Source: Candidatus Aenigmatarchaeota archaeon (lineage in GTDB: Archaea; Aenigmatarchaeota; Aenigmatarchaeia; GW2011-AR5). From it: a stretch of DNA of 47,427 nt. The stretch covers positions 1 through 47,427 of the forward strand of contig JAZDNV010000009.1 in NCBI GenBank assembly GCA_043799385.1, written 5' to 3'. Below are positions 1-47,427 of this stretch, piece after piece. Under the pieces are notes generated by a model. That model saw only the letters and a program-made list of their open reading frames with translations. It had not been told where the DNA came from and made no database searches. Every line of letters begins with the position of its first letter. Position 1 is the first letter of the stretch. The position numbers were made by a program, and so were the translations under genes.

Positions 1-33
1 ATTTTTAAGAAGATTTTAGATATCTGATTGGAT

Positions 34-948
34 ATGGTAATGACGCCTGTGAAGAACGATGTTGATGATTTTCTGGATTCATTATCTGATGACCCTAAAT
101 CATCAGGTTTTGCTGCATTATCTACGTTCCGCGATGTTGCAGCAAGAGATATTTTCAAAACAATCGCTGACGACATAACTTCTCACTTCATTCCAAATGA
201 ATTTGCATACATATTGTGCAACAGGAAGAAAGGCGACAACATGAAAACCGACAGATATGTGGGTGAAGTTGATGGCTATTTTGAGTTATGCGGTATCGAC
301 ACAGGAATAGTCCGGATATCTGCCAAGGATGCTCAAATCTCTGAAAGGTTCTCGGACGATGAATATTATGAATATGCGTTTGAAAGACTGGCGTCGATGG
401 GTTACTCGAGGGAATTGCCGAAATGGCTGATAGGATGGATGAAGATCGTGCCTGACGCGATTGTCAACAGGTATCTGATGATAAACCTGCACCCATCTGG
501 TCCGGACGGTCCGAAAGGAAAATGGGAGGACGTCGTCTGGCAGTCGATAGAAGAGCACAGGAAGCACGTGGAGGCGATGATCCATATAGCAACGCCGGAG
601 ATGGACCGAGGCCCTGTACTTGTCCGCTATGATTACCCGACAAGCAAGAGGTGCAATAAATTATACGAAAAACTAGAAAGAAGGCTTGACAACGGCGAAT
701 CCTTCAAAGAAATAAAAGAAAATGAATACAGGACAAACCTTCTGTTCAAAAGATTCAGAATGGAGCAGCAAAGGCTCAAAGAGAACGCGCTGATTGCCGT
801 GGCGATGAGCATGCTCGGTTCCGGCGAATTGAGAATAGACGGCAGGAACATTTATCATAACGAACGACTGCTAACTAAAGAAGGTCTCCTCGTCAACGAC
901 CGCGTTGACGGATACATGCAGGGCAAGGGTGTATCCTTGCCGTACTGA
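34..948 (+). CDS. purN: Formyltransferase, PurN-like (GAR transformylase family, divergent)
   Basis: INLHPS and EMDRGP motifs keep the Asn/His/Asp catalytic residues; directly upstream of purM. ATG at 34 (ORF track starts at TTG 28). Confidence 0.75.
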   Translation: MVMTPVKNDVDDFLDSLSDDPKSSGFAALSTFRDVAARDIFKTIADDITSHFIPNEFAYILCNRKKGDNMKTDRYVGEVDGYFELCGIDTGIVRISAKDAQISERFSDDEYYEYAFERLASMGYSRELPKWLIGWMKIVPDAIVNRYLMINLHPSGPDGPKGKWEDVVWQSIEEHRKHVEAMIHIATPEMDRGPVLVRYDYPTSKRCNKLYEKLERRLDNGESFKEIKENEYRTNLLFKRFRMEQQRLKENALIAVAMSMLGSGELRIDGRNIYHNERLLTKEGLLVNDRVDGYMQGKGVSLPY

Positions 949-999
949 TTAAGGCAGTTGATTTAAAACTTTTCTGGAAGAATCTATAATCTGGTATTC

Positions 1000-2010
1000 A
1001 TGAAAACATATTCCGAAGCAGGCGTCGACAGAACGCAGAGGGATGAGGCAAAAAAACATCTCGATGAATTAAATTCGACACATGCTTACAGCAGATACGG
1101 AGGGATTGTCAAGACTCCTTTTAACGTTCTCTATCCTGTCTGCGGAAAATACCACGTGAAGACGTGCGACGGCGTCGGCACAAAGGTTCTGCTGGCGCAA
1201 CTGGCGAACAAGCACGACACGGTAGGAATAGACGCAATCGCGATGGTCGTCAACGACTGCATAAGGTGCGGCGCGACTCCGCTGGCGCTTACGAACGTGA
1301 TAGACATAAAAAAATCGACTCCTGAATTGCTCAGCGAGATAAAAAAAGGTTTGATAAAAGGCTCGCAGCTGGCTGAGTGTCCGATAGTCGGCGGCGAGAC
1401 TGCTGACGTACCTGAATTATTATCAGCGCAGTATCACATAAACTGCGACTGCATTGGCGAGGTTGAGAAGGAAAAGATAATAACTGGAACGAGAATACGG
1501 CCAGGCAACATTATAGTCGGACTGAGAAGTTCCGGCCTTCATTCCAATGGCATGTCGCTGGCAAGAAAGGTATTGTTCAAGGAATGGGGCGGAGCGTTTG
1601 ACGCGAACGACGCGATTCTTGGCAAAGCGCTTGTACTTGAGGCGTTGGAACCGACGATAATTTACGTGAAACGTTTTCTTGATATCGCAAAAGACATTGA
1701 TATTCTAGGCGCGGTCAACATCACAGGCGACGCTTACCTGAAATTCTCGAAGCTTCAGCAATTCTCTAAGGTCGGCTTTGAATTCGACAACTTCAAGCCC
1801 CAGCCGATATTCGAGCTTATACAGAAGACTGGCGGTATCGAGCAACGCGAGATGTTCTCCACGTTCAACATGGGTTGGGGATTTGCCGTAATAGTTGACG
1901 AGAGCGATGCAGAAAAAATAATTGGAAAAGACTCTGAGATAATCGGAAAAATCACGGATGGCGACAATATCGTCATAACGCATAACAACGAGAGGATAAT
2001 TCTACGATGA
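1000..2010 (+). CDS. purM: AIR synthase (phosphoribosylformylglycinamidine cyclo-ligase)
   Basis: TYSEAGVD, DGVGTK, GIDAIAMVVND, GGETA, SSGLHSNG and TFNMGWG motifs. Confidence 0.95.
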   Translation: MKTYSEAGVDRTQRDEAKKHLDELNSTHAYSRYGGIVKTPFNVLYPVCGKYHVKTCDGVGTKVLLAQLANKHDTVGIDAIAMVVNDCIRCGATPLALTNVIDIKKSTPELLSEIKKGLIKGSQLAECPIVGGETADVPELLSAQYHINCDCIGEVEKEKIITGTRIRPGNIIVGLRSSGLHSNGMSLARKVLFKEWGGAFDANDAILGKALVLEALEPTIIYVKRFLDIAKDIDILGAVNITGDAYLKFSKLQQFSKVGFEFDNFKPQPIFELIQKTGGIEQREMFSTFNMGWGFAVIVDESDAEKIIGKDSEIIGKITDGDNIVITHNNERIILR

Positions 2011-2020
2011 TGTGTTGAAA

Positions 2021-4942
2021 ATGCCGCACAGGATCGAGGTTGCGTTCAAGGAAGGTATGACTGACGCTGCAGGAAACGGCGTCAGGAAAAGGATTGCAGA
2101 AGACCTTGCCATTTCTGTGGATTACGTAAGGACCGTTGACGTATATACGATAGATGCAGAACTAAATGAAGAACAACTGGTGCTTTTAGGCGAGAATCTC
2201 TTTGCTGACCCGATAACGCAAACTTTCAGTTATGACGAGCCGTTGGATGCTGACTACGACTGGCTAATCGAGGTTGGATTCAAGCCAGGCGTGACTGACA
2301 ACGTAGGCAAGACAGCAAGAGAGGGTATAAAAGACATTCTGGGCATTAATGCAAACGTCTATACGTCAAGGCAGTACCTAATCAGTGGCAGAATAACTAG
2401 TGAAGACGCGGAAATGATTGCAAGCGGATTATTAGCCAATACGCTCATCGAACGGTGGATAGTAAAAAGAAAAGGCGAGGCTGTGGAAATTTCTCTGCCT
2501 TTGGTAAGGACGATGCACGAGCCTAAGGTTGAAAAAATAAACATCAACGTGAGCGATGAAGCGCTCATGCAGATAAGCAAGGAACGGCTGCTGGTTCTCA
2601 GTTTGGATGAGATGAAGGCGATAAAAGACCATTACAACAATCCTGCTGTCCTTAGCGAAAGAAAGAAGTTAGGATTAAGCAGCCCTACGGATGTTGAACT
2701 GGAGGCGATAGCACAGACATGGTCCGAGCACTGCAAGCACAAGATATTCAACGCAGTCATAGAATATGAAGAGAACGGTAAAAAGGAAAAAATCGATTCG
2801 TTGTTCAAAACATACATCAGGAAATCAACCGAAGAGATAGGCAAGGACTGGCTTGTATCAGTATTCAGGGACAACGCAGGCATAATAAGGTTCATCGATG
2901 GCTGGAATCTTGTAATGAAAGTCGAGACTCACAACACGCCCAGCGCTTTAGAGCCGTACGGCGGAGCGCTGACCGGAATAGTCGGCGTAAATCGAGACTC
3001 CATCGGAACAGGTATCGGCGCTAAACCGATATTTAATACAGACGTGTTCTGTTTTGCGCCGCCTGATTACAGCAAGGCAATGCCGCCAAGATTACTGCAT
3101 CCAAAAAGAATATTCGAAGGCGTAAGGCGCGGCGTAGAGCATGGCGGAAACAAGTCCGGGATACCTACGGTAAATGGTTCAATCGTTTTTGATGAACGTT
3201 TTCTTGGCAAGCCCTTGGTCTATTGCGGAACAGGGGGAATAATGCCATCGATGATAAACGGAACTGCAACAGACGAGAAGAGAATTGACGATGACGATTT
3301 CATAGTCATGACTGGTGGAAGAATCGGCAAAGACGGCATTCACGGCGCGACATTTTCGTCAGAAGAATTGCACGAATCGTCGCCCGTGAGCGCTGTGCAG
3401 ATTGGGGACCCGATAACGCAGAAGAAGATGCTAGATTTTCTGATGGAGGCGCGCGACCTTGGATTGTACAATGCGATAACCGACAACGGCGCTGGCGGTC
3501 TTTCGTCTTCCGTGGGCGAGATGGCACAGTTGAGCGGCGGCTGTGAAATCCATCTGGACAGGTGCCCGCTGAAGTATGCAGGCCTTGACCCGTGGGAAAT
3601 ACTTTTGTCAGAAGCGCAGGAAAGGATGACATTGTCTGTGGCGCCTGACCTGGTTGATGGATTTCTCGATCTAGCGAAGAGAAGAGACGTTGAAGCGACG
3701 GTGATAGGAAAATTCACGTCGAGCGGCAGATTCCATGTCATGTATAAAGGAAAGACGATTGCTTATATTGACATGAATTTCCTCCACAACGGATTGCCGC
3801 AGATGATATTAACTGCGAAATGGACGCGACCTGAAGCCGAGGAACCTGAGTTTGAAGAACCGGACCTCAGCGAAGAATTAAAGAAAATGCTTTCGCGCCT
3901 CAACATATGCTCGAAGGAATACGTTGTGCGGCAATACGACCATGAAGTACAGGGCGGCTCGGTTATCAAACCTTTGGGTGGTGCAAGAAATGACGGCCCG
4001 AGCGATGCAGGAATCGTAAGACCTTTGTTAAACATGAACGAAGGCGTTGTTATATCGCATGGCATCTGCCCGCGCTACGGAGATATAGACACGTATCACA
4101 TGGCTGCGTGCGCGATAGATGAGGCGATAAGAAACGCTATTTGCGTCGGCGCATCACCTGATTTCCTAGCAGGGCTTGACAATTTCTGCTGGTGCGACCC
4201 GATAAAATCAGAAAAGAATCCTGGCGGAGAATACAAGCTAGCGCAGCTCGTGCGGGCGAACAAGGCGCTCTATGATTACACGAAGATGTTCGGCGTTCCT
4301 TGCATCTCTGGAAAAGACAGCATGAAGAACGATTACATATTCGGCGACATAAAAATATCAATTCCGCCTACGTTACTTTTCACTGTCGTCGGAAAGATAG
4401 AAGACGTGAACAAGGCTGTCACCATGGATGCAAAAAATACTGGCGACTCGGTCTATATTATAGGGACTACCAGAAACGAGCTCGGTGGGTCTGAATATTA
4501 TTCAATGCACGGTATCGCAGGCGGCAATGCTCCTACTGTGGATAAGAACGCAAAGAAGTCGTACGATTCCCTTCACAGTGCCATATCGAGCGGTCTTGTT
4601 GAATCGTGTCACGACTGCTCGGATGGTGGACTTGCTGTTGCATTAGCCGAGAGCGCATTCGCAGGCGGTTTGGGAATGACCGTGAATCTTTCCAAAGTTC
4701 CTGCAGATAATCTAGAAAGGAATGACAAGATTCTTTTCTCAGAATCAGCAAGCAGGTTCATCGTGACTGTAAGACAGGAAAATAAAAAAGAATTTGAAAC
4801 GGTTATGCAGGGTTCGGTACTTGCTGATATTGGTGTAGTGATTGACGGTAGATTTATTGTCAAAGGTCTTGAAGGTGACGAAATTATCAACTCTGATATG
4901 AACGAACTAAAGGAGTCGTGGCAGAGGCCTCTGAGGTGGTAA
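2021..4942 (+). CDS. purL: FGAM synthase PurL with two tandem N-terminal PurS-like domains
   Basis: WSEHCKHKIF, KVETHNTPS, DNGAGG, LLSEAQERM and ISGKDS motifs; N-terminal repeat IEVAFKEGMTD / IEVGFKPGVTD. ATG at 2021. Confidence 0.93.
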   Translation: MPHRIEVAFKEGMTDAAGNGVRKRIAEDLAISVDYVRTVDVYTIDAELNEEQLVLLGENLFADPITQTFSYDEPLDADYDWLIEVGFKPGVTDNVGKTAREGIKDILGINANVYTSRQYLISGRITSEDAEMIASGLLANTLIERWIVKRKGEAVEISLPLVRTMHEPKVEKININVSDEALMQISKERLLVLSLDEMKAIKDHYNNPAVLSERKKLGLSSPTDVELEAIAQTWSEHCKHKIFNAVIEYEENGKKEKIDSLFKTYIRKSTEEIGKDWLVSVFRDNAGIIRFIDGWNLVMKVETHNTPSALEPYGGALTGIVGVNRDSIGTGIGAKPIFNTDVFCFAPPDYSKAMPPRLLHPKRIFEGVRRGVEHGGNKSGIPTVNGSIVFDERFLGKPLVYCGTGGIMPSMINGTATDEKRIDDDDFIVMTGGRIGKDGIHGATFSSEELHESSPVSAVQIGDPITQKKMLDFLMEARDLGLYNAITDNGAGGLSSSVGEMAQLSGGCEIHLDRCPLKYAGLDPWEILLSEAQERMTLSVAPDLVDGFLDLAKRRDVEATVIGKFTSSGRFHVMYKGKTIAYIDMNFLHNGLPQMILTAKWTRPEAEEPEFEEPDLSEELKKMLSRLNICSKEYVVRQYDHEVQGGSVIKPLGGARNDGPSDAGIVRPLLNMNEGVVISHGICPRYGDIDTYHMAACAIDEAIRNAICVGASPDFLAGLDNFCWCDPIKSEKNPGGEYKLAQLVRANKALYDYTKMFGVPCISGKDSMKNDYIFGDIKISIPPTLLFTVVGKIEDVNKAVTMDAKNTGDSVYIIGTTRNELGGSEYYSMHGIAGGNAPTVDKNAKKSYDSLHSAISSGLVESCHDCSDGGLAVALAESAFAGGLGMTVNLSKVPADNLERNDKILFSESASRFIVTVRQENKKEFETVMQGSVLADIGVVIDGRFIVKGLEGDEIINSDMNELKESWQRPLRW

Positions 4943-4944
4943 CA

Positions 4945-5712
4945 ATGCCAAAAGCTCTGATATTGACCGGTTACGGAATAAATTGCGATTACGAAACTGA
5001 ATTTGCATTCAACACTGCAGGCGCATCTACGAAAAGAGTGCATCTCAATGACATAATAGACCGTAAAATTTTAATGGAGGATTTCAACATACTTGCTATA
5101 CCGGGCGGATTTTCTTTCGGAGACGACATCGCATCCGGCAAGGTTCTGGGCAACAAGATGAGATACAACCTTAAAAACGAAATAGAGAGTTTCATTGATA
5201 ATGGCAAGCTCATAATCGGCATATGCAACGGCTTTCAGGTGCTGGTCAAGATGGGGATACTACCGTTCGTCGATTTTTCGCAGAGCACTACTCTCACATT
5301 CAACGATTCCGGACGCTTCGAGGACAGGTGGGTTCATCTGAAGATTAACGAAAAGTCAAAGTGCATATTCACTAGAGGAATAAAAAACATATACCTGCCT
5401 GTCAGGCACGGTGAGGGAAAATTTATCTCTGACAAGGATATGATAAATTTTCTGAATGAACAAAATCTGGTAGCGGCAAGATACGTTGATGAGAATGGAA
5501 ATGCAGCCACCTACCCATGGAACCCGAACGGTTCGATGGATAACATCGCAGCAATATCTGACCCTTCTGGAAAGATATTCGGGCTGATGCCGCATCCGGA
5601 AGGATTCCTTCACAAAACAAACCATCCGAGATGGACAAGAACGAAGATTACTGATGGAGAAGGCCTGCAGATATTCAGAAACGCAGTCGAATTCATAAGG
5701 AACGAATTCTGA
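4945..5712 (+). CDS. purQ: FGAM synthase glutaminase subunit
   Basis: GINCD, PGGFSFGD, GICNGFQ, NPNGS and MPHPE motifs; SD-like GAGGTGG before ATG 4945. Confidence 0.95.
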   Translation: MPKALILTGYGINCDYETEFAFNTAGASTKRVHLNDIIDRKILMEDFNILAIPGGFSFGDDIASGKVLGNKMRYNLKNEIESFIDNGKLIIGICNGFQVLVKMGILPFVDFSQSTTLTFNDSGRFEDRWVHLKINEKSKCIFTRGIKNIYLPVRHGEGKFISDKDMINFLNEQNLVAARYVDENGNAATYPWNPNGSMDNIAAISDPSGKIFGLMPHPEGFLHKTNHPRWTRTKITDGEGLQIFRNAVEFIRNEF

Positions 5713-5780
5713 TAAATCACGGAGAAATTACAAAAATAAAATTGGATGAGTTTTAAATAAATTATATTGATAGTAATGAA

Positions 5781-6377
5781 ATGCCAAAAAGGATACTAGT
5801 ATGTGCAGGACCCCAGCATGGGCTGCCTGCTGAATTCTATGCAGCAAAAATCATGGAATCCCTTGCTGTTGCCGGTTACGTTCCAAATAATGGGTATGAA
5901 ATTTTTCACAAACCTACAGGCGATGATGTCGTAAAAACTGTCATCGAACCCCGGGAGCCTTACGGATTCATGTTCCTGCAAGACGGGATACCACCGTCAA
6001 ACAGAAAGGAAGGTCATCATTTTTCTGTGCATGAAGTCATAAAAGCTGTTAAAGAGCATTATCCGAAAATGCCATTCTGCACGTTTAATTATAATTGTAA
6101 CGGAAATGAAAAACATTGGATGCCATGCCTGAGCGATGTCCACGTAGCAGGATACCCTGGAAAGGGCATATCTGTAAAAGATTTTTATGATGATACGACA
6201 AGAACGTTTCTCTTGGTCGGGTTGATGAGGGATGTTTTCAAGGAGATACCAAACATTAGACTGAGAAAGCTCGATGAAGATTTTAGGAATATACCTGGTG
6301 ATCAGACAGTTGGCGATTTTGAACAAAAGTTTGCCGAAGCCTATGCGCAGATGGCATGGGAAATGGGCAGGGCATAA
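5781..6377 (+). CDS. Hypothetical protein, possibly a degenerate receiver (CheY-like) fold
   Basis: 198-aa ORF with its own TATA-like box (TTTTAAATA near 5751); spacing of KRILV...GYEI...G.D.V...FMFLQD..PP...EVIKAVK..YPKMP resembles a receiver domain. Confidence 0.55.
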   Translation: MPKRILVCAGPQHGLPAEFYAAKIMESLAVAGYVPNNGYEIFHKPTGDDVVKTVIEPREPYGFMFLQDGIPPSNRKEGHHFSVHEVIKAVKEHYPKMPFCTFNYNCNGNEKHWMPCLSDVHVAGYPGKGISVKDFYDDTTRTFLLVGLMRDVFKEIPNIRLRKLDEDFRNIPGDQTVGDFEQKFAEAYAQMAWEMGRA

Positions 6378-6381
6378 AATC

Positions 6382-7281
6382 TTATAAAAATTTCAATTCT
6401 TCCTTTTTTGGCGTTCCGCGCGCGCCCTCTCTCGTTGTCGATAGCGCTGCAACGCGATTCGCGAATTTGCATGCTTCCTCAAGGCTTTTTTTATCAAGCA
6501 ACGCTGAAATAAATCCTGCGGAAAATGAGTCGCCTGCACCAGTCGTGTCCAATACATTCGCGTTCACTGCAGGAAATTTCTTGATAATGGTGTTTGTTAT
6601 CAAAGTGCATCCGCGATCTCCCTGCTTTATTACTACAACTTCGGGTCCATACTCCAACAATTTCTTGCCTGCCTTTTCGCCTTTTAATCCTGTGAGCATC
6701 TCTGCTTCGATCTCGCTTGGCAGTATTGCATAGCAATTCTTCATTATGCTTCTCATTTCATTTGGTTTTTTTGCAAATATCGTTCCAGGGTCCATTGTGA
6801 CTCTAACGCCTGCTTTTTTTGCTACCATGCTCGCATATTCAAATGCCTCGACGACGTTTTCTCCTATTATGCTGGTCATGTGAAGGAACTTTGCATTTTT
6901 TATGTAATCAACAGGTATGTTCTCTTTTTTGAAATTTACTGCAACGCCATCTGAGGTGAATAATATGCGCTCTCCCTTTGAATTTACGGTCGCTATCACG
7001 AGCCCTCCTGTTCCTGCTATCTTTGTTGTCTTGGAATAATCAACGCCATCCTTCTTGAACTCCTTTATCAGGAAATCAGCGAACTGGTCTGTACCAAGTA
7101 TGCCGACGAAGCCAGCGGATTTTCCTAGCCTTGACAGGCCGACTGCAACGTTCGCTGCAGAGCCGCCGGCAAGAAGCTTTACGTTGCCCGTTACGGAAAC
7201 TTCGTGATCTGGTTTTGGAAAATCTTCGACTCTTCCTATGATGTCAACGTTCGCGGCTCCAATACAAACAACATCAGGCAT
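6382..7281 (-). CDS. PfkB/ribokinase-family carbohydrate or nucleoside kinase
   Basis: GGSAANVAVGLSRLG and DTTGAGDSF signatures. Confidence 0.9.
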   Translation of the reverse strand: MPDVVCIGAANVDIIGRVEDFPKPDHEVSVTGNVKLLAGGSAANVAVGLSRLGKSAGFVGILGTDQFADFLIKEFKKDGVDYSKTTKIAGTGGLVIATVNSKGERILFTSDGVAVNFKKENIPVDYIKNAKFLHMTSIIGENVVEAFEYASMVAKKAGVRVTMDPGTIFAKKPNEMRSIMKNCYAILPSEIEAEMLTGLKGEKAGKKLLEYGPEVVVIKQGDRGCTLITNTIIKKFPAVNANVLDTTGAGDSFSAGFISALLDKKSLEEACKFANRVAALSTTREGARGTPKKEELKFL

Positions 7282-7282
7282 A

Positions 7283-8638
7283 TCACAACCTCAGCATCTT
7301 TTCCCAGTACTCGCACACGGATTCTGTTTTCTTTGATGCAATGCCCGTGTACTCGCCCGGGGTTTCTATCGCACGCTTCTGATTTGCAGTAAACATATTG
7401 AAATATTTCATGATGTCACCATCTTCTTTTATCGATTCGATTAAAGGCCTGTTTTTCATCGTAAGCCTCCTTACAGCTTCGTGCGCATCAGGATGGCCGT
7501 GAACCGAGAGCAGTATGTAGAACGGCTCTGCGGTTATCATCTCGCGATTGATAGCAAAGTTTTTTGCCATGCTGCCCTTGTCTATCACAATGCTCTTGCA
7601 GGTTTTGTTCATCCTCTCGACTGATATAAGAAAACCGGCAAGCATCTCAACGACAAAGCGCGATGACGCGGAGTTGGTGAGGTCTCGTTGATGCTCAGAT
7701 AGCTGGTCCATGTAGAGCGTCATTATTCGCGGCACAAACGCTTTCCACATGCTCTTCACATTCTCGAAATCTATCGGATTTCTTTTGTGTGGCATTGTTG
7801 AGGATCCGACTTGATTGTCTGAGAAAGATTGCGCAACCTCGGATATTTCTGTCCGCTGCAGATGGCGCATATCGTCTGCAAGATTTGCGATTACACCGAA
7901 TGACGATATTACTGCATGAACGAAATCTAACATGAACTCCGGCTCTACTATCTGCGTTGAATGGGTCGCAGGTTTAAGGCGAAGCTCATTCAAAACTTCC
8001 AATTCATATTCTTCCGGATCTTCAAAAATAAGCGACGTCGCGTTGTAAGCGCCGACCGCGCCTGACATCTTGCCTCTCAGGCCTTCTGCAGAATTCTTTA
8101 TCTCCAGTATGCTGTTGCCTAATCGACTGACGTATTCAGAAAGCGCGAAACCGAACGTTATCGGCTCTGCATGCTGTCCGTGCGTTCTGCCGATTTGCAG
8201 CGTATTTTTTTCGCGCATTGCTATGTCGATTATCGTCTTTTCCAGCTCCAGTAGGCTTGGTATCATCACCTTTTCAGAAAACTCTTTGAAGCGCAGCGCC
8301 TCTGCTGTGTTTATTATGTCGAATGATGTCGCGCCCAGATGAACGAATGGCCGCGCACCTTCGCTGACCTTTTTTCTTATGCAATTGACAAGCGCGCGGA
8401 TGTCGTGACGTATTCTTTTTTCTTCCTCGTAGACATCGCCAGGACTCACGCTATCGCATGCGTCGCTGATTTCTTTCGCAATCTCTTTTGTGCAAATGCC
8501 TCTCTTTGCAAGCGCTGATGCTATTGCCGACTCAACCTTAAGCTGGTACCTTATTCTTGCGTTCTCGGAAAGAAACTGCTGCAGTTTTTCATCTGCATAC
8601 CTGTGGTCCAACGGGCTTATGTTGTCAAATACGTCCAT
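7283..8638 (-). CDS. purB: Adenylosuccinate lyase
   Basis: HLGATSFD, GRTHGQHA and GSSTMPHKRNP motifs. Confidence 0.95.
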   Translation of the reverse strand: MDVFDNISPLDHRYADEKLQQFLSENARIRYQLKVESAIASALAKRGICTKEIAKEISDACDSVSPGDVYEEEKRIRHDIRALVNCIRKKVSEGARPFVHLGATSFDIINTAEALRFKEFSEKVMIPSLLELEKTIIDIAMREKNTLQIGRTHGQHAEPITFGFALSEYVSRLGNSILEIKNSAEGLRGKMSGAVGAYNATSLIFEDPEEYELEVLNELRLKPATHSTQIVEPEFMLDFVHAVISSFGVIANLADDMRHLQRTEISEVAQSFSDNQVGSSTMPHKRNPIDFENVKSMWKAFVPRIMTLYMDQLSEHQRDLTNSASSRFVVEMLAGFLISVERMNKTCKSIVIDKGSMAKNFAINREMITAEPFYILLSVHGHPDAHEAVRRLTMKNRPLIESIKEDGDIMKYFNMFTANQKRAIETPGEYTGIASKKTESVCEYWEKMLRL

Positions 8639-9596
8639 AAAATCCTGCCTTTGTCAGATTGTTCGTTATCCTTTCGACTATGTCCTCATACAAAATATTA
8701 AAATCATCGCCTGTTATCAGCTCAAATGCTTTTATGTACCGCTTTGCTGCTTCTATCATGACTTCTTCGCTCAACGCTGGAGGAGTACCGTCGCCAAGAA
8801 AACCCTGGTTAGCGAGCCAGCGCCTAAGGTATTCCTTGTCAAGCTCTTTCTGCGGCTCGCCGCGCTCGAATAATTCTTCGTAACTATCAGCAAACCAGAA
8901 ACGCGATGAGTCAGGCGTGTGGACTTCATCTATGACAAATATTTCTCCGTCGCATTCACCGAACTCATACTTGGTATCGACAAGTATCAGCCCGTTCTTT
9001 GAAACCAATCTGCTACCAAACTTGAAAAGCGCCAGGCTCATTTCAGCCATTCTGTCAAACGTTTCCTGGGAAATGATGCCTTCTTTTATTATCTCTTCCC
9101 TTGATATCGGCCTGTCATGCTCATGCGACTTCGTTGTCGGCGTTATTATTATTTTATCCAGCTTCTGGTCCTTCCTCAAGCCGTCAGGCAACGCATTTCC
9201 ACAAAAATTCCTGACGCCAAGATTATAGTTGTACCACAACGATGTTTTCGTGACGCCTGTTATGTACGCCCTCACTACAACTTCTATCGGTATCGTTTTG
9301 CACTCCTTCACGACCATGACGTTCGGGTCTATTATTTCGTTCATGTGATTATTTACAATGCCGCTTGTTTTCTCAAACCAGAACGCGGATAACTGATTTA
9401 GAACCTGGCCCTTAAGCGGTATTGTCCCAAGAATGCGGTCAAAAGCCGATATCCTGTCCGTCGAGATTATGACCCTGTTTCCGTTTATCACGTAACTGTC
9501 GCGGACTTTGCCACGGTAGAGCATGCCAAACGGAAAATTTGTTTCGTTCAGCGTGTTATTCAGGTTCTTTCTTATATACTCATCTATCATCTTCAC
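8625..9596 (-). CDS. purC: SAICAR synthetase
   Basis: [34 protein letters not shown] and LDKEYLR motifs. Confidence 0.95.
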
Positions 9597-9982
9597 GGCC
9601 TCGCTAAATCCAGTATCCTTTTTGCCAAGTGAGCGGCGTTCTCTCCGTTGTCTATGCCGACGGTTGCGACAGGAACGCCCTTCGGCAGCTGTGCAATCGA
9701 GAGCAATGAATCGAGACCACCCAACTTGCCAGAAACAGGGACGCCGATAACCGGTTTCTTTGTATAGCTTGCGACAAAACCCGGTAACGCCGCGGACAAG
9801 CCGGCAATTGCTATGAAAACCTTTGCATCAGATCTCTGGACAATGCTTTTTACGCGTTCCGGCTCGCGGTGGGCGCTTGCATATTCTACATTATACTCAA
9901 TCCCGTATTCGTTCAGTATTTTTTCAGCTTTCTTGACTATCTCTTCATCTGAGATGGAACCGGCAATTATAAGTACATCCAT
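9593..9982 (-). CDS. purE: AIR carboxylase / N5-CAIR mutase
   Basis: [24 protein letters not shown] and GVPVATV motifs. Confidence 0.93.
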
Positions 9983-10051
9983 GCGACCACACAGTTAATT
10001 ATCAAATTATAAAATTTATATATTTAAACCCAGCAAAAACATCGGATGGAT

Positions 10052-10134
10052 CTTTGTTTAAAAAATGATGGACATCTATTTGATGTCCACTGGCGATGAA
10101 CGATTGCTAACAATTGGTCTCTTTTTCAACAAAG
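10052..10134. repeat. Dispersed palindromic element, family A, copy 1 (degenerate)
   Basis: Terminal IR CTTTGTTTAAAAA / TTTTTCAACAAAG with internal hairpin TGGACATC-TATTT-GATGTCCA; similar to 20709-20805. Confidence 0.7.
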
Positions 10135-10143
10135 CTGCAAGCC

Positions 10144-10153
10144 TTTTTAAAAG
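10144..10153 (+). promoter_or_regulatory. TATA box for srp54 (leaderless spacing)
   Basis: TTTTTAAAAG about 25 nt upstream of ATG 10174. Confidence 0.5.
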
Positions 10154-10173
10154 TTCCGTAAAATATTGGTTCT

Positions 10174-11475
10174 ATGCTAAAGGAATTGTCAGCAAAACTG
10201 CGCGAAAGCCTTGAAAAAGTGGCAAAAGGCTTCGTAGACAAAGAAGCAGTCGAGGAATTGATAAAGGATATTCAACGCGCCCTGCTTGCCAGTGACGTTG
10301 ACGTACAATTAGTTTTTCAGTTAAGCGAAAGCGTTCGCGACCGCGCGAACGAGAAGATTCCATCTGGCATGACGAGGCGTGAGCATATCGTAAAGGTCGT
10401 CTACGAAGAGCTAACGAAAATTCTTGGCGAGAAAAAGAGTGTCGTGGAACTAAAGCCAAAAAAAATACTGCTCATCGGTTTATTTGGAAGCGGCAAAACG
10501 ACGTCTGCAGCGAAGCTGGCGCGATTTTATCAGCGTGCTGGATTGAAGCCATCGCTCGTCTGCTGTGATGTTGTCCGGCCAGCGGCATACGAACAATTGC
10601 AGCAACTGGCAAATAAAATAGACGTTCCGTTTTACGGCGAAAAAGGTAAGAAGAGTATTGATGTTTTGAAAAATGCATTGAGCAAGGTTCGCGGAGACGT
10701 ATTGATTGTCGATTCATCTGGCCGCAATGCGTTGGACGGTGATTTGATAGACGAGATAAAAAAACTGAATGAAATGCTGCAACCAGATGAACGAATACTT
10801 GTTATACCGGCAGACATAGGCCAGGCAGCGAAAGCGCAAGCTTCTGCATTTCATTCTGCTCTAGGCATTACCGATGTTATAGTAACCAAGATGGATGCAA
10901 CTGCCAAAGGTGGTGGCGCGCTTACTGCGTGCTATGAAACAGGCGCAAAGGTAAAATTCATCGCAGTCGGCGAGACGGTCGACGATTTGCAGGCATACGA
11001 CCCTGAGAAATTCGTCGCGCGGCTCATCGGATTTCCGGATTTCGAGACGCTGCTCGAGAAGGCGAAGTCCGCGTTGGATGAGAAGAAAGCGGAAAAAATC
11101 GTTAAGGGCGATTTCGATATAGAAGACTTTTATTCGCAGATAGAAGGGATGCAGAAGATGGGACCGCTGTCAGGAATATTGGACTCGATGGGACTTGGCA
11201 AATTCGCAGGAAAAATACCAGGTGGTGTTGACGCCCAGGGCGAGAAGATGAAGCGCTGGAAATTCGCAATGCAGTCAATGACTAGGGAAGAGAAGGCGAA
11301 TCCTGAACTAATCGACTCATCGCGAATAAAGAGAATAGCCAAAGGCTCTGGCCTTAAGGAGGAAGAAATACGAGAATTTTTATCGAACTACAACAAAATC
11401 AAGAAGATGATGAAAAAATTATCGCCTGAGAAATTGAAACGTTCTGGATTATTTAGGCAGTTCGGGATAAAGTGA
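10174..11475 (+). CDS. srp54: Signal recognition particle protein SRP54
   Basis: GLFGSGKTT, DSSGR and TKMD GTPase motifs; M-domain KMGPL...SMT.EE..NP...SRI.RIAKGSG. Confidence 0.96.
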   Translation: MLKELSAKLRESLEKVAKGFVDKEAVEELIKDIQRALLASDVDVQLVFQLSESVRDRANEKIPSGMTRREHIVKVVYEELTKILGEKKSVVELKPKKILLIGLFGSGKTTSAAKLARFYQRAGLKPSLVCCDVVRPAAYEQLQQLANKIDVPFYGEKGKKSIDVLKNALSKVRGDVLIVDSSGRNALDGDLIDEIKKLNEMLQPDERILVIPADIGQAAKAQASAFHSALGITDVIVTKMDATAKGGGALTACYETGAKVKFIAVGETVDDLQAYDPEKFVARLIGFPDFETLLEKAKSALDEKKAEKIVKGDFDIEDFYSQIEGMQKMGPLSGILDSMGLGKFAGKIPGGVDAQGEKMKRWKFAMQSMTREEKANPELIDSSRIKRIAKGSGLKEEEIREFLSNYNKIKKMMKKLSPEKLKRSGLFRQFGIK

Positions 11476-11479
11476 TTAA

Positions 11480-11884
11480 TCACTTAATCTTCATTTCGCT
11501 GGCACTGAATAATCGCTTCATAAACTTGTTGTAGAGCTTGATATTCTTGCCGGCTTTTCCGATTATTCGCGCACGTTCCGAGGATTTTACTCTTATCTCT
11601 ATAACGTTCTCTTTTTTAATAATTTCCGTCGTTTCCGGTATCATGTTTTTTATGAACTTGTCGATGTTTGGAGAATACTCGAAGATTTTTATGCTCTTCT
11701 TGAACAAGCGTTCTGCGTTCCTTATTTTTTCGCCGCCGCGACCGACGCAGAAACCGTACTGACCTTCTGCTACAATAAAGTATATTTCACTGCCCTCGTC
11801 AAGGCAGTCCATAACCGAAGAACCGGTCACATCCTCGAAAAATTTTATGTTCTGGATTGTTGTCGCATCAAGGATAAGTTTCAT
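11480..11884 (-). CDS. nusA: Archaeal NusA (KH domains)
   Basis: VGRGGEKI and IIGKAGKNI KH motifs; conserved position after L30e in the rpo operon. Confidence 0.9.
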   Translation of the reverse strand: MKLILDATTIQNIKFFEDVTGSSVMDCLDEGSEIYFIVAEGQYGFCVGRGGEKIRNAERLFKKSIKIFEYSPNIDKFIKNMIPETTEIIKKENVIEIRVKSSERARIIGKAGKNIKLYNKFMKRLFSASEMKIK

Positions 11885-11893
11885 ACCAATCGT

Positions 11894-12115
11894 TTATTCA
11901 TAGCCAATCATTGCAACAGGGAATGGTTTTCCGAGTTTCGTCCCCATGTCTTTCTGGTCGCCGTCGAAAATCTCCACGCCAACGCTGATTTTCTTTATCA
12001 AAAACTCCGGGCAGTTCTTTGCGACTATTACTTTAGTTACCTTGCCACTATTTATATTTTTGATTATCTCTCTCGTGCCTATTACAAATTTGCCCGCAGG
12101 AAGTTTCGTTAACAT
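11894..12115 (-). CDS. rpl30e: Ribosomal protein L30e (short form)
   Basis: GKFVIGTRE, VIVAKNCP and GTKLGKPFPV motifs; located between rpoA2 and nusA. Confidence 0.8.
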   Translation of the reverse strand: MLTKLPAGKFVIGTREIIKNINSGKVTKVIVAKNCPEFLIKKISVGVEIFDGDQKDMGTKLGKPFPVAMIGYE

Positions 12116-12217
12116 GACTTTATACTCTCTTGCTAAAATTTAAATATTCAATGATTATGAAATAAAAATGAAAATAAAATAAAAAAATCGTTCCTATACT
12201 CAAAGAATCAATATCAT

Positions 12218-12385
12218 CTAATATCTCTTCTTCTTCATATAGCATTCTTTGCAGTAAACTGGCTTGCCCTCTGTAGGCTTGAACGGAACTTCGCATTCCT
12301 TTCCGCACTCAGAGCAAGTTGCTTTATGCATTTCGCGTGGACCAAAATCTCTCTTGAATCCACCCCTGCTTTCGAAATCTCTCAT
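12218..12385 (-). CDS. CxxC-x17-CxxC zinc-ribbon microprotein (55 aa; not in ORF track)
   Basis: Translation MRDFESRGGFKRDFGPREMHKATCSECGKECEVPFKPTEGKPVYCKECYMKKKRY*. Confidence 0.9.
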   Translation of the reverse strand: MRDFESRGGFKRDFGPREMHKATCSECGKECEVPFKPTEGKPVYCKECYMKKKRY

Positions 12386-12536
12386 ATATGTTTCCTCTTT
12401 TTTTATATAACATAGAAGAAAATTCTCATTTTCTCACATGCTAGTATGATTTTATTAACCGTAGTGTTTATAAACGTTGGGGGTTTATAAGCTTTTGCTT
12501 TACTGCAATTGCAAAAAAATAGCCAAAAGATAGCAT

Positions 12537-13643
12537 TTACTTCTTTGACTTCAATTTCTCTATGTCCACGCCGAGCTCGACCATACCGGTACCAATGGGC
12601 ACTAATTGGCCGAGAAGGACGTTCTCGATGACGCCATCCAAGCTATCAGATTCGCCGTAGAACGAGGCGTTGATTAGATGCTTCTTCGTTTCCTCGAAGT
12701 TAGCCTTGGCGAGCACGCTTGCTTTTTTGCCCGAGATGCCATAGCGGCCAATGGCTTTTATCTCGCCGTCGAACGCCATCACGTCTGCGAGAAGCATTAT
12801 ATGCCTTTCATCCACGTCTAAGCCCTGCTCGTCCAACGTGTCTTTCGTTTCGAACATCACTACGTTCCTCGCAGCTTCGATTCCAAGCACTTCGCGGACC
12901 TGGTGAATATCATTGGTTCTTGTTCTCGCTATATCGACTTCCTTTATCTTCAGCACCTTTTTCAGGTTAGAGCCATTCGTGTGTATTACCCAGTCATCCT
13001 CTTCGCGAATGACTATCACGTTCTCTATGCCCTTTATGCCGTCGATGTGGAACTTCAGTATCTTGTTCCTTATCTTTCTCAGATTTTTCGTGTCGGTTTT
13101 TGCTGGCTTTATGAAAACCTTTTCTCCCTTTGTCGTTATCTCGCAGGTCTTCATGTACTTCATGACAACTTCCTTTATGCTGCTCTTGTAGTTTTCCCTC
13201 TCAAGCTCGAGCTCTATGCACATGTCGACCAAATCTATGGAATGGTATCTCACAACATCTTCTATTGACAATGACTTTATCTGGTTCGCGACATCCCTTG
13301 CCCTTTCCTTGTTGTTGTATTCGGGCTTCAGGTAGATTATCATGTTCTTCTCAAATGTCTCGCGCGCGTCGAATATCTCAATAAGCCTTGGTAATCCTTG
13401 CGTGACCTTGCTCAAGCGGTCACTCTGGGAAGCGAGCGTGTAGGAACGCATTGTCATCTGCGTAGCCGGTTCCGAAATTGATTGCGCAGCGATTATGCCT
13501 ATCGCTTCCCCGGGCTCGTAAACGTATTTCTCAATGAGTTTCTCCAACAACTTCAGCTTCTCTTCCTTTTCTTTTCCCTTTATGTCGTTCTTTTCGCAAA
13601 ACAATTCAAACTTTTCAATTATTTTTTTCTGTAACATATGCAA
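12537..13643 (-). CDS. rpoA2: DNA-directed RNA polymerase subunit A''
   Basis: [37 protein letters not shown] and SVLAKANFE motifs. Confidence 0.96.
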
Positions 13644-13646
13644 AAC

Positions 13647-16148
13647 CTATTTCAAAACCTTTTCTAATTTTACTTCTCCTGCATCGCTCTTCGCAGGATC
13701 GATTCCGTCTTCTCCGGCAATGAACTGCACTATCTTGCCCTTGCTATCGCGGACGGTTCCGTCATACTCTACGCGCAAATCCTGCAGCGCATTAACAAGA
13801 CGTCGTTCCATGTAACCGCTGTGACGAGTGTGCAAAGACTTGTCCATGAGATTCTCGCGCGAGTTCATGGCGTCAAAGAAAAACTCGAAAGGATCAAGGC
13901 TTTCTTTGTAGCCGTGCGAAACGAAGCCGTGCGGTTTCAAGCTCAAGTCTGATTTCTGGAAGTGTGACAGCGTTCTATTAATGTAACCGCGGTATATTCT
14001 CTGACCTTCCAAAGATTCCTGGCCGACAAAACCGCACATCTGCGTCAAGTTCACAAACGAACCGCGCGCGCCTGTCCTTGCCATCAATACAGACGCAGTC
14101 AAAGGTAAATCCTCTTTAACTATCTCGCTCACCCGGTTCGAAACGTCGCCGCCCATCTGCAGTATCCTGTTCTCCAGCGTTATGTCAGACGTTAATCCGC
14201 CGACCTTCTCTAATCTGCCTTGCCTGTATTCCTTTATCAATTTATTAACACTTTCGTCATACTCTTCGATTATTTTTGATATCTTCTTCTTTGCTTTTTC
14301 GCTCATATCTTCGTCGGCGAGCGAAATGCTGAACCCGCGGCGCGACACTACTTCCAGCGCTAATCTTGACACGCTGTCGATGAATTTTCTTGCAGCTTCT
14401 GGCCCGTACTTTCTCTCCATTATATCTATGAGTTTGCCTTTCTTCTCGCCAAGTGCATTATCATCTATCACGCCTTTCTTCAGTTTTCCGTCTTTAATCA
14501 CGACATATTCGTCGTACGGGCAGTCGCCTTTAACGCATTTACTGCATCCGCGGCATGAGGATGAGCGGAATTCGATATTGAGGTCGTCCGGCAGCAGCAT
14601 GGAGAATATCTCCTTTCCGCTGTATTCCCTTTTCTCGGCCTCAATTCCTATTATAAACAAAATTTCAGCTGACTCGCGCCTTGACAATTTATTTGATGTC
14701 GTCAGGAGATAGCAGCCGGTTATGTGGTCATGCTTGCATGCGATTATCGGCAGGCCGTAACGCGGCGAGCGGATATGATTCTCGACCTTCATCAACAATT
14801 CTGCCTCTATTTGCGCTTCTTCTGTCTGCGGTATGTGCAGGTTCATCTCGTCACCGTCGAAATCTGCATTGTATGGTATCGTGACCGGTAAATTTAATCT
14901 GAGCGTGCGATAAGGCATTATTTTTGCGACATGGGCCATCATTGACATGCGGTGCAGCGATGGCTGGCGATTCATCAATGTTATATCTCCGTCCATCAGG
15001 TGCCTTTCGACGATATAACCAATTGCAAGCTCATCGGCAATGACCTGCTTGTTCTCCTCTGTTATCTTTTTGCGTATTCCGTCCGAGCGCACAACGTAAT
15101 TTGCGCCAGGATAGCTCAACCCGTTCAAAACAATTTTTTTCAGCGATGCAATATTATTCTTGTTGACCTTTATCGGCAGCGTCAATTCTTTTGCAATTTC
15201 CATCGGTATTCCTACTTCTGAAATTGATATCATCGGGTCAGGGGATATGACCGTTCGCGCAGAGAAATTGACGCGCTTGCCGGCGAGATTTCCACGGAAT
15301 CGCCCCTCCTTCTTGCTCAATCGCTGGATTAGCGTCTTGAGCGGACGGCCGGAGCGATGGCGAGCCGGCGGCAATGTTGATATCTCATTGCTCATAAAAG
15401 TGGAAATATGATATTGCAGCAATTCCCATATATCGGCGATGATGAAATCAGGCGCGCCCAATTCAAGATTCTTCCTCAATCGCTCGTTTATTCTCACGAC
15501 GTCTACTAATTTGTGCGTCAGGTCGTCTTCGCTTCTCTCGCCTGTTTCCAGTGTTATCGACGGGCGAACCGTCACTGGCGGTACTGGAAGAATCGTGAGC
15601 ACGAACCATTCAGGACGACCGCCTTTTATTTTTAATAATGCGACATCCTCTTCTGTCATCTTTTCCAATCGCTGCCTGACTTCTTCGCTCGTTAATTCAA
15701 CGTTCGCTTCAACGTATGATGTCGGCTTCTGATAAGTTAGTTCCTTCTGCTTCTCGCCGCAGTGAGGACACGCCTTAACCTTTTTCTTGTACAATTCGAC
15801 AAGCGGGTTTCCTTTCATCTCCTTTATATCTTCAGGCGTTGCAAGCAGCCGCGAGCATTTTCTGCATAATGCGCGAAGCAGCATGAAAATCTTTTTTCCG
15901 TAGAGCGGGTGCACGACCGGCTTCGTTAATTCAAGATAGCCGAAATGGCCAAGGCACTGGCCAATAACGCCGCCACACGTTCGGCAGCGAAGACCTGGAT
16001 CAACAACGCCAAGATGAAGGTCGCATAACCCGTTGTCTATCGGGTATCCGTCCGGGTCATACAATTCGGCTCGCTCTATCTTAATCGCCGCCATCTCCTT
16101 TATCATCTTCGGCGACAGGAACCTGAATTCTATCGATTTTACTGACAT
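13647..16148 (-). CDS. rpoA1: DNA-directed RNA polymerase subunit A'
   Basis: Catalytic YNADFDGDEMN; GRFRGNLAGKRVNFSAR; CRTC/CLGH zinc site. Confidence 0.98.
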   Translation of the reverse strand: MSVKSIEFRFLSPKMIKEMAAIKIERAELYDPDGYPIDNGLCDLHLGVVDPGLRCRTCGGVIGQCLGHFGYLELTKPVVHPLYGKKIFMLLRALCRKCSRLLATPEDIKEMKGNPLVELYKKKVKACPHCGEKQKELTYQKPTSYVEANVELTSEEVRQRLEKMTEEDVALLKIKGGRPEWFVLTILPVPPVTVRPSITLETGERSEDDLTHKLVDVVRINERLRKNLELGAPDFIIADIWELLQYHISTFMSNEISTLPPARHRSGRPLKTLIQRLSKKEGRFRGNLAGKRVNFSARTVISPDPMISISEVGIPMEIAKELTLPIKVNKNNIASLKKIVLNGLSYPGANYVVRSDGIRKKITEENKQVIADELAIGYIVERHLMDGDITLMNRQPSLHRMSMMAHVAKIMPYRTLRLNLPVTIPYNADFDGDEMNLHIPQTEEAQIEAELLMKVENHIRSPRYGLPIIACKHDHITGCYLLTTSNKLSRRESAEILFIIGIEAEKREYSGKEIFSMLLPDDLNIEFRSSSCRGCSKCVKGDCPYDEYVVIKDGKLKKGVIDDNALGEKKGKLIDIMERKYGPEAARKFIDSVSRLALEVVSRRGFSISLADEDMSEKAKKKISKIIEEYDESVNKLIKEYRQGRLEKVGGLTSDITLENRILQMGGDVSNRVSEIVKEDLPLTASVLMARTGARGSFVNLTQMCGFVGQESLEGQRIYRGYINRTLSHFQKSDLSLKPHGFVSHGYKESLDPFEFFFDAMNSRENLMDKSLHTRHSGYMERRLVNALQDLRVEYDGTVRDSKGKIVQFIAGEDGIDPAKSDAGEVKLEKVLK

Positions 16149-16200
16149 GTTTACACCATTTTTTGAATACTTAATATTATTTTCAATATTATTTTCTGAT

Positions 16201-19200
16201 TTATCCGACGTTTATCTTTGGATATATTCCCAAGCATTTCAATTCGTCCAACATCAGGTTGAAAGCATAACTTATTTCCACGTCATTTATCTTGCTCTTC
16301 TTGCACACAGGGCAATACTTCCTTCCCTTTGCCTTGTCGTCTATTGCAATCAAGCCGCACTTGTCGCAGACAGGGAACGTATACTTATCGGACGAGAATC
16401 GCTCTTTCAGGAGCAATGCAGCTCCATGCGCAATCAAGCAATCCTTTTCCATTTCGCCGAGTCGCAGACCGCCTTGCTTTATTCTTCCGGCCGTCGGCTG
16501 CTTTGTCAGCAGCGTAACTGGGCCGCGCGCACGCGACTGTATCTTGTTCGCAATCATGTGGTGCAGCTTCTGATAATAACAAGGGCCAATGAGTATTCGC
16601 GCTTCATATGCTTTTCCTGTGACGCCATCGTACATCAATTCTTTGCCATCGTCACGAAAACCGAACTTCCTCAGTTCTTCTCTGATATTTTCTTCTGTAA
16701 CGCCGCTGAACACAGAGCCGTCGACGCGCACACCGCTCAATGACGATAGTTTTGATGCAACAATCTCGAGTAATTGCCCTACCGTCATTCTTGACGGGAT
16801 AGCATGCGGATTCAGAATTATGTCAGGGATTATTCCATCTGAAGTAAACGGCATATTTTCTTCTGGAACGATCAACGCAACGACTCCCTTCTGACCGTGA
16901 CGTGATGCAAATTTATCGCCAAGTTCGGGCATTCTCTCAGAACGCACGACGACTTTAATGAACTTGTTTCCTGATATTGTCTCGGTTATTATGATATTGT
17001 CTATTATTCCTTCTTCTCCGTATCTTATCGTCTCACTGGTCTCGCGGCGGCTGTCGGCTTCGACCATGAAGCCTTCAACTGGGCCGAAGAAACGAAGCGG
17101 CGATACTTTGCCTATCAGGACGTCGCCTGAGTTTATTGATATCTCCCTGTTTATTATTCCATCCTCTGCAAGATTCGCGTACGCCTCCTCGGTGCGATAT
17201 CCTGAAATGGATTTATCCGGTATTTTTATCTCATCCTTCTCGATTCCCCAGTATTTCTTTTCTTCCGTGGAATAAGTCCTGAAGAAATATGATCGGCCGA
17301 AACCGCGCTCTATTGACGCTTTGTTCATCACAACGCCGTCTTCCATGTTGTATCCCTTGAAGCTCATAATCGCCATCACTATGTTCTGGCCTTGCGGATG
17401 CTTTTTCATTCCAAGCTCTTCGCCGACAACCGTGTTCACGATCGGGACTTGCGGATACAGCAATACGTCTGATTTCGTTTCTGTTCTTGCCAGGAAATTG
17501 GCAGCGTAAACGCCAAGCGACTGGCCGCTCATCTTTGCACCGAAGTTGACACGGTCGCCACGATTATGCGTGGCAAAAGGCACTAATGATGCGGATAGAC
17601 CGAGAATCACTCCTGGATTTATTTCTAGATGAGTCGTCTCTTTTACTATATGGTCTGCATCGATTGCGACAAGGGAATTGTTTTCCTCTTCTGCATCCAG
17701 GTATTCAATTATGCCGTTCTTTACAAGATCCTCCCACTTCCATTCGTCCTTTTCCAATTTTTCAAAAGCGTCATCAGTCAATTTTGACTTTCCGTTTTCA
17801 ACAATTATCATTGGCCTTTGCAAACGTCCTGAATCTGTGTTTATGTAAATCTCTTCGAACTCAGGCGAATGTGATAATCCAATATTAGGGCTTATCTGGC
17901 ATGTCAATCTTTTCTTTTTTATCTTGTTTATAAATTCATCCGGAGCATTAGTGCTGCCTGCTATCATGCCGTCAAGGAATATTATGTATTTCTGCTCCTC
18001 GGCTGCCTTCGATTCTTTCTCTATCATGCTCATGATGAATTCCCTGTCCTTCCTGCTTGCTGTGACAGAGATGACAGAGAAAAGTGCGAGATATTTTCTT
18101 AGTCCTATGTTCACGCCCTCTGGCGTTTCCTCGCAGCATATGCGGCCCCAATGTGTCGCATGCAGGGCGCGCGCCTCGAAGTGCTCCTGCGATGCGGACA
18201 ACGGCGAGATAACGTTTCTGAGATGCGCGATTGTCCTTATCTGATTCGTTCTCTCCAATCTTTGGCAAACGCCTGTTCTGCCGCCAATCCACTGGCCGGT
18301 TGCCATGTGCGATATTATTCTTTTTGTCAGGTAATCACTTTCCACGATGGATTTTATCGCCGGCATCTTTCCCCTCTTAACTAATTTCTGATAAGAATAA
18401 ACGATCCTCGAAACCAAGCCGTATTTTCCCAATAGAATTGAACGGAACAACACTTCGAGAAAGTCGCCGACCATCTTCAATCGCTTGTTGCCGTAATGGT
18501 CGATGTCCTGTTCCTTTATCTGCTCTAAGCCGAGCTTCAGGACTTTTCTTATAACTTTCGCAAGGTATAGTGCTTTATCCTTCCTGAACTTTTTATCCTG
18601 ACCAATGTGCGGCAGCAGATATTTGTCCAGTATGTCATTTATTCGCTTGTCACGATACTCCTTTTGCGGTATCTTCAGTTTCTTTCCAATGTATTCTTTC
18701 GCTTCTTCTAATGTTTTGACATCATATTCATACAGGTTGAAGTACACCTCCTGCATCTCGTCCCTGTCTGCAGAAATCGCCTCTATCATTTCTTTGTCCG
18801 TCTCCAACCCCAGTGCACGGAACAGTATGACAACAGGCATCTTCTTCAGATTTGCGAACGATATCGTTATTATTCCGCCTTTTCTCTCTACGAGGTGGCG
18901 CTGCACGAATCCGGACGCTTCTGAATTTATTCTTGCCGTCTCGCTGTCCTTTTTCTTTTCTATGATAGGGCGATTGGACAAAACCTCTTCTACCATCACG
19001 ATTACTCGCTCGGTGCCATTGATTATGAAATACCCGCCGACGTCATCCGGGTCTTCGCCGCTGCTGACCAATTCCTCTTCGCTCATACCGTTCAGCGTGC
19101 ATTTCTTTGATTTGACCATTATCGGTAAATCACCAAGCTTTACCTCTTGCGGCTCCTGCTCAACGCCATTTATAATAGGCGTCATCTCAACGAATATCGG

Positions 19201-19509
19201 TGAGGAATAGGTTAAATCGCGAATTCGACATTCCATCGGCGTTATTCCACGTTTCTCCGGTCCTATGTTCACGCCGCCGTCTGCCTCCTTTATGCACGGT
19301 TTTGGTATGCGAACCTTTCCTATCTTTATCTTAAATTCTGCAATCTCGGGCGTCTCGAGCTCGATCTCGCTTATCTCGTCTACTATCTTCTGCACGCGGT
19401 ATTCAACGAATTCGTTGAACGATTCTATCTGATGGTCGACAAATCCGACAGAATTTTTGAATGAATTCAGAATCGTCTTGTATTTTTTCATATTTTCTTG
19501 CATTTCCAT
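16201..19509 (-). CDS. rpoB: DNA-directed RNA polymerase subunit B (unsplit)
   Basis: GYFIINGTERV, GDKFASRHGQKG, LNPHAIPSRMT and GGLRLGEME motifs; C-terminal zinc ribbon. Confidence 0.98.
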   Translation of the reverse strand: MEMQENMKKYKTILNSFKNSVGFVDHQIESFNEFVEYRVQKIVDEISEIELETPEIAEFKIKIGKVRIPKPCIKEADGGVNIGPEKRGITPMECRIRDLTYSSPIFVEMTPIINGVEQEPQEVKLGDLPIMVKSKKCTLNGMSEEELVSSGEDPDDVGGYFIINGTERVIVMVEEVLSNRPIIEKKKDSETARINSEASGFVQRHLVERKGGIITISFANLKKMPVVILFRALGLETDKEMIEAISADRDEMQEVYFNLYEYDVKTLEEAKEYIGKKLKIPQKEYRDKRINDILDKYLLPHIGQDKKFRKDKALYLAKVIRKVLKLGLEQIKEQDIDHYGNKRLKMVGDFLEVLFRSILLGKYGLVSRIVYSYQKLVKRGKMPAIKSIVESDYLTKRIISHMATGQWIGGRTGVCQRLERTNQIRTIAHLRNVISPLSASQEHFEARALHATHWGRICCEETPEGVNIGLRKYLALFSVISVTASRKDREFIMSMIEKESKAAEEQKYIIFLDGMIAGSTNAPDEFINKIKKKRLTCQISPNIGLSHSPEFEEIYINTDSGRLQRPMIIVENGKSKLTDDAFEKLEKDEWKWEDLVKNGIIEYLDAEEENNSLVAIDADHIVKETTHLEINPGVILGLSASLVPFATHNRGDRVNFGAKMSGQSLGVYAANFLARTETKSDVLLYPQVPIVNTVVGEELGMKKHPQGQNIVMAIMSFKGYNMEDGVVMNKASIERGFGRSYFFRTYSTEEKKYWGIEKDEIKIPDKSISGYRTEEAYANLAEDGIINREISINSGDVLIGKVSPLRFFGPVEGFMVEADSRRETSETIRYGEEGIIDNIIITETISGNKFIKVVVRSERMPELGDKFASRHGQKGVVALIVPEENMPFTSDGIIPDIILNPHAIPSRMTVGQLLEIVASKLSSLSGVRVDGSVFSGVTEENIREELRKFGFRDDGKELMYDGVTGKAYEARILIGPCYYQKLHHMIANKIQSRARGPVTLLTKQPTAGRIKQGGLRLGEMEKDCLIAHGAALLLKERFSSDKYTFPVCDKCGLIAIDDKAKGRKYCPVCKKSKINDVEISYAFNLMLDELKCLGIYPKINVG

Positions 19510-19530
19510 GTATTCACCATCGAATCAGAT

Positions 19531-19731
19531 TCAATCGAATCCTTCCATTCTTATATGAAGAGTATCGCCAACGAAATATGAATTACCAGCAATTCCAAGA
19601 TTTTTAAGCACCCTGCCTGCCACTTTCAATGAAAGGCTCTTGTCACCGCAAATGCCTAAACTGTAGTGCGAACGATTGCATGGAGATAACTCTTCTATTC
19701 CTGTTTTTATTTTTTCATACAATCCAAGCAT
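19531..19731 (-). CDS. Small hypothetical protein between rpoH and rpoB
   Basis: ORF fills the gap exactly; in-frame GTG overlaps the rpoH stop, ATG at 19731. Confidence 0.5.
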   Translation of the reverse strand: MLGLYEKIKTGIEELSPCNRSHYSLGICGDKSLSLKVAGRVLKNLGIAGNSYFVGDTLHIRMEGFD

Positions 19732-19736
19732 GATAA

Positions 19737-19979
19737 TCACACAACAACGCGATAATAATAATATTCTCCGACAGCGGGGTCATCTCTGGTGATTTTTATC
19801 ACATCCCCCTTCTTTGCGTTCAATCTTTTCACAACCGGGTCATCCTGGCTTATCTTTGGAAGCTGTTTTGTGGTGATGTTCAAATCCTTCAGAAAACCCG
19901 CCTTTTCATCCTCGGTGAGAACGTCATGCTTCGGCACCAGTTCGCTCTGAAAAATATCTATTATCTCTTCCTCTTCCAT
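19737..19979 (-). CDS. rpoH: RNA polymerase subunit H (Rpo5)
   Basis: LVPKHDVL, QLPKI..DDPV, GDVIKITR and YYRVV motifs; SD GGTGAG. Confidence 0.95.
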   Translation of the reverse strand: MEEEEIIDIFQSELVPKHDVLTEDEKAGFLKDLNITTKQLPKISQDDPVVKRLNAKKGDVIKITRDDPAVGEYYYYRVVV

Positions 19980-20004
19980 TCTCTCACCATCGATGAAATA
20001 ATTA

Positions 20005-20217
20005 TGGGCCCGACGGGATGTTCATGCAGCAAGCGTTGCTTACTCCATTTCGAACCCGCGACACCCGGCTAACCTTTTTCCGTCTTTGCGGAATTAAAAG
20101 GCCGATGCTCTTTCCTGTTTTCTCCTTCAGTCTTTCTTGATTAATCTTCGAATCCACATGGACGCCTTTGGCGTCATTTTGTTTACGAAGATTTATACCA
20201 GGCTGAGCTACAGGCCC
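20005..20217 (-). tRNA. tRNA-Lys(UUU) with three introns (D-loop 20112-20196, 37/38 20071-20094, 59/60 20019-20048)
   Basis: Spliced product GGGCCTGTAGCTCAGCCTGGT/AGAGCATCGGCCTTTTA/AGCCGGGTGTCGCGGGTTCGAA/TCCCGTCGGGCCCA folds as a 74-nt cloverleaf; each junction forms a strict or relaxed BHB. Confidence 0.9.
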
Positions 20218-20219
20218 AA

Positions 20220-20371
20220 CGCCCCGGTCGGGATGTTCTTCATTAAGGCATTACCTTAATAATTTTGAACCCGAGTCGCAGCCGAACTGTAACCTTTTCC
20301 GTCAACGCTTTTCGTTCGTGCCGAAACGGGTTGTGACAGGGCTGCATGCTAGGCCGCTACACCACCGGGGC
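20220..20371 (-). tRNA. tRNA-Asp(GUC) with two introns (37/38 20285-20333; 59/60 20234-20263)
   Basis: Spliced GCCCCGGTGGTGTAGCGGCCTAGCATGCAGCCCTGTCA/CGGCTGCGACTCGGGTTCAAA/TCCCGACCGGGGCG; canonical BHB with CTGT/ACAG and AACC/GGTT helices. Confidence 0.92.
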
Positions 20372-20374
20372 TTT

Positions 20375-20411
20375 CGTTTTTTTGATAAACCTTTTTTATA
20401 AAAAGGTTTAT
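20375..20411 (-). repeat. Family B hairpin element just upstream of tRNA-Asp
   Basis: Sense strand ATAAACCTTTTT-AT-AAAAAAGGTTTAT-CAAAAAAACG. Confidence 0.7.
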
Positions 20412-20501
20412 TCGTACGAGCATTATCTATTCTATTATCTCAATGCTATTCTCCAAAATATTTAAGAAATTTTGCATTGCACCACATGAACTATGATTCT
20501 A

Positions 20502-20539
20502 TCGTTTTTTGATAAATCTTTTTTTAAAAAAAGATTTAT
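20502..20539 (-). repeat. Family B hairpin element just downstream of 5S rRNA
   Basis: Sense strand ATAAATCTTTTTTTAAAAAAAGATTTAT (perfect 28-nt palindrome) followed by CAAAAAACGA. Confidence 0.7.
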
Positions 20540-20540
20540 G

Positions 20541-20662
20541 TGCAGTTAGCAACGTCCTGCTGTTTCCGGTTTGTGTCCAGTACTTAGCACATCGCTGGAG
20601 AGATTCACTTCCAAGTTCGGATGGGTTTGGGTCTAGCCTCTCCGCTTTGGTCGCCAACCACA
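20541..20662 (-). rRNA. rrf: 5S rRNA (unlinked from 16S/23S)
   Basis: About 122 nt; helix I GTGGTTGGCGAC/GTTGCTAACTGC; conserved CCCATCCGAAC..GGAAGTGAA core; helix II GGAGAG/CTCTCC. Confidence 0.88.
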
Positions 20663-20685
20663 AAGATTATTATACTACAGTCACT

Positions 20686-20701
20686 TATTTAAAGTTTTTC
20701 T
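20686..20701 (-). promoter_or_regulatory. BRE + TATA promoter of the 5S rRNA unit
   Basis: Minus strand AGAAAAACTTTAAATA about 25-30 nt upstream of the 5S 5' end. Confidence 0.65.
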
Positions 20702-20708
20702 CTACTGT

Positions 20709-20805
20709 GGCTTTGTTTAAAAATTGATGAGCATCATTTAGATGCTCATCGACGTTAGGTTATCAGCGCTAAAGCAAGCTGATAACCTAGTTTTTAAACA
20801 AAGCC
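20709..20805. repeat. Dispersed palindromic element, family A, copy 2
   Basis: Perfect 15-bp terminal IR GGCTTTGTTTAAAAA enclosing hairpins GATGAGCATC/GATGCTCATC and TAGGTTATCAGC/GCTGATAACCTA. Confidence 0.85.
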
Positions 20806-20889
20806 TTTACTGACGGATAACGAATAGAATTATTTCTCGCGTCTGCGAAACAAAAAAAGCCTTTTATACATCACTGATAAGTGATTATT

Positions 20890-21303
20890 ATGACGAGAAT
20901 GGCAGAGATTCTGGATTGTTACGAAAGGACTTATGGCCAGAAACCGTGGGTTGAACTGAGCTATGCTAGTTTTGATGGCTTTCAGATAGAGAAATACAGA
21001 ACCCATGGCATTGCCGAGGCGATATGCAGATTTTCGGATGCCAGGACCTGCCTCAGGGTTGAGCACTTCATTGTTGATGCACAACCCCTTCTGGAAATCG
21101 CACAGCCAAAATACGCCTGGTTCAGCAAAATTCTACCTGACTGTGTTGGCGTAGCCGTGTCTTCTGGAAAACAAAAACATGAGCATAATGCGGTTGAGCT
21201 CAATACACAGGAAATTATAGAAGGACTGGAGATAAGGTTCTATTCTGATACTAACAGACAGATGCCATTCACCGTTGAAATTGTGCCGTTATACAAACGG
21301 TAG
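20890..21303 (+). CDS. Hypothetical protein
   Basis: About 137-aa ORF preceded by AAAAAAAGCCTTTTATA (BRE/TATA-like); no recognisable motif. Confidence 0.55.
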   Translation: MTRMAEILDCYERTYGQKPWVELSYASFDGFQIEKYRTHGIAEAICRFSDARTCLRVEHFIVDAQPLLEIAQPKYAWFSKILPDCVGVAVSSGKQKHEHNAVELNTQEIIEGLEIRFYSDTNRQMPFTVEIVPLYKR

Positions 21304-21396
21304 CAACTTCGCCGCATAGAGGAAAGCGATGCCCAGTGCGATGGCTGCGATTACGATGATTATAATAATTAATGTTTTAAGGCTCATTTTGGTCAT
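21289..21396 (-). CDS. Single-TM microprotein (35 aa; not in ORF track)
   Basis: MTKMSLKTLIIIIIVIAAIALGIAFLYAAKLLPFV*; ATG abuts the TAG of the giant surface-protein gene. Confidence 0.6.
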   Translation of the reverse strand: MTKMSLKTLIIIIIVIAAIALGIAFLYAAKLLPFV

Positions 21397-24300
21397 CTAT
21401 TTCTTATTGTACTTGTAATAAAACTTCTTCACATGATGGTGGCCGTGATAATACAACCATCCTAATATGATTATCAAAACCATGACAGTTGCGATTATTC
21501 CAGGCCAGTAGTCGATCCATATCTGCGTCACTACCGTTGTTATCTCTGTTATCGTTTTTGGCATTTCTATTGGTTTTTCTGCTGGCTTGCAATCACTAGG
21601 GCAGCTATTGATGTTTTCGCTGCTCTCGCATTTACCGTCACCGCAGACCGGCCCTGACGGCTGAGTTGGCTGCTGCGGTTGCGCAGGCTTTTCAGCTGCA
21701 ACTACGAAAACGGACAACCCTGGTGAAGACGACTGATACTGTATATCTGTGTCGCTTTCGCCTATTTTTGATGTTATCATTTTCGTCCAGCCGCTGCTGT
21801 ACCTGTACAAATAAACATTATCGAACGTGAATCCATTCGTGTTCAGCCATGACTTTGTAACGTTAAATTTAATGCTGACCGAACTGATATCCGCATCGGT
21901 TATGTTCAGTGTTGTTATCTCTATCCATTGGTTGACTGTACCTGCTGGTGTCGTCACAGATGATGGTTGGCTTGATAGCCTTGTAACCGTCAGGGTAACA
22001 TCGGTCAGGTTCTTGTTAGACTTGAATTCTATTTCCTTGAACACAAGCGTCAGGTCGTTTAGCGTCATCTTGTTAGTGATGCCCGGAACCACGGTCATCC
22101 ATGTCTTCTTTGTTCCACCTGCTGCGCCTCCGCCGCCGCCGCCACCGCCACTACCGCCAGTCGTGGTTGTCGTGGTGTTTGATGTCGGCGAGTTTGTCCT
22201 CCATATGGAGAAGTCACAAGGTATCTTCCACTCGCAATAAGTCGCCGTGTTGTTCAGCAGCGTTGATTCTGAAGTTCGGTCTACGCAATTGCTGCCATCA
22301 TCCTGGCAGTGCCATACCTTTGTACATGTTCCATTATTTCCCTTTGGTATCTGAACGATGCAGTATTTAGGAACCAATTTCGTTGTCAGGTTGTCGAACA
22401 CAGAACTGTTCATGCCTACGTATCCTGCTCCGCCTGACTGGCCCTCTGTTACATTCAACAAGATTGAAAGCGAACCTATTAACGTTGCATTATCGAATAT
22501 TATCGAGCCGTTTGTTCCCTCGACTTTTACGTCTATAGTGGATGAAGTATAATTGAATTTCATTCCAGCATCTGCTCCGCAGCCGCCGCCCTGGTCAGCC
22601 CAGCCTGAGCCAGAATCGAACTTGACATTCGTTCCCTCGAATTTGACTGTGAATTCGCAGCTAGGACAATCTCTCCTGTTCCTGCTGTTTGATGTCGTGA
22701 AGTTCAGGCAAGCGGAATAACCGCAGTTGCCAGACGAATCGCATATCTTCAGTTTGTAATAATATGTTGTCGCGTTTGACAGGTTGTATCCAAGCCTTTG
22801 CGGATTGAATGCAAAATTATCTATCGGCCCGTCATGCCAGTTCTTGTAATTATCCCAACTATCATTGTTGAGCAAGCCTGAATCTAATAGAGTCTTGTTT
22901 ATCGTTCCGCAAACGCTGTCATTGTAATAGAATTGTATCGTGCCATTCGCTGGTTCGTCAGTATCATACTTTACGAATGCACCGTCAGGGTACGTCTCTA
23001 CTTTGTACCATTTCAGGCCAGGTGCAACTGTGTCATTGTATCCGGCTGCATTAACTCCTGTGCCCGCGCAGTTCATAGCAAACTTGCAATCAGGATCATT
23101 GCAATCAACCAAGCCATCACTATCCTCATCGTTACCGCTCGCAAAGCAATCCTCGTACATGATGAATCCCATCTGCTGGAATTTCATGCAGTCAGGGTCA
23201 TTTTCAGACGTGAAGCCGTCGTTGTCCATGTCAACTCCTGAAATCATGCAGTTCTCGAACTTGAAGTCTACTGTGCCCGGACTATAATATGAAGGTCCTA
23301 TTGCATCTATTGGATTGATTTCGCTTGCTGTCTTGCCGGCAGTTGATGCATACACCCGTATCTTCTTCTCTGGCTTGTATAGAGACTGGAACTTCTTCAA
23401 ATCGTCCTTGTCAACTGCTATCATTGCTCCGCCGATTTCCTCGCATACCAAATTCTGCCAGACGCTTAATTTTATATCAGTTATGACCCAGTCGCCGTCG
23501 TCGCATCTGTAGGACGTTTTCGTCTCTTTCAGCTCGCCGTCACTCCATTTGGCTATGTACTTCAGGAAGAATTCATATCCTACTGCAGATGCATTATTAT
23601 AAAGTGGGCAACCGCCGCTTTCGATTCCATCGGTGTCAAGGTACCAGTAGAACTTTGTCGTGTTCGTTCCGCTGCCAGAAATCGTCGTTCTCGTTGACTG
23701 GTTTGCCAGGACCTGCTGGCCCTTGCACAAAGCAGAGTCTTTCATGCTGAACACCATTGTTCCGAATGCAAAGTTATCGGGCATATCCCTGACTCCGAAA
23801 CCGCATATGTCCTGTGGCTGATCTATCGCCTCAGGGCACGTGTCCATTCCCAATGGTACTGGCTCTCCGCTCTCCATTCCCTTGAACATCTGCTTTGCCA
23901 TTTTCGGCTCGCAGAAACCAAGACGCCAGTTGCAGTAAGGCATGTTGCCAAGGCACGCATTTGAAGTTGAATAATTGAAACATCTCGGCTCGCACGTGCT
24001 CATGTTCGTGCCGGTAAATGCACCGCCACCGCCGACTGGACCGCCTTCTATCCCAAAACCGCCGCCGCCTGCGCCACCAAAGCCGAATTCGCTGCCTCCC
24101 ATCATTGTTTTTGTAACCCATGCACAGTTTCCTGCTGCGACGCCGCCTAGATCGCCATTACAGTCAGCCGGATTCGAATATATGTGGCACCTCATCAGGA
24201 TGAAGTCACAGTATCCGTTTCCAGACATGTCTGCAACCCATGTGCAGTTGCCTGTACACGAAGTCTGATTCTTTATATTCATGCAGTTGTTCATGAGGGT

Positions 24301-27300
24301 CTGATTCATATCGCAGGAACCGCCTGCTGACTTCCACTCACATGATTTTGCCAGGCCGCAATTATATGAGTCGCTGTACTGCCAGCAGTCCTCTGACTTC
24401 ATACCCAAAGACGATGCAGGATCGCAGAAGCCCGACACCCACACGCAATCAGTGGTGCTATTGCACGTTGAGAATATCTGGTAAGCGCTGCTGTCGCATT
24501 TGTCCGTGCACTCGCCCTTTGACGCGTTCAGCTGGTCAGGTATCCAGCTACAGTATGCAGTCGTATTCTGGCATAGTGATTTACCGTAACTGCTGCATTT
24601 TACAAGCTTGTATTCGCACGTGCCTGTGCCTGTTGACGGATTAAATGTCCACTTGCAGTCTGAATTGGCCTTGCATGAGCCTTCAGCTGTTAGTTTAAAG
24701 CATGTCTCAATCTTTGTATTATTAATCTCGCAATAACCGCCCTTAGGGTCGTTGTACCACTGGCACAATCCTGATTGGTTAGCGCAGCCAGACGGGTTGC
24801 CGTCCCACATGAAGCAGTTCTCGCCTTTTGTTCCGCACCACGTCTTGCCTGCCCATGAATCAATTATCCATAGGCAGTTCTCAGATGAGTGGTTGGCGCA
24901 TATAGTTTGTGTCGTATACTTCCAGCAATCAGAAACCATGCCTGCTCCGCAGAACGGATCAGAATAACAATCAACGTCTTCGCAATCGGTCTTGCCGTCA
25001 CCGTCGTCGTCAGTGCCGTCAAAGCATATCTCCTTGTCAAAGTTCTTTGGCTTGCATAATTTTATATTTTCATCCCATACGCAGCTTCCTTTTGTGCCTT
25101 TTCCGTAATTCACGCATGAAACCTCGTCATAACAGCGGAAGCAGTCTTCGCTACATGATTTCTCGCTCTGCGGATAGCACCAGCCGCCAGCAGTAGTCGT
25201 TCCAGCACTATCTTCTACCCACTTGCAGTTTGCAGACGATGACTCACACGTAGTTTTCGGTGACGCTTTCTTCTCGCATGCTTTGCAATCAGAGTTGCAA
25301 TCGCCTTTGCCGAACTTTATGTCATCCGGCATCTTGCAGTAACCAAAGCCGTTCGGTGCAGTGTTATTGGTGGTCCAGTTACAATATCCGAGTTTAGAGC
25401 CCTTGCACGCGCCTATTGCCTCTGTGGCATTGTTCCACATTGTTCCGTTCGGCCGGTATTCGCAAGCCCAGCAGGATGCGTCGCAGCTCTTGCCTGATGC
25501 ACCTGACTTTACCTCGCACCAGCCGTAAGGCACGGTCTTATTATTCTCGCAGTAGTATTCCTGTTTCCAGATGCCACCGGCGAATTCGCAGTCTTTCTTG
25601 CTCATTATCTTTCCTAAATCCTTTCCGCCTGTACCGAATTTTTCGTCTGACCTGAACGTGCAGCGATCATCAGATGTATCAACAGTTCCCATGCTGTCCC
25701 ATTTGCAAGGCATATACCACGGGTCTGCTGCTATCTGGTTGCATAACGTTTGATCAGTATAAGAATTGTAATCCTCGCAGTATGTTGCACCTTCTGGCGA
25801 TGGCTGCATGTTCTCGAAGCACTTTGCACTTACTGTATCTGCCTGGCATGTGTTGTTCTGCCATTTGCAGCACGATGCAAGGACAGGTATCTTGCTGCAT
25901 AACGTTGAGGATGAAATATTACCGCACTGTATGCCTGACTCAAGACCGACACACTGCGATGAATTGGCAGACCATCCGCAACCAGTGACATTCTGGCACT
26001 TTGTTTTCTGATTATCAAATATCCAGCAACCAGGGTTCATCTTGTCCTGCTCGAACTGGTTAATCCATGTGTTAGAAGGCTCTTCACATGTTCCGTTTAC
26101 GTTCCACCAGCAATATCCGCTGTTCTTGCATCCGGTTTCATTATTACTGTATTGAGAGCAGCCTGTCATAGACTCGCCGCAATAGCCGTTCTGCCAGCTG
26201 CAGGACAGGTTATATAATGCCGTTGCATTGCCACACGTAGATTGGTTGAACATCCAGCATCTTCGTTCCTCGCAGTAGCTGTTCGTGCTCCACGAACAGT
26301 TCTTGGCTGTACAAGAATCGCTGTCGTGATAAACCCAGCAGCCCTCGTTAGTGCACCATCCTAATCCGGTTGAATCCCATATGCAGCCAGCGTCTCTGCA
26401 TGCAGTGGTATTAGGGTATGCCCAGCAACCTACCTCACTGCAATAATTATATATTTCATTCCAGGTACAGTTCATTCTGTCAGTATTGTTCACGCATCCG
26501 GATTGGTTCCAGTAGTTCCAACAGCCCTTCATGTCGCACCAGCTGCTTCCAACATTCGTTACCCATCTGCACCTTGAGTTATTACCGCAGCCGGTTGAAT
26601 TCGTATAATTCCAGCAATTTACATTGCACCATCCGTATTCCTTCCATTCGCAGTTTAGTCCTGAACCCTGGCATTGGGTTTGATTATTAAAGAAGTTCCA
26701 GCAGCCGACCTCCTCGCACCAGCCTGATGACGTCGCGGTCGCCCAGCTGCAGCTCAGGTCAGCAGATGTTAAATTGCATGACGACTGGTTCGTATATTCC
26801 CAGCAACCTTTCTTTGTGCAGTATGGCGATTGCCACTTGCATGTGGCATTCATCGCTGTGCATCCGGTTTCATTGTAATCATAATTCCAGCAGCTGAGTG
26901 TTGTTGGCTCAGAACAATAGCCGCCGGATGATGACCAGTTGAATCCTGCACCAACACAGGTGGATTGGGTATTGTAATTCCACGGGCCGAGCTCTTCGCA
27001 CCACGTACTCTGCGTCCAGTTGCAGCCAGGCGAAGCTAGGCATGTATCATTGGTCCAGTAGTTCCAGCAGTTCGTGCCTGTTGAATTAAAGGAACCGCAC
27101 CATCCTGACGTCTTCCAGTTGCAGTTTAGAGTATCCGATGAATTTAGGCATGAGTTATTGTTATTATAATTCCAGCAGCCGACCTGGTAGCAATAATTAT
27201 AAGATTCCCATGTGCAGTTTATCGTACTGTGCAACGTAGAATTGTCGCAATTTGTCTGGTCGTAATAGTTCCAGCAGTTCGGCTCGTAGCAGTAATTAGA

Positions 27301-29028
27301 CTGATTGTTCCATAAACAATTCGGCACCGCAGTGCAGTTCGTCTGATTGTTGTAGTTCCAGCAGCCGTATTCCTGGCAATAGCTGTATGTTGAATCCCAT
27401 TTGCACATATCGGATAATGCATGCGCATCGCAATCTGTTTTTGTATTGTAGCTCCAGCAACCTTTCTCAGAGCACGAACCCCACGAATACCAGTTGCATG
27501 TATTGTCTGCGGCACATGTATTGTTTGTCGTGTAATCATAGCAACCAGTCTTCTGGCAGTAAGAATTTATTGTCCAGTTGCAGTTTAGTGTATCGTTCGT
27601 AGCCATACATCCGTCCTGAGAATAATAGTTCCAGCAGTATGGCTTATAACAATAACTTCCGCTCAATGACCACGTGCAACCATAAGTACTCGCAGCATCG
27701 CATGACGATTGATTGCTGTAACTCCAGCAACCCTTGTCAGAGCAGTAATTATATGTACCATCCCACGTACAGTCATAAGTATCAGTCGCATTCGAGCATG
27801 TTTCGTTTGTATTGAGACTCCAACACCCATAGTTTGTGCAATAACTGTATGTCGAGTTCCATCTGCAGTCATCAGATGCATGGGCGATGCACGTTGACTC
27901 ATTATAATAATTCGAGCAATATATTTGGTTGCAGTAGCCGTATGTCTTCCAGCTGCAGCCCAAAGATGAGGCAGCACTGCACGTAGCATTTGCCGCGTAA
28001 TTCCAGCAGCCCGGCTCTTCGCAATAACTCCACTGGGAGTTCCAACTGCAGACAGGATTCGCCGAAGCTGTGCATGTTGCGTTTGTATTTAAATTCCAGC
28101 AACTTGTCTTTGAGCAATAACTGCCGTCCCAAGTACATGTCAGATTCGGGTGAGCTGTTGTGTTTGAGCACGTTGCGTTTGTCATATAACTCCAGCAAGT
28201 GATTTCATTGCAATAACTATAATTGAAGTTCCACTCACAGTTCAAGGACGGATGCAGCGATGAATCTGTGCACGTTGCATTTGTATTGTAAAGCCAGCAG
28301 GATTTCTGCGTGCAGTACTCGCTACCAGACCATGAGCATTTGGGATTGCTCGAGCACGTATCCTTTGTGTATATGTTCCAGCATGTTGTCATGTTCTCTT
28401 TGCAATAACCACTACTGCCCTGCGAGCCCCATGCGCAGTTCGCGTTAAGATGCAACGTTGTGTCCGTGCAGTTTCCCTGGTCGTAATAGCTCCAGCAACC
28501 AACTTCAGAGCATGTGCCTGACGTCCATGTGCAGCTGGCGCCCTGACACCCAATCTGGTCATTGTAATTCCAGCAGCTCTTGCTCGAATCGCCCGAACAG
28601 TAGCCGTAGGACGAGTCCCACTTGCATGTCAGATTATCAGTCGTGCTTCCGCATGATGATGAATCCTTGTAGTCCCAGCAGTTGGGTTTAGTGCAATAAC
28701 CATAACCTGTCCAGTTGCAGTTGCCCGGGCAGGTTGTAGAATTGTAATTCCAGCAGGTTTTTTTATAACACCAGCCGCCACCCCACGTTGAGTTCTCCCA
28801 TGTGCAGTTCGCAACGTTGCAGCTCGACTCATTATAATAATTCCAGCAGCCCTTCTCCTCGCACCAACCGTATGATGGCTGCGCGTGCCACTGGCAACCG
28901 CCTACTGCAGAACATGTAACATTTGTACCAAAGTTCCAGCAACCTGTTACGGCAGCAAAGCCGATACTGAAGAGCAAGAAGAATGAGAAGAACAGAGCTA
29001 ATGCGAGTAGTTTTTTACTCAAATTCAT
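21397..29028 (-). CDS. Giant secreted, membrane-anchored Cys/Trp-repeat surface protein with PGF-pre-PGF-like domain
   Basis: Signal peptide; about 40 four-Cys repeats (CWxY..C..CxW..C); three DxDxDG..DxDC motifs; FN3-like segment (YYYKLKICDSSGN); Thr/Gly linker; SPGLSVFVV; CGDGKCE..EN..SCPSDC; C-terminal TM with basic tail. Confidence 0.9.
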   Translation of the reverse strand: MNLSKKLLALALFFSFFLLFSIGFAAVTGCWNFGTNVTCSAVGGCQWHAQPSYGWCEEKGCWNYYNESSCNVANCTWENSTWGGGWCYKKTCWNYNSTTCPGNCNWTGYGYCTKPNCWDYKDSSSCGSTTDNLTCKWDSSYGYCSGDSSKSCWNYNDQIGCQGASCTWTSGTCSEVGCWSYYDQGNCTDTTLHLNANCAWGSQGSSGYCKENMTTCWNIYTKDTCSSNPKCSWSGSEYCTQKSCWLYNTNATCTDSSLHPSLNCEWNFNYSYCNEITCWSYMTNATCSNTTAHPNLTCTWDGSYCSKTSCWNLNTNATCTASANPVCSWNSQWSYCEEPGCWNYAANATCSAASSLGCSWKTYGYCNQIYCSNYYNESTCIAHASDDCRWNSTYSYCTNYGCWSLNTNETCSNATDTYDCTWDGTYNYCSDKGCWSYSNQSSCDAASTYGCTWSLSGSYCYKPYCWNYYSQDGCMATNDTLNCNWTINSYCQKTGCYDYTTNNTCAADNTCNWYSWGSCSEKGCWSYNTKTDCDAHALSDMCKWDSTYSYCQEYGCWNYNNQTNCTAVPNCLWNNQSNYCYEPNCWNYYDQTNCDNSTLHSTINCTWESYNYCYQVGCWNYNNNNSCLNSSDTLNCNWKTSGWCGSFNSTGTNCWNYWTNDTCLASPGCNWTQSTWCEELGPWNYNTQSTCVGAGFNWSSSGGYCSEPTTLSCWNYDYNETGCTAMNATCKWQSPYCTKKGCWEYTNQSSCNLTSADLSCSWATATSSGWCEEVGCWNFFNNQTQCQGSGLNCEWKEYGWCNVNCWNYTNSTGCGNNSRCRWVTNVGSSWCDMKGCWNYWNQSGCVNNTDRMNCTWNEIYNYCSEVGCWAYPNTTACRDAGCIWDSTGLGWCTNEGCWVYHDSDSCTAKNCSWSTNSYCEERRCWMFNQSTCGNATALYNLSCSWQNGYCGESMTGCSQYSNNETGCKNSGYCWWNVNGTCEEPSNTWINQFEQDKMNPGCWIFDNQKTKCQNVTGCGWSANSSQCVGLESGIQCGNISSSTLCSKIPVLASCCKWQNNTCQADTVSAKCFENMQPSPEGATYCEDYNSYTDQTLCNQIAADPWYMPCKWDSMGTVDTSDDRCTFRSDEKFGTGGKDLGKIMSKKDCEFAGGIWKQEYYCENNKTVPYGWCEVKSGASGKSCDASCWACEYRPNGTMWNNATEAIGACKGSKLGYCNWTTNNTAPNGFGYCKMPDDIKFGKGDCNSDCKACEKKASPKTTCESSSANCKWVEDSAGTTTAGGWCYPQSEKSCSEDCFRCYDEVSCVNYGKGTKGSCVWDENIKLCKPKNFDKEICFDGTDDDGDGKTDCEDVDCYSDPFCGAGMVSDCWKYTTQTICANHSSENCLWIIDSWAGKTWCGTKGENCFMWDGNPSGCANQSGLCQWYNDPKGGYCEINNTKIETCFKLTAEGSCKANSDCKWTFNPSTGTGTCEYKLVKCSSYGKSLCQNTTAYCSWIPDQLNASKGECTDKCDSSAYQIFSTCNSTTDCVWVSGFCDPASSLGMKSEDCWQYSDSYNCGLAKSCEWKSAGGSCDMNQTLMNNCMNIKNQTSCTGNCTWVADMSGNGYCDFILMRCHIYSNPADCNGDLGGVAAGNCAWVTKTMMGGSEFGFGGAGGGGFGIEGGPVGGGGAFTGTNMSTCEPRCFNYSTSNACLGNMPYCNWRLGFCEPKMAKQMFKGMESGEPVPLGMDTCPEAIDQPQDICGFGVRDMPDNFAFGTMVFSMKDSALCKGQQVLANQSTRTTISGSGTNTTKFYWYLDTDGIESGGCPLYNNASAVGYEFFLKYIAKWSDGELKETKTSYRCDDGDWVITDIKLSVWQNLVCEEIGGAMIAVDKDDLKKFQSLYKPEKKIRVYASTAGKTASEINPIDAIGPSYYSPGTVDFKFENCMISGVDMDNDGFTSENDPDCMKFQQMGFIMYEDCFASGNDEDSDGLVDCNDPDCKFAMNCAGTGVNAAGYNDTVAPGLKWYKVETYPDGAFVKYDTDEPANGTIQFYYNDSVCGTINKTLLDSGLLNNDSWDNYKNWHDGPIDNFAFNPQRLGYNLSNATTYYYKLKICDSSGNCGYSACLNFTTSNSRNRRDCPSCEFTVKFEGTNVKFDSGSGWADQGGGCGADAGMKFNYTSSTIDVKVEGTNGSIIFDNATLIGSLSILLNVTEGQSGGAGYVGMNSSVFDNLTTKLVPKYCIVQIPKGNNGTCTKVWHCQDDGSNCVDRTSESTLLNNTATYCEWKIPCDFSIWRTNSPTSNTTTTTTGGSGGGGGGGGAAGGTKKTWMTVVPGITNKMTLNDLTLVFKEIEFKSNKNLTDVTLTVTRLSSQPSSVTTPAGTVNQWIEITTLNITDADISSVSIKFNVTKSWLNTNGFTFDNVYLYRYSSGWTKMITSKIGESDTDIQYQSSSPGLSVFVVAAEKPAQPQQPTQPSGPVCGDGKCESSENINSCPSDCKPAEKPIEMPKTITEITTVVTQIWIDYWPGIIATVMVLIIILGWLYYHGHHHVKKFYYKYNKK

Positions 29029-29061
29029 TGTAATCTTGATTTTTATTATATCTTTCCCGAA

Positions 29062-29075
29062 ATATAAAGTTTTTT
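29062..29075 (-). promoter_or_regulatory. BRE + TATA for the giant surface-protein gene
   Basis: Minus strand AAAAAACTTTATAT about 35-45 nt before ATG 29028. Confidence 0.5.
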
Positions 29076-29221
29076 ATGGGGGTTTTTCTGTTTTTTTGAT
29101 TGTAATGCATGTGTAATTTCCTTCGCAATCTTTCTTTGCTTTGTCTGAAAATTAAATTTTTATAAGCATTTCATCTATAGATAAGAATAGACCAACGCAT
29201 ATCAATGCATTTATGCGTTTT

Positions 29222-29427
29222 GCTGGCATGACAGAGCGGCCATGTGCTTGCCTGCAGTAAGCTTCTTTTTTGAAAAAGAAGCTTAATCAAGAAAATCTCT
29301 CAATTTCCAAAAGAAAAGGGAATGAGGGTAAAGGGAGAATACACACCGAAGCACCTTTGGTGCTTCAAGCAGTTTATTTCTCCTTTGCAGAGAGCAAGAT
29401 AGCCCGGTTCAACTCCGGGTGCCAGCT
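29222..29427 (+). tRNA. tRNA-Cys(GCA) with a 135-nt 37/38 intron (29258-29392)
   Basis: Exons GCTGGCATGACAGAGCGGCCATGTGCTTGCCTGCAG / AGCAAGATAGCCCGGTTCAACTCCGGGTGCCAGCT; BHB central helix CTGC/GCAG. Confidence 0.9.
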
Positions 29428-29429
29428 TT

Positions 29430-29522
29430 ATAATCTTCGTAAGCAAGATGACGTAAAACAGAATGACGCCAAAGGCGTCCGTGTGTTTGCATCTGTGTGT
29501 TTTCGAAGATTAATCAAGAAAA
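29430..29522 (+). repeat. Family B palindromic element with a doubly nested core, directly 3' of tRNA-Cys
   Basis: TAATCTTCG...ATGACGCCAAAGGCGTCC...CGAAGATTAATCAAGAAA, near-identical to the tRNA-Lys D-loop intron. Confidence 0.85.
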
Positions 29523-29527
29523 GTGAA

Positions 29528-30025
29528 ATGATGAGGGCACTAATAATTTTGTTTGTCGCTGTGGTATTGATTGCAGCGATTATCTTCGTTAATTCGTGCT
29601 ACAGCACGCCAATGAAAATAATATCGACGCCGGACGTGTCGAAAGTGGGTTACGTTCCTGTGGATGTGCAGATGGACGGAACAAGCATTATCTTCTCAGC
29701 TGATTGCTACTCGATATCGATGGAAATAACAGACGAGCAGGCGTATTCGATAAAAAGCGCGCTGGAAAAAAAGATTGTATCACGGCCGCTGACGCACGAC
29801 ATAATAAAAGACATGCTGGAGGGCTTTGACTTCAAGATTCTAATGATCAGGATAGAATCGTATAACGATGAGATATACTATGCAAGGATAATCCTTCAGA
29901 AGGGTGACAAAGTCCTTGAGATGGATTCGCGCCCCAGCGACGCGACTGCGATAGCGATAAGGATGGACGAGAAGATTTATTTCAGCGAGGATTTGCTGAA
30001 AACTTACGGAACAAAGAGCTGTTGA
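29528..30025 (+). CDS. Bifunctional nuclease (DUF151/BFN) domain protein with N-terminal membrane anchor or signal
   Basis: RPLTHD and DSRPSDATAIA motifs; hydrophobic N-terminus; start at ATG 29528. Confidence 0.85.
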   Translation: MMRALIILFVAVVLIAAIIFVNSCYSTPMKIISTPDVSKVGYVPVDVQMDGTSIIFSADCYSISMEITDEQAYSIKSALEKKIVSRPLTHDIIKDMLEGFDFKILMIRIESYNDEIYYARIILQKGDKVLEMDSRPSDATAIAIRMDEKIYFSEDLLKTYGTKSC

Positions 30026-30026
30026 T

Positions 30027-30794
30027 ATGGGAAAAAAGAAAGAAATCAAGATAAGATATTCAAATTTTATTTTTGTATTCACCGTGATATTCATGGTCGG
30101 CTTCATTCTCGGCACCCATCTTTCTCCGCTGAAAGAGAAAATAGTCGAAAAAGAAATCGTGCGGTATATAACCAATACTACAGGCGAAAGAAGCGTCGAG
30201 ATGCTCGTGCCTGCGGTCAACGCAGACGGCAACGGAGTTGCCGCGAAGCTGATAACAACTGTTCGTCCGGGCTCAGGCTCGCTGCTTGTCAGCGTTAACG
30301 ATGTGCTTGCACAATATGACACACAGTTATCCGGCCGCATGGCAGCGGAAGTGGCAGGCAATTACACTGGCAAAGACATGAATTCGTATGACGTGATATA
30401 CTCAATAGAGGTGAACGCCTCGGCGATAGAGGGCCCTTCTGCCGGAGCTGCGATGACGGTATCGATAATATCCGCTCTGCAAGGCATGGTTTTGAACAAG
30501 AGCGTCATGATAACCGGAGCAATCTATGAGGACGGCACGATTGGCCAAGCCGGAGCGATATACGAAAAGATGCTCGCTGCAAAGGATAACGGCATCACTA
30601 CGTTTCTAATTCCAGTCAACCAGTCGATTGATTACGCTGTCAAGCGCGATAAGAAATGCGAGATGCTTGGCAAAACAGAATACTGCAAGATAAATTATAT
30701 CCACGACAGGTCGATAATCGGCGATGAGATAAACATGACCGTGATCGAAGTAGGCAATATCGGCGATGCGGTGAAGTATTTCTTTTTAAAGTAA
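30027..30794 (+). CDS. Membrane-anchored S16 (Lon-type) Ser-Lys protease without ATPase domain
   Basis: EGPSAGAAM, ITGAIYEDGTIG and YEKMLAA motifs; N-terminal TM. Confidence 0.88.
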   Translation: MGKKKEIKIRYSNFIFVFTVIFMVGFILGTHLSPLKEKIVEKEIVRYITNTTGERSVEMLVPAVNADGNGVAAKLITTVRPGSGSLLVSVNDVLAQYDTQLSGRMAAEVAGNYTGKDMNSYDVIYSIEVNASAIEGPSAGAAMTVSIISALQGMVLNKSVMITGAIYEDGTIGQAGAIYEKMLAAKDNGITTFLIPVNQSIDYAVKRDKKCEMLGKTEYCKINYIHDRSIIGDEINMTVIEVGNIGDAVKYFFLK

Positions 30795-30812
30795 AAATGA
30801 TAAGTTTTGGTT

Positions 30813-31289
30813 ATGAACCACCCAATGAAGATAGGGCTGAGCTTTGGGCTGACATCCGGCATAATAACTACGCTCGGATTGATTGTTGGCCTTCATTCAA
30901 GCACGCACTCAAGCCTCATAATTATCGGCGGTATAATCACCATAGCGGTCGCCGACGCATTCTCTGACGCAATGGGAATACATATATCTGAAGAAGCTGA
31001 GAACAAGCACACGCACAGCGAAGTCTGGCAAGCCACGTTCGCGACGTTCTTGTCCAAGTTTGTTGTCGCACTCACGTTCATTGCACCGGCATTGCTGCTG
31101 GAATTATCAACAGCCATCTTAGTGAGCATAGCATGGGGCTTATTGCTTCTTGGTATATTCAGTTATATAATTGCGAATGAGCAGAAGGAAAATCCATGGA
31201 AAGTCGTAGGCGAGCACATCATAATCGCGTTGATAGTCATAGTCATAACCCATTTCGTCGGCGACTGGGTTTCGGTTATGTTTGGCTAG
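30813..31289 (+). CDS. VIT1/CCC1-family membrane protein (short form)
   Basis: FGLTSGIITTLG and IAVADAFSDAMGIHISEE motifs; five hydrophobic segments. Confidence 0.8.
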   Translation: MNHPMKIGLSFGLTSGIITTLGLIVGLHSSTHSSLIIIGGIITIAVADAFSDAMGIHISEEAENKHTHSEVWQATFATFLSKFVVALTFIAPALLLELSTAILVSIAWGLLLLGIFSYIIANEQKENPWKVVGEHIIIALIVIVITHFVGDWVSVMFG

Positions 31290-31292
31290 AGC

Positions 31293-32321
31293 ATGCTTAT
31301 GAATATCTACAAAAAAAGATGGAAAAATGTAAAAGAGAGATTGGACGGCGACGTTTTCATAGCAAAAAATTACGGCAATATAAAATACCTGTCGTATGCT
31401 GATATTCCTGATGAGATATTCTATTTCTTGATAATGCCCAAGGACGGCCAACCGATTGCAGTTACGTCTGCATTGGACGAAAATAGAGCAAGGGGCAGCG
31501 CAATAAAGGATATCAGAACGATTGGCGACCTGCCATACGTCCAAACGTATGAAAAGAAATACAACAAAGTTTTGAAAAGAATTTTAAAAGAGATTGGCGC
31601 AAAAAAAATTGTTTCTGATTCGAAGATCGGGGTAAAATCAAAAATAAAAGATATTGTCAGGGACATGCGCATTCAGAAAGAGGACGAAGAAATAAGAATG
31701 CTCCGAAAGGCAACGGACATTGTAAAAAAGGTCGCGGATGAATTGGATGATATCGTCCGTGTTGGAAGAAGCGAAATAGAAATTGCCGAAGAGCTGAATC
31801 GCATAATGATTAAGCATGGCTCGCGGATGATATGGCCGCAGATAATTTCGGCAGGAAAGAATTCTGCGTATCCTCACCACTATCCGACTGATAAAATCAT
31901 CAAGAAAGGCGAAGTCGTTGTGTGCGATTTCGGCGCATACTACAAAGGTTATTTTTCTGATGTGACTAGAACTATTCTAAACGGCGATAAAAAAATGAAA
32001 AAGATATACGACATCGTTCTTGAGTCTCATGAAAAAGCGATAAAATCCGTTGCAGTTAATGAAAAATTCAAAAATATCGACATGGTCGCGAGAAACGTTA
32101 TTCAGAATCATAACCTAGGCAAATATTTTGTCCATTCATTGGGTCATGGATTAGGCTTGGAAATTCATGAATCGCCATCCATATCGCCGAAATCAAAAGA
32201 CATCGTCAGAAAAAATATGGTTTTCACAATTGAGCCTGGCATATATATTCCCGGCAAAGGCGGCGTGCGAATCGAAGACGACATACTCGTCGGGAATGAT
32301 GTAAAGATATTAACGCGATGA
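31293..32321 (+). CDS. Xaa-Pro peptidase (M24B)
   Basis: DFGA..KGYFSDVTRT, HSLGHGLGLEIHE, EPGIY and GVRIEDD motifs. Confidence 0.92.
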   Translation: MLMNIYKKRWKNVKERLDGDVFIAKNYGNIKYLSYADIPDEIFYFLIMPKDGQPIAVTSALDENRARGSAIKDIRTIGDLPYVQTYEKKYNKVLKRILKEIGAKKIVSDSKIGVKSKIKDIVRDMRIQKEDEEIRMLRKATDIVKKVADELDDIVRVGRSEIEIAEELNRIMIKHGSRMIWPQIISAGKNSAYPHHYPTDKIIKKGEVVVCDFGAYYKGYFSDVTRTILNGDKKMKKIYDIVLESHEKAIKSVAVNEKFKNIDMVARNVIQNHNLGKYFVHSLGHGLGLEIHESPSISPKSKDIVRKNMVFTIEPGIYIPGKGGVRIEDDILVGNDVKILTR

Positions 32322-32357
32322 TAATTAAGAATATGAAGAAAAAAAGAAATCAAAAAT

Positions 32358-32513
32358 TTATTTCCCTGCCAATTTCTTGGCCTTAACAAACGCCCATATT
32401 TTTTTTGTCATTTCGCTTGGCGCTATCTTTCCCTTGCCGAATACATCTTCTACTGTTTCTTTTCTTCCGGCAAAGCAAATTGTATAACCACCAAATGCTT
32501 TCTTTGCTGCCAT
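32358..32513 (-). CDS. Basic microprotein resembling a truncated SWIB/MDM2 domain (51 aa; not in ORF track)
   Basis: MAAKKAFGGYTICFAGRKETVEDVFGKGKIAPSEMTKKIWAFVKAKKLAGK*; SD-like GGTG and TATA-like TTTAAATA upstream. Confidence 0.75.
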   Translation of the reverse strand: MAAKKAFGGYTICFAGRKETVEDVFGKGKIAPSEMTKKIWAFVKAKKLAGK

Positions 32514-32637
32514 TTAAACACCAATTATAATTGTTATCAAAATTTATTTAAACGAGAAATGCAATTTAGGTTGTTTCTTTTAAGAAGCAAATAATCGGAT
32601 TGAAGTCTTTTTAACGATTATAGAACATTATTCTGCT

Positions 32638-34269
32638 ATGGATGAGCTTGTTAGGAAATACGCCTTGATCAACGCTGTTGAACATGACGGCAAAGCAATC
32701 GCAAAGAGCATTCTTGGAAAACTCTTGGCCGATTATCCGGAGCTTCGATCAAAGGTTTTGGAACTCAACTCAAAAATAGAAGAAGAGATAAACGAGATAA
32801 ACTACTGGAGCAGGGAGAAGCAAAAAGAAGAGCTGGAAAAACTCGGTGGCTATGCGCCAACGGCAAGAATAGAGAAGAAAGGCCTGCCTGAACTCGATCT
32901 GAGCAGAGAGAAGTTCACTGTTAGATTCGCGCCTAATCCTGACGGAGCGCTGCACTTAGGCAACGCACGGCCAGCGGTGCTGTGCGACGATTATGCAAGA
33001 AAGTACAATGGCAAATTCATTCTTCGTTTCGATGACACTGACCCGAAAGTAAAAATACCGGAGAAAATCTTTTACAAATGGATAAGGGAGGACCTGAAGT
33101 GGCTCAAGATAACGTGGAACCAAGAGATAATTGCAAGCAGACGGTTGAATATCTATTACAAATACGCAGAGAAATTAATCCGCCTCGGCAAAGCCTATGT
33201 CTGCACTTGTGGTGAGGAATGGAAAAAATTGCGAGATAAGTCGCAGCCATGCTCCTGCAGGAACGACCAAAACCAGATAAAAAGATGGAAAAAAATGTTA
33301 AAGCACGGCTACAAGGAAGGCCAGGCCGTTCTTCGCGTCAAAACGGATTTGGATGCAAAGAACCCTGCTGTGCGCGACTGGGCAGCAATGAGGATAGTCG
33401 ATAAGCCGCATCATCCGTTTAGCAAGAAGAAAGTATGGCCATTGTATAATTTTGCCTCGGCAATAGATGACCGTCTCTGCAAGATAACGCACATATTTCG
33501 TGGTCAGGAACATGCAACCAATGAGGTGAAGCAGCGATTTCTCTATGAGCATTTCAAATGGGAATACCCGGATGTTGTCATACTCGGCAGATTCTCGCTA
33601 TCAGACAGCGTTCTGAGCAAGAGCGCAACCCGTGAAGGAATTGCCAACGGCGAGTATTCCGGATGGGATGATTTGAAGATAGGAACGCTGCGCGCTTTGA
33701 GAAGACGCGGCTACCAGACCGAAGCGATTCGCCAGATAATAACCGAGATAGGACCAAAGCCGAGCGACATAACAATATCCATGGAAAACCTGTCTGCATA
33801 CAACAGGAAGGCAATCGACAAATCCGCGAACCGTTATTTCTTCATACCGAATCCGAAAAGGATTGAGATAAAGAACATGACAATAAAAAAAACCAAGATA
33901 GCAATGCATCCAGAATATAAAAGGGGCTACAGGAACTTCAAGATAGGTAAGATATTTTATATTGACAGTAAGGATTTTGATAAGTATAAAGGACTGGAAG
34001 TAAGACTAAAAGACCTCTGCAACATAAACTTGAACGAAAAATCGACGTTTACAGGCGTGGAACTGAAACCAGTACCAAAAATACAGTGGGTTCCGGAAAA
34101 ACATATTGAGGTGCGCGTGCTTCTGCCGCGAAAGGAGATAAAAGGCTATGGAGAACTCAATCTAGCCAGGGCAAAGATTGGTGAAATCGTGCAATTGGAA
34201 AGATTCGGTTTCGTAAAGATAGAGAAGAAGAGTAAGAGCAACATCATTGCAGTGTTTGCACACGAATAG
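32638..34269 (+). CDS. gltX: Glutamyl-tRNA synthetase (archaeal type)
   Basis: RFAPNPDGALHLGN, RFDDTDP, THIFRGQEH, LSKS, GWDD and QLERFGF motifs. Confidence 0.95.
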   Translation: MDELVRKYALINAVEHDGKAIAKSILGKLLADYPELRSKVLELNSKIEEEINEINYWSREKQKEELEKLGGYAPTARIEKKGLPELDLSREKFTVRFAPNPDGALHLGNARPAVLCDDYARKYNGKFILRFDDTDPKVKIPEKIFYKWIREDLKWLKITWNQEIIASRRLNIYYKYAEKLIRLGKAYVCTCGEEWKKLRDKSQPCSCRNDQNQIKRWKKMLKHGYKEGQAVLRVKTDLDAKNPAVRDWAAMRIVDKPHHPFSKKKVWPLYNFASAIDDRLCKITHIFRGQEHATNEVKQRFLYEHFKWEYPDVVILGRFSLSDSVLSKSATREGIANGEYSGWDDLKIGTLRALRRRGYQTEAIRQIITEIGPKPSDITISMENLSAYNRKAIDKSANRYFFIPNPKRIEIKNMTIKKTKIAMHPEYKRGYRNFKIGKIFYIDSKDFDKYKGLEVRLKDLCNINLNEKSTFTGVELKPVPKIQWVPEKHIEVRVLLPRKEIKGYGELNLARAKIGEIVQLERFGFVKIEKKSKSNIIAVFAHE

Positions 34270-34313
34270 ACTTATAAACTTTTTCTGTGTAGTTTTAACA
34301 AAATGGTGGTAAC

Positions 34314-35660
34314 ATGGTAGTCGTTACTAAAATCGGCGGCAAATCTCAGAATACGCATGAGATGGTTGAAGAATTTGCCGAAGGACTAAGAAATAAATTC
34401 GGCAAAGAAGAGCGGCTGATTGTAGTTACATCTGCCATAGGCAGAACTACGGATGAGCTTCTAGATGCGATTAAAGAAAGAAGCGGAATATCCTTGATTT
34501 TAGATGCGCATAGGGAACGCTTTTACAAATCAGACGGAAACGAGCAAGCCTACAGAAAAATTGAGGACGATTTCATAACGCTTTATAACGCATATACACT
34601 GACGCCTTCACCACAACTAAAAGCCGCGCTCCTGATGCAACCTGAACGATTGGCATCTTTTCTGATGGCAAACGTCTCAAAGAAGGTAAAAGAAAGAAAA
34701 ACGTTATGGATTGATTTCTACGACAGAAGATTTCCTTTGATTGCAGCAGAAGGTGATACTAATTATCTTAGCGCGAGCGTTGACCCCACTAGTTCGAAAA
34801 GATTGTCAGTAGGAACAGATGTGTTGCTGCAAAAATACGATATATTCATACCAGGCTTCGGCGGGGTTTCGTACAAGAATGGAGGGACCGTAACAAAAAC
34901 GTTCGGCCGCGGCGGCTCTGACGAGGCTGCGTTTGGCTGCGGTTATATTTTTGGCGCTGATGAAATCTGGATATGCTCTGACGTTGAAGGGATAAAACGA
35001 GCGATTATAGATGGCAATGAAACGGAAACAATACCTTACCTTGACATAGAGGAAGCAGAGGCAGGCGCGTTCCTAGGAGCGAAGCTGCCAAATCAGCAGG
35101 CATTGATGCCCTTGGAAGAATCTTACAAGAACGGATGGAAGCCAAAAGTTTATGTGGCTCACGCGCAAAATCTAAACGGCAAAAAAACAGAGATAGGGCC
35201 TTCGCTCGACAACCAGCCGGCAAAACTTGTTGCAGGAAGAGATATAGTAATTTATTATACAATAGAAGGGTCGCCTTATGATTTACTTAATTTAGAGAGA
35301 GAACTTGTGGAAGCTGGAATAGACTCTCATAGGGTTATAGTTGGCGGTAGGGCAGATATAGCTATTTTTGGAAAAGGTAGTGATTTGGAGGACGTGGATA
35401 ATATTGTAAAAAAATACGAAAAAGGATTGCGCGTAAAAAGAGATACCGACCGTGCAATCGTAGGCGTTGTCGGCTCTGGTATGGAAACTGTCCCAGGTAT
35501 AAACTCAAGAGTAGCAGAAACCTTGTATAAAAATGGCGTAAATGTATTTCTGTCAAGTGATTATGGAGGTTCGTCTGTTGTTTCTATCATATCCAAAGGA
35601 CATAGACCAAAAGCAATGTCTTCTCTCTACGAAGCTCTATCATCCATAAGAGGTTCGTAA
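34314..35660 (+). CDS. Aspartate kinase-like protein with C-terminal ACT domain (divergent)
   Basis: KIGG, VVTSA...TTDELL, TFGRGGSD, SDVEG, GAK and VGVVGSGM..VPG motifs. Confidence 0.8.
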   Translation: MVVVTKIGGKSQNTHEMVEEFAEGLRNKFGKEERLIVVTSAIGRTTDELLDAIKERSGISLILDAHRERFYKSDGNEQAYRKIEDDFITLYNAYTLTPSPQLKAALLMQPERLASFLMANVSKKVKERKTLWIDFYDRRFPLIAAEGDTNYLSASVDPTSSKRLSVGTDVLLQKYDIFIPGFGGVSYKNGGTVTKTFGRGGSDEAAFGCGYIFGADEIWICSDVEGIKRAIIDGNETETIPYLDIEEAEAGAFLGAKLPNQQALMPLEESYKNGWKPKVYVAHAQNLNGKKTEIGPSLDNQPAKLVAGRDIVIYYTIEGSPYDLLNLERELVEAGIDSHRVIVGGRADIAIFGKGSDLEDVDNIVKKYEKGLRVKRDTDRAIVGVVGSGMETVPGINSRVAETLYKNGVNVFLSSDYGGSSVVSIISKGHRPKAMSSLYEALSSIRGS

Positions 35661-35664
35661 AAAC

Positions 35665-35674
35665 TTATTAAATA
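35665..35674 (+). promoter_or_regulatory. TATA box for rbcL (leaderless spacing)
   Basis: TTATTAAATA preceded by an A-run, about 25 nt before ATG 35695. Confidence 0.5.
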
Positions 35675-35694
35675 TTAGAAGTCATATTCTTATC

Positions 35695-36906
35695 ATGTCC
35701 TATGTTGACCTCAATTACAAGCCAAAACAAGATATAGTCTGCGATTTCTACGCAGAGCCGTCTAATCGAAAAACGTGCGAAGCAATAGCAGCAGAATCGT
35801 CGATTGGCACGTGGACAGACGTTGCAACGGCAAAGCCATATGTCAAGAAATTGGCTGCAAAGGTTTTTTCAATCGATAAAAATAGAATCAAAATCGCATA
35901 CCCTATTGAGCTATTCGAGTACGACAACGTTCCGCAAATACTCAGCAGCGTTGCCGGCAATATTTTTGGCATGAAGGCTGTCAATAATCTGCGGTTGGAA
36001 GACATTCATCTCCCAGAGAAAATCGTCCGCTCATACGATGGTCCGAAATTCGGCATAGCAGGAATAAGAAAGATACTGCGCGTCAGGAAGCGGCCGCTAG
36101 TCGGAACGATAGTAAAACCGAAACTCGGCCTGAATACAAAAGACCATGCCAAAGTCGCGTACGACGCCTGGATAGGTGGTTGTGATATTGTAAAAGACGA
36201 TGAGAATCTGAGCAACCAGAGATTCAATCCATTCAAAGCGCGCGTCATAGAAACGCTGAGAATGCGCGACCACGCGGAGAAAGAGACGGGCGAACGGAAA
36301 GTCTACATGCCAAACGTTACCGCAGAAACGAAAGAAATGCTCAGACGTGCAGCGTTTGTGAAGAAAAACAACGGCGAATACGTCATGGTCGATATTATAA
36401 CCTGCGGCTTCTCATCGCTGCAATCGCTGCGCAATCAGGATTTGAATCTGGTCATTCACGCTCACCGTGCGATGCACGCGGCGATAACAAGAAATAAAAA
36501 GCATGGCATAAGCATGCTCGTGATTGCGAAACTAGCAAGACTGATTGGCGTCGACCAGCTGCACACAGGCACTATTGTTGGGAAATTAGAGGGCGGAAAA
36601 GAAGTTATTGATATTGACAACGAATTGAAGAAAAAGTGGTACCGAATAAAGCCTACGTTTCCCGTCTGCTCTGGCGGATTATCGCCACTGCACGTTCCGC
36701 AATTGATGAAATTTTTCGGTCGCGACATTATAATACAGATGGGCGGTGGTATTCACGGTCATCCCTCAGGCACTTTAGCCGGGGCGAGAGCTGTAAGACA
36801 GGCAGTTGACGCAACGATGAGCGGCGCTTCGCTTAAGGATTATTCAAAGAAACATCACGAACTTGCGGCAGCTCTGCAGAAATGGGGAGTAAGGAGTTAC
36901 GAATAA
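35695..36906 (+). CDS. rbcL: RuBisCO large chain, form III
   Basis: AAESSIGTWT, GTIVKPKLG, catalytic GCDIVKDDE, HAHRAMHAA, HTGT..GKLEG, SGG and GGGIHGHP motifs; no small subunit. Confidence 0.95.
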   Translation: MSYVDLNYKPKQDIVCDFYAEPSNRKTCEAIAAESSIGTWTDVATAKPYVKKLAAKVFSIDKNRIKIAYPIELFEYDNVPQILSSVAGNIFGMKAVNNLRLEDIHLPEKIVRSYDGPKFGIAGIRKILRVRKRPLVGTIVKPKLGLNTKDHAKVAYDAWIGGCDIVKDDENLSNQRFNPFKARVIETLRMRDHAEKETGERKVYMPNVTAETKEMLRRAAFVKKNNGEYVMVDIITCGFSSLQSLRNQDLNLVIHAHRAMHAAITRNKKHGISMLVIAKLARLIGVDQLHTGTIVGKLEGGKEVIDIDNELKKKWYRIKPTFPVCSGGLSPLHVPQLMKFFGRDIIIQMGGGIHGHPSGTLAGARAVRQAVDATMSGASLKDYSKKHHELAAALQKWGVRSYE

Positions 36907-36924
36907 AATTCTACGTGATTTGCT

Positions 36925-38109
36925 ATGAAATTTCCAAAAGTCGAGAGAGAGAACTTCGTATTGTTCTTTGTAACATTCTTCATGGGCCTCAGCCTTGGCA
37001 TAACAGGGCCAATACTGCCTGAAATACGCAGCGAATTCAACCTAACGTATTCGACGGTCGCGCTGGTGCTTTCAAGCTTCGGCTTCGCAAGGCTTATTCT
37101 AACGCTGCCGTCCGGCTATCTATACGGAAGAACGAGCAGAAAACGACTGCTCAGCATTGGCATTACTCTATTGGCAGTAGGCGCTGCCATTGCAGGTTTA
37201 TCTCACTCATTCGTCGAATTCATAGTTTCCCAGGTTATCATGGGCGCCGGGTTCTCGATATGCCTGATGACCATCATGATATCATTATCTACGTCTGCAA
37301 CTGTCAAGAACAGGGGAAGCGTCCTTGGCATGAACGCCTTTTCAAGAACAGCCGCTTCGGTTGTAGCGCCCATCATAGCAGGTTTCATAGCAGTGGCTTT
37401 CAACTGGAGGTATGCATTTTTATTCTATGCAATCGTGATGCTGTTTTTCCTCGCGCTTGTTTTCACGACAATGTTCAAGGATAAGAAAATCGTTTCAAAG
37501 GACAACAGCAGCAAGTACAGACCGAGCAATGCGATAATTTCTGTCTTCTTTGCAATCTTTATAATATTCATCGTAGGAGCAGGATTCCGCGGCACGATTA
37601 TACCATTGTACAGCAGAGACGTACTTAACATGAACACAGCAGCAATAGGCATGGTCATGTCCGTCTCTTCATTGATATATTTGTTCATAGGACCGGCATC
37701 CGCTTTTCTTTCGGATAGACATGGCAGAAAGTTCTTCCTGTCGCTGGGAATTCTGCTCACTGCAGTAAGCCTGGTCATGTTCCTATTCATAACTACTGTA
37801 ACACACCTGGTCATCCTATCGATTGTTCTCGGCTTCAGCATGATAACATATGTCATACCTGCGGCAATGATAGGCGATATGACAAGAAACATAAAAAAGG
37901 ATTTCAGCATAATGCGTTTCGTGAGCGAGCTTGGCTTCGTCTTCGGCCCTGTTATATTAGGTGTCGTTGCTGATGTCTACGGATTCAAGGCAACAGCCAT
38001 CGTCGCATGCGTTCTGACAGTGCTTTCGTTTATCGCAATAGAGATATTCGTCAAGGAAGAGAAGCATCATCTGAACTGGAGAAAAGTCCTACAGCTCAGC
38101 GAGGATTAG
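36925..38109 (+). CDS. MFS transporter
   Basis: About 12 hydrophobic segments; motif-A-like LSDRHGRK. Confidence 0.9.
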   Translation: MKFPKVERENFVLFFVTFFMGLSLGITGPILPEIRSEFNLTYSTVALVLSSFGFARLILTLPSGYLYGRTSRKRLLSIGITLLAVGAAIAGLSHSFVEFIVSQVIMGAGFSICLMTIMISLSTSATVKNRGSVLGMNAFSRTAASVVAPIIAGFIAVAFNWRYAFLFYAIVMLFFLALVFTTMFKDKKIVSKDNSSKYRPSNAIISVFFAIFIIFIVGAGFRGTIIPLYSRDVLNMNTAAIGMVMSVSSLIYLFIGPASAFLSDRHGRKFFLSLGILLTAVSLVMFLFITTVTHLVILSIVLGFSMITYVIPAAMIGDMTRNIKKDFSIMRFVSELGFVFGPVILGVVADVYGFKATAIVACVLTVLSFIAIEIFVKEEKHHLNWRKVLQLSED

Positions 38110-38191
38110 CTTTGCACAAAAAGTGATTCTCGCATTCATCGATTGGTAAGCTATCACGTCTACGTGATAGCTTAATTTTTGTGCAAAGCTA
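38107..38191. repeat. Dispersed palindromic element, family A, copy 3
   Basis: Perfect 16-bp terminal IR TAGCTTTGCACAAAAA; internal TAAGCTATCACGT/ACGTGATAGCTTA. Confidence 0.85.
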
Positions 38192-38231
38192 TGGGGATTA
38201 ATTTTTTAAACAATAGAGCGAATCTATTTTT

Positions 38232-38603
38232 ATGAAGAAAATAAAGGTTCTGGCAGGCGGCTGCTTCAACAAGATTCATGAAGGCCATATCTATTTTCTG
38301 AACAGAGCTAAATCATTCGGTTTTCTTACCGTTGTTCTTGCAAATGACAGGAATAATAAAAAGCGATACGCACTGCCAGCGAAGCAGAGGAAGGAAAACC
38401 TCAAAAAATTGAAAATTGCTGACAGGATAATAGTCGGCGATGAAAATGATTACATGAAAACCGTCGACAGAGTAAAGCCGGATATAATAGTCCTGGGTTA
38501 CGACCAGAAACTAGGCAAAGGAATTGAGGACAAACTGAAAGGCATAGCAATAGTCAGGTTGACAAAATTCGGCGAATACAGCACTAGAGCTTTAAAGCGC
38601 TGA
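38232..38603 (+). CDS. Cytidylyltransferase-family nucleotidyltransferase (RibL/FAD synthase-like)
   Basis: GGCFNKIHEGH (HxGH), KPDIIVLGYDQ and YSTR motifs. Confidence 0.8.
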   Translation: MKKIKVLAGGCFNKIHEGHIYFLNRAKSFGFLTVVLANDRNNKKRYALPAKQRKENLKKLKIADRIIVGDENDYMKTVDRVKPDIIVLGYDQKLGKGIEDKLKGIAIVRLTKFGEYSTRALKR

Positions 38604-39177
38604 TTATCTCTTTTTTCGTCACAGGACCTCTTCTCAGTATTTTTCTGCTGCCTGCATCAAAGACTGTTGTCGGTTTATTTTTTGGCAACGTGCCTGCATC
38701 AATTATTAAATCCACATTATTAGAGAATAATTTTATAACTTCCTCGATACTATATATCGGTTTATTCCCTGAAAGGTTTGCAGACGTAGCAGTAATCGGC
38801 TTACCGAAGCTTGTTGCAAGCTTAACAGAAAAATTGTGGCTAGGTATGCGAAATCCGACCGTTTCCTTGCTCAGCGAATCCGGAAGGTTTTTCTTCTTCA
38901 CAACCAGCGTCAACGGCCCTGGCATCAACCGCTCTGCTATTTTTTTTGCATCATCGCTCAGAAACGCATACTTTTCTGCCATCCTGATGGAAGAGACTAT
39001 TATCGGTATCGCCTTGCCGCTACGCTTCTTTACAGAAAAAATCCTTTTTACCGCTTTTTCATTAGTCGCGTCACAGCCGATACCATAAGAAGACTCGGAT
39101 GGATATATGACCAAACCGCCTTTCTTCAGTATTTTCACTGCCTCGTCTATGGCTCGTCTGCCTGCTTTTATGATCAT
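38584..39177 (-). CDS. sua5: Threonylcarbamoyl-AMP synthase (TsaC/YrdC domain only)
   Basis: GGLVIYPSESSYGIG, KKR, PGPLT, GFRIP and TATSANLSG motifs. Confidence 0.92.
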   Translation of the reverse strand: MIIKAGRRAIDEAVKILKKGGLVIYPSESSYGIGCDATNEKAVKRIFSVKKRSGKAIPIIVSSIRMAEKYAFLSDDAKKIAERLMPGPLTLVVKKKNLPDSLSKETVGFRIPSHNFSVKLATSFGKPITATSANLSGNKPIYSIEEVIKLFSNNVDLIIDAGTLPKNKPTTVFDAGSRKILRRGPVTKKEIISALKL

Positions 39178-39209
39178 ATGATAATTTCAATGAAAAACCT
39201 ATTAAAGAA

Positions 39210-39956
39210 TTATCTCTTCACGCTTTTGTAGAATCCGACGATTGCAGCGTAGATGAATAGCGTTGAATACGTTGAGATAATTATTTCAAAAATGTAGTAT
39301 GAGATGCCTGTATAATCGTATGCTCCTGCAAATATAGGAAGCGCTGAGCTTATCAGTGACAATACCATAACCACTGCAAATGAGAAAAACAGGAACGCAA
39401 ACGCGTTCAGTTTACACCTTTTCACGGTTTTGTATGATTTTTTTATTGCATCGACTGGCTTTGCTTTTCCAAGAACTACAAAAGCCTGTGAAAGGAACGT
39501 GAAGAATGTAAGCACCAGCGTGACTATTGCTGCCAACATTAGCATGGCTATAACTAATGAAGGAGCATATGATGATGCGGAAATAAAAACAGCTGTACTT
39601 ACAGTAATCGGGAGGAAGATTATCACAGATAAAATCATGGTATTTACCAGTAATGGCAGGAATCTCTTCTTTGCCACAGCAAAACTCTTCTTCAGCGGAT
39701 GGCGCTTTGGAAAGTACGAGGCATTATCAACATAAAGCCCTACCAGAAGCGTTGACAGCAAAAAGCTTATTATTAACAATATTAATGTCGTTAAAAATCC
39801 GGTGCCTGTGAAGCCTGAAAACATGTAGGCATATTCAATCTGCATGAGCGTAACGGAAGGGATTGTGAGCAATAAACTCACTATGAACAACGGAAGAAAT
39901 GTTTTAAGGTCCAGCGGATACTTCAGAGCATTTCGAAATATCCTTCCAAAGTCCAT
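39210..39956 (-). CDS. Polytopic membrane protein of unknown function
   Basis: About six hydrophobic segments; likely start ATG 39956 (MDFGRIF). Confidence 0.7.
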   Translation of the reverse strand: MDFGRIFRNALKYPLDLKTFLPLFIVSLLLTIPSVTLMQIEYAYMFSGFTGTGFLTTLILLIISFLLSTLLVGLYVDNASYFPKRHPLKKSFAVAKKRFLPLLVNTMILSVIIFLPITVSTAVFISASSYAPSLVIAMLMLAAIVTLVLTFFTFLSQAFVVLGKAKPVDAIKKSYKTVKRCKLNAFAFLFFSFAVVMVLSLISSALPIFAGAYDYTGISYYIFEIIISTYSTLFIYAAIVGFYKSVKR

Positions 39957-39990
39957 ATTTTTATCTTGTTTTGCCCTGTTTAAATAATTG

Positions 39991-41214
39991 CTAGAGGATT
40001 GAGCCATAACCTATAAGGTGCCAGCGTCCGGAAACCTGCCTAGATATTGAGATTTTATCACCCTTTTCTGCGCATACAGGCAGTTTCAGCCTAATAACAA
40101 CAACATTTTTGCTGGAAGATTCAACCAGGCCGATCGTTTTTGCTATCGCCACGGTCATCATGAGACTATCGCCAGTTCTTATATGCTCCACTTTCTGGAA
40201 ACCGTTAACACCCAACACATGGTCGAATAACTCGACCTTGATTTTTATCTCGTCCTTGATTTCAGGCAGCGAACCAGCCAAACCGACGATGTTTCCGGCA
40301 AGACTGTCACTCTTTGTCATTGACGGATCCAAATCAGTCTGGATTGCCAACAAACCGCCAGACGTCGCTTCGCTCAATTCATTTGAAAACTGCATCATCT
40401 TGATAATTTTTGTATGCAGCGGCGACCACTTGTCATCTTTCACTCCCGGCTTCATCTCTATCTCGTCGCCGACCTTGAATTTACCGCAGACCAGTGAACC
40501 GCCAATAATACCGCCAATTAGATTTTTTATCGCTGTTCCTGGCTTGTTAACATCGAAGCTTCTTGCAATATAAAATCTCGGGCTTTTCGTGAGATCCCTG
40601 TCCGGAGTAGTTATGGTCTTTTCTATTGCCTCTATCAGAATATCGATGTTGGTGCTGTGGATTGCGCTTATCGGTATGACTGGCGCATTTTCTGCCACAG
40701 TGCCCTTGACGAACTCTTTTATCTGCTTGTAATTCTTAATCGCTTCCTCGTTCGTTACTAAATCGACTTTGTTTTGGACTATAACTATTTTATCTATGCC
40801 TGCGATGTCCAGAACCTTCATGTGCTCGGCTGTCTGCGGCTGAGGGCATTCCTCGTTTGCAGCTATTACGAGCAAGGCGCCGTCCATTAACGCAGAGCCT
40901 GATAATACCGTTGCCATCAGCGTTTCATGACCAGGCGCATCGACAAAGCTTACCTTTCTTTTTGGAACGCAGTCTGAGAAGCATGCAGAACATTTTTTGT
41001 TTGTCGTATACATCTTGCATTTTTCGCAATAATAGAACGTGCATTCGGCATAGCCAAGCCGTATCGTTATCCCTCGTTTCATCTCTTCGCTGTGGGTATC
41101 CGACCATTTGGCAGTTAAGGCGTATACAAGAGATGTCTTGCCGTTGTCAACATGGCCGACTGTACCGATGTTTATCTCCGGCACAGTCTTGTTATCATTT
41201 TTGAAAGTTACCAC
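39991..41214 (-). CDS. eif2g: Translation initiation factor aIF2 gamma subunit (start codon uncertain)
   Basis: PEINIGTVGHVDNGKT, RGITIRLGY, DAPGHE, QNKVD and RSFDVNKPG motifs; zinc ribbon. Confidence 0.95.
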   Translation of the reverse strand: MVTFKNDNKTVPEINIGTVGHVDNGKTSLVYALTAKWSDTHSEEMKRGITIRLGYAECTFYYCEKCKMYTTNKKCSACFSDCVPKRKVSFVDAPGHETLMATVLSGSALMDGALLVIAANEECPQPQTAEHMKVLDIAGIDKIVIVQNKVDLVTNEEAIKNYKQIKEFVKGTVAENAPVIPISAIHSTNIDILIEAIEKTITTPDRDLTKSPRFYIARSFDVNKPGTAIKNLIGGIIGGSLVCGKFKVGDEIEMKPGVKDDKWSPLHTKIIKMMQFSNELSEATSGGLLAIQTDLDPSMTKSDSLAGNIVGLAGSLPEIKDEIKIKVELFDHVLGVNGFQKVEHIRTGDSLMMTVAIAKTIGLVESSSKNVVVIRLKLPVCAEKGDKISISRQVSGRWHLIGYGSIL

Positions 41215-41218
41215 CTTT

Positions 41219-41584
41219 TTATTTATTATTATCCTCTTCTTTCTTTTCCTTCTTTGCAAAAACTTCTTCCAGCGGTTTTTCAGCGATGATGACTTTGCAG
41301 TTTATCTGGACAGTGTCAGTGCTGATTGTGTTTCCGCGAACGGTTTTTTTCTTTCTGCTACCTCTCTTCTCCAGCATCAAACGCTTCTTCACGATGCCGT
41401 CGATGCTCAATTTCATCGGAAAGCCATCCTTGTCCGAGCCGCCTGTTATTTGCAATTTTGAATTGTTTAGGCCAAGGAACGTGCCGTCGAAAGCTTCGCC
41501 TATTTTTTTGCCTACCAAAGGGTTGGTTTCTTTCTCTGTCTGATAGCTCTTACCTTTGTCATTTATAACGAATTTTATTCCCAT
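41219..41584 (-). CDS. rps6e: Ribosomal protein S6e
   Basis: LVGKKIGE, ITGGSDKDGFPM and RKKKTVRGN motifs; upstream of aIF2-gamma as is usual in archaea. Confidence 0.93.
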   Translation of the reverse strand: MGIKFVINDKGKSYQTEKETNPLVGKKIGEAFDGTFLGLNNSKLQITGGSDKDGFPMKLSIDGIVKKRLMLEKRGSRKKKTVRGNTISTDTVQINCKVIIAEKPLEEVFAKKEKKEEDNNK

Positions 41585-41631
41585 AGTGGTCTTAACTTAT
41601 TTGATATAAAGATTTAAAAAAGGTTAGAAGA

Positions 41632-42399
41632 TTACTCTTCAATTCTCGGGGCGAGTATGAAACCTAACTTTAGCTTGTCCGTTACCTCGAACTGGACTTT
41701 CATCGGATAGTCAGTCGACATGAATATCTTTGCCTCCTTGGACAATTTTCTTGCCTTGAATATTTTCTTTAGGTAGTCTAGTGAATATCGCGCACGCACT
41801 GGCTCGTTTATTTCATTTATCTTCAGTATGTCAGAACCCGTAGGCAGCTCTAACTGCGTCGTTGATGAATCGCTCGTTGCCTTCATCATCAGCAGGTCCT
41901 TCCTGACGGTGAATACGATAGAATCGGCGATGAGTTCTGCATCGTCTATACCAGAATTCATTACTTCGGAATCAATAGTAAGCGAAGCGGAAAAGCCTGC
42001 CTCTAGTTTTGTCAGGTCCGGTATATCCTCCTTTGATACGTCAATCAGAGGGATGTCAAAACTTCTTGTGAACGGAGTTTGTTCCGAGTCTCTTTCAAAA
42101 ATAACCTGCAGTTTGTTTTCAACAATTTTCATTTTTAGAATATCATCTGCCTGGGCTCTTTTCAATATCTGCATAAAATTAAGCAGGTTTATGCCAAGCT
42201 TGAGGTCCTTCTCGTATATGTAGTCCTTGAATGCGTCTGCTGACAGGAAAAAATCCACTACAGCTACGACTGCACGATCGGTTGCAATCATCTCTATGCC
42301 GTCCCTTTTTATGTGCAATTCTGTCTCGTCTATCAGGTCAGAAACAACAGCCATGCTCTCCCGCAAGAGAAAAATATCATCAAGCCTTGCATTGAACAT
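41632..42399 (-). CDS. pcn: PCNA sliding clamp
   Basis: ATDRAVVAVVD, YSLDYL, DYPM and FILAPRIEE motifs. Confidence 0.95.
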   Translation of the reverse strand: MFNARLDDIFLLRESMAVVSDLIDETELHIKRDGIEMIATDRAVVAVVDFFLSADAFKDYIYEKDLKLGINLLNFMQILKRAQADDILKMKIVENKLQVIFERDSEQTPFTRSFDIPLIDVSKEDIPDLTKLEAGFSASLTIDSEVMNSGIDDAELIADSIVFTVRKDLLMMKATSDSSTTQLELPTGSDILKINEINEPVRARYSLDYLKKIFKARKLSKEAKIFMSTDYPMKVQFEVTDKLKLGFILAPRIEE

Positions 42400-42408
42400 A
42401 CGACCACA

Positions 42409-42714
42409 CTATACCTTCTCCCAAATCTTTTTATACAAATCCATATCCAGGGCGTGCATATCCTGAACTATTTCTGCTCTCAGCTCAAAACCATCTTCTA
42501 ATGGCAGAACTCGTGCAAGAACGCGAATTGCGTCACCGAGTTCGACGTTCTCGTCTGTCACGATTTCAGCTTTTCCTGAACCGTCATCGATTACGAACAA
42601 TCCATCAGACTTATCTATGACCTTGCCAAGAATCCGGATTCGCATGTCTTTCTCCGGGTTTATCTCAGAAATCTTTCGCTGGACATACGGTAGTTTCCTG
42701 TATTGAAATGCCAT
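42409..42714 (-). CDS. Small OB-fold protein (RPA14-like)
   Basis: RIRILGKVI...VIDDGSG OB-fold pattern; directly upstream of PCNA. Confidence 0.75.
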   Translation of the reverse strand: MAFQYRKLPYVQRKISEINPEKDMRIRILGKVIDKSDGLFVIDDGSGKAEIVTDENVELGDAIRVLARVLPLEDGFELRAEIVQDMHALDMDLYKKIWEKV

Positions 42715-42807
42715 AGAGAAGCTTTACCGAAAAAATATTTAAAAGAATGCTCGTTTCAACTAGCATTAGTTAAAATGGAAAATCAAAAACCAGGAAAAAT
42801 CGGTGAC

Positions 42808-42921
42808 TTACTCTCCTTCATCGTCTCCTTCGTCCCAATCTTCGTCGTCTCCTTCGTCACCATCGTCGTCTCCTTCGTCGAAGTCGTCTAGTTTCTTTAA
42901 TTCTATTTCGTTGAACTTCAT
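42808..42921 (-). CDS. Highly acidic microprotein (37 aa; not in ORF track)
   Basis: MKFNEIELKKLDDFDEGDDDGDEGDDEDWDEGDDEGE*; SD GGTGAG and BRE/TATA AAAAACCTTTAAATA upstream. Confidence 0.65.
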   Translation of the reverse strand: MKFNEIELKKLDDFDEGDDDGDEGDDEDWDEGDDEGE

Positions 42922-43023
42922 TTTCTCACCTTCAGTCTGAATTGCTATAAACTACGGACAATAATTATTTAAAGGTTTTTAGGAACGGTTTCAATTATTA
43001 TTCGCTCATGGGAATCGATAACT

Positions 43024-43392
43024 ATGTTGGATATTCTGTTGATTGCTTCGGTAATTCTGCTGTTAATTTTTATTCTTCTCTACAGCAATGCAAGGGAGAA
43101 GAATCAGGCGATGAAAATGCAGATAGATGAGTTAATCTCAAGAAAGCATAGCCTGAGCACAAAATATGGAAAAATGAGCGAGCAGTTCTTTCCTTTTCTG
43201 GAGTCATACCCGTACGACAGGGAAAAATTCAGATTCATCGGCAACCCGATAGATGGCGTGCAATTCGAAGAAGACAAAATAATCTTTGTTGAGTTCAAAA
43301 CAGCGAATTCGCAGCTAACGACACGGCAGAAAGAGATACGGGACATAGTCAAAAAAGGCCGAGTCGAGTTCGAGGAGTTCAGGATTGACTGA
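43024..43392 (+). CDS. Membrane-anchored Holliday-junction-resolvase-like PD-(D/E)XK endonuclease
   Basis: N-terminal TM; GKMSEQFFP, RFIGNPIDG, FVEFKT and QLTTRQ motifs. Confidence 0.85.
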   Translation: MLDILLIASVILLLIFILLYSNAREKNQAMKMQIDELISRKHSLSTKYGKMSEQFFPFLESYPYDREKFRFIGNPIDGVQFEEDKIIFVEFKTANSQLTTRQKEIRDIVKKGRVEFEEFRID

Positions 43393-45124
43393 GGCAAGCT
43401 TTTACAAAACCCAAGAACAAAGGCGCAGGATCGCCTAATCGCGATTTGAATTCTGGGTGAGCTTGCGTCGCTACAAAGAATCTGTGTTTTGGAATTTCTA
43501 TGAATTCCATCAGCTTTGTTCCATCGCTTCGCACATGATGACCTGGAAAAGAAAGACCGCACTTAGACAATTCGTCGATGAATTTGGGATTGACCTCATA
43601 GCGATGCCTATGTCGCTCGAGTATTATATCATCGTCTTGTGAGAGTGTGCCTAACCTGAATTTGTTTTTTTCGTCCTTTGATAGTTTTAAAATTCTTTTT
43701 GCATCTTCCCTCAACCTTCCGGTACTCTTGTATAAGTCAAGCACTTTTGAATTCTTCAGTATCGCAGCATATGCGCCTAATCTCATCGTGCCGCCGTACT
43801 GGCTCTTCTCTAAAAGCTCTTTCTGTATCGGCAATAAATCAATGACAGGGTAATTCGTTTTTTCATCTACTTCTGTCGTGTTAGCGTTATCCATTCCATG
43901 GCTTCGTGCATATTCGACGACCGCTAATTGCATGCCATAGCACAAACCAAGAAACGGGATATTATTCTCACGCGCGAATCTTATCGCTGCTATTTTTCCT
44001 TCAACGCCAGAAGAACCAAAACCTCCGGGTATTATTATGCCATCATAATTCTTTAATTTCTCTGTTCCGTTATTCTCGAAAGTTTTTGAATCAACCCAAC
44101 TGATATTGACTTTTGTATCCAACTCCGCGCCTGCGTGCTCAAGCGCCTGGTTTATTGATATGTAAGAATCCGTGAGCGTGTAATCGCCAATGTCAAGATA
44201 TTTTCCTACCATTGCGATATTTATGGTCTTGCTTGGATTTTCTATTCGTTCCACCAATCGCTCCCAGTTCCTCCAATCAGGCTTTGCTTTAGGACGTAAA
44301 TTGAATCGATTCAAAATTTTCTTTCCTAATTCCTCGTTTTCAAAATTCAAAGGAATCCGATAAATCGTTTTTACATCTGGCGCAGATATTATGTTTTCTG
44401 TTGGTATGTTCGCGTATATCTCTATCTTCTTTTTTCTTACTTCGTCCATCGGACGGATCGCGCGGCATAAAACGAAATCAGGAAAAATTCCGCTTTCGTT
44501 CAATGTCCTTATCGCCTGCTGCGTCGGCTTGGTCTTCATCTCTCCTATATTAGATGGTATCGGCAGATAGCTCACTAGAACGTTTGCAACATTCTCCTTG
44601 CCAAGCTCTATTTCCAGACTTTTCATTGCGAATAAGAAGGGAATATTCTCGTAGTCGCCAATCGTTCCGCCAATCTCCACTAGAACAAAATCATGATAAG
44701 ATGACGCACCTTGCGCGTCTTTGTATTCCGCTGCATCTTTTATCCTCCTCTTTATCTCGTTCGGTATGTGCGGTATGAATTGCACTGTCTGGCCTAAGAA
44801 CTCGCCTCTTCGCTCTTTGTCAATGACTTCTTTGTATACCTGTCCTGTGGTGATGTTATTCTTTTTTGATATATCAATGCTGAGGAACCGTTCATAGTTG
44901 CCCAAGTCCTGGTCGATTTCGCCGCCATCGTCAGTCACCCAGACCTCGCCGTGCTCGGTCGGCCGCAACGTCCCAGCGTCATAATTAATATAAGGGTCGA
45001 TTTTCACCGCAGTGACGGAAAAACCATACTCCTGTAGAATGCGCCCGATGGAAGCGGTTGTAACGCCTTTTCCGACTCCAGAAATAATCCCGCCTGTTAT
45101 TACAATGACTCTGAATTGTGACAC
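43379..45124 (-). CDS. pyrG: CTP synthase
   Basis: TGGIISGVGKG, KIDPYIN, HGEV, KTKPTQ, GLCYGMQ, ERHRHRYE and QAHPE motifs. Confidence 0.97.
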   Translation of the reverse strand: MSQFRVIVITGGIISGVGKGVTTASIGRILQEYGFSVTAVKIDPYINYDAGTLRPTEHGEVWVTDDGGEIDQDLGNYERFLSIDISKKNNITTGQVYKEVIDKERRGEFLGQTVQFIPHIPNEIKRRIKDAAEYKDAQGASSYHDFVLVEIGGTIGDYENIPFLFAMKSLEIELGKENVANVLVSYLPIPSNIGEMKTKPTQQAIRTLNESGIFPDFVLCRAIRPMDEVRKKKIEIYANIPTENIISAPDVKTIYRIPLNFENEELGKKILNRFNLRPKAKPDWRNWERLVERIENPSKTINIAMVGKYLDIGDYTLTDSYISINQALEHAGAELDTKVNISWVDSKTFENNGTEKLKNYDGIIIPGGFGSSGVEGKIAAIRFARENNIPFLGLCYGMQLAVVEYARSHGMDNANTTEVDEKTNYPVIDLLPIQKELLEKSQYGGTMRLGAYAAILKNSKVLDLYKSTGRLREDAKRILKLSKDEKNKFRLGTLSQDDDIILERHRHRYEVNPKFIDELSKCGLSFPGHHVRSDGTKLMEFIEIPKHRFFVATQAHPEFKSRLGDPAPLFLGFVKACLSQS

Positions 45125-45173
45125 TTTACAATTACGGGGTAAAGGTTAAATAGGTTTTAGAAATAGTTTCGGT

Positions 45174-46187
45174 ATGAGCATCGAACACAGGATAATGTTC
45201 CAGAAAGATGTAAACGATTATTTTAGACAAGTTCCTGAAGAAGATTTTTTGATGTACAACGGCAGCTTAGTCATAGATATTCCAGAGAATTATCCTCTTT
45301 ATGCTGATGTATCAAACTTCGATACATGGATAGTAAAGGTTGGCACAAATATCATAACGCATTCAGATAGAAGGAGGATGCACTATACCATGCGTTGCAT
45401 CTCGGAGGAATTGAAATGGCTTAAACATAATGGAAAAAATGTTCTACTAGTGACTTCAGGTGCAATAGGACTTGGCAGAAAATTGAGGCAGAGATACGGT
45501 GAAATAATTCCAGAAGAAGAGAAAGATTTGCCAAAACAGAAACAAAGAGACTCAGAGTTTGGGCAACCTTTATTGTACGCACTGTGGGAATCCAATCTAT
45601 CTTTCTATTCGCAAAGGGCGGTAGAATCTTTAGTAGTGAATGAAGATTTTGCAAATAATAGAGAGAAAGCAAAATTAATGAGCTCTTATAAAGGATTTTT
45701 GTCTGATGGTTTCATTCCTGTCATCAACGAAGACGATAAGAGGACTCTAGCAGAAATCGAAACAGAACTAAAAGGTGAGAAAATGTTCAGAGACAACGAT
45801 GGCCTCTCAAGCCTTATTGCCCAATATCTTTCAATAGACGGTCATAAAGTAATATTAACTATGCTTACAGATACGGATGGAATTTTAGCAACTGATGAAT
45901 TGAAAAAATCTATCAACGAACCGATAAGAATCGTTGGGAATTTCGATGGAATAGAAAAATATGTCCTTGCTGAAAAATCGGGTAAAACCAGAGGCGGTAT
46001 GCTATCAAAAATAGATGCAGCAAGTAAAGCCAAATCATCTGGCGCTTACGTTGTAATAGCAAACGGCATGTACTGTAACCATGACGGCAATTATCAGAGA
46101 GGTTGCGGAGAAAGAAAATTCTATCCAATAAGAGCGATTGCCGAAGGCAAGGTCGTTGGAACCAGATGCCTGCCAAATGGATACTAG
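45174..46187 (+). CDS. proB: Glutamate 5-kinase-like protein (divergent, no PUA domain)
   Basis: IVKVGT, LVTSGAIGLG, IPVINEDD, DND, LTDTDG and GGMLSKI motifs. Confidence 0.7.
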   Translation: MSIEHRIMFQKDVNDYFRQVPEEDFLMYNGSLVIDIPENYPLYADVSNFDTWIVKVGTNIITHSDRRRMHYTMRCISEELKWLKHNGKNVLLVTSGAIGLGRKLRQRYGEIIPEEEKDLPKQKQRDSEFGQPLLYALWESNLSFYSQRAVESLVVNEDFANNREKAKLMSSYKGFLSDGFIPVINEDDKRTLAEIETELKGEKMFRDNDGLSSLIAQYLSIDGHKVILTMLTDTDGILATDELKKSINEPIRIVGNFDGIEKYVLAEKSGKTRGGMLSKIDAASKAKSSGAYVVIANGMYCNHDGNYQRGCGERKFYPIRAIAEGKVVGTRCLPNGY

Positions 46188-46201
46188 CAAAGACTTTATA
46201 A

Positions 46202-46960
46202 TCAGACTAGCATGTATCCGACTGCTTCAGTAATATTATATACTTCTTTCGTCTCCATGCCGAACTGCATCGTGTAGTTGTTCAGGTCGACTGTTCTTGG
46301 AATATAATTTATCGTCTGATATATGAACCTGCCTATTCTTCTTTGCTCGACGTTCTGCTCATAATAAGTAAATCTGAGCTGGCCTTTTGGCACAAGGAAT
46401 ACTGTTATATTCTGATCTGCAGCTGCCTTGGCTTTTTCAATGACTCCGCCTATCTGGCCTATATGACCATCCGCCTCAATCGTACCTGTTATCGCTGTTT
46501 TATTATTTACAGTTTTGCCTTCTATCGCTGCTACGACTGCTGTTGTCATCGCCGCTCCGGCAGAAGGACCGCCAAGAACCTGTCCTGGCATGTTGAATGA
46601 CAATATCACGTCTCTGTCCTTCAGGCTTTTGCCTGTTGTTTCCTGTGCGACAGCGACTGCTGTCTCTGCCGAGAATTGCGTATCTGGCTCCAAGAACGGA
46701 TTGGTATTCATCAGAACACGACCTTTGCCAGGCCGGATTTCTATATCAACTGAGCCGAGAATGCCTTCCCCGCCCTCGCCTTTGACTGCAACGACGTTGG
46801 ACGATGCGTACATTACTTCCTGTGCTACAGGTTCGAGCTCATTTTTCTCGCTAGCAAATAATGTTGTCGATGATACAAAAACAGCAGAAGCCAGAATAAA
46901 GCCTAACAAGAAGAATATTACATAATTGAAATAGACAAGATTGCTTTTCTTCCTTGCCAT
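46202..46960 (-). CDS. Second membrane-anchored S16 (Lon-type) protease
   Basis: GGPSAGAAM and ITGTIEADGHIGQIGGVIEKAKAA motifs; N-terminal TM; likely start ATG 46960. Confidence 0.88.
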   Translation of the reverse strand: MARKKSNLVYFNYVIFFLLGFILASAVFVSSTTLFASEKNELEPVAQEVMYASSNVVAVKGEGGEGILGSVDIEIRPGKGRVLMNTNPFLEPDTQFSAETAVAVAQETTGKSLKDRDVILSFNMPGQVLGGPSAGAAMTTAVVAAIEGKTVNNKTAITGTIEADGHIGQIGGVIEKAKAAADQNITVFLVPKGQLRFTYYEQNVEQRRIGRFIYQTINYIPRTVDLNNYTMQFGMETKEVYNITEAVGYMLV

Positions 46961-47010
46961 GCACGAAACTTTGTTCAAAGCTTTTTTAAGCCTGTTGAGA
47001 AAGTAGGAAA

Positions 47011-47361
47011 ATGAAAAAAGTGAAAATCAGGATTGGCGGAAAAACGATAAATGCAGAGGTCGCCAATACGCTCTTCGAGAAAGCCAAAGGTCTGATGCTC
47101 AGGAAAAGCGCCAAAGGAGGCATGCTTTTCATTTTCGATGAAGAACGAAAACACGAGTTCTGGGTGTTCGGCATGCTTATTCCAATCGACATGGTATTCA
47201 TAGACAAAAATAAAAATGTCGTTGATATTTTCAGAAACATAAAGCCAGGATTAAAGTTCTACAGACCGAGAGAAAAGGCGATGTACGTTCTTGAAGTAAA
47301 GTCAAATTCTTCGAAGCGAATAAAAATCGGCTCAAGGGTGGTCTTCAATGAACTTCGATGA
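47011..47361 (+). CDS. DUF192-family protein
   Basis: EVA......KGLM.R, GMLF, FW, PIDMVF and YVLEV motifs. Confidence 0.88.
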   Translation: MKKVKIRIGGKTINAEVANTLFEKAKGLMLRKSAKGGMLFIFDEERKHEFWVFGMLIPIDMVFIDKNKNVVDIFRNIKPGLKFYRPREKAMYVLEVKSNSSKRIKIGSRVVFNELR

Positions 47362-47427
47362 AAGAGTTCTCGCATTGCTGAAGAAAATACCGAAAGGCAA
47401 AGTCACTACATATAAATTAATCGCCAA
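47348..47427 (+). CDS. MGMT/alkyltransferase-like protein (partial, runs off the window)
   Basis: MNFDERVLALLKKIPKGKVTTYKLIA matches the IP.G.V.TY pattern. Confidence 0.75.
   Translation, partial: MNFDERVLALLKKIPKGKVTTYKLIA

Follow-up and report, generated by a model that had tools for sequence, protein, structure and literature searches.

How new intron positions arise in archaeal tRNA genes remains an open question. A family of small hairpins in the 47,427-nt stretch of DNA analyzed here (the window) bears on this question, as its members recur within tRNA introns and also in the immediate neighborhood of tRNA and 5S rRNA genes, which hints at a route of intron growth. An earlier note on the same DNA had interpreted five such hairpins as REP/MITE-like elements that use tRNA introns and processed spacers as safe havens. 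Here we establish the structure, conservation, strand, and positions of this element, as well as the bulge-helix-bulge (BHB) geometry of its host introns, and we weigh the explanations for its distribution. All five hairpins are present where they had been described, and the family is real and strand-specific, but its comparison with HUH enzymes and IS608 failed on the features tested, and its restriction to stable RNAs did not hold in other genomes. Be the family a mobile element or a signal for RNA processing or protection, it would have no precedent in DPANN archaea, in which RNA processing is, to our knowledge, almost unstudied.

The tRNA genes concerned are interrupted by introns (Table 1). 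All six introns present two 3-nt bulges flanking a 4-bp helix, wherein all four pairs form in five introns and three of the four in the remaining one. When the introns were removed and the exons joined by coordinate, ARAGORN recovered clean cloverleaves for tRNA-Lys, tRNA-Asp, and tRNA-Cys. The unspliced window gave none of the three with ARAGORN and Rfam, and the consequence for annotation is that all three tRNAs here are invisible to these programs. The two introns that had been proposed to carry the element, in the tRNA-Lys D-loop and at tRNA-Cys position 37/38, are genuine BHB introns. The former has the central helix CCUG/CAGG with bulges GU|A and AA|A and lacks a flanking exon helix, and the latter has a strict core (CUGC/GCAG, bulges AG|U and AG|A). 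The hairpin had been equated with the entire tRNA-Lys intron; the element is indeed there, but the intron runs 21 nt past it. At 85 and 135 nt, these element-bearing introns are longer than the other four (24-49 nt).

Table 1. Coordinates of the host genes and of the five hairpin copies (A to E) in the window.
Feature	Position	Strand	Description
tRNA-Lys(UUU) gene	20005-20217	(-)	three introns: 20196-20112, 20093-20070, 20048-20019
tRNA-Lys D-loop intron, 85 nt	20112-20196	(-)	relaxed BHB
tRNA-Asp(GUC) gene	20220-20371	(-)	introns 20333-20285, 20263-20234; element in neither
5S rRNA gene	20544-20658	(-)	Rfam RF00001, 61.5 bits
tRNA-Cys(GCA) gene	29222-29427	(+)	one 135-nt intron, position 37/38 (29258-29392)
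Copy A, long form	20133-20195	(-)	tRNA-Lys D-loop intron
Copy B, long form	29431-29521	(+)	3' of tRNA-Cys
Copy C, short form	29258-29294	(+)	starts at first intron base of tRNA-Cys
Copy D	20377-20411	(-)	ends 5 nt 5' of tRNA-Asp +1
Copy E	20505-20539	(-)	starts 4 nt 3' of 5S rRNA end

The five sense-strand hairpins fall at two stable-RNA loci, and (A)ATCAARAAA follows on the 3' side of each. Copy A combines an 8-bp outer stem (AAUCUUCG/CGAAGAUU) with the inner hairpin GACGCC-AAA-GGCGUC and the tail AAUCAAGAAA, and starts 0-1 nt past the 5' splice site. Copy B matches A in all three parts but has about 30 nt of additional internal stem, and it stops 6 nt short of the start codon (ATG) of an ORF for a BFN-domain nuclease (29528-30025). 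The three blocks that had been reported as common to A and B were all found. These identical blocks surround variable inserts, as expected of recently duplicated elements, and B contains internal duplications. Copies C and D are 12-bp hairpins (UAAGCUUCUUUU/AAAAGAAGCUUA with the tail AUCAAGAAA, and AUAAACCUUUUU/AAAAAGGUUUAU with the tail CAAAAAAA, respectively), and copy E is a 12-14-bp hairpin (AUAAAUCUUUUU(UU)/(AA)AAAAAGAUUUAU) with the tail CAAAAAA. D and E are near-duplicates located 127 nt apart, and both carry TTTATCAAAAAA and have a stem that is one base out of register with the tail. The string TTAATCAAGAAA has exactly three matches in the window, which are in copies A, B, and C.

RNA folds of the five hairpins have z-scores of -2.7 to -4.6 relative to shuffled sequences (A, -21.7 kcal/mol and z -3.9; B, z -4.4; D, z -4.6; E, z -4.1). 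All five copies fall in stable-RNA loci amounting to about 1 kb, with none elsewhere in the ~4.8 kb of noncoding sequence, and a regular-expression scan of the window found no further strong hairpin-plus-tail. The window also holds a second family of nested palindromes.

The form common to the family is an A/U-rich hairpin with a pyrimidine-rich 5' arm, a purine-rich 3' arm, and the foot UAAR.../...YUUA, followed by the single-stranded, purine-rich tail (A)AUCAARAAA. We built a covariance model from copies in four other genomes, using no window sequence. The five copies were its top sense-strand matches in the window (C, 47.4 bits and E-value 6e-7; D, 30.9 and 9e-4; E, 29.5 and 2e-3; A, 20.8; B, 14.9), and the best unrelated site scored 13.1 bits. 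The low score of B is due to its large loop insert, which lies outside the model. In a covariance-model search of the window, copy C scored 54.2 bits, and antisense readings of C, D, and E scored about 25 bits lower. The earlier suggestion that the stems covary is borne out by a structural alignment of 10 copies, in which 94% of the cells are paired and 3 of the 11 pairs have changed on both sides. None of 500 shuffles reached the observed covariation score, for an alignment fitted to the model, which favors structure. Loop sizes range from 3 nt to about 73 nt among the copies, which excludes a double-stranded DNA site of fixed spacing and points to a folded single strand. The TCAA described as the fixed end of the tail is conserved, but RAAA follows it directly in all 10 strong sense-strand copies and similarity is lost only beyond, and thus TCAA is not the end of the element.

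Searches with Rfam 15 returned only the 5S rRNA from the whole window at the gathering score, and only the 5S rRNA and two weak unrelated matches from positions 19500-30500 with E-values up to 10. Full-text literature searches gave no description of the motif; the matches to motif strings that we inspected came from unrelated eukaryotic and virological papers.

Representatives in other genomes were sought by scanning genome contigs with the loose pattern AAGNTTAATCAAGAAA, which matched at least 118 loci, 113 of those listed being chance matches. Because the pattern fixes 15 bases of the tail and foot, conservation across lineages is partly by construction. Among the 118 matches listed (12 archaeal), five loci scored at least 34.9 bits, and all five belong to DPANN or unclassified archaea; the best of the other 113 listed reached 29.8 bits. 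Furthermore, the stem CUUCUU/AAGAAG and the inner hairpin GACGCCAAAGGCGUC recur even though they lie outside what the search pattern requires. The module was found in Micrarchaeota, Aenigmatarchaeota, Pacearchaeota, and one unclassified archaeon, and its occurrence across these lineages is new here. The window itself has the look of an Aenigmatarchaeota genome. The sites of the module in the other genomes include a tRNA-Thr intron (L102), the 3' side of tRNA-Ala, the rpL5-rpS14 spacer (L045), and the interval between two pilin genes. The tRNA-Thr intron is nearly all module, plus 6 nt. Likewise, the module makes up most of the rpL5-rpS14 spacer, where it begins with the stop codon of rpL5. One locus (L063), where the copies lie in a spacer between a tRNA and an ORF, contains a tail-to-tail inverted pair and degenerate tandem copies, and is a REP-like tandem and inverted cluster.

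Among the matches listed, 11 of 12 copies are in the sense orientation relative to local genes, including all five in the window, which are distributed over both DNA strands, and six of the seven at other loci. The antisense copy is located at L063 (622-661). The earlier description of the element as always residing on the transcribed strand is therefore accurate for the window but not for the family overall. Orientation tracks transcription on both strands within 9 kb, a pattern that does not fit replication-strand bias. As for placement, three of the 12 copies are intronic, and in all three introns the hairpin foot is no more than 2 nt from the 5' splice site. Beyond mature 3' ends, the module starts 2 nt past tRNA-Ala, 3 nt past tRNA-Cys (copy B, counted from the discriminator base), and 4 nt past 5S rRNA. 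The proposed targeting of stable RNAs describes the introns and discarded flanks of the window well, but not the copies between ribosomal protein genes and between pilin genes elsewhere.

Our tentative preference, which we hold at somewhat less than even confidence, is that the element is a strand-specific hairpin-and-tail spacer module of RNA that is read by a host factor and reused as the intron-side helix when it resides in introns. The module would act at the RNA level as a spacer of highly expressed transcripts in DPANN archaea, and its hairpin would form in those parts of the transcript that are discarded. It starts no more than 5 nt downstream of the end of the upstream functional piece (a tRNA, 5S rRNA, 5' exon, or stop codon), and in two copies it overlaps that end. 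The exposed tail could then be recognized by a conserved factor of the host. This factor, most likely an RNA-binding protein such as a nuclease, would separate neighboring units by cleavage or would protect them. In introns, the hairpin would supply or augment the helix on the intron side beside the 5' splice-site bulge, and would leave with the intron. Two copies permit an additional reading, wherein D sits where a promoter for a leaderless tRNA-Asp would, and the T7 run of E where a terminator for 5S rRNA would.

The presence of the module in at least three DPANN lineages speaks for a conserved host factor no less than for mobility. However, the intronic copies sit badly with a processing or protection signal, which has no obvious use there, and the confinement of the window copies to about 1 kb of stable-RNA loci is not what a general spacer signal would lead one to expect. 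Furthermore, the antisense copy and the degenerate tandem cluster at L063 resemble a signal less than they do REP/BIME arrays.

We consider a second explanation possible but doubtful. The hairpin would be a selfish, nonautonomous palindrome resembling REPs and MITEs that multiplies at the DNA level or in a transcription-coupled manner and survives only where the transcript is discarded, namely in introns, intercistronic spacers, and the leaders and trailers of transcripts. Existing introns would be enlarged by its arrival, and it might become their structural core. The near-identical paralogues A and B with their variable inserts, the internal duplication of B, the near-duplicates D and E, and the inverted pair and tandem copies that fill the L063 spacer are all consistent with multiplication. 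In addition, the element-bearing introns are the longest, the tRNA-Thr intron and the rpL5-rpS14 spacer consist largely of module, and the second palindrome family of the window counts in the same direction. The tRNA-Cys intron has a separate helix of its own, which adjoins the BHB on the 3' side; copy C lies between this helix and the 5' splice-site bulge and looks like material added to an older intron structure. In Thermoproteales, too, tRNA introns have been inferred to transpose, according to passages in PMC4090602 and PMC3239211. Conversely, inspection by eye showed neither terminal inverted repeats beyond the hairpin nor a target-site duplication or a conserved flank at the target. No match to copy B was found in a phage collection, and plasmids gave one chance match (Vibrio, E 0.9). 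A strand preference that follows transcription is unusual for REPs and MITEs, and for Aenigmatarchaeota, Micrarchaeota, and Pacearchaeota to have the foot, stem words, and tail in common, either horizontal spread must have been repeated or the mobilizing enzyme must be very conserved.

The specific mobile systems that might be invoked also fit poorly. IS608 ends at its cleavage tetranucleotide TCAA, and in IS200/IS605 elements a guide tetranucleotide 5' of the hairpin foot matches the cleavage site. In our family, the 4 nt on the 5' side of the foot are not conserved among the 10 strong sense copies (GGTA, TTTA, GCAG, CGAA, CACA, AGAA, CATA, AATA, CTTG, and ATAA), and none is TTGA-like or complementary to TCAA. 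Distinct left-end and right-end hairpins were not found, each copy having one hairpin, and a Pfam scan of 34 window ORFs revealed no HUH Y1 (RAYT), tnpA, tnpB, or other transposase. On these features, together with the conserved RAAA past TCAA, the analogy with HUH enzymes and IS608 made in the earlier note is not supported. The REP tag GTAG/CGTC is likewise absent 5' of the palindrome in the same 10 copies. No direct repeat flanks any copy, and the sole inverted repeat is the hairpin itself, unlike in MITEs, where terminal inverted repeats are flanked by a target-site duplication.

An unlikely third explanation is that the hairpins are by-products of DNA transcription signals in an A+T-rich genome, wherein T-run/A-run palindromes serve as TATA boxes and oligo-T terminators and the tail is the spacer between TATA box and start. 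Copies D and E do also look like a promoter and a terminator. Their centers (CCTTTTTATAAAAAA and TCTTTTTTTAAAAAAA) resemble promoter boxes of the window, and the T-run/A-run center of D, a TATA-like box, ends 23-25 nt before tRNA-Asp +1; for comparison, of 22 ORF starts tested, eight have a TATA-like box, and in five of these the box ends 21-23 nt ahead of the ATG. Copy E has a sense T7 run 4-18 nt past the 5S rRNA, whereas the sense strands of coding sequences hold 23 A7 runs and no T7 run. Moreover, a degenerate unit at L063 (CTTTTAAAAAAG...) is, by eye, as far from an ORF with a Shine-Dalgarno leader as a promoter would be. However, there is no TATA-like center in A, B, or the copies at L019, L045, L070, and L102, and the stems covary, although promoters need no base pairing. 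A promoter or terminator inside a tRNA intron should be harmful, and C carries T6 inside an essential tRNA gene. No tail-like motif occurs in the -14 to -5 regions of the window's ordinary promoters, and thus the tail is not a general promoter element.

That the hairpins are alike by chance was already disfavored and is highly improbable: the stems are mostly homopolymer runs, a loose 12-mer with 2 mismatches is seen 19 times in the window versus about 10 expected, and a bacterial control locus (L092) reaches 29.8 bits, but the window-free model gives the E-values listed above for C, D, and E and places all five sites above every unrelated sense match, and scores of at least 34.9 bits occur at 5 of 12 archaeal versus 0 of 106 bacterial loci among the matches listed.

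Several more specific roles were considered and set aside. The tail cannot be the intron strand of the BHB central helix, which lies 15 nt (A) and 92 nt (C) further on. By counting, neither the tail nor the 3' foot can serve as a TATA box, as starts would be predicted inside tRNA-Asp or ORFs. An H/ACA or C/D guide RNA is disfavored by the lack of boxes, a K-turn, and an Rfam match, and the loops (3 to ~73 nt) are not T-loop-like as in a tRNA-like minihelix for RNase P or Z. For copy B as a trailer excised through a BHB, no complementary 4-mer was seen by eye in a plausible place. Copy E has a TATA-like box that is upstream of no known product, and a small RNA between E and D was rejected, as this 91-nt spacer is unstructured and folds no better than shuffles (z +0.64).

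A more far-reaching proposal, which we regard as quite speculative and probably wrong, is that the module is the vehicle by which DPANN tRNA introns are gained or grow. A mobile hairpin, transcription-coupled or acting at the RNA level, would enter strongly expressed RNA genes on their sense strand. It would be tolerated because a splicing endonuclease of broad specificity can use it as an intron-side helix, and would thereby seed or enlarge BHB introns. If so, what is seen in trailers, leaders, and operon spacers would be the element in its free stage. A 35-90 nt module common to introns, ordinary spacers, and DPANN lineages offers a concrete object to follow in this regard.

Several known systems invite comparison. 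Like IS200/IS605 elements and PATEs, their nonautonomous derivatives, the module has a hairpin that could fold in single-stranded DNA, with TCAA just 3' of it, but it differs in having one hairpin type, an orientation that tracks transcription, and sequence conserved past TCAA. Similarity to REPs and BIMEs is more extensive, and includes a short palindrome with a conserved single-stranded tag on one side, noncoding character, several copies, location in extragenic transcribed spacers, and the tandem and inverted cluster at L063. However, the tag of the module is a purine-rich 9-10-mer on the 3' side, whereas that of REPs is the tetranucleotide GTAG/CGTC on the 5' side. Its stems are also A/U-rich, its sense-strand bias is strong, it resides inside tRNA introns, and the window has no RAYT gene.

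In reduced bacterial genomes, small palindromes such as the Rickettsia palindromic elements and the Correia elements of Neisseria are tolerated within essential genes or alongside them, and some of these insertions carry promoters, terminators, or RNase sites. The module is likewise a small palindrome in or beside essential genes of a small genome. It differs from those elements in that they are of greater length, possess terminal inverted repeats or target duplications, and are restricted to one genus. An archaeal tRNA-Trp intron hosts a C/D box sRNA, which is similar in that a structured RNA resides in a BHB intron from which the splicing endonuclease would release it. The module differs in having neither C/D nor H/ACA boxes, in matching no Rfam family, and in occurring outside introns as well.

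The closest comparison for intron gain comes from Thermoproteales. Passages in PMC4090602 describe transposition of archaeal tRNA introns as inferred from sequence similarity, with the vehicle and mechanism not known, and whole introns are alike in the work of Fujishima et al. (2010) as these passages and others in PMC3239211 report it. Also alike is a host with numerous multi-intron tRNAs and, presumably, a splicing endonuclease of broad specificity. In contrast to whole introns as described in those passages, what is shared here is a sub-intron module common to introns and to nonintron spacers (trailers, a leader, and mRNA spacers), and its sharing extends across DPANN lineages.

The window is archaeal; its genes include those for RNA polymerase A', A'' and B, SRP54, PCNA, aIF2-gamma and a RuBisCO large-subunit homologue. 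The top non-self match of its aIF2-gamma is 77% identical, and 12 of the 13 relatives of this protein that carry an organism name are from Aenigmarchaeota or Aenigmatarchaeota. A purine-synthesis gene run (PurM-like, PurL/PurS, PurQ, PurB, PurC, PurE) accompanies the RuBisCO homologue at 1000-9982 and 35695-36906 in this DPANN-like genome. A 2543-aa ORF (21397-29028, minus) lacks a Pfam match and is made of many diverged repeats that have in common short DNA words such as TTCCAGCAGCC (plus strand); its product is probably a cysteine-rich repeat protein. Tandem short repeats of 9-12 nt (CTTCGTCGTCTCC-like, plus strand) at 42800-42890 would give an acidic low-complexity stretch if read on the minus strand.

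The five hairpins in the window (copies A to E), each A/U-rich and followed by a 3' purine-rich tail, (A)AUCAARAAA, form a real family, as the earlier note had proposed. All five fold far more stably than shuffled RNAs (z = -2.7 to -4.6). Moreover, a covariance model trained on four loci from other genomes (L045, L063, L070 and L102) and no window sequence scores C at 47.4, D at 30.9, E at 29.5, A at 20.8 and B at 14.9 bits, and the best unrelated window site at 13.1 bits. No additional copies in this 47 kb emerged from a regex scan or from two covariance models. Copies A and B have a common outer stem, inner hairpin (GACGCC-AAA-GGCGUC) and 20-nt 3' block, with an extra internal stem of about 30 nt in B. 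Copies D and E have TATCAAAAAA tails and a stem register off by one base, and otherwise align with C.

Stable-RNA genes and copies of the hairpin-plus-tail module in the window and at loci in other genomes
Feature	Positions	Strand	Placement or remarks
5S rRNA, then tRNA-Asp, then tRNA-Lys	20005-20658	minus	5S by Rfam, 61.5 bits
tRNA-Cys	29222-29427	plus	exons joined by coordinate
Copy A	20195-20133	minus	starts 0-1 nt past 5' splice site of tRNA-Lys D-loop intron
Copy B	29431-29521	plus	starts 3 nt past tRNA-Cys; ends 6 nt before ATG of BFN-domain ORF
Copy C	29258-29294	plus	starts at first base of tRNA-Cys intron
Copy D	20411-20377	minus	ends 5 nt before tRNA-Asp
Copy E	20539-20505	minus	starts 4 nt past 5S
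L019, unclassified archaeon			long form; inner hairpin same as in A and B
L045, Aenigmatarchaeota			between rpL5 and rpS14; rpL5 stop codon is module's first three bases
L063, Micrarchaeota			starts 2 nt past tRNA-Ala
L070, Pacearchaeota			between two type IV pilin genes
L102, Micrarchaeota			almost fills tRNA-Thr(UGU) 37/38 intron

A second nested-palindrome family occurs at 20709-20805 and 38107-38191; its outer stems pair perfectly over 15-16 bp (GCTTTG...AAAAA / TTTTT...CAAAGC), and T5 comes after each of the perfect inner hairpins that they surround. The copy at 38107 starts at an MFS transporter stop codon, and its inner hairpin (38147-38174) has the foot TAAGCT/AGCTTAAT as in copy C, but a T-rich tail.

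ARAGORN reported no tRNA genes in the window, and Rfam, whose sole stable-RNA match there was 5S, missed the three tRNAs (19992-20371; 29222-29427) also when E-values as high as 10 were allowed, owing to their long or multiple introns. Canonical cloverleaves emerge for all three once the exons are joined, with three introns in tRNA-Lys(UUU), two in tRNA-Asp(GUC) and one in tRNA-Cys(GCA). Both splice sites of all six lie in 3-nt bulges flanking a 4-bp helix, the bulge-helix-bulge (BHB) geometry; this central helix has 4/4 pairs in five introns and 3/4 in one, and the tRNA-Lys D-loop intron has the relaxed form without flanking helices. Passages of PMC3239211 describe multi-intron tRNAs in ARMAN-2/Micrarchaeum, with introns at 59/60, cut by a broad-specificity endonuclease. 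Counts of tRNAs in genomes with such introns are likely underestimates. Paralogous-looking 30-nt introns sit at T-loop position 59/60 of tRNA-Asp (20263-20234, minus) and tRNA-Lys (20048-20019, minus), each ending in GAACA followed by TCCCG.

On the minus strand, 11480-20658 carries 5S rRNA, tRNA-Asp, tRNA-Lys, a small ORF (from about 19968 downwards, starting about 35 nt past tRNA-Lys), RNA polymerase B, A' and A'', and a NusA-like KH protein. Because no terminator is evident after tRNA-Lys, this stretch may be one long transcription unit.

A genome-contig scan with a loose 15-base pattern matched at least 118 loci. Among the 118 listed (12 archaeal, 106 bacterial), five also match the upstream arm, all of them archaeal; the other 113 are chance matches that served as controls, each with the tail present by construction. 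L019, outside the training set, scored 34.9 bits, and the top control among the 113 listed scored 29.8 bits. At L063, a tail-to-tail antisense copy (40.1 bits) comes next, then a further sense copy (36.2 bits), with degenerate units as well. Tail-like words CTTAATCAGAA and ATAATCAGAA, without a hairpin, occur at about 225-250 of L102 (reverse-complement numbering), 8-30 nt ahead of the 5' end of tRNA-Thr. In a 10-copy alignment, which was fitted to the model and is thus biased towards structure, 94% of cells are paired, 3 of 11 pairs show both-side changes and the observed covariation score was reached by 0 of 500 shuffles. The evidence base is small, comprising 12 copies from six genomes, and the probe that found them was biased.

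Placement at tRNA introns (A, C) and stable-RNA flanks (B, D, E) holds for the whole window, as the earlier note had stated, but not for the copies beside ribosomal protein and pilin genes elsewhere. Its claim of a constant sense orientation survives as a bias: 11 of 12 copies are sense, the exception being the antisense copy at L063. Copies 9 kb apart on opposite DNA strands each follow local transcription, contrary to a replication-strand bias. Covarying stems, and loops anywhere between 3 and about 73 nt in size, point to a folded single strand, not a double-stranded DNA site. Where the upstream end is defined, as it is for nine copies (a 5' exon in three, a tRNA in two, 5S in one, a stop codon in one, and two that overlap the end), the hairpin foot lies at, or at most 5 nt past, the end of the upstream functional piece. 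At least three DPANN lineages show this foot, these stem words and this tail. Given the single-strand folding, sense bias, foot position and recurrence, we tentatively favor an RNA-level spacer module whose tail would be recognized by a putative conserved host factor, and whose hairpin might be reused in introns as the helix adjoining the 5' splice-site bulge.

Some observations instead favor a selfish palindromic element. Copies A and B are near-identical paralogues built around variable inserts, L063 holds a cluster, the two module-bearing introns of the window are its longest, and copy C has the 5' bulge on one side and an older intron helix on the other. No target duplication was found at module copies, and a scan of 34 window ORFs gave no match to a transposase family. 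A promoter/terminator reading applies to D and E, whose T-run/A-run centers match the promoter boxes of the window; these end 21-23 nt upstream of the ATG in five of eight box-bearing ORFs (22 ORF starts tested). The box in D ends 23-25 nt upstream of the tRNA-Asp +1, and E places a T7 run on the sense strand directly past 5S (42.7 kb of coding sense strand holds 0 T7 and 23 A7 runs). Copy D could therefore plausibly serve as the promoter of a leaderless tRNA-Asp and copy E as the 5S terminator, but this leaves unexplained the intronic copies and those lacking such centers.

The module has no match in Rfam or in phage or plasmid collections, and a full-text literature search found no description of the motif. 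The suggested likeness to IS608 and HUH systems fails on the features tested. IS608 has two ends, whereas the module has one hairpin type. Each of the 10 strong sense-strand copies has conserved RAAA beyond TCAA. The sequence 5' of the foot varies between copies and shows no complementarity to TCAA. The lack of target duplications, the lack of transposase matches among the 34 scanned ORFs and the way orientation tracks transcription on both DNA strands also count against this likeness. Families of short palindromic repeats are already known, as are introns that resemble each other across tRNAs; what appears new is a module found in both ordinary spacers and BHB introns, and in more than one DPANN lineage.

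What the first reader, a model, noticed from the sequence alone, without database searches (positions are those of the whole stretch)
44696..44727. In-frame insertion in CTP synthase matches the core of the tRNA-intron palindrome
Seen: PyrG reads IKDAAE-YKDAQGASSY-HDFVLVEIGG, roughly 8-9 residues longer than the linker I expect here. The plus-strand DNA, TAAGATGACGCACCTTGCGCGTCTTTGTATT, is a hairpin that aligns with the core next to tRNA-Cys (CAAGATGACG...GCATCTGTGTGTTT and CAGAATGACGC...GCGTCCGTGTGTTT). Known: Rickettsia palindromic elements and similar repeats in Methanocaldococcus jannaschii insert in frame into proteins. Inference: the same element colonises tRNA introns and protein surface loops.
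Basis: partly seen in the sequence, partly recalled or inferred. Interest (0 to 1): 0.72.

Follow-up and report, generated by a model that had tools for sequence, protein, structure and literature searches.

The report
Hairpin repeat translated inside CTP synthase
Ten extra codons in the CTP synthase gene of a tiny uncultivated archaeon are a copy of a very short hairpin DNA repeat that also sits in transfer-RNA introns and, in frame, in other essential genes of its relatives, so a non-coding repeat is adding loops to proteins.

Summary
PyrG (window 43379-45124, minus strand) has a loop nine residues longer than in 21 of 28 relatives. Its coding strand reads GACGCGC-AAG-GTGCGTC, a 7-bp stem with one G.T pair.

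This is two mismatches from a hairpin repeat, GACGCAC-AAA-GTGCGTC or GACGCC-AAA-GGCGTC. The two forms gave 116 and 85 hits in 41 Aenigmatarchaeota genomes, against 5 and 6 control hits. Codon-shuffled genes give such a match 0.03-0.04 times per genome.

In this genome the repeat lies in introns of tRNA-Lys and tRNA-Ser, just 3' of tRNA-Cys, and in frame in Elp3. In relatives it lies in frame in EF-2, AlaRS, a P-type ATPase, Sua5 and Ham1.

Other PyrG genes carry perfect copies at the same loop (G206, G207), with paired changes at synonymous sites. Presence or absence needs at least 8 changes on a 120-protein tree. In EF-2 the stem codons are identical in five genomes of three genera, while synonymous sites elsewhere have drifted.

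The element beside tRNA-Cys is not in that intron, and the better alignment is on the coding strand. How the repeat spreads is unknown; no Y1 transposase link was found. I found no published description.

The parts
43379..45124 (-). pyrG, CTP synthase, 581 codons
   Evidence: ORF; PDB relatives; Pfam PF06418 and PF00117 listed; AlphaFold2 model with mean pLDDT 91.9
44699..44728 (-). Ten-codon insert EYKDAQGASS (GAA TAC AAA GAC GCG CAA GGT GCG TCA TCT), lying between helix 116-132 and strand 146-151
   Evidence: Codon alignment; 21 of 28 relatives lack it; modelled as a short beta-hairpin (strands 133-135 and 141-143), with pLDDT 87 for residues 131-140
44703..44719 (-). Hairpin core GACGCGC-AAG-GTGCGTC: a 7-bp stem whose pair 6 is G.T (G.U in RNA), with a triloop
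   Evidence: Two mismatches from the family 17-mer; codon-shuffle expectation 0.03 per genome; sense-RNA fold
29222..29428 (+). tRNA-Cys(GCA) with a 135-nt intron (29259-29393) at the canonical 37/38 position
   Evidence: ARAGORN calls a 71-nt tRNA-Cys(gca) after in-silico removal of 29259-29393; missed by ARAGORN and Rfam on the raw DNA
29260..29295 (+). Core-less short form at the 5' end of the tRNA-Cys intron: outer stem AAGCTTC..GAAGCTT plus the tail AATCAAGAAAA
   Evidence: Read directly; the tail and stem type match the full copies shown; not tested statistically
29430..29522 (+). Full nested copy of the repeat directly 3' of tRNA-Cys. It has an outer stem ATAATCTTCG/CGAAGATTAAT, a second hairpin, the core GACGCCAAAGGCGTC at 29465-29479, and the tail AATCAAGAAAA
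   Evidence: the exact 17-mer ATGACGCCAAAGGCGTC is shared with window 20161-20177 (-) and with contig C30 1342-1358 in Elp3
20005..20217 (-). tRNA-Lys(UUU) with three intervening sequences. The D-loop one (about 20111-20195) carries a full copy of the repeat, core at 20161-20175
   Evidence: Sequence; ARAGORN calls tRNA-Lys(ttt) with a 24-nt anticodon-loop intron once the D-loop and T-loop inserts are removed in silico

Best explanation
Bases 44699-44728 of pyrG are a slightly worn copy of a very short hairpin repeat dispersed through Aenigmatarchaeota genomes. The core is GACGC(A/G)C-NNN-G(T/C)GCGTC or GACGCC-NNN-GGCGTC. It usually follows AAAC(A/G)A(A/C)(T/C)T, and the whole unit is about 27-33 bases.

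The repeat persists where extra bases do little harm: inside tRNA introns, which are spliced out; in spacers at gene ends; and, when its length is a multiple of three, in surface loops and tails of proteins. On the coding strand it has no stop codon and is read as (K/T)-D-A-(K/Q/H)-G-(V/A)-S.

In PyrG it is translated and lengthens the loop before the strand that leads into the VEIGGT motif, on the side away from that motif.

Shown: membership of the repeat family, the in-frame position at a length-variable loop, repeated gain or loss at this loop and at an EF-2 loop, and stems kept at synonymous sites.

Inferred: that it spreads as selfish DNA by an unknown enzyme or by recombination between copies, that it is translated, and that it is nearly neutral for the enzyme.
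For: 1. Repeat family. The two 17-mers gave 85 and 116 hits at up to 2 mismatches in 41 genomes, against 6 and 5 for the backwards control. In this genome GACGC-N3-9-GCGTC occurs at 14 loci, against 2.7 +/- 1.7 (maximum 10) in 300 shuffles.

2. The PyrG site is one of the hits, in sense orientation and frame 0. The codon-shuffle expectation is 0.03 per genome. Both of its mismatches, the AAG loop and GACGCGC, are seen in other copies.

3. The site coincides exactly with the indel.

4. Same loop, other genomes.
- G206 has AAACGAACT GACGCGC ACG GCGCGTC.
- G207 has CAGATT GACGCAC ATG GTGCGTC. Both are perfect stems that differ by a compensated pair at the third positions of Ala and Gly.
- A strain about 93% identical, in two groundwater runs, keeps the insert without gaps. 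One of its changes restores pair 6 and another makes pair 3 a G.U on the sense strand.
- All 8 of the 8 codon-free stem pairs in these four sequences are Watson-Crick or wobble.

5. A tree of 120 PyrG proteins needs at least 8 changes of the insert state, at least 6 of them forced by well-supported branches. Sisters 85-88% identical differ by the insert.

6. Same behaviour in EF-2. A 27-nt insert with GACGCC-NNN-GGCGTC is present in 5 of the 60 genomes that matched. These belong to three genera, each with congeners that lack it. Its four arm codons are identical in all five. Elsewhere in the gene, invariant D, A, G and V columns share one codon in 3 of 23, 3 of 26, 2 of 32 and 0 of 27 cases.

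7. The host genes are real (Pfam).
Against: - G013 shares eight of the nine residues but lacks the left arm, and G236 has a decayed right arm. The peptide can therefore persist without the hairpin.
- Five of the seven stem pairs are fixed by the peptide D-A-Q-G-A-S with a TCN serine, so only two pairs test the nucleic-acid level in PyrG.
- The four intact PyrG sequences are few and partly related.
- The 5' flank in this genome (GAATACAAA) is not the canonical one.
- Fold energies are not better than shuffles.
- I identified no target-site duplication, no terminal repeats and no mobilising gene. Y1 transposase was not found in this genome or in the copy-rich G001, G002 and G012, and no hairpin lies in the six transposase loci.
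- Repeated hits at exactly the same loop are not what random transposition predicts. Recombination or selection may be involved.
- The strain contigs have depth 2-3.
- There is no evidence on transcripts or protein.
Confidence: 0.78

Rival explanations
1. Chance palindrome. The loop before VEIGG varies in length and is rich in D, A, G and S. The codons GAC/GTC and GCN/NGC are reverse complements, so a DAxGA-type peptide gives a hairpin by accident, and the likeness to the tRNA-side element means nothing.
For: Seven of 28 relatives have unrelated inserts of 2-8 residues at this loop. Five of the seven pairs follow from the peptide. Some GACGC..GCGTC loci in this genome look like chance hits in conserved motifs: DnaG, ArgG and EF-2 on contig C21. 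About 2.7 of the 14 loci are expected by chance. Fold energy is not exceptional.
Against: The codon-shuffle expectation for a match this good is 0.03-0.04 per genome, and this one falls exactly on the indel. Other PyrG genes carry perfect copies with the family's 5' flank at the same place. The exact 17-mer of the tRNA-side copies is in Elp3.
Confidence: 0.07
2. A peptide selected for function. The (T/K)DA(Q/H)GAS loop is a useful addition to PyrG, for example in regulation or assembly, inherited or exchanged between lineages. The hairpin is only the shadow of the conserved peptide.
For: The peptide recurs in 12 of 120 PyrG proteins plus the G013 type. G013 keeps QGAS.YH without the stem. The AlphaFold2 model gives the insert an ordered beta-hairpin with pLDDT 87.
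Against: The same bases occur in non-coding places, namely tRNA introns and spacers. Unrelated proteins carry them. Synonymous sites of the stem covary in PyrG and are frozen in EF-2 against a drifting background. The insert comes and goes between close sisters.
Confidence: 0.1
3. A functional nucleic-acid module rather than selfish DNA. The hairpin is a binding or processing site in RNA or single-stranded DNA, recruited at many places, possibly even cut out of some transcripts as tRNA introns are.
For: Stems are kept while loops vary (AAA, AGT and TCC in EF-2). Wobble pairs fall on the sense strand in both PyrG variants. All 9 ORF hits in this genome are in sense orientation. Copies lie within tRNA introns and at gene ends.
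Against: No Rfam family matches. In genes the inserts are multiples of three and keep the frame open, which would be needless if they were excised. Copy number differs widely among relatives: 50 hits in G019 (36 + 14) against none in many others. That is typical of selfish repeats. I identified no bulge-helix-bulge motif, though I did not test for one formally.
Confidence: 0.05

Closest known systems
Rickettsia palindromic elements (RPE; Ogata et al. 2000, as described in passages of PMC2229807, and PMC10969869)
   Same: Both are palindromic repeats found between genes and, in frame, inside conserved protein genes, where they are translated as extra peptides. RPEs have also been reported in RNA genes.
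   Different: RPEs are 105-150 bp long stem-loops with terminal inverted repeats in an alphaproteobacterium. This unit is about 27-33 bases with a 15-17-base core, in DPANN archaea. It recurs at the same loop in separate genera and sits in tRNA introns.
Palindromic repeats with coding potential in Methanocaldococcus jannaschii (Suyama et al. 2005; seen only as a citation in PMC2229807; details recalled)
   Same: An archaeal repeat with open reading frames, found fused into protein genes.
   Different: I could not read the paper, so sizes and sequences are not compared. It concerns a different phylum, and I know of no link to tRNA introns.
REP/REPIN elements mobilised by RAYT (Y1) transposases (PMC3116915, passages)
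   Same: Short imperfect palindromes of about this size. Copies are nested or inserted into one another, and copy number differs strongly between relatives.
   Different: REPs are extragenic and lie beside a RAYT gene. Here no Y1 transposase was found in this genome or in three copy-rich relatives, and none of six transposase loci holds the hairpin. Copies also lie inside genes.
Small dispersed repeats of cyanobacteria (SDR, 21-27 nt; Elhai et al. 2008, recalled; named in PMC3116915)
   Same: Very small dispersed repeats, some of them hairpins, that nest in one another.
   Different: They are bacterial. The details are recalled, not checked. In-frame recurrence in essential genes is not something I can attribute to them.
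Spreading non-canonical tRNA introns of Thermoproteales (recalled; review PMC4090602 seen only as a search listing and the start of its abstract)
   Same: Related sequences occur in introns of different tRNA genes at unusual positions.
   Different: There the intron itself is the unit. Here the hairpin is a passenger inside introns and occurs equally in spacers and coding loops.

Membership tests
Aenigmatarchaeota GACGC hairpin repeat (as defined here) | Arms GACGC(A/G/-)C and G(T/C/-)GCGTC forming a 6-7 bp stem | tested here: met
   The coding strand reads GACGCGC..GTGCGTC. Six pairs are Watson-Crick and one is G.T.
Aenigmatarchaeota GACGC hairpin repeat (as defined here) | Three-base, mostly purine loop (AAA, GAA, AAG) | tested here: met
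   The loop is AAG. The same variant GACGCACAAGGTGCGTC occurs in G001 (2), G012 (1) and, with one further mismatch, G034.
Aenigmatarchaeota GACGC hairpin repeat (as defined here) | 5' flank AAAC(A/G)A(A/C)(T/C)T | tested here: not met
   This genome has GAATACAAA. The PyrG copies of G206 (AAACGAACT) and G207 (CCACAGATT) do have it or nearly have it.
Aenigmatarchaeota GACGC hairpin repeat (as defined here) | A match better than codon-aware chance | tested here: met
   0.03 (sense) and 0.01 (antisense) expected hits per genome in 400 shuffles.
Aenigmatarchaeota GACGC hairpin repeat (as defined here) | Present or absent between close relatives at the same site | tested here: met
   At least 8 changes on the PyrG tree. 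Sister pairs 85-88% identical differ by 8-10 residues. For this genome's own lineage only presence was seen.
Rickettsia palindromic elements (RPE) | 105-150 bp long stem-loop with terminal inverted repeats, in Rickettsia | tested here: not met
   The unit is 27-33 bases in an archaeon. RPE sizes are from PMC2229807 and PMC10969869.
Rickettsia palindromic elements (RPE) | In-frame insertion in conserved protein genes | tested here: met
   PyrG, Elp3, EF-2, AlaRS, ATPase, Sua5, Ham1 and TctA.
REP/REPIN-RAYT | A Y1 (RAYT) transposase gene in the genome, flanked by the repeat | tested here: not met
   PF01797 gave no match in G000, G001, G002 or G012. Eleven of 41 genomes scored over the cut-off, and none of the 6 fetched loci holds a hairpin. 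The genomes are incomplete (65-97%).
MITE | Terminal inverted repeats, target-site duplication, a parent insertion sequence | tested here: inconclusive
   I identified no duplication or parent element in the filled/empty comparisons of PyrG and EF-2. Divergence is too high to fix the ends.
Archaeal bulge-helix-bulge intron | Two 3-nt bulges around a 4-bp helix, and excision from the transcript | not tested
   No formal motif search was run and no RNA data were available. The frame-preserving lengths argue against it.

The most novel reading that the evidence does not exclude
The hairpin is more than passive junk. It may be a roughly 30-base self-propagating module, among the smallest protein-coding repeats known, that is aimed at or retained in particular sites by a mechanism not yet described in archaea. 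The same loops of PyrG and EF-2 are occupied in separate genera, copies nest in the loops of other hairpins, and stems are held at synonymous sites. This would fit insertion into transiently single-stranded hairpin loops, or gene conversion between copies, by an unknown enzyme. It would link the spread of tRNA-intron sequences to the growth of protein loops in DPANN archaea.
Probability: 0.3. Interest if true: 0.8.

Novelty: new variant of a known kind. Interest (0 to 1): 0.62.

Why it matters
In-frame palindromic repeats are a rare, well-known curiosity of Rickettsia. Finding a far smaller one in DPANN archaea has three consequences.

- It shows that this route of protein-loop evolution is wider than thought. 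The repeat sits in essential genes (CTP synthase, EF-2, AlaRS, Elp3) and in tRNA introns alike.
- It gives a concrete marker for following how sequences move between introns, spacers and genes in genomes that cannot yet be cultured.
- It warns annotators that lineage-specific loops in these proteins, and tRNA genes missed by standard callers, may come from the same repeat.

Tried and rejected
- **tRNA callers on the raw DNA.** ARAGORN and Rfam at gathering and E-value thresholds found no tRNA and no family for the element. My first look for tRNA-Cys at 7500-7900 was a wrong lead from a short-motif hit.
- **Fold energy.** Neither strand folds better than shuffles, so stability was dropped as evidence.
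- **First shuffle test.** It was flawed because it left intergenic copies in place. It was replaced by ORF-only counts.
- **Y1/RAYT transposase.** No link found.
- **Hairpin clusters.** The ORFs around two clusters (G001 contig C19 and G019 contig C7) look, by eye, like ribosomal-protein and small unknown genes. No transposase was evident. They were not scanned against Pfam.
- **Restriction-site avoidance.** GACGC has an observed/expected ratio of 0.93, rank 186 of 1024 five-mers, which is unremarkable. That GACGC is a type IIS recognition site is recalled, not checked.
- **Metagenome pattern scan.** It returned only 3 loci, all with the same sequence as the G206 or G207 types. My pattern required NTN codons after the Asp and so could not match, for example, DFT.
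- **Sequencing runs.** No RNA holder was listed. Three DNA runs of one groundwater study hold small shares of the stretch. The contigs laid on it show no gap or joint at the insert. One joint elsewhere (44542-44628, one contig, side 25) was not followed up.
- **Structure.** The tool gives confidence and secondary structure only, so surface exposure and distance to oligomer interfaces are inferred from fold topology, not measured.
- **Elp3 alignment.** It used 22 of 30 loci; 8 were dropped by my motif filter.
- **Literature.** Searches found no description of this repeat. One search failed because a phrase was too long and was re-sent.
Full report
**What is at the site**

The ORF 43379-45124 on the minus strand is CTP synthase. 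Around residue 134 it reads IKDAAEYKDAQGASSYHDFVLVEIGG.

Alignments to solved structures 3nva and 1vco open a 7-residue gap here. I aligned PyrG from 28 relatives of the same order; these are 29 of the 30 loci, with L028 missed by my filter. Of the 28, 21 lack all nine residues YKDAQGASS, seven have unrelated inserts of 2-8 residues, and only G013 has YTE-QGASRYH. Among the 120 closest proteins in the large database, none more than 76% identical by BLAST, 90 have the short loop.

The coding strand of the insert is GAA TAC AAA GAC GCG CAA GGT GCG TCA TCT. It contains GACGCGC-AAG-GTGCGTC, a 7-bp stem with one G.T pair. Neither strand folds better than shuffled sequence, so I do not use stability as evidence.

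The quoted strings lie at 29444-29502. The neighbouring tRNA-Cys(GCA) is real, at 29222-29428 with a 135-nt intron at 29259-29393. Callers miss it on the raw DNA, but ARAGORN finds it once the intron is removed in silico. The palindrome is in the 3' trailer, not in the intron.

Scanning the whole 786-kb genome for ATGACGC-N3-8-GCGTC gave 8 hits. Four of them are full copies of a ~70-90-base element, ATAAAYTTCG...CAAAAT-GACGC(A)C-AAA-G(T)GCGTC-YRTGTG...CGAAGWTTAAYCAAGAAA:
- one in a tRNA-Ser intron on contig C10;
- one in the D-loop intron of tRNA-Lys(UUU) at window 20161-20175 (confirmed);
- one beside tRNA-Cys;
- one intergenic on contig C29.

The exact 17-mer of two of these copies also lies in frame in Elp3 on contig C30 (PNDAKGVGVS). 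There the loop is four residues longer than in the nearest relatives.

**A repeat family across the phylum**

In 41 genomes the 17-mers ATGACGCCAAAGGCGTC and GACGCACAAAGTGCGTC, at up to two mismatches, gave 85 and 116 hits. The same patterns read backwards gave 6 and 5.

Counts vary widely. G019 has 36 and 14, G012 has 3 and 26, G001 has 5 and 24, G002 has 19 and 3, and many genomes have none.

In 70 distinct copies with flanks, the core is usually preceded by AAAC(A/G)A(A/C)(T/C)T. It is often nested inside other, differing stems, including stems that themselves begin GACGC.

Many copies lie inside long ORFs in the frame that starts with GAC, giving (Q/K)TDAKGV or TDAQSAS. Pfam confirms the host proteins:
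- P-type ATPase, AlaRS, TctA, Sua5/YrdC, Ham1 (two copies) and EF-2, with the copy inside the domain;
- RFC, Rrp4 and uS13, with the copy in the N-terminal extension of the open frame, which may lie upstream of the true start;
- in this genome, the C-terminal tails of uL29 and S8e and the start of a DUF7266 protein.

In this genome GACGC-N3-9-GCGTC occurs at 14 loci against 2.7 +/- 1.7 in shuffles. A few of these, in DnaG, ArgG and EF-2 on contig C21, look like chance hits in conserved motifs.

**Is the PyrG hairpin a member?**

The second pattern search picked up the PyrG site on the coding strand at two mismatches. Both mismatches are seen in other copies.

With codons shuffled within 807 ORFs, 400 times, a hit this good arose 0.03 times per genome in sense and 0.01 in antisense. 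An earlier version of this control was flawed and is discarded. The hit falls exactly on the indel.

Twelve of the 120 PyrG proteins, plus the G013 type, carry (T/K/I)DA(Q/H/R/E)GAS-like inserts at this position. A phylum-wide search matched 269 of 371 genomes and gave the DNA for three more:
- G206 reads AAA CGA ACT GAC GCG CAC GGC GCG TCG;
- G207 reads CAG ATT GAC GCA CAT GGT GCG TCG. Both are perfect 7-bp stems with the family's 5' flank, and they differ by a compensated pair at the third positions of Ala and Gly;
- G236 has a decayed right arm.

Congeners of G206 and G207 have SKKPDGSEY or no insert. Low-depth contigs of a ~93%-identical strain in two groundwater runs span the site without gaps. 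They carry 44714 C>T, which restores pair 6, and 44717 G>A, which turns pair 3 into G.U on the sense strand.

The peptide DAQGAS with a TCN serine fixes five of the seven pairs. In the four intact sequences the two free pairs are paired or wobble in 8 of 8 cases. These sequences are few and partly related.

**Gain and loss**

I built a FastTree of the 120 proteins with the loop columns removed. On it the insert state needs at least 8 changes, at least 6 of them forced by well-supported branches. Sisters 85-88% identical differ by 8-10 residues.

The query and the G013-type protein do not group together, but the deep branches are weak. Whether their inserts are one event is open.

**A second gene shows the same pattern**

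In EF-2, a 27-nt insert with GACGCC-NNN-GGCGTC is present in 5 of the 60 genomes that matched (70 were searched). The five are G012, G205, G213, G005 and G222, in three genera, each with congeners that lack it.

The loops differ (AAA, AAA, AGT, TCC, TCC), but the four arm codons are identical in all five. Elsewhere in the same alignment, invariant D, A, G and V columns share one codon in 3 of 23, 3 of 26, 2 of 32 and 0 of 27 cases. The stem is therefore held, or renewed, at the nucleotide level.

**Protein context**

The AlphaFold2 model (pLDDT 91.9) places the insert as a short beta-hairpin (strands 133-135 and 141-143, pLDDT 87 for the block). It lies between helix 116-132 and strand 146-151, which leads into the VEIGGT motif. 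From the topology of this alpha/beta fold I infer that the loop lies at the end of the strand away from the active site. This was not measured.

**Mechanism**

I commit to a selfish hairpin repeat that survives in tolerant places and is translated in PyrG. How it moves is unknown.
- Y1 transposases show no link.
- I saw no target duplication.
- GACGC is not avoided in the genome.
- Recurrence at the same loops may reflect recombination between lineages, strong filtering by selection, or targeting.

The rivals are chance, a selected peptide, and a functional RNA or DNA module. They are weighed in their own sections.

**Literature**

Searches found no account of this repeat. What I read:
- RPEs and other coding MITEs: passages of PMC2229807 and of PMC10969869.
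- REPINs: passages of PMC3116915.
- PMC4090602: seen only in a search listing.
- Ogata 2000, Suyama 2005, Elhai 2008 and the Thermoproteales intron work: cited through these papers or recalled, not read.

Earlier notes of this scan had seen hairpin-carrying tRNA introns in this genome, and in-frame hairpin repeats in other genomes.

Noticed in passing
window 20005-20217 (-): tRNA-Lys(UUU) is interrupted three times: in the D-loop (~85 nt, carrying the repeat), in the anticodon loop (24 nt) and in the T-loop (~29 nt). Standard callers miss it. ARAGORN with introns finds only 15 tRNAs in the whole genome, 13 of them with an intron.
   Followed up: partly
window 29260-29295 and 29510-29522: The 13-base string TTAATCAAGAAAA occurs both at the 5' end of the tRNA-Cys intron and at the end of the element 3' of the gene. 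It is the conserved tail of the outer element, and a core-less short form of that element opens the intron.
   Followed up: partly
L022 (G003 contig C2, 811855-811871): A perfect copy GACGCACAAAGTGCGTC lies about 30 bases upstream of pyrG in G003, whose PyrG loop has no insert.
   Followed up: no
L073 (G005 EF-2): The EF-2 gene of G005 carries an intein with a LAGLIDADG domain (Pfam Intein_splicing, LAGLIDADG_3), in addition to the hairpin insert.
   Followed up: no
window 43379-45124 (-), PyrG residues about 312-316 and 462-498: Relative to the solved CTP synthases 3nva and 1vco, this PyrG has two further insertions. One is five residues (IGDYT). The other is a ~37-residue helical segment in the glutaminase domain. 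The consensus of the 120 closest proteins fills both stretches, so they appear to be widely shared.
   Followed up: no
L106 (G019 contig C21): One Ham1-family gene holds two in-frame copies of the hairpin 99 bases apart (MDAEGVV and KDAEGVI).
   Followed up: no
window 21397-29028 (-): There is a very long ORF of 2543 codons directly upstream of the tRNA-Cys region. It was not examined.
   Followed up: no
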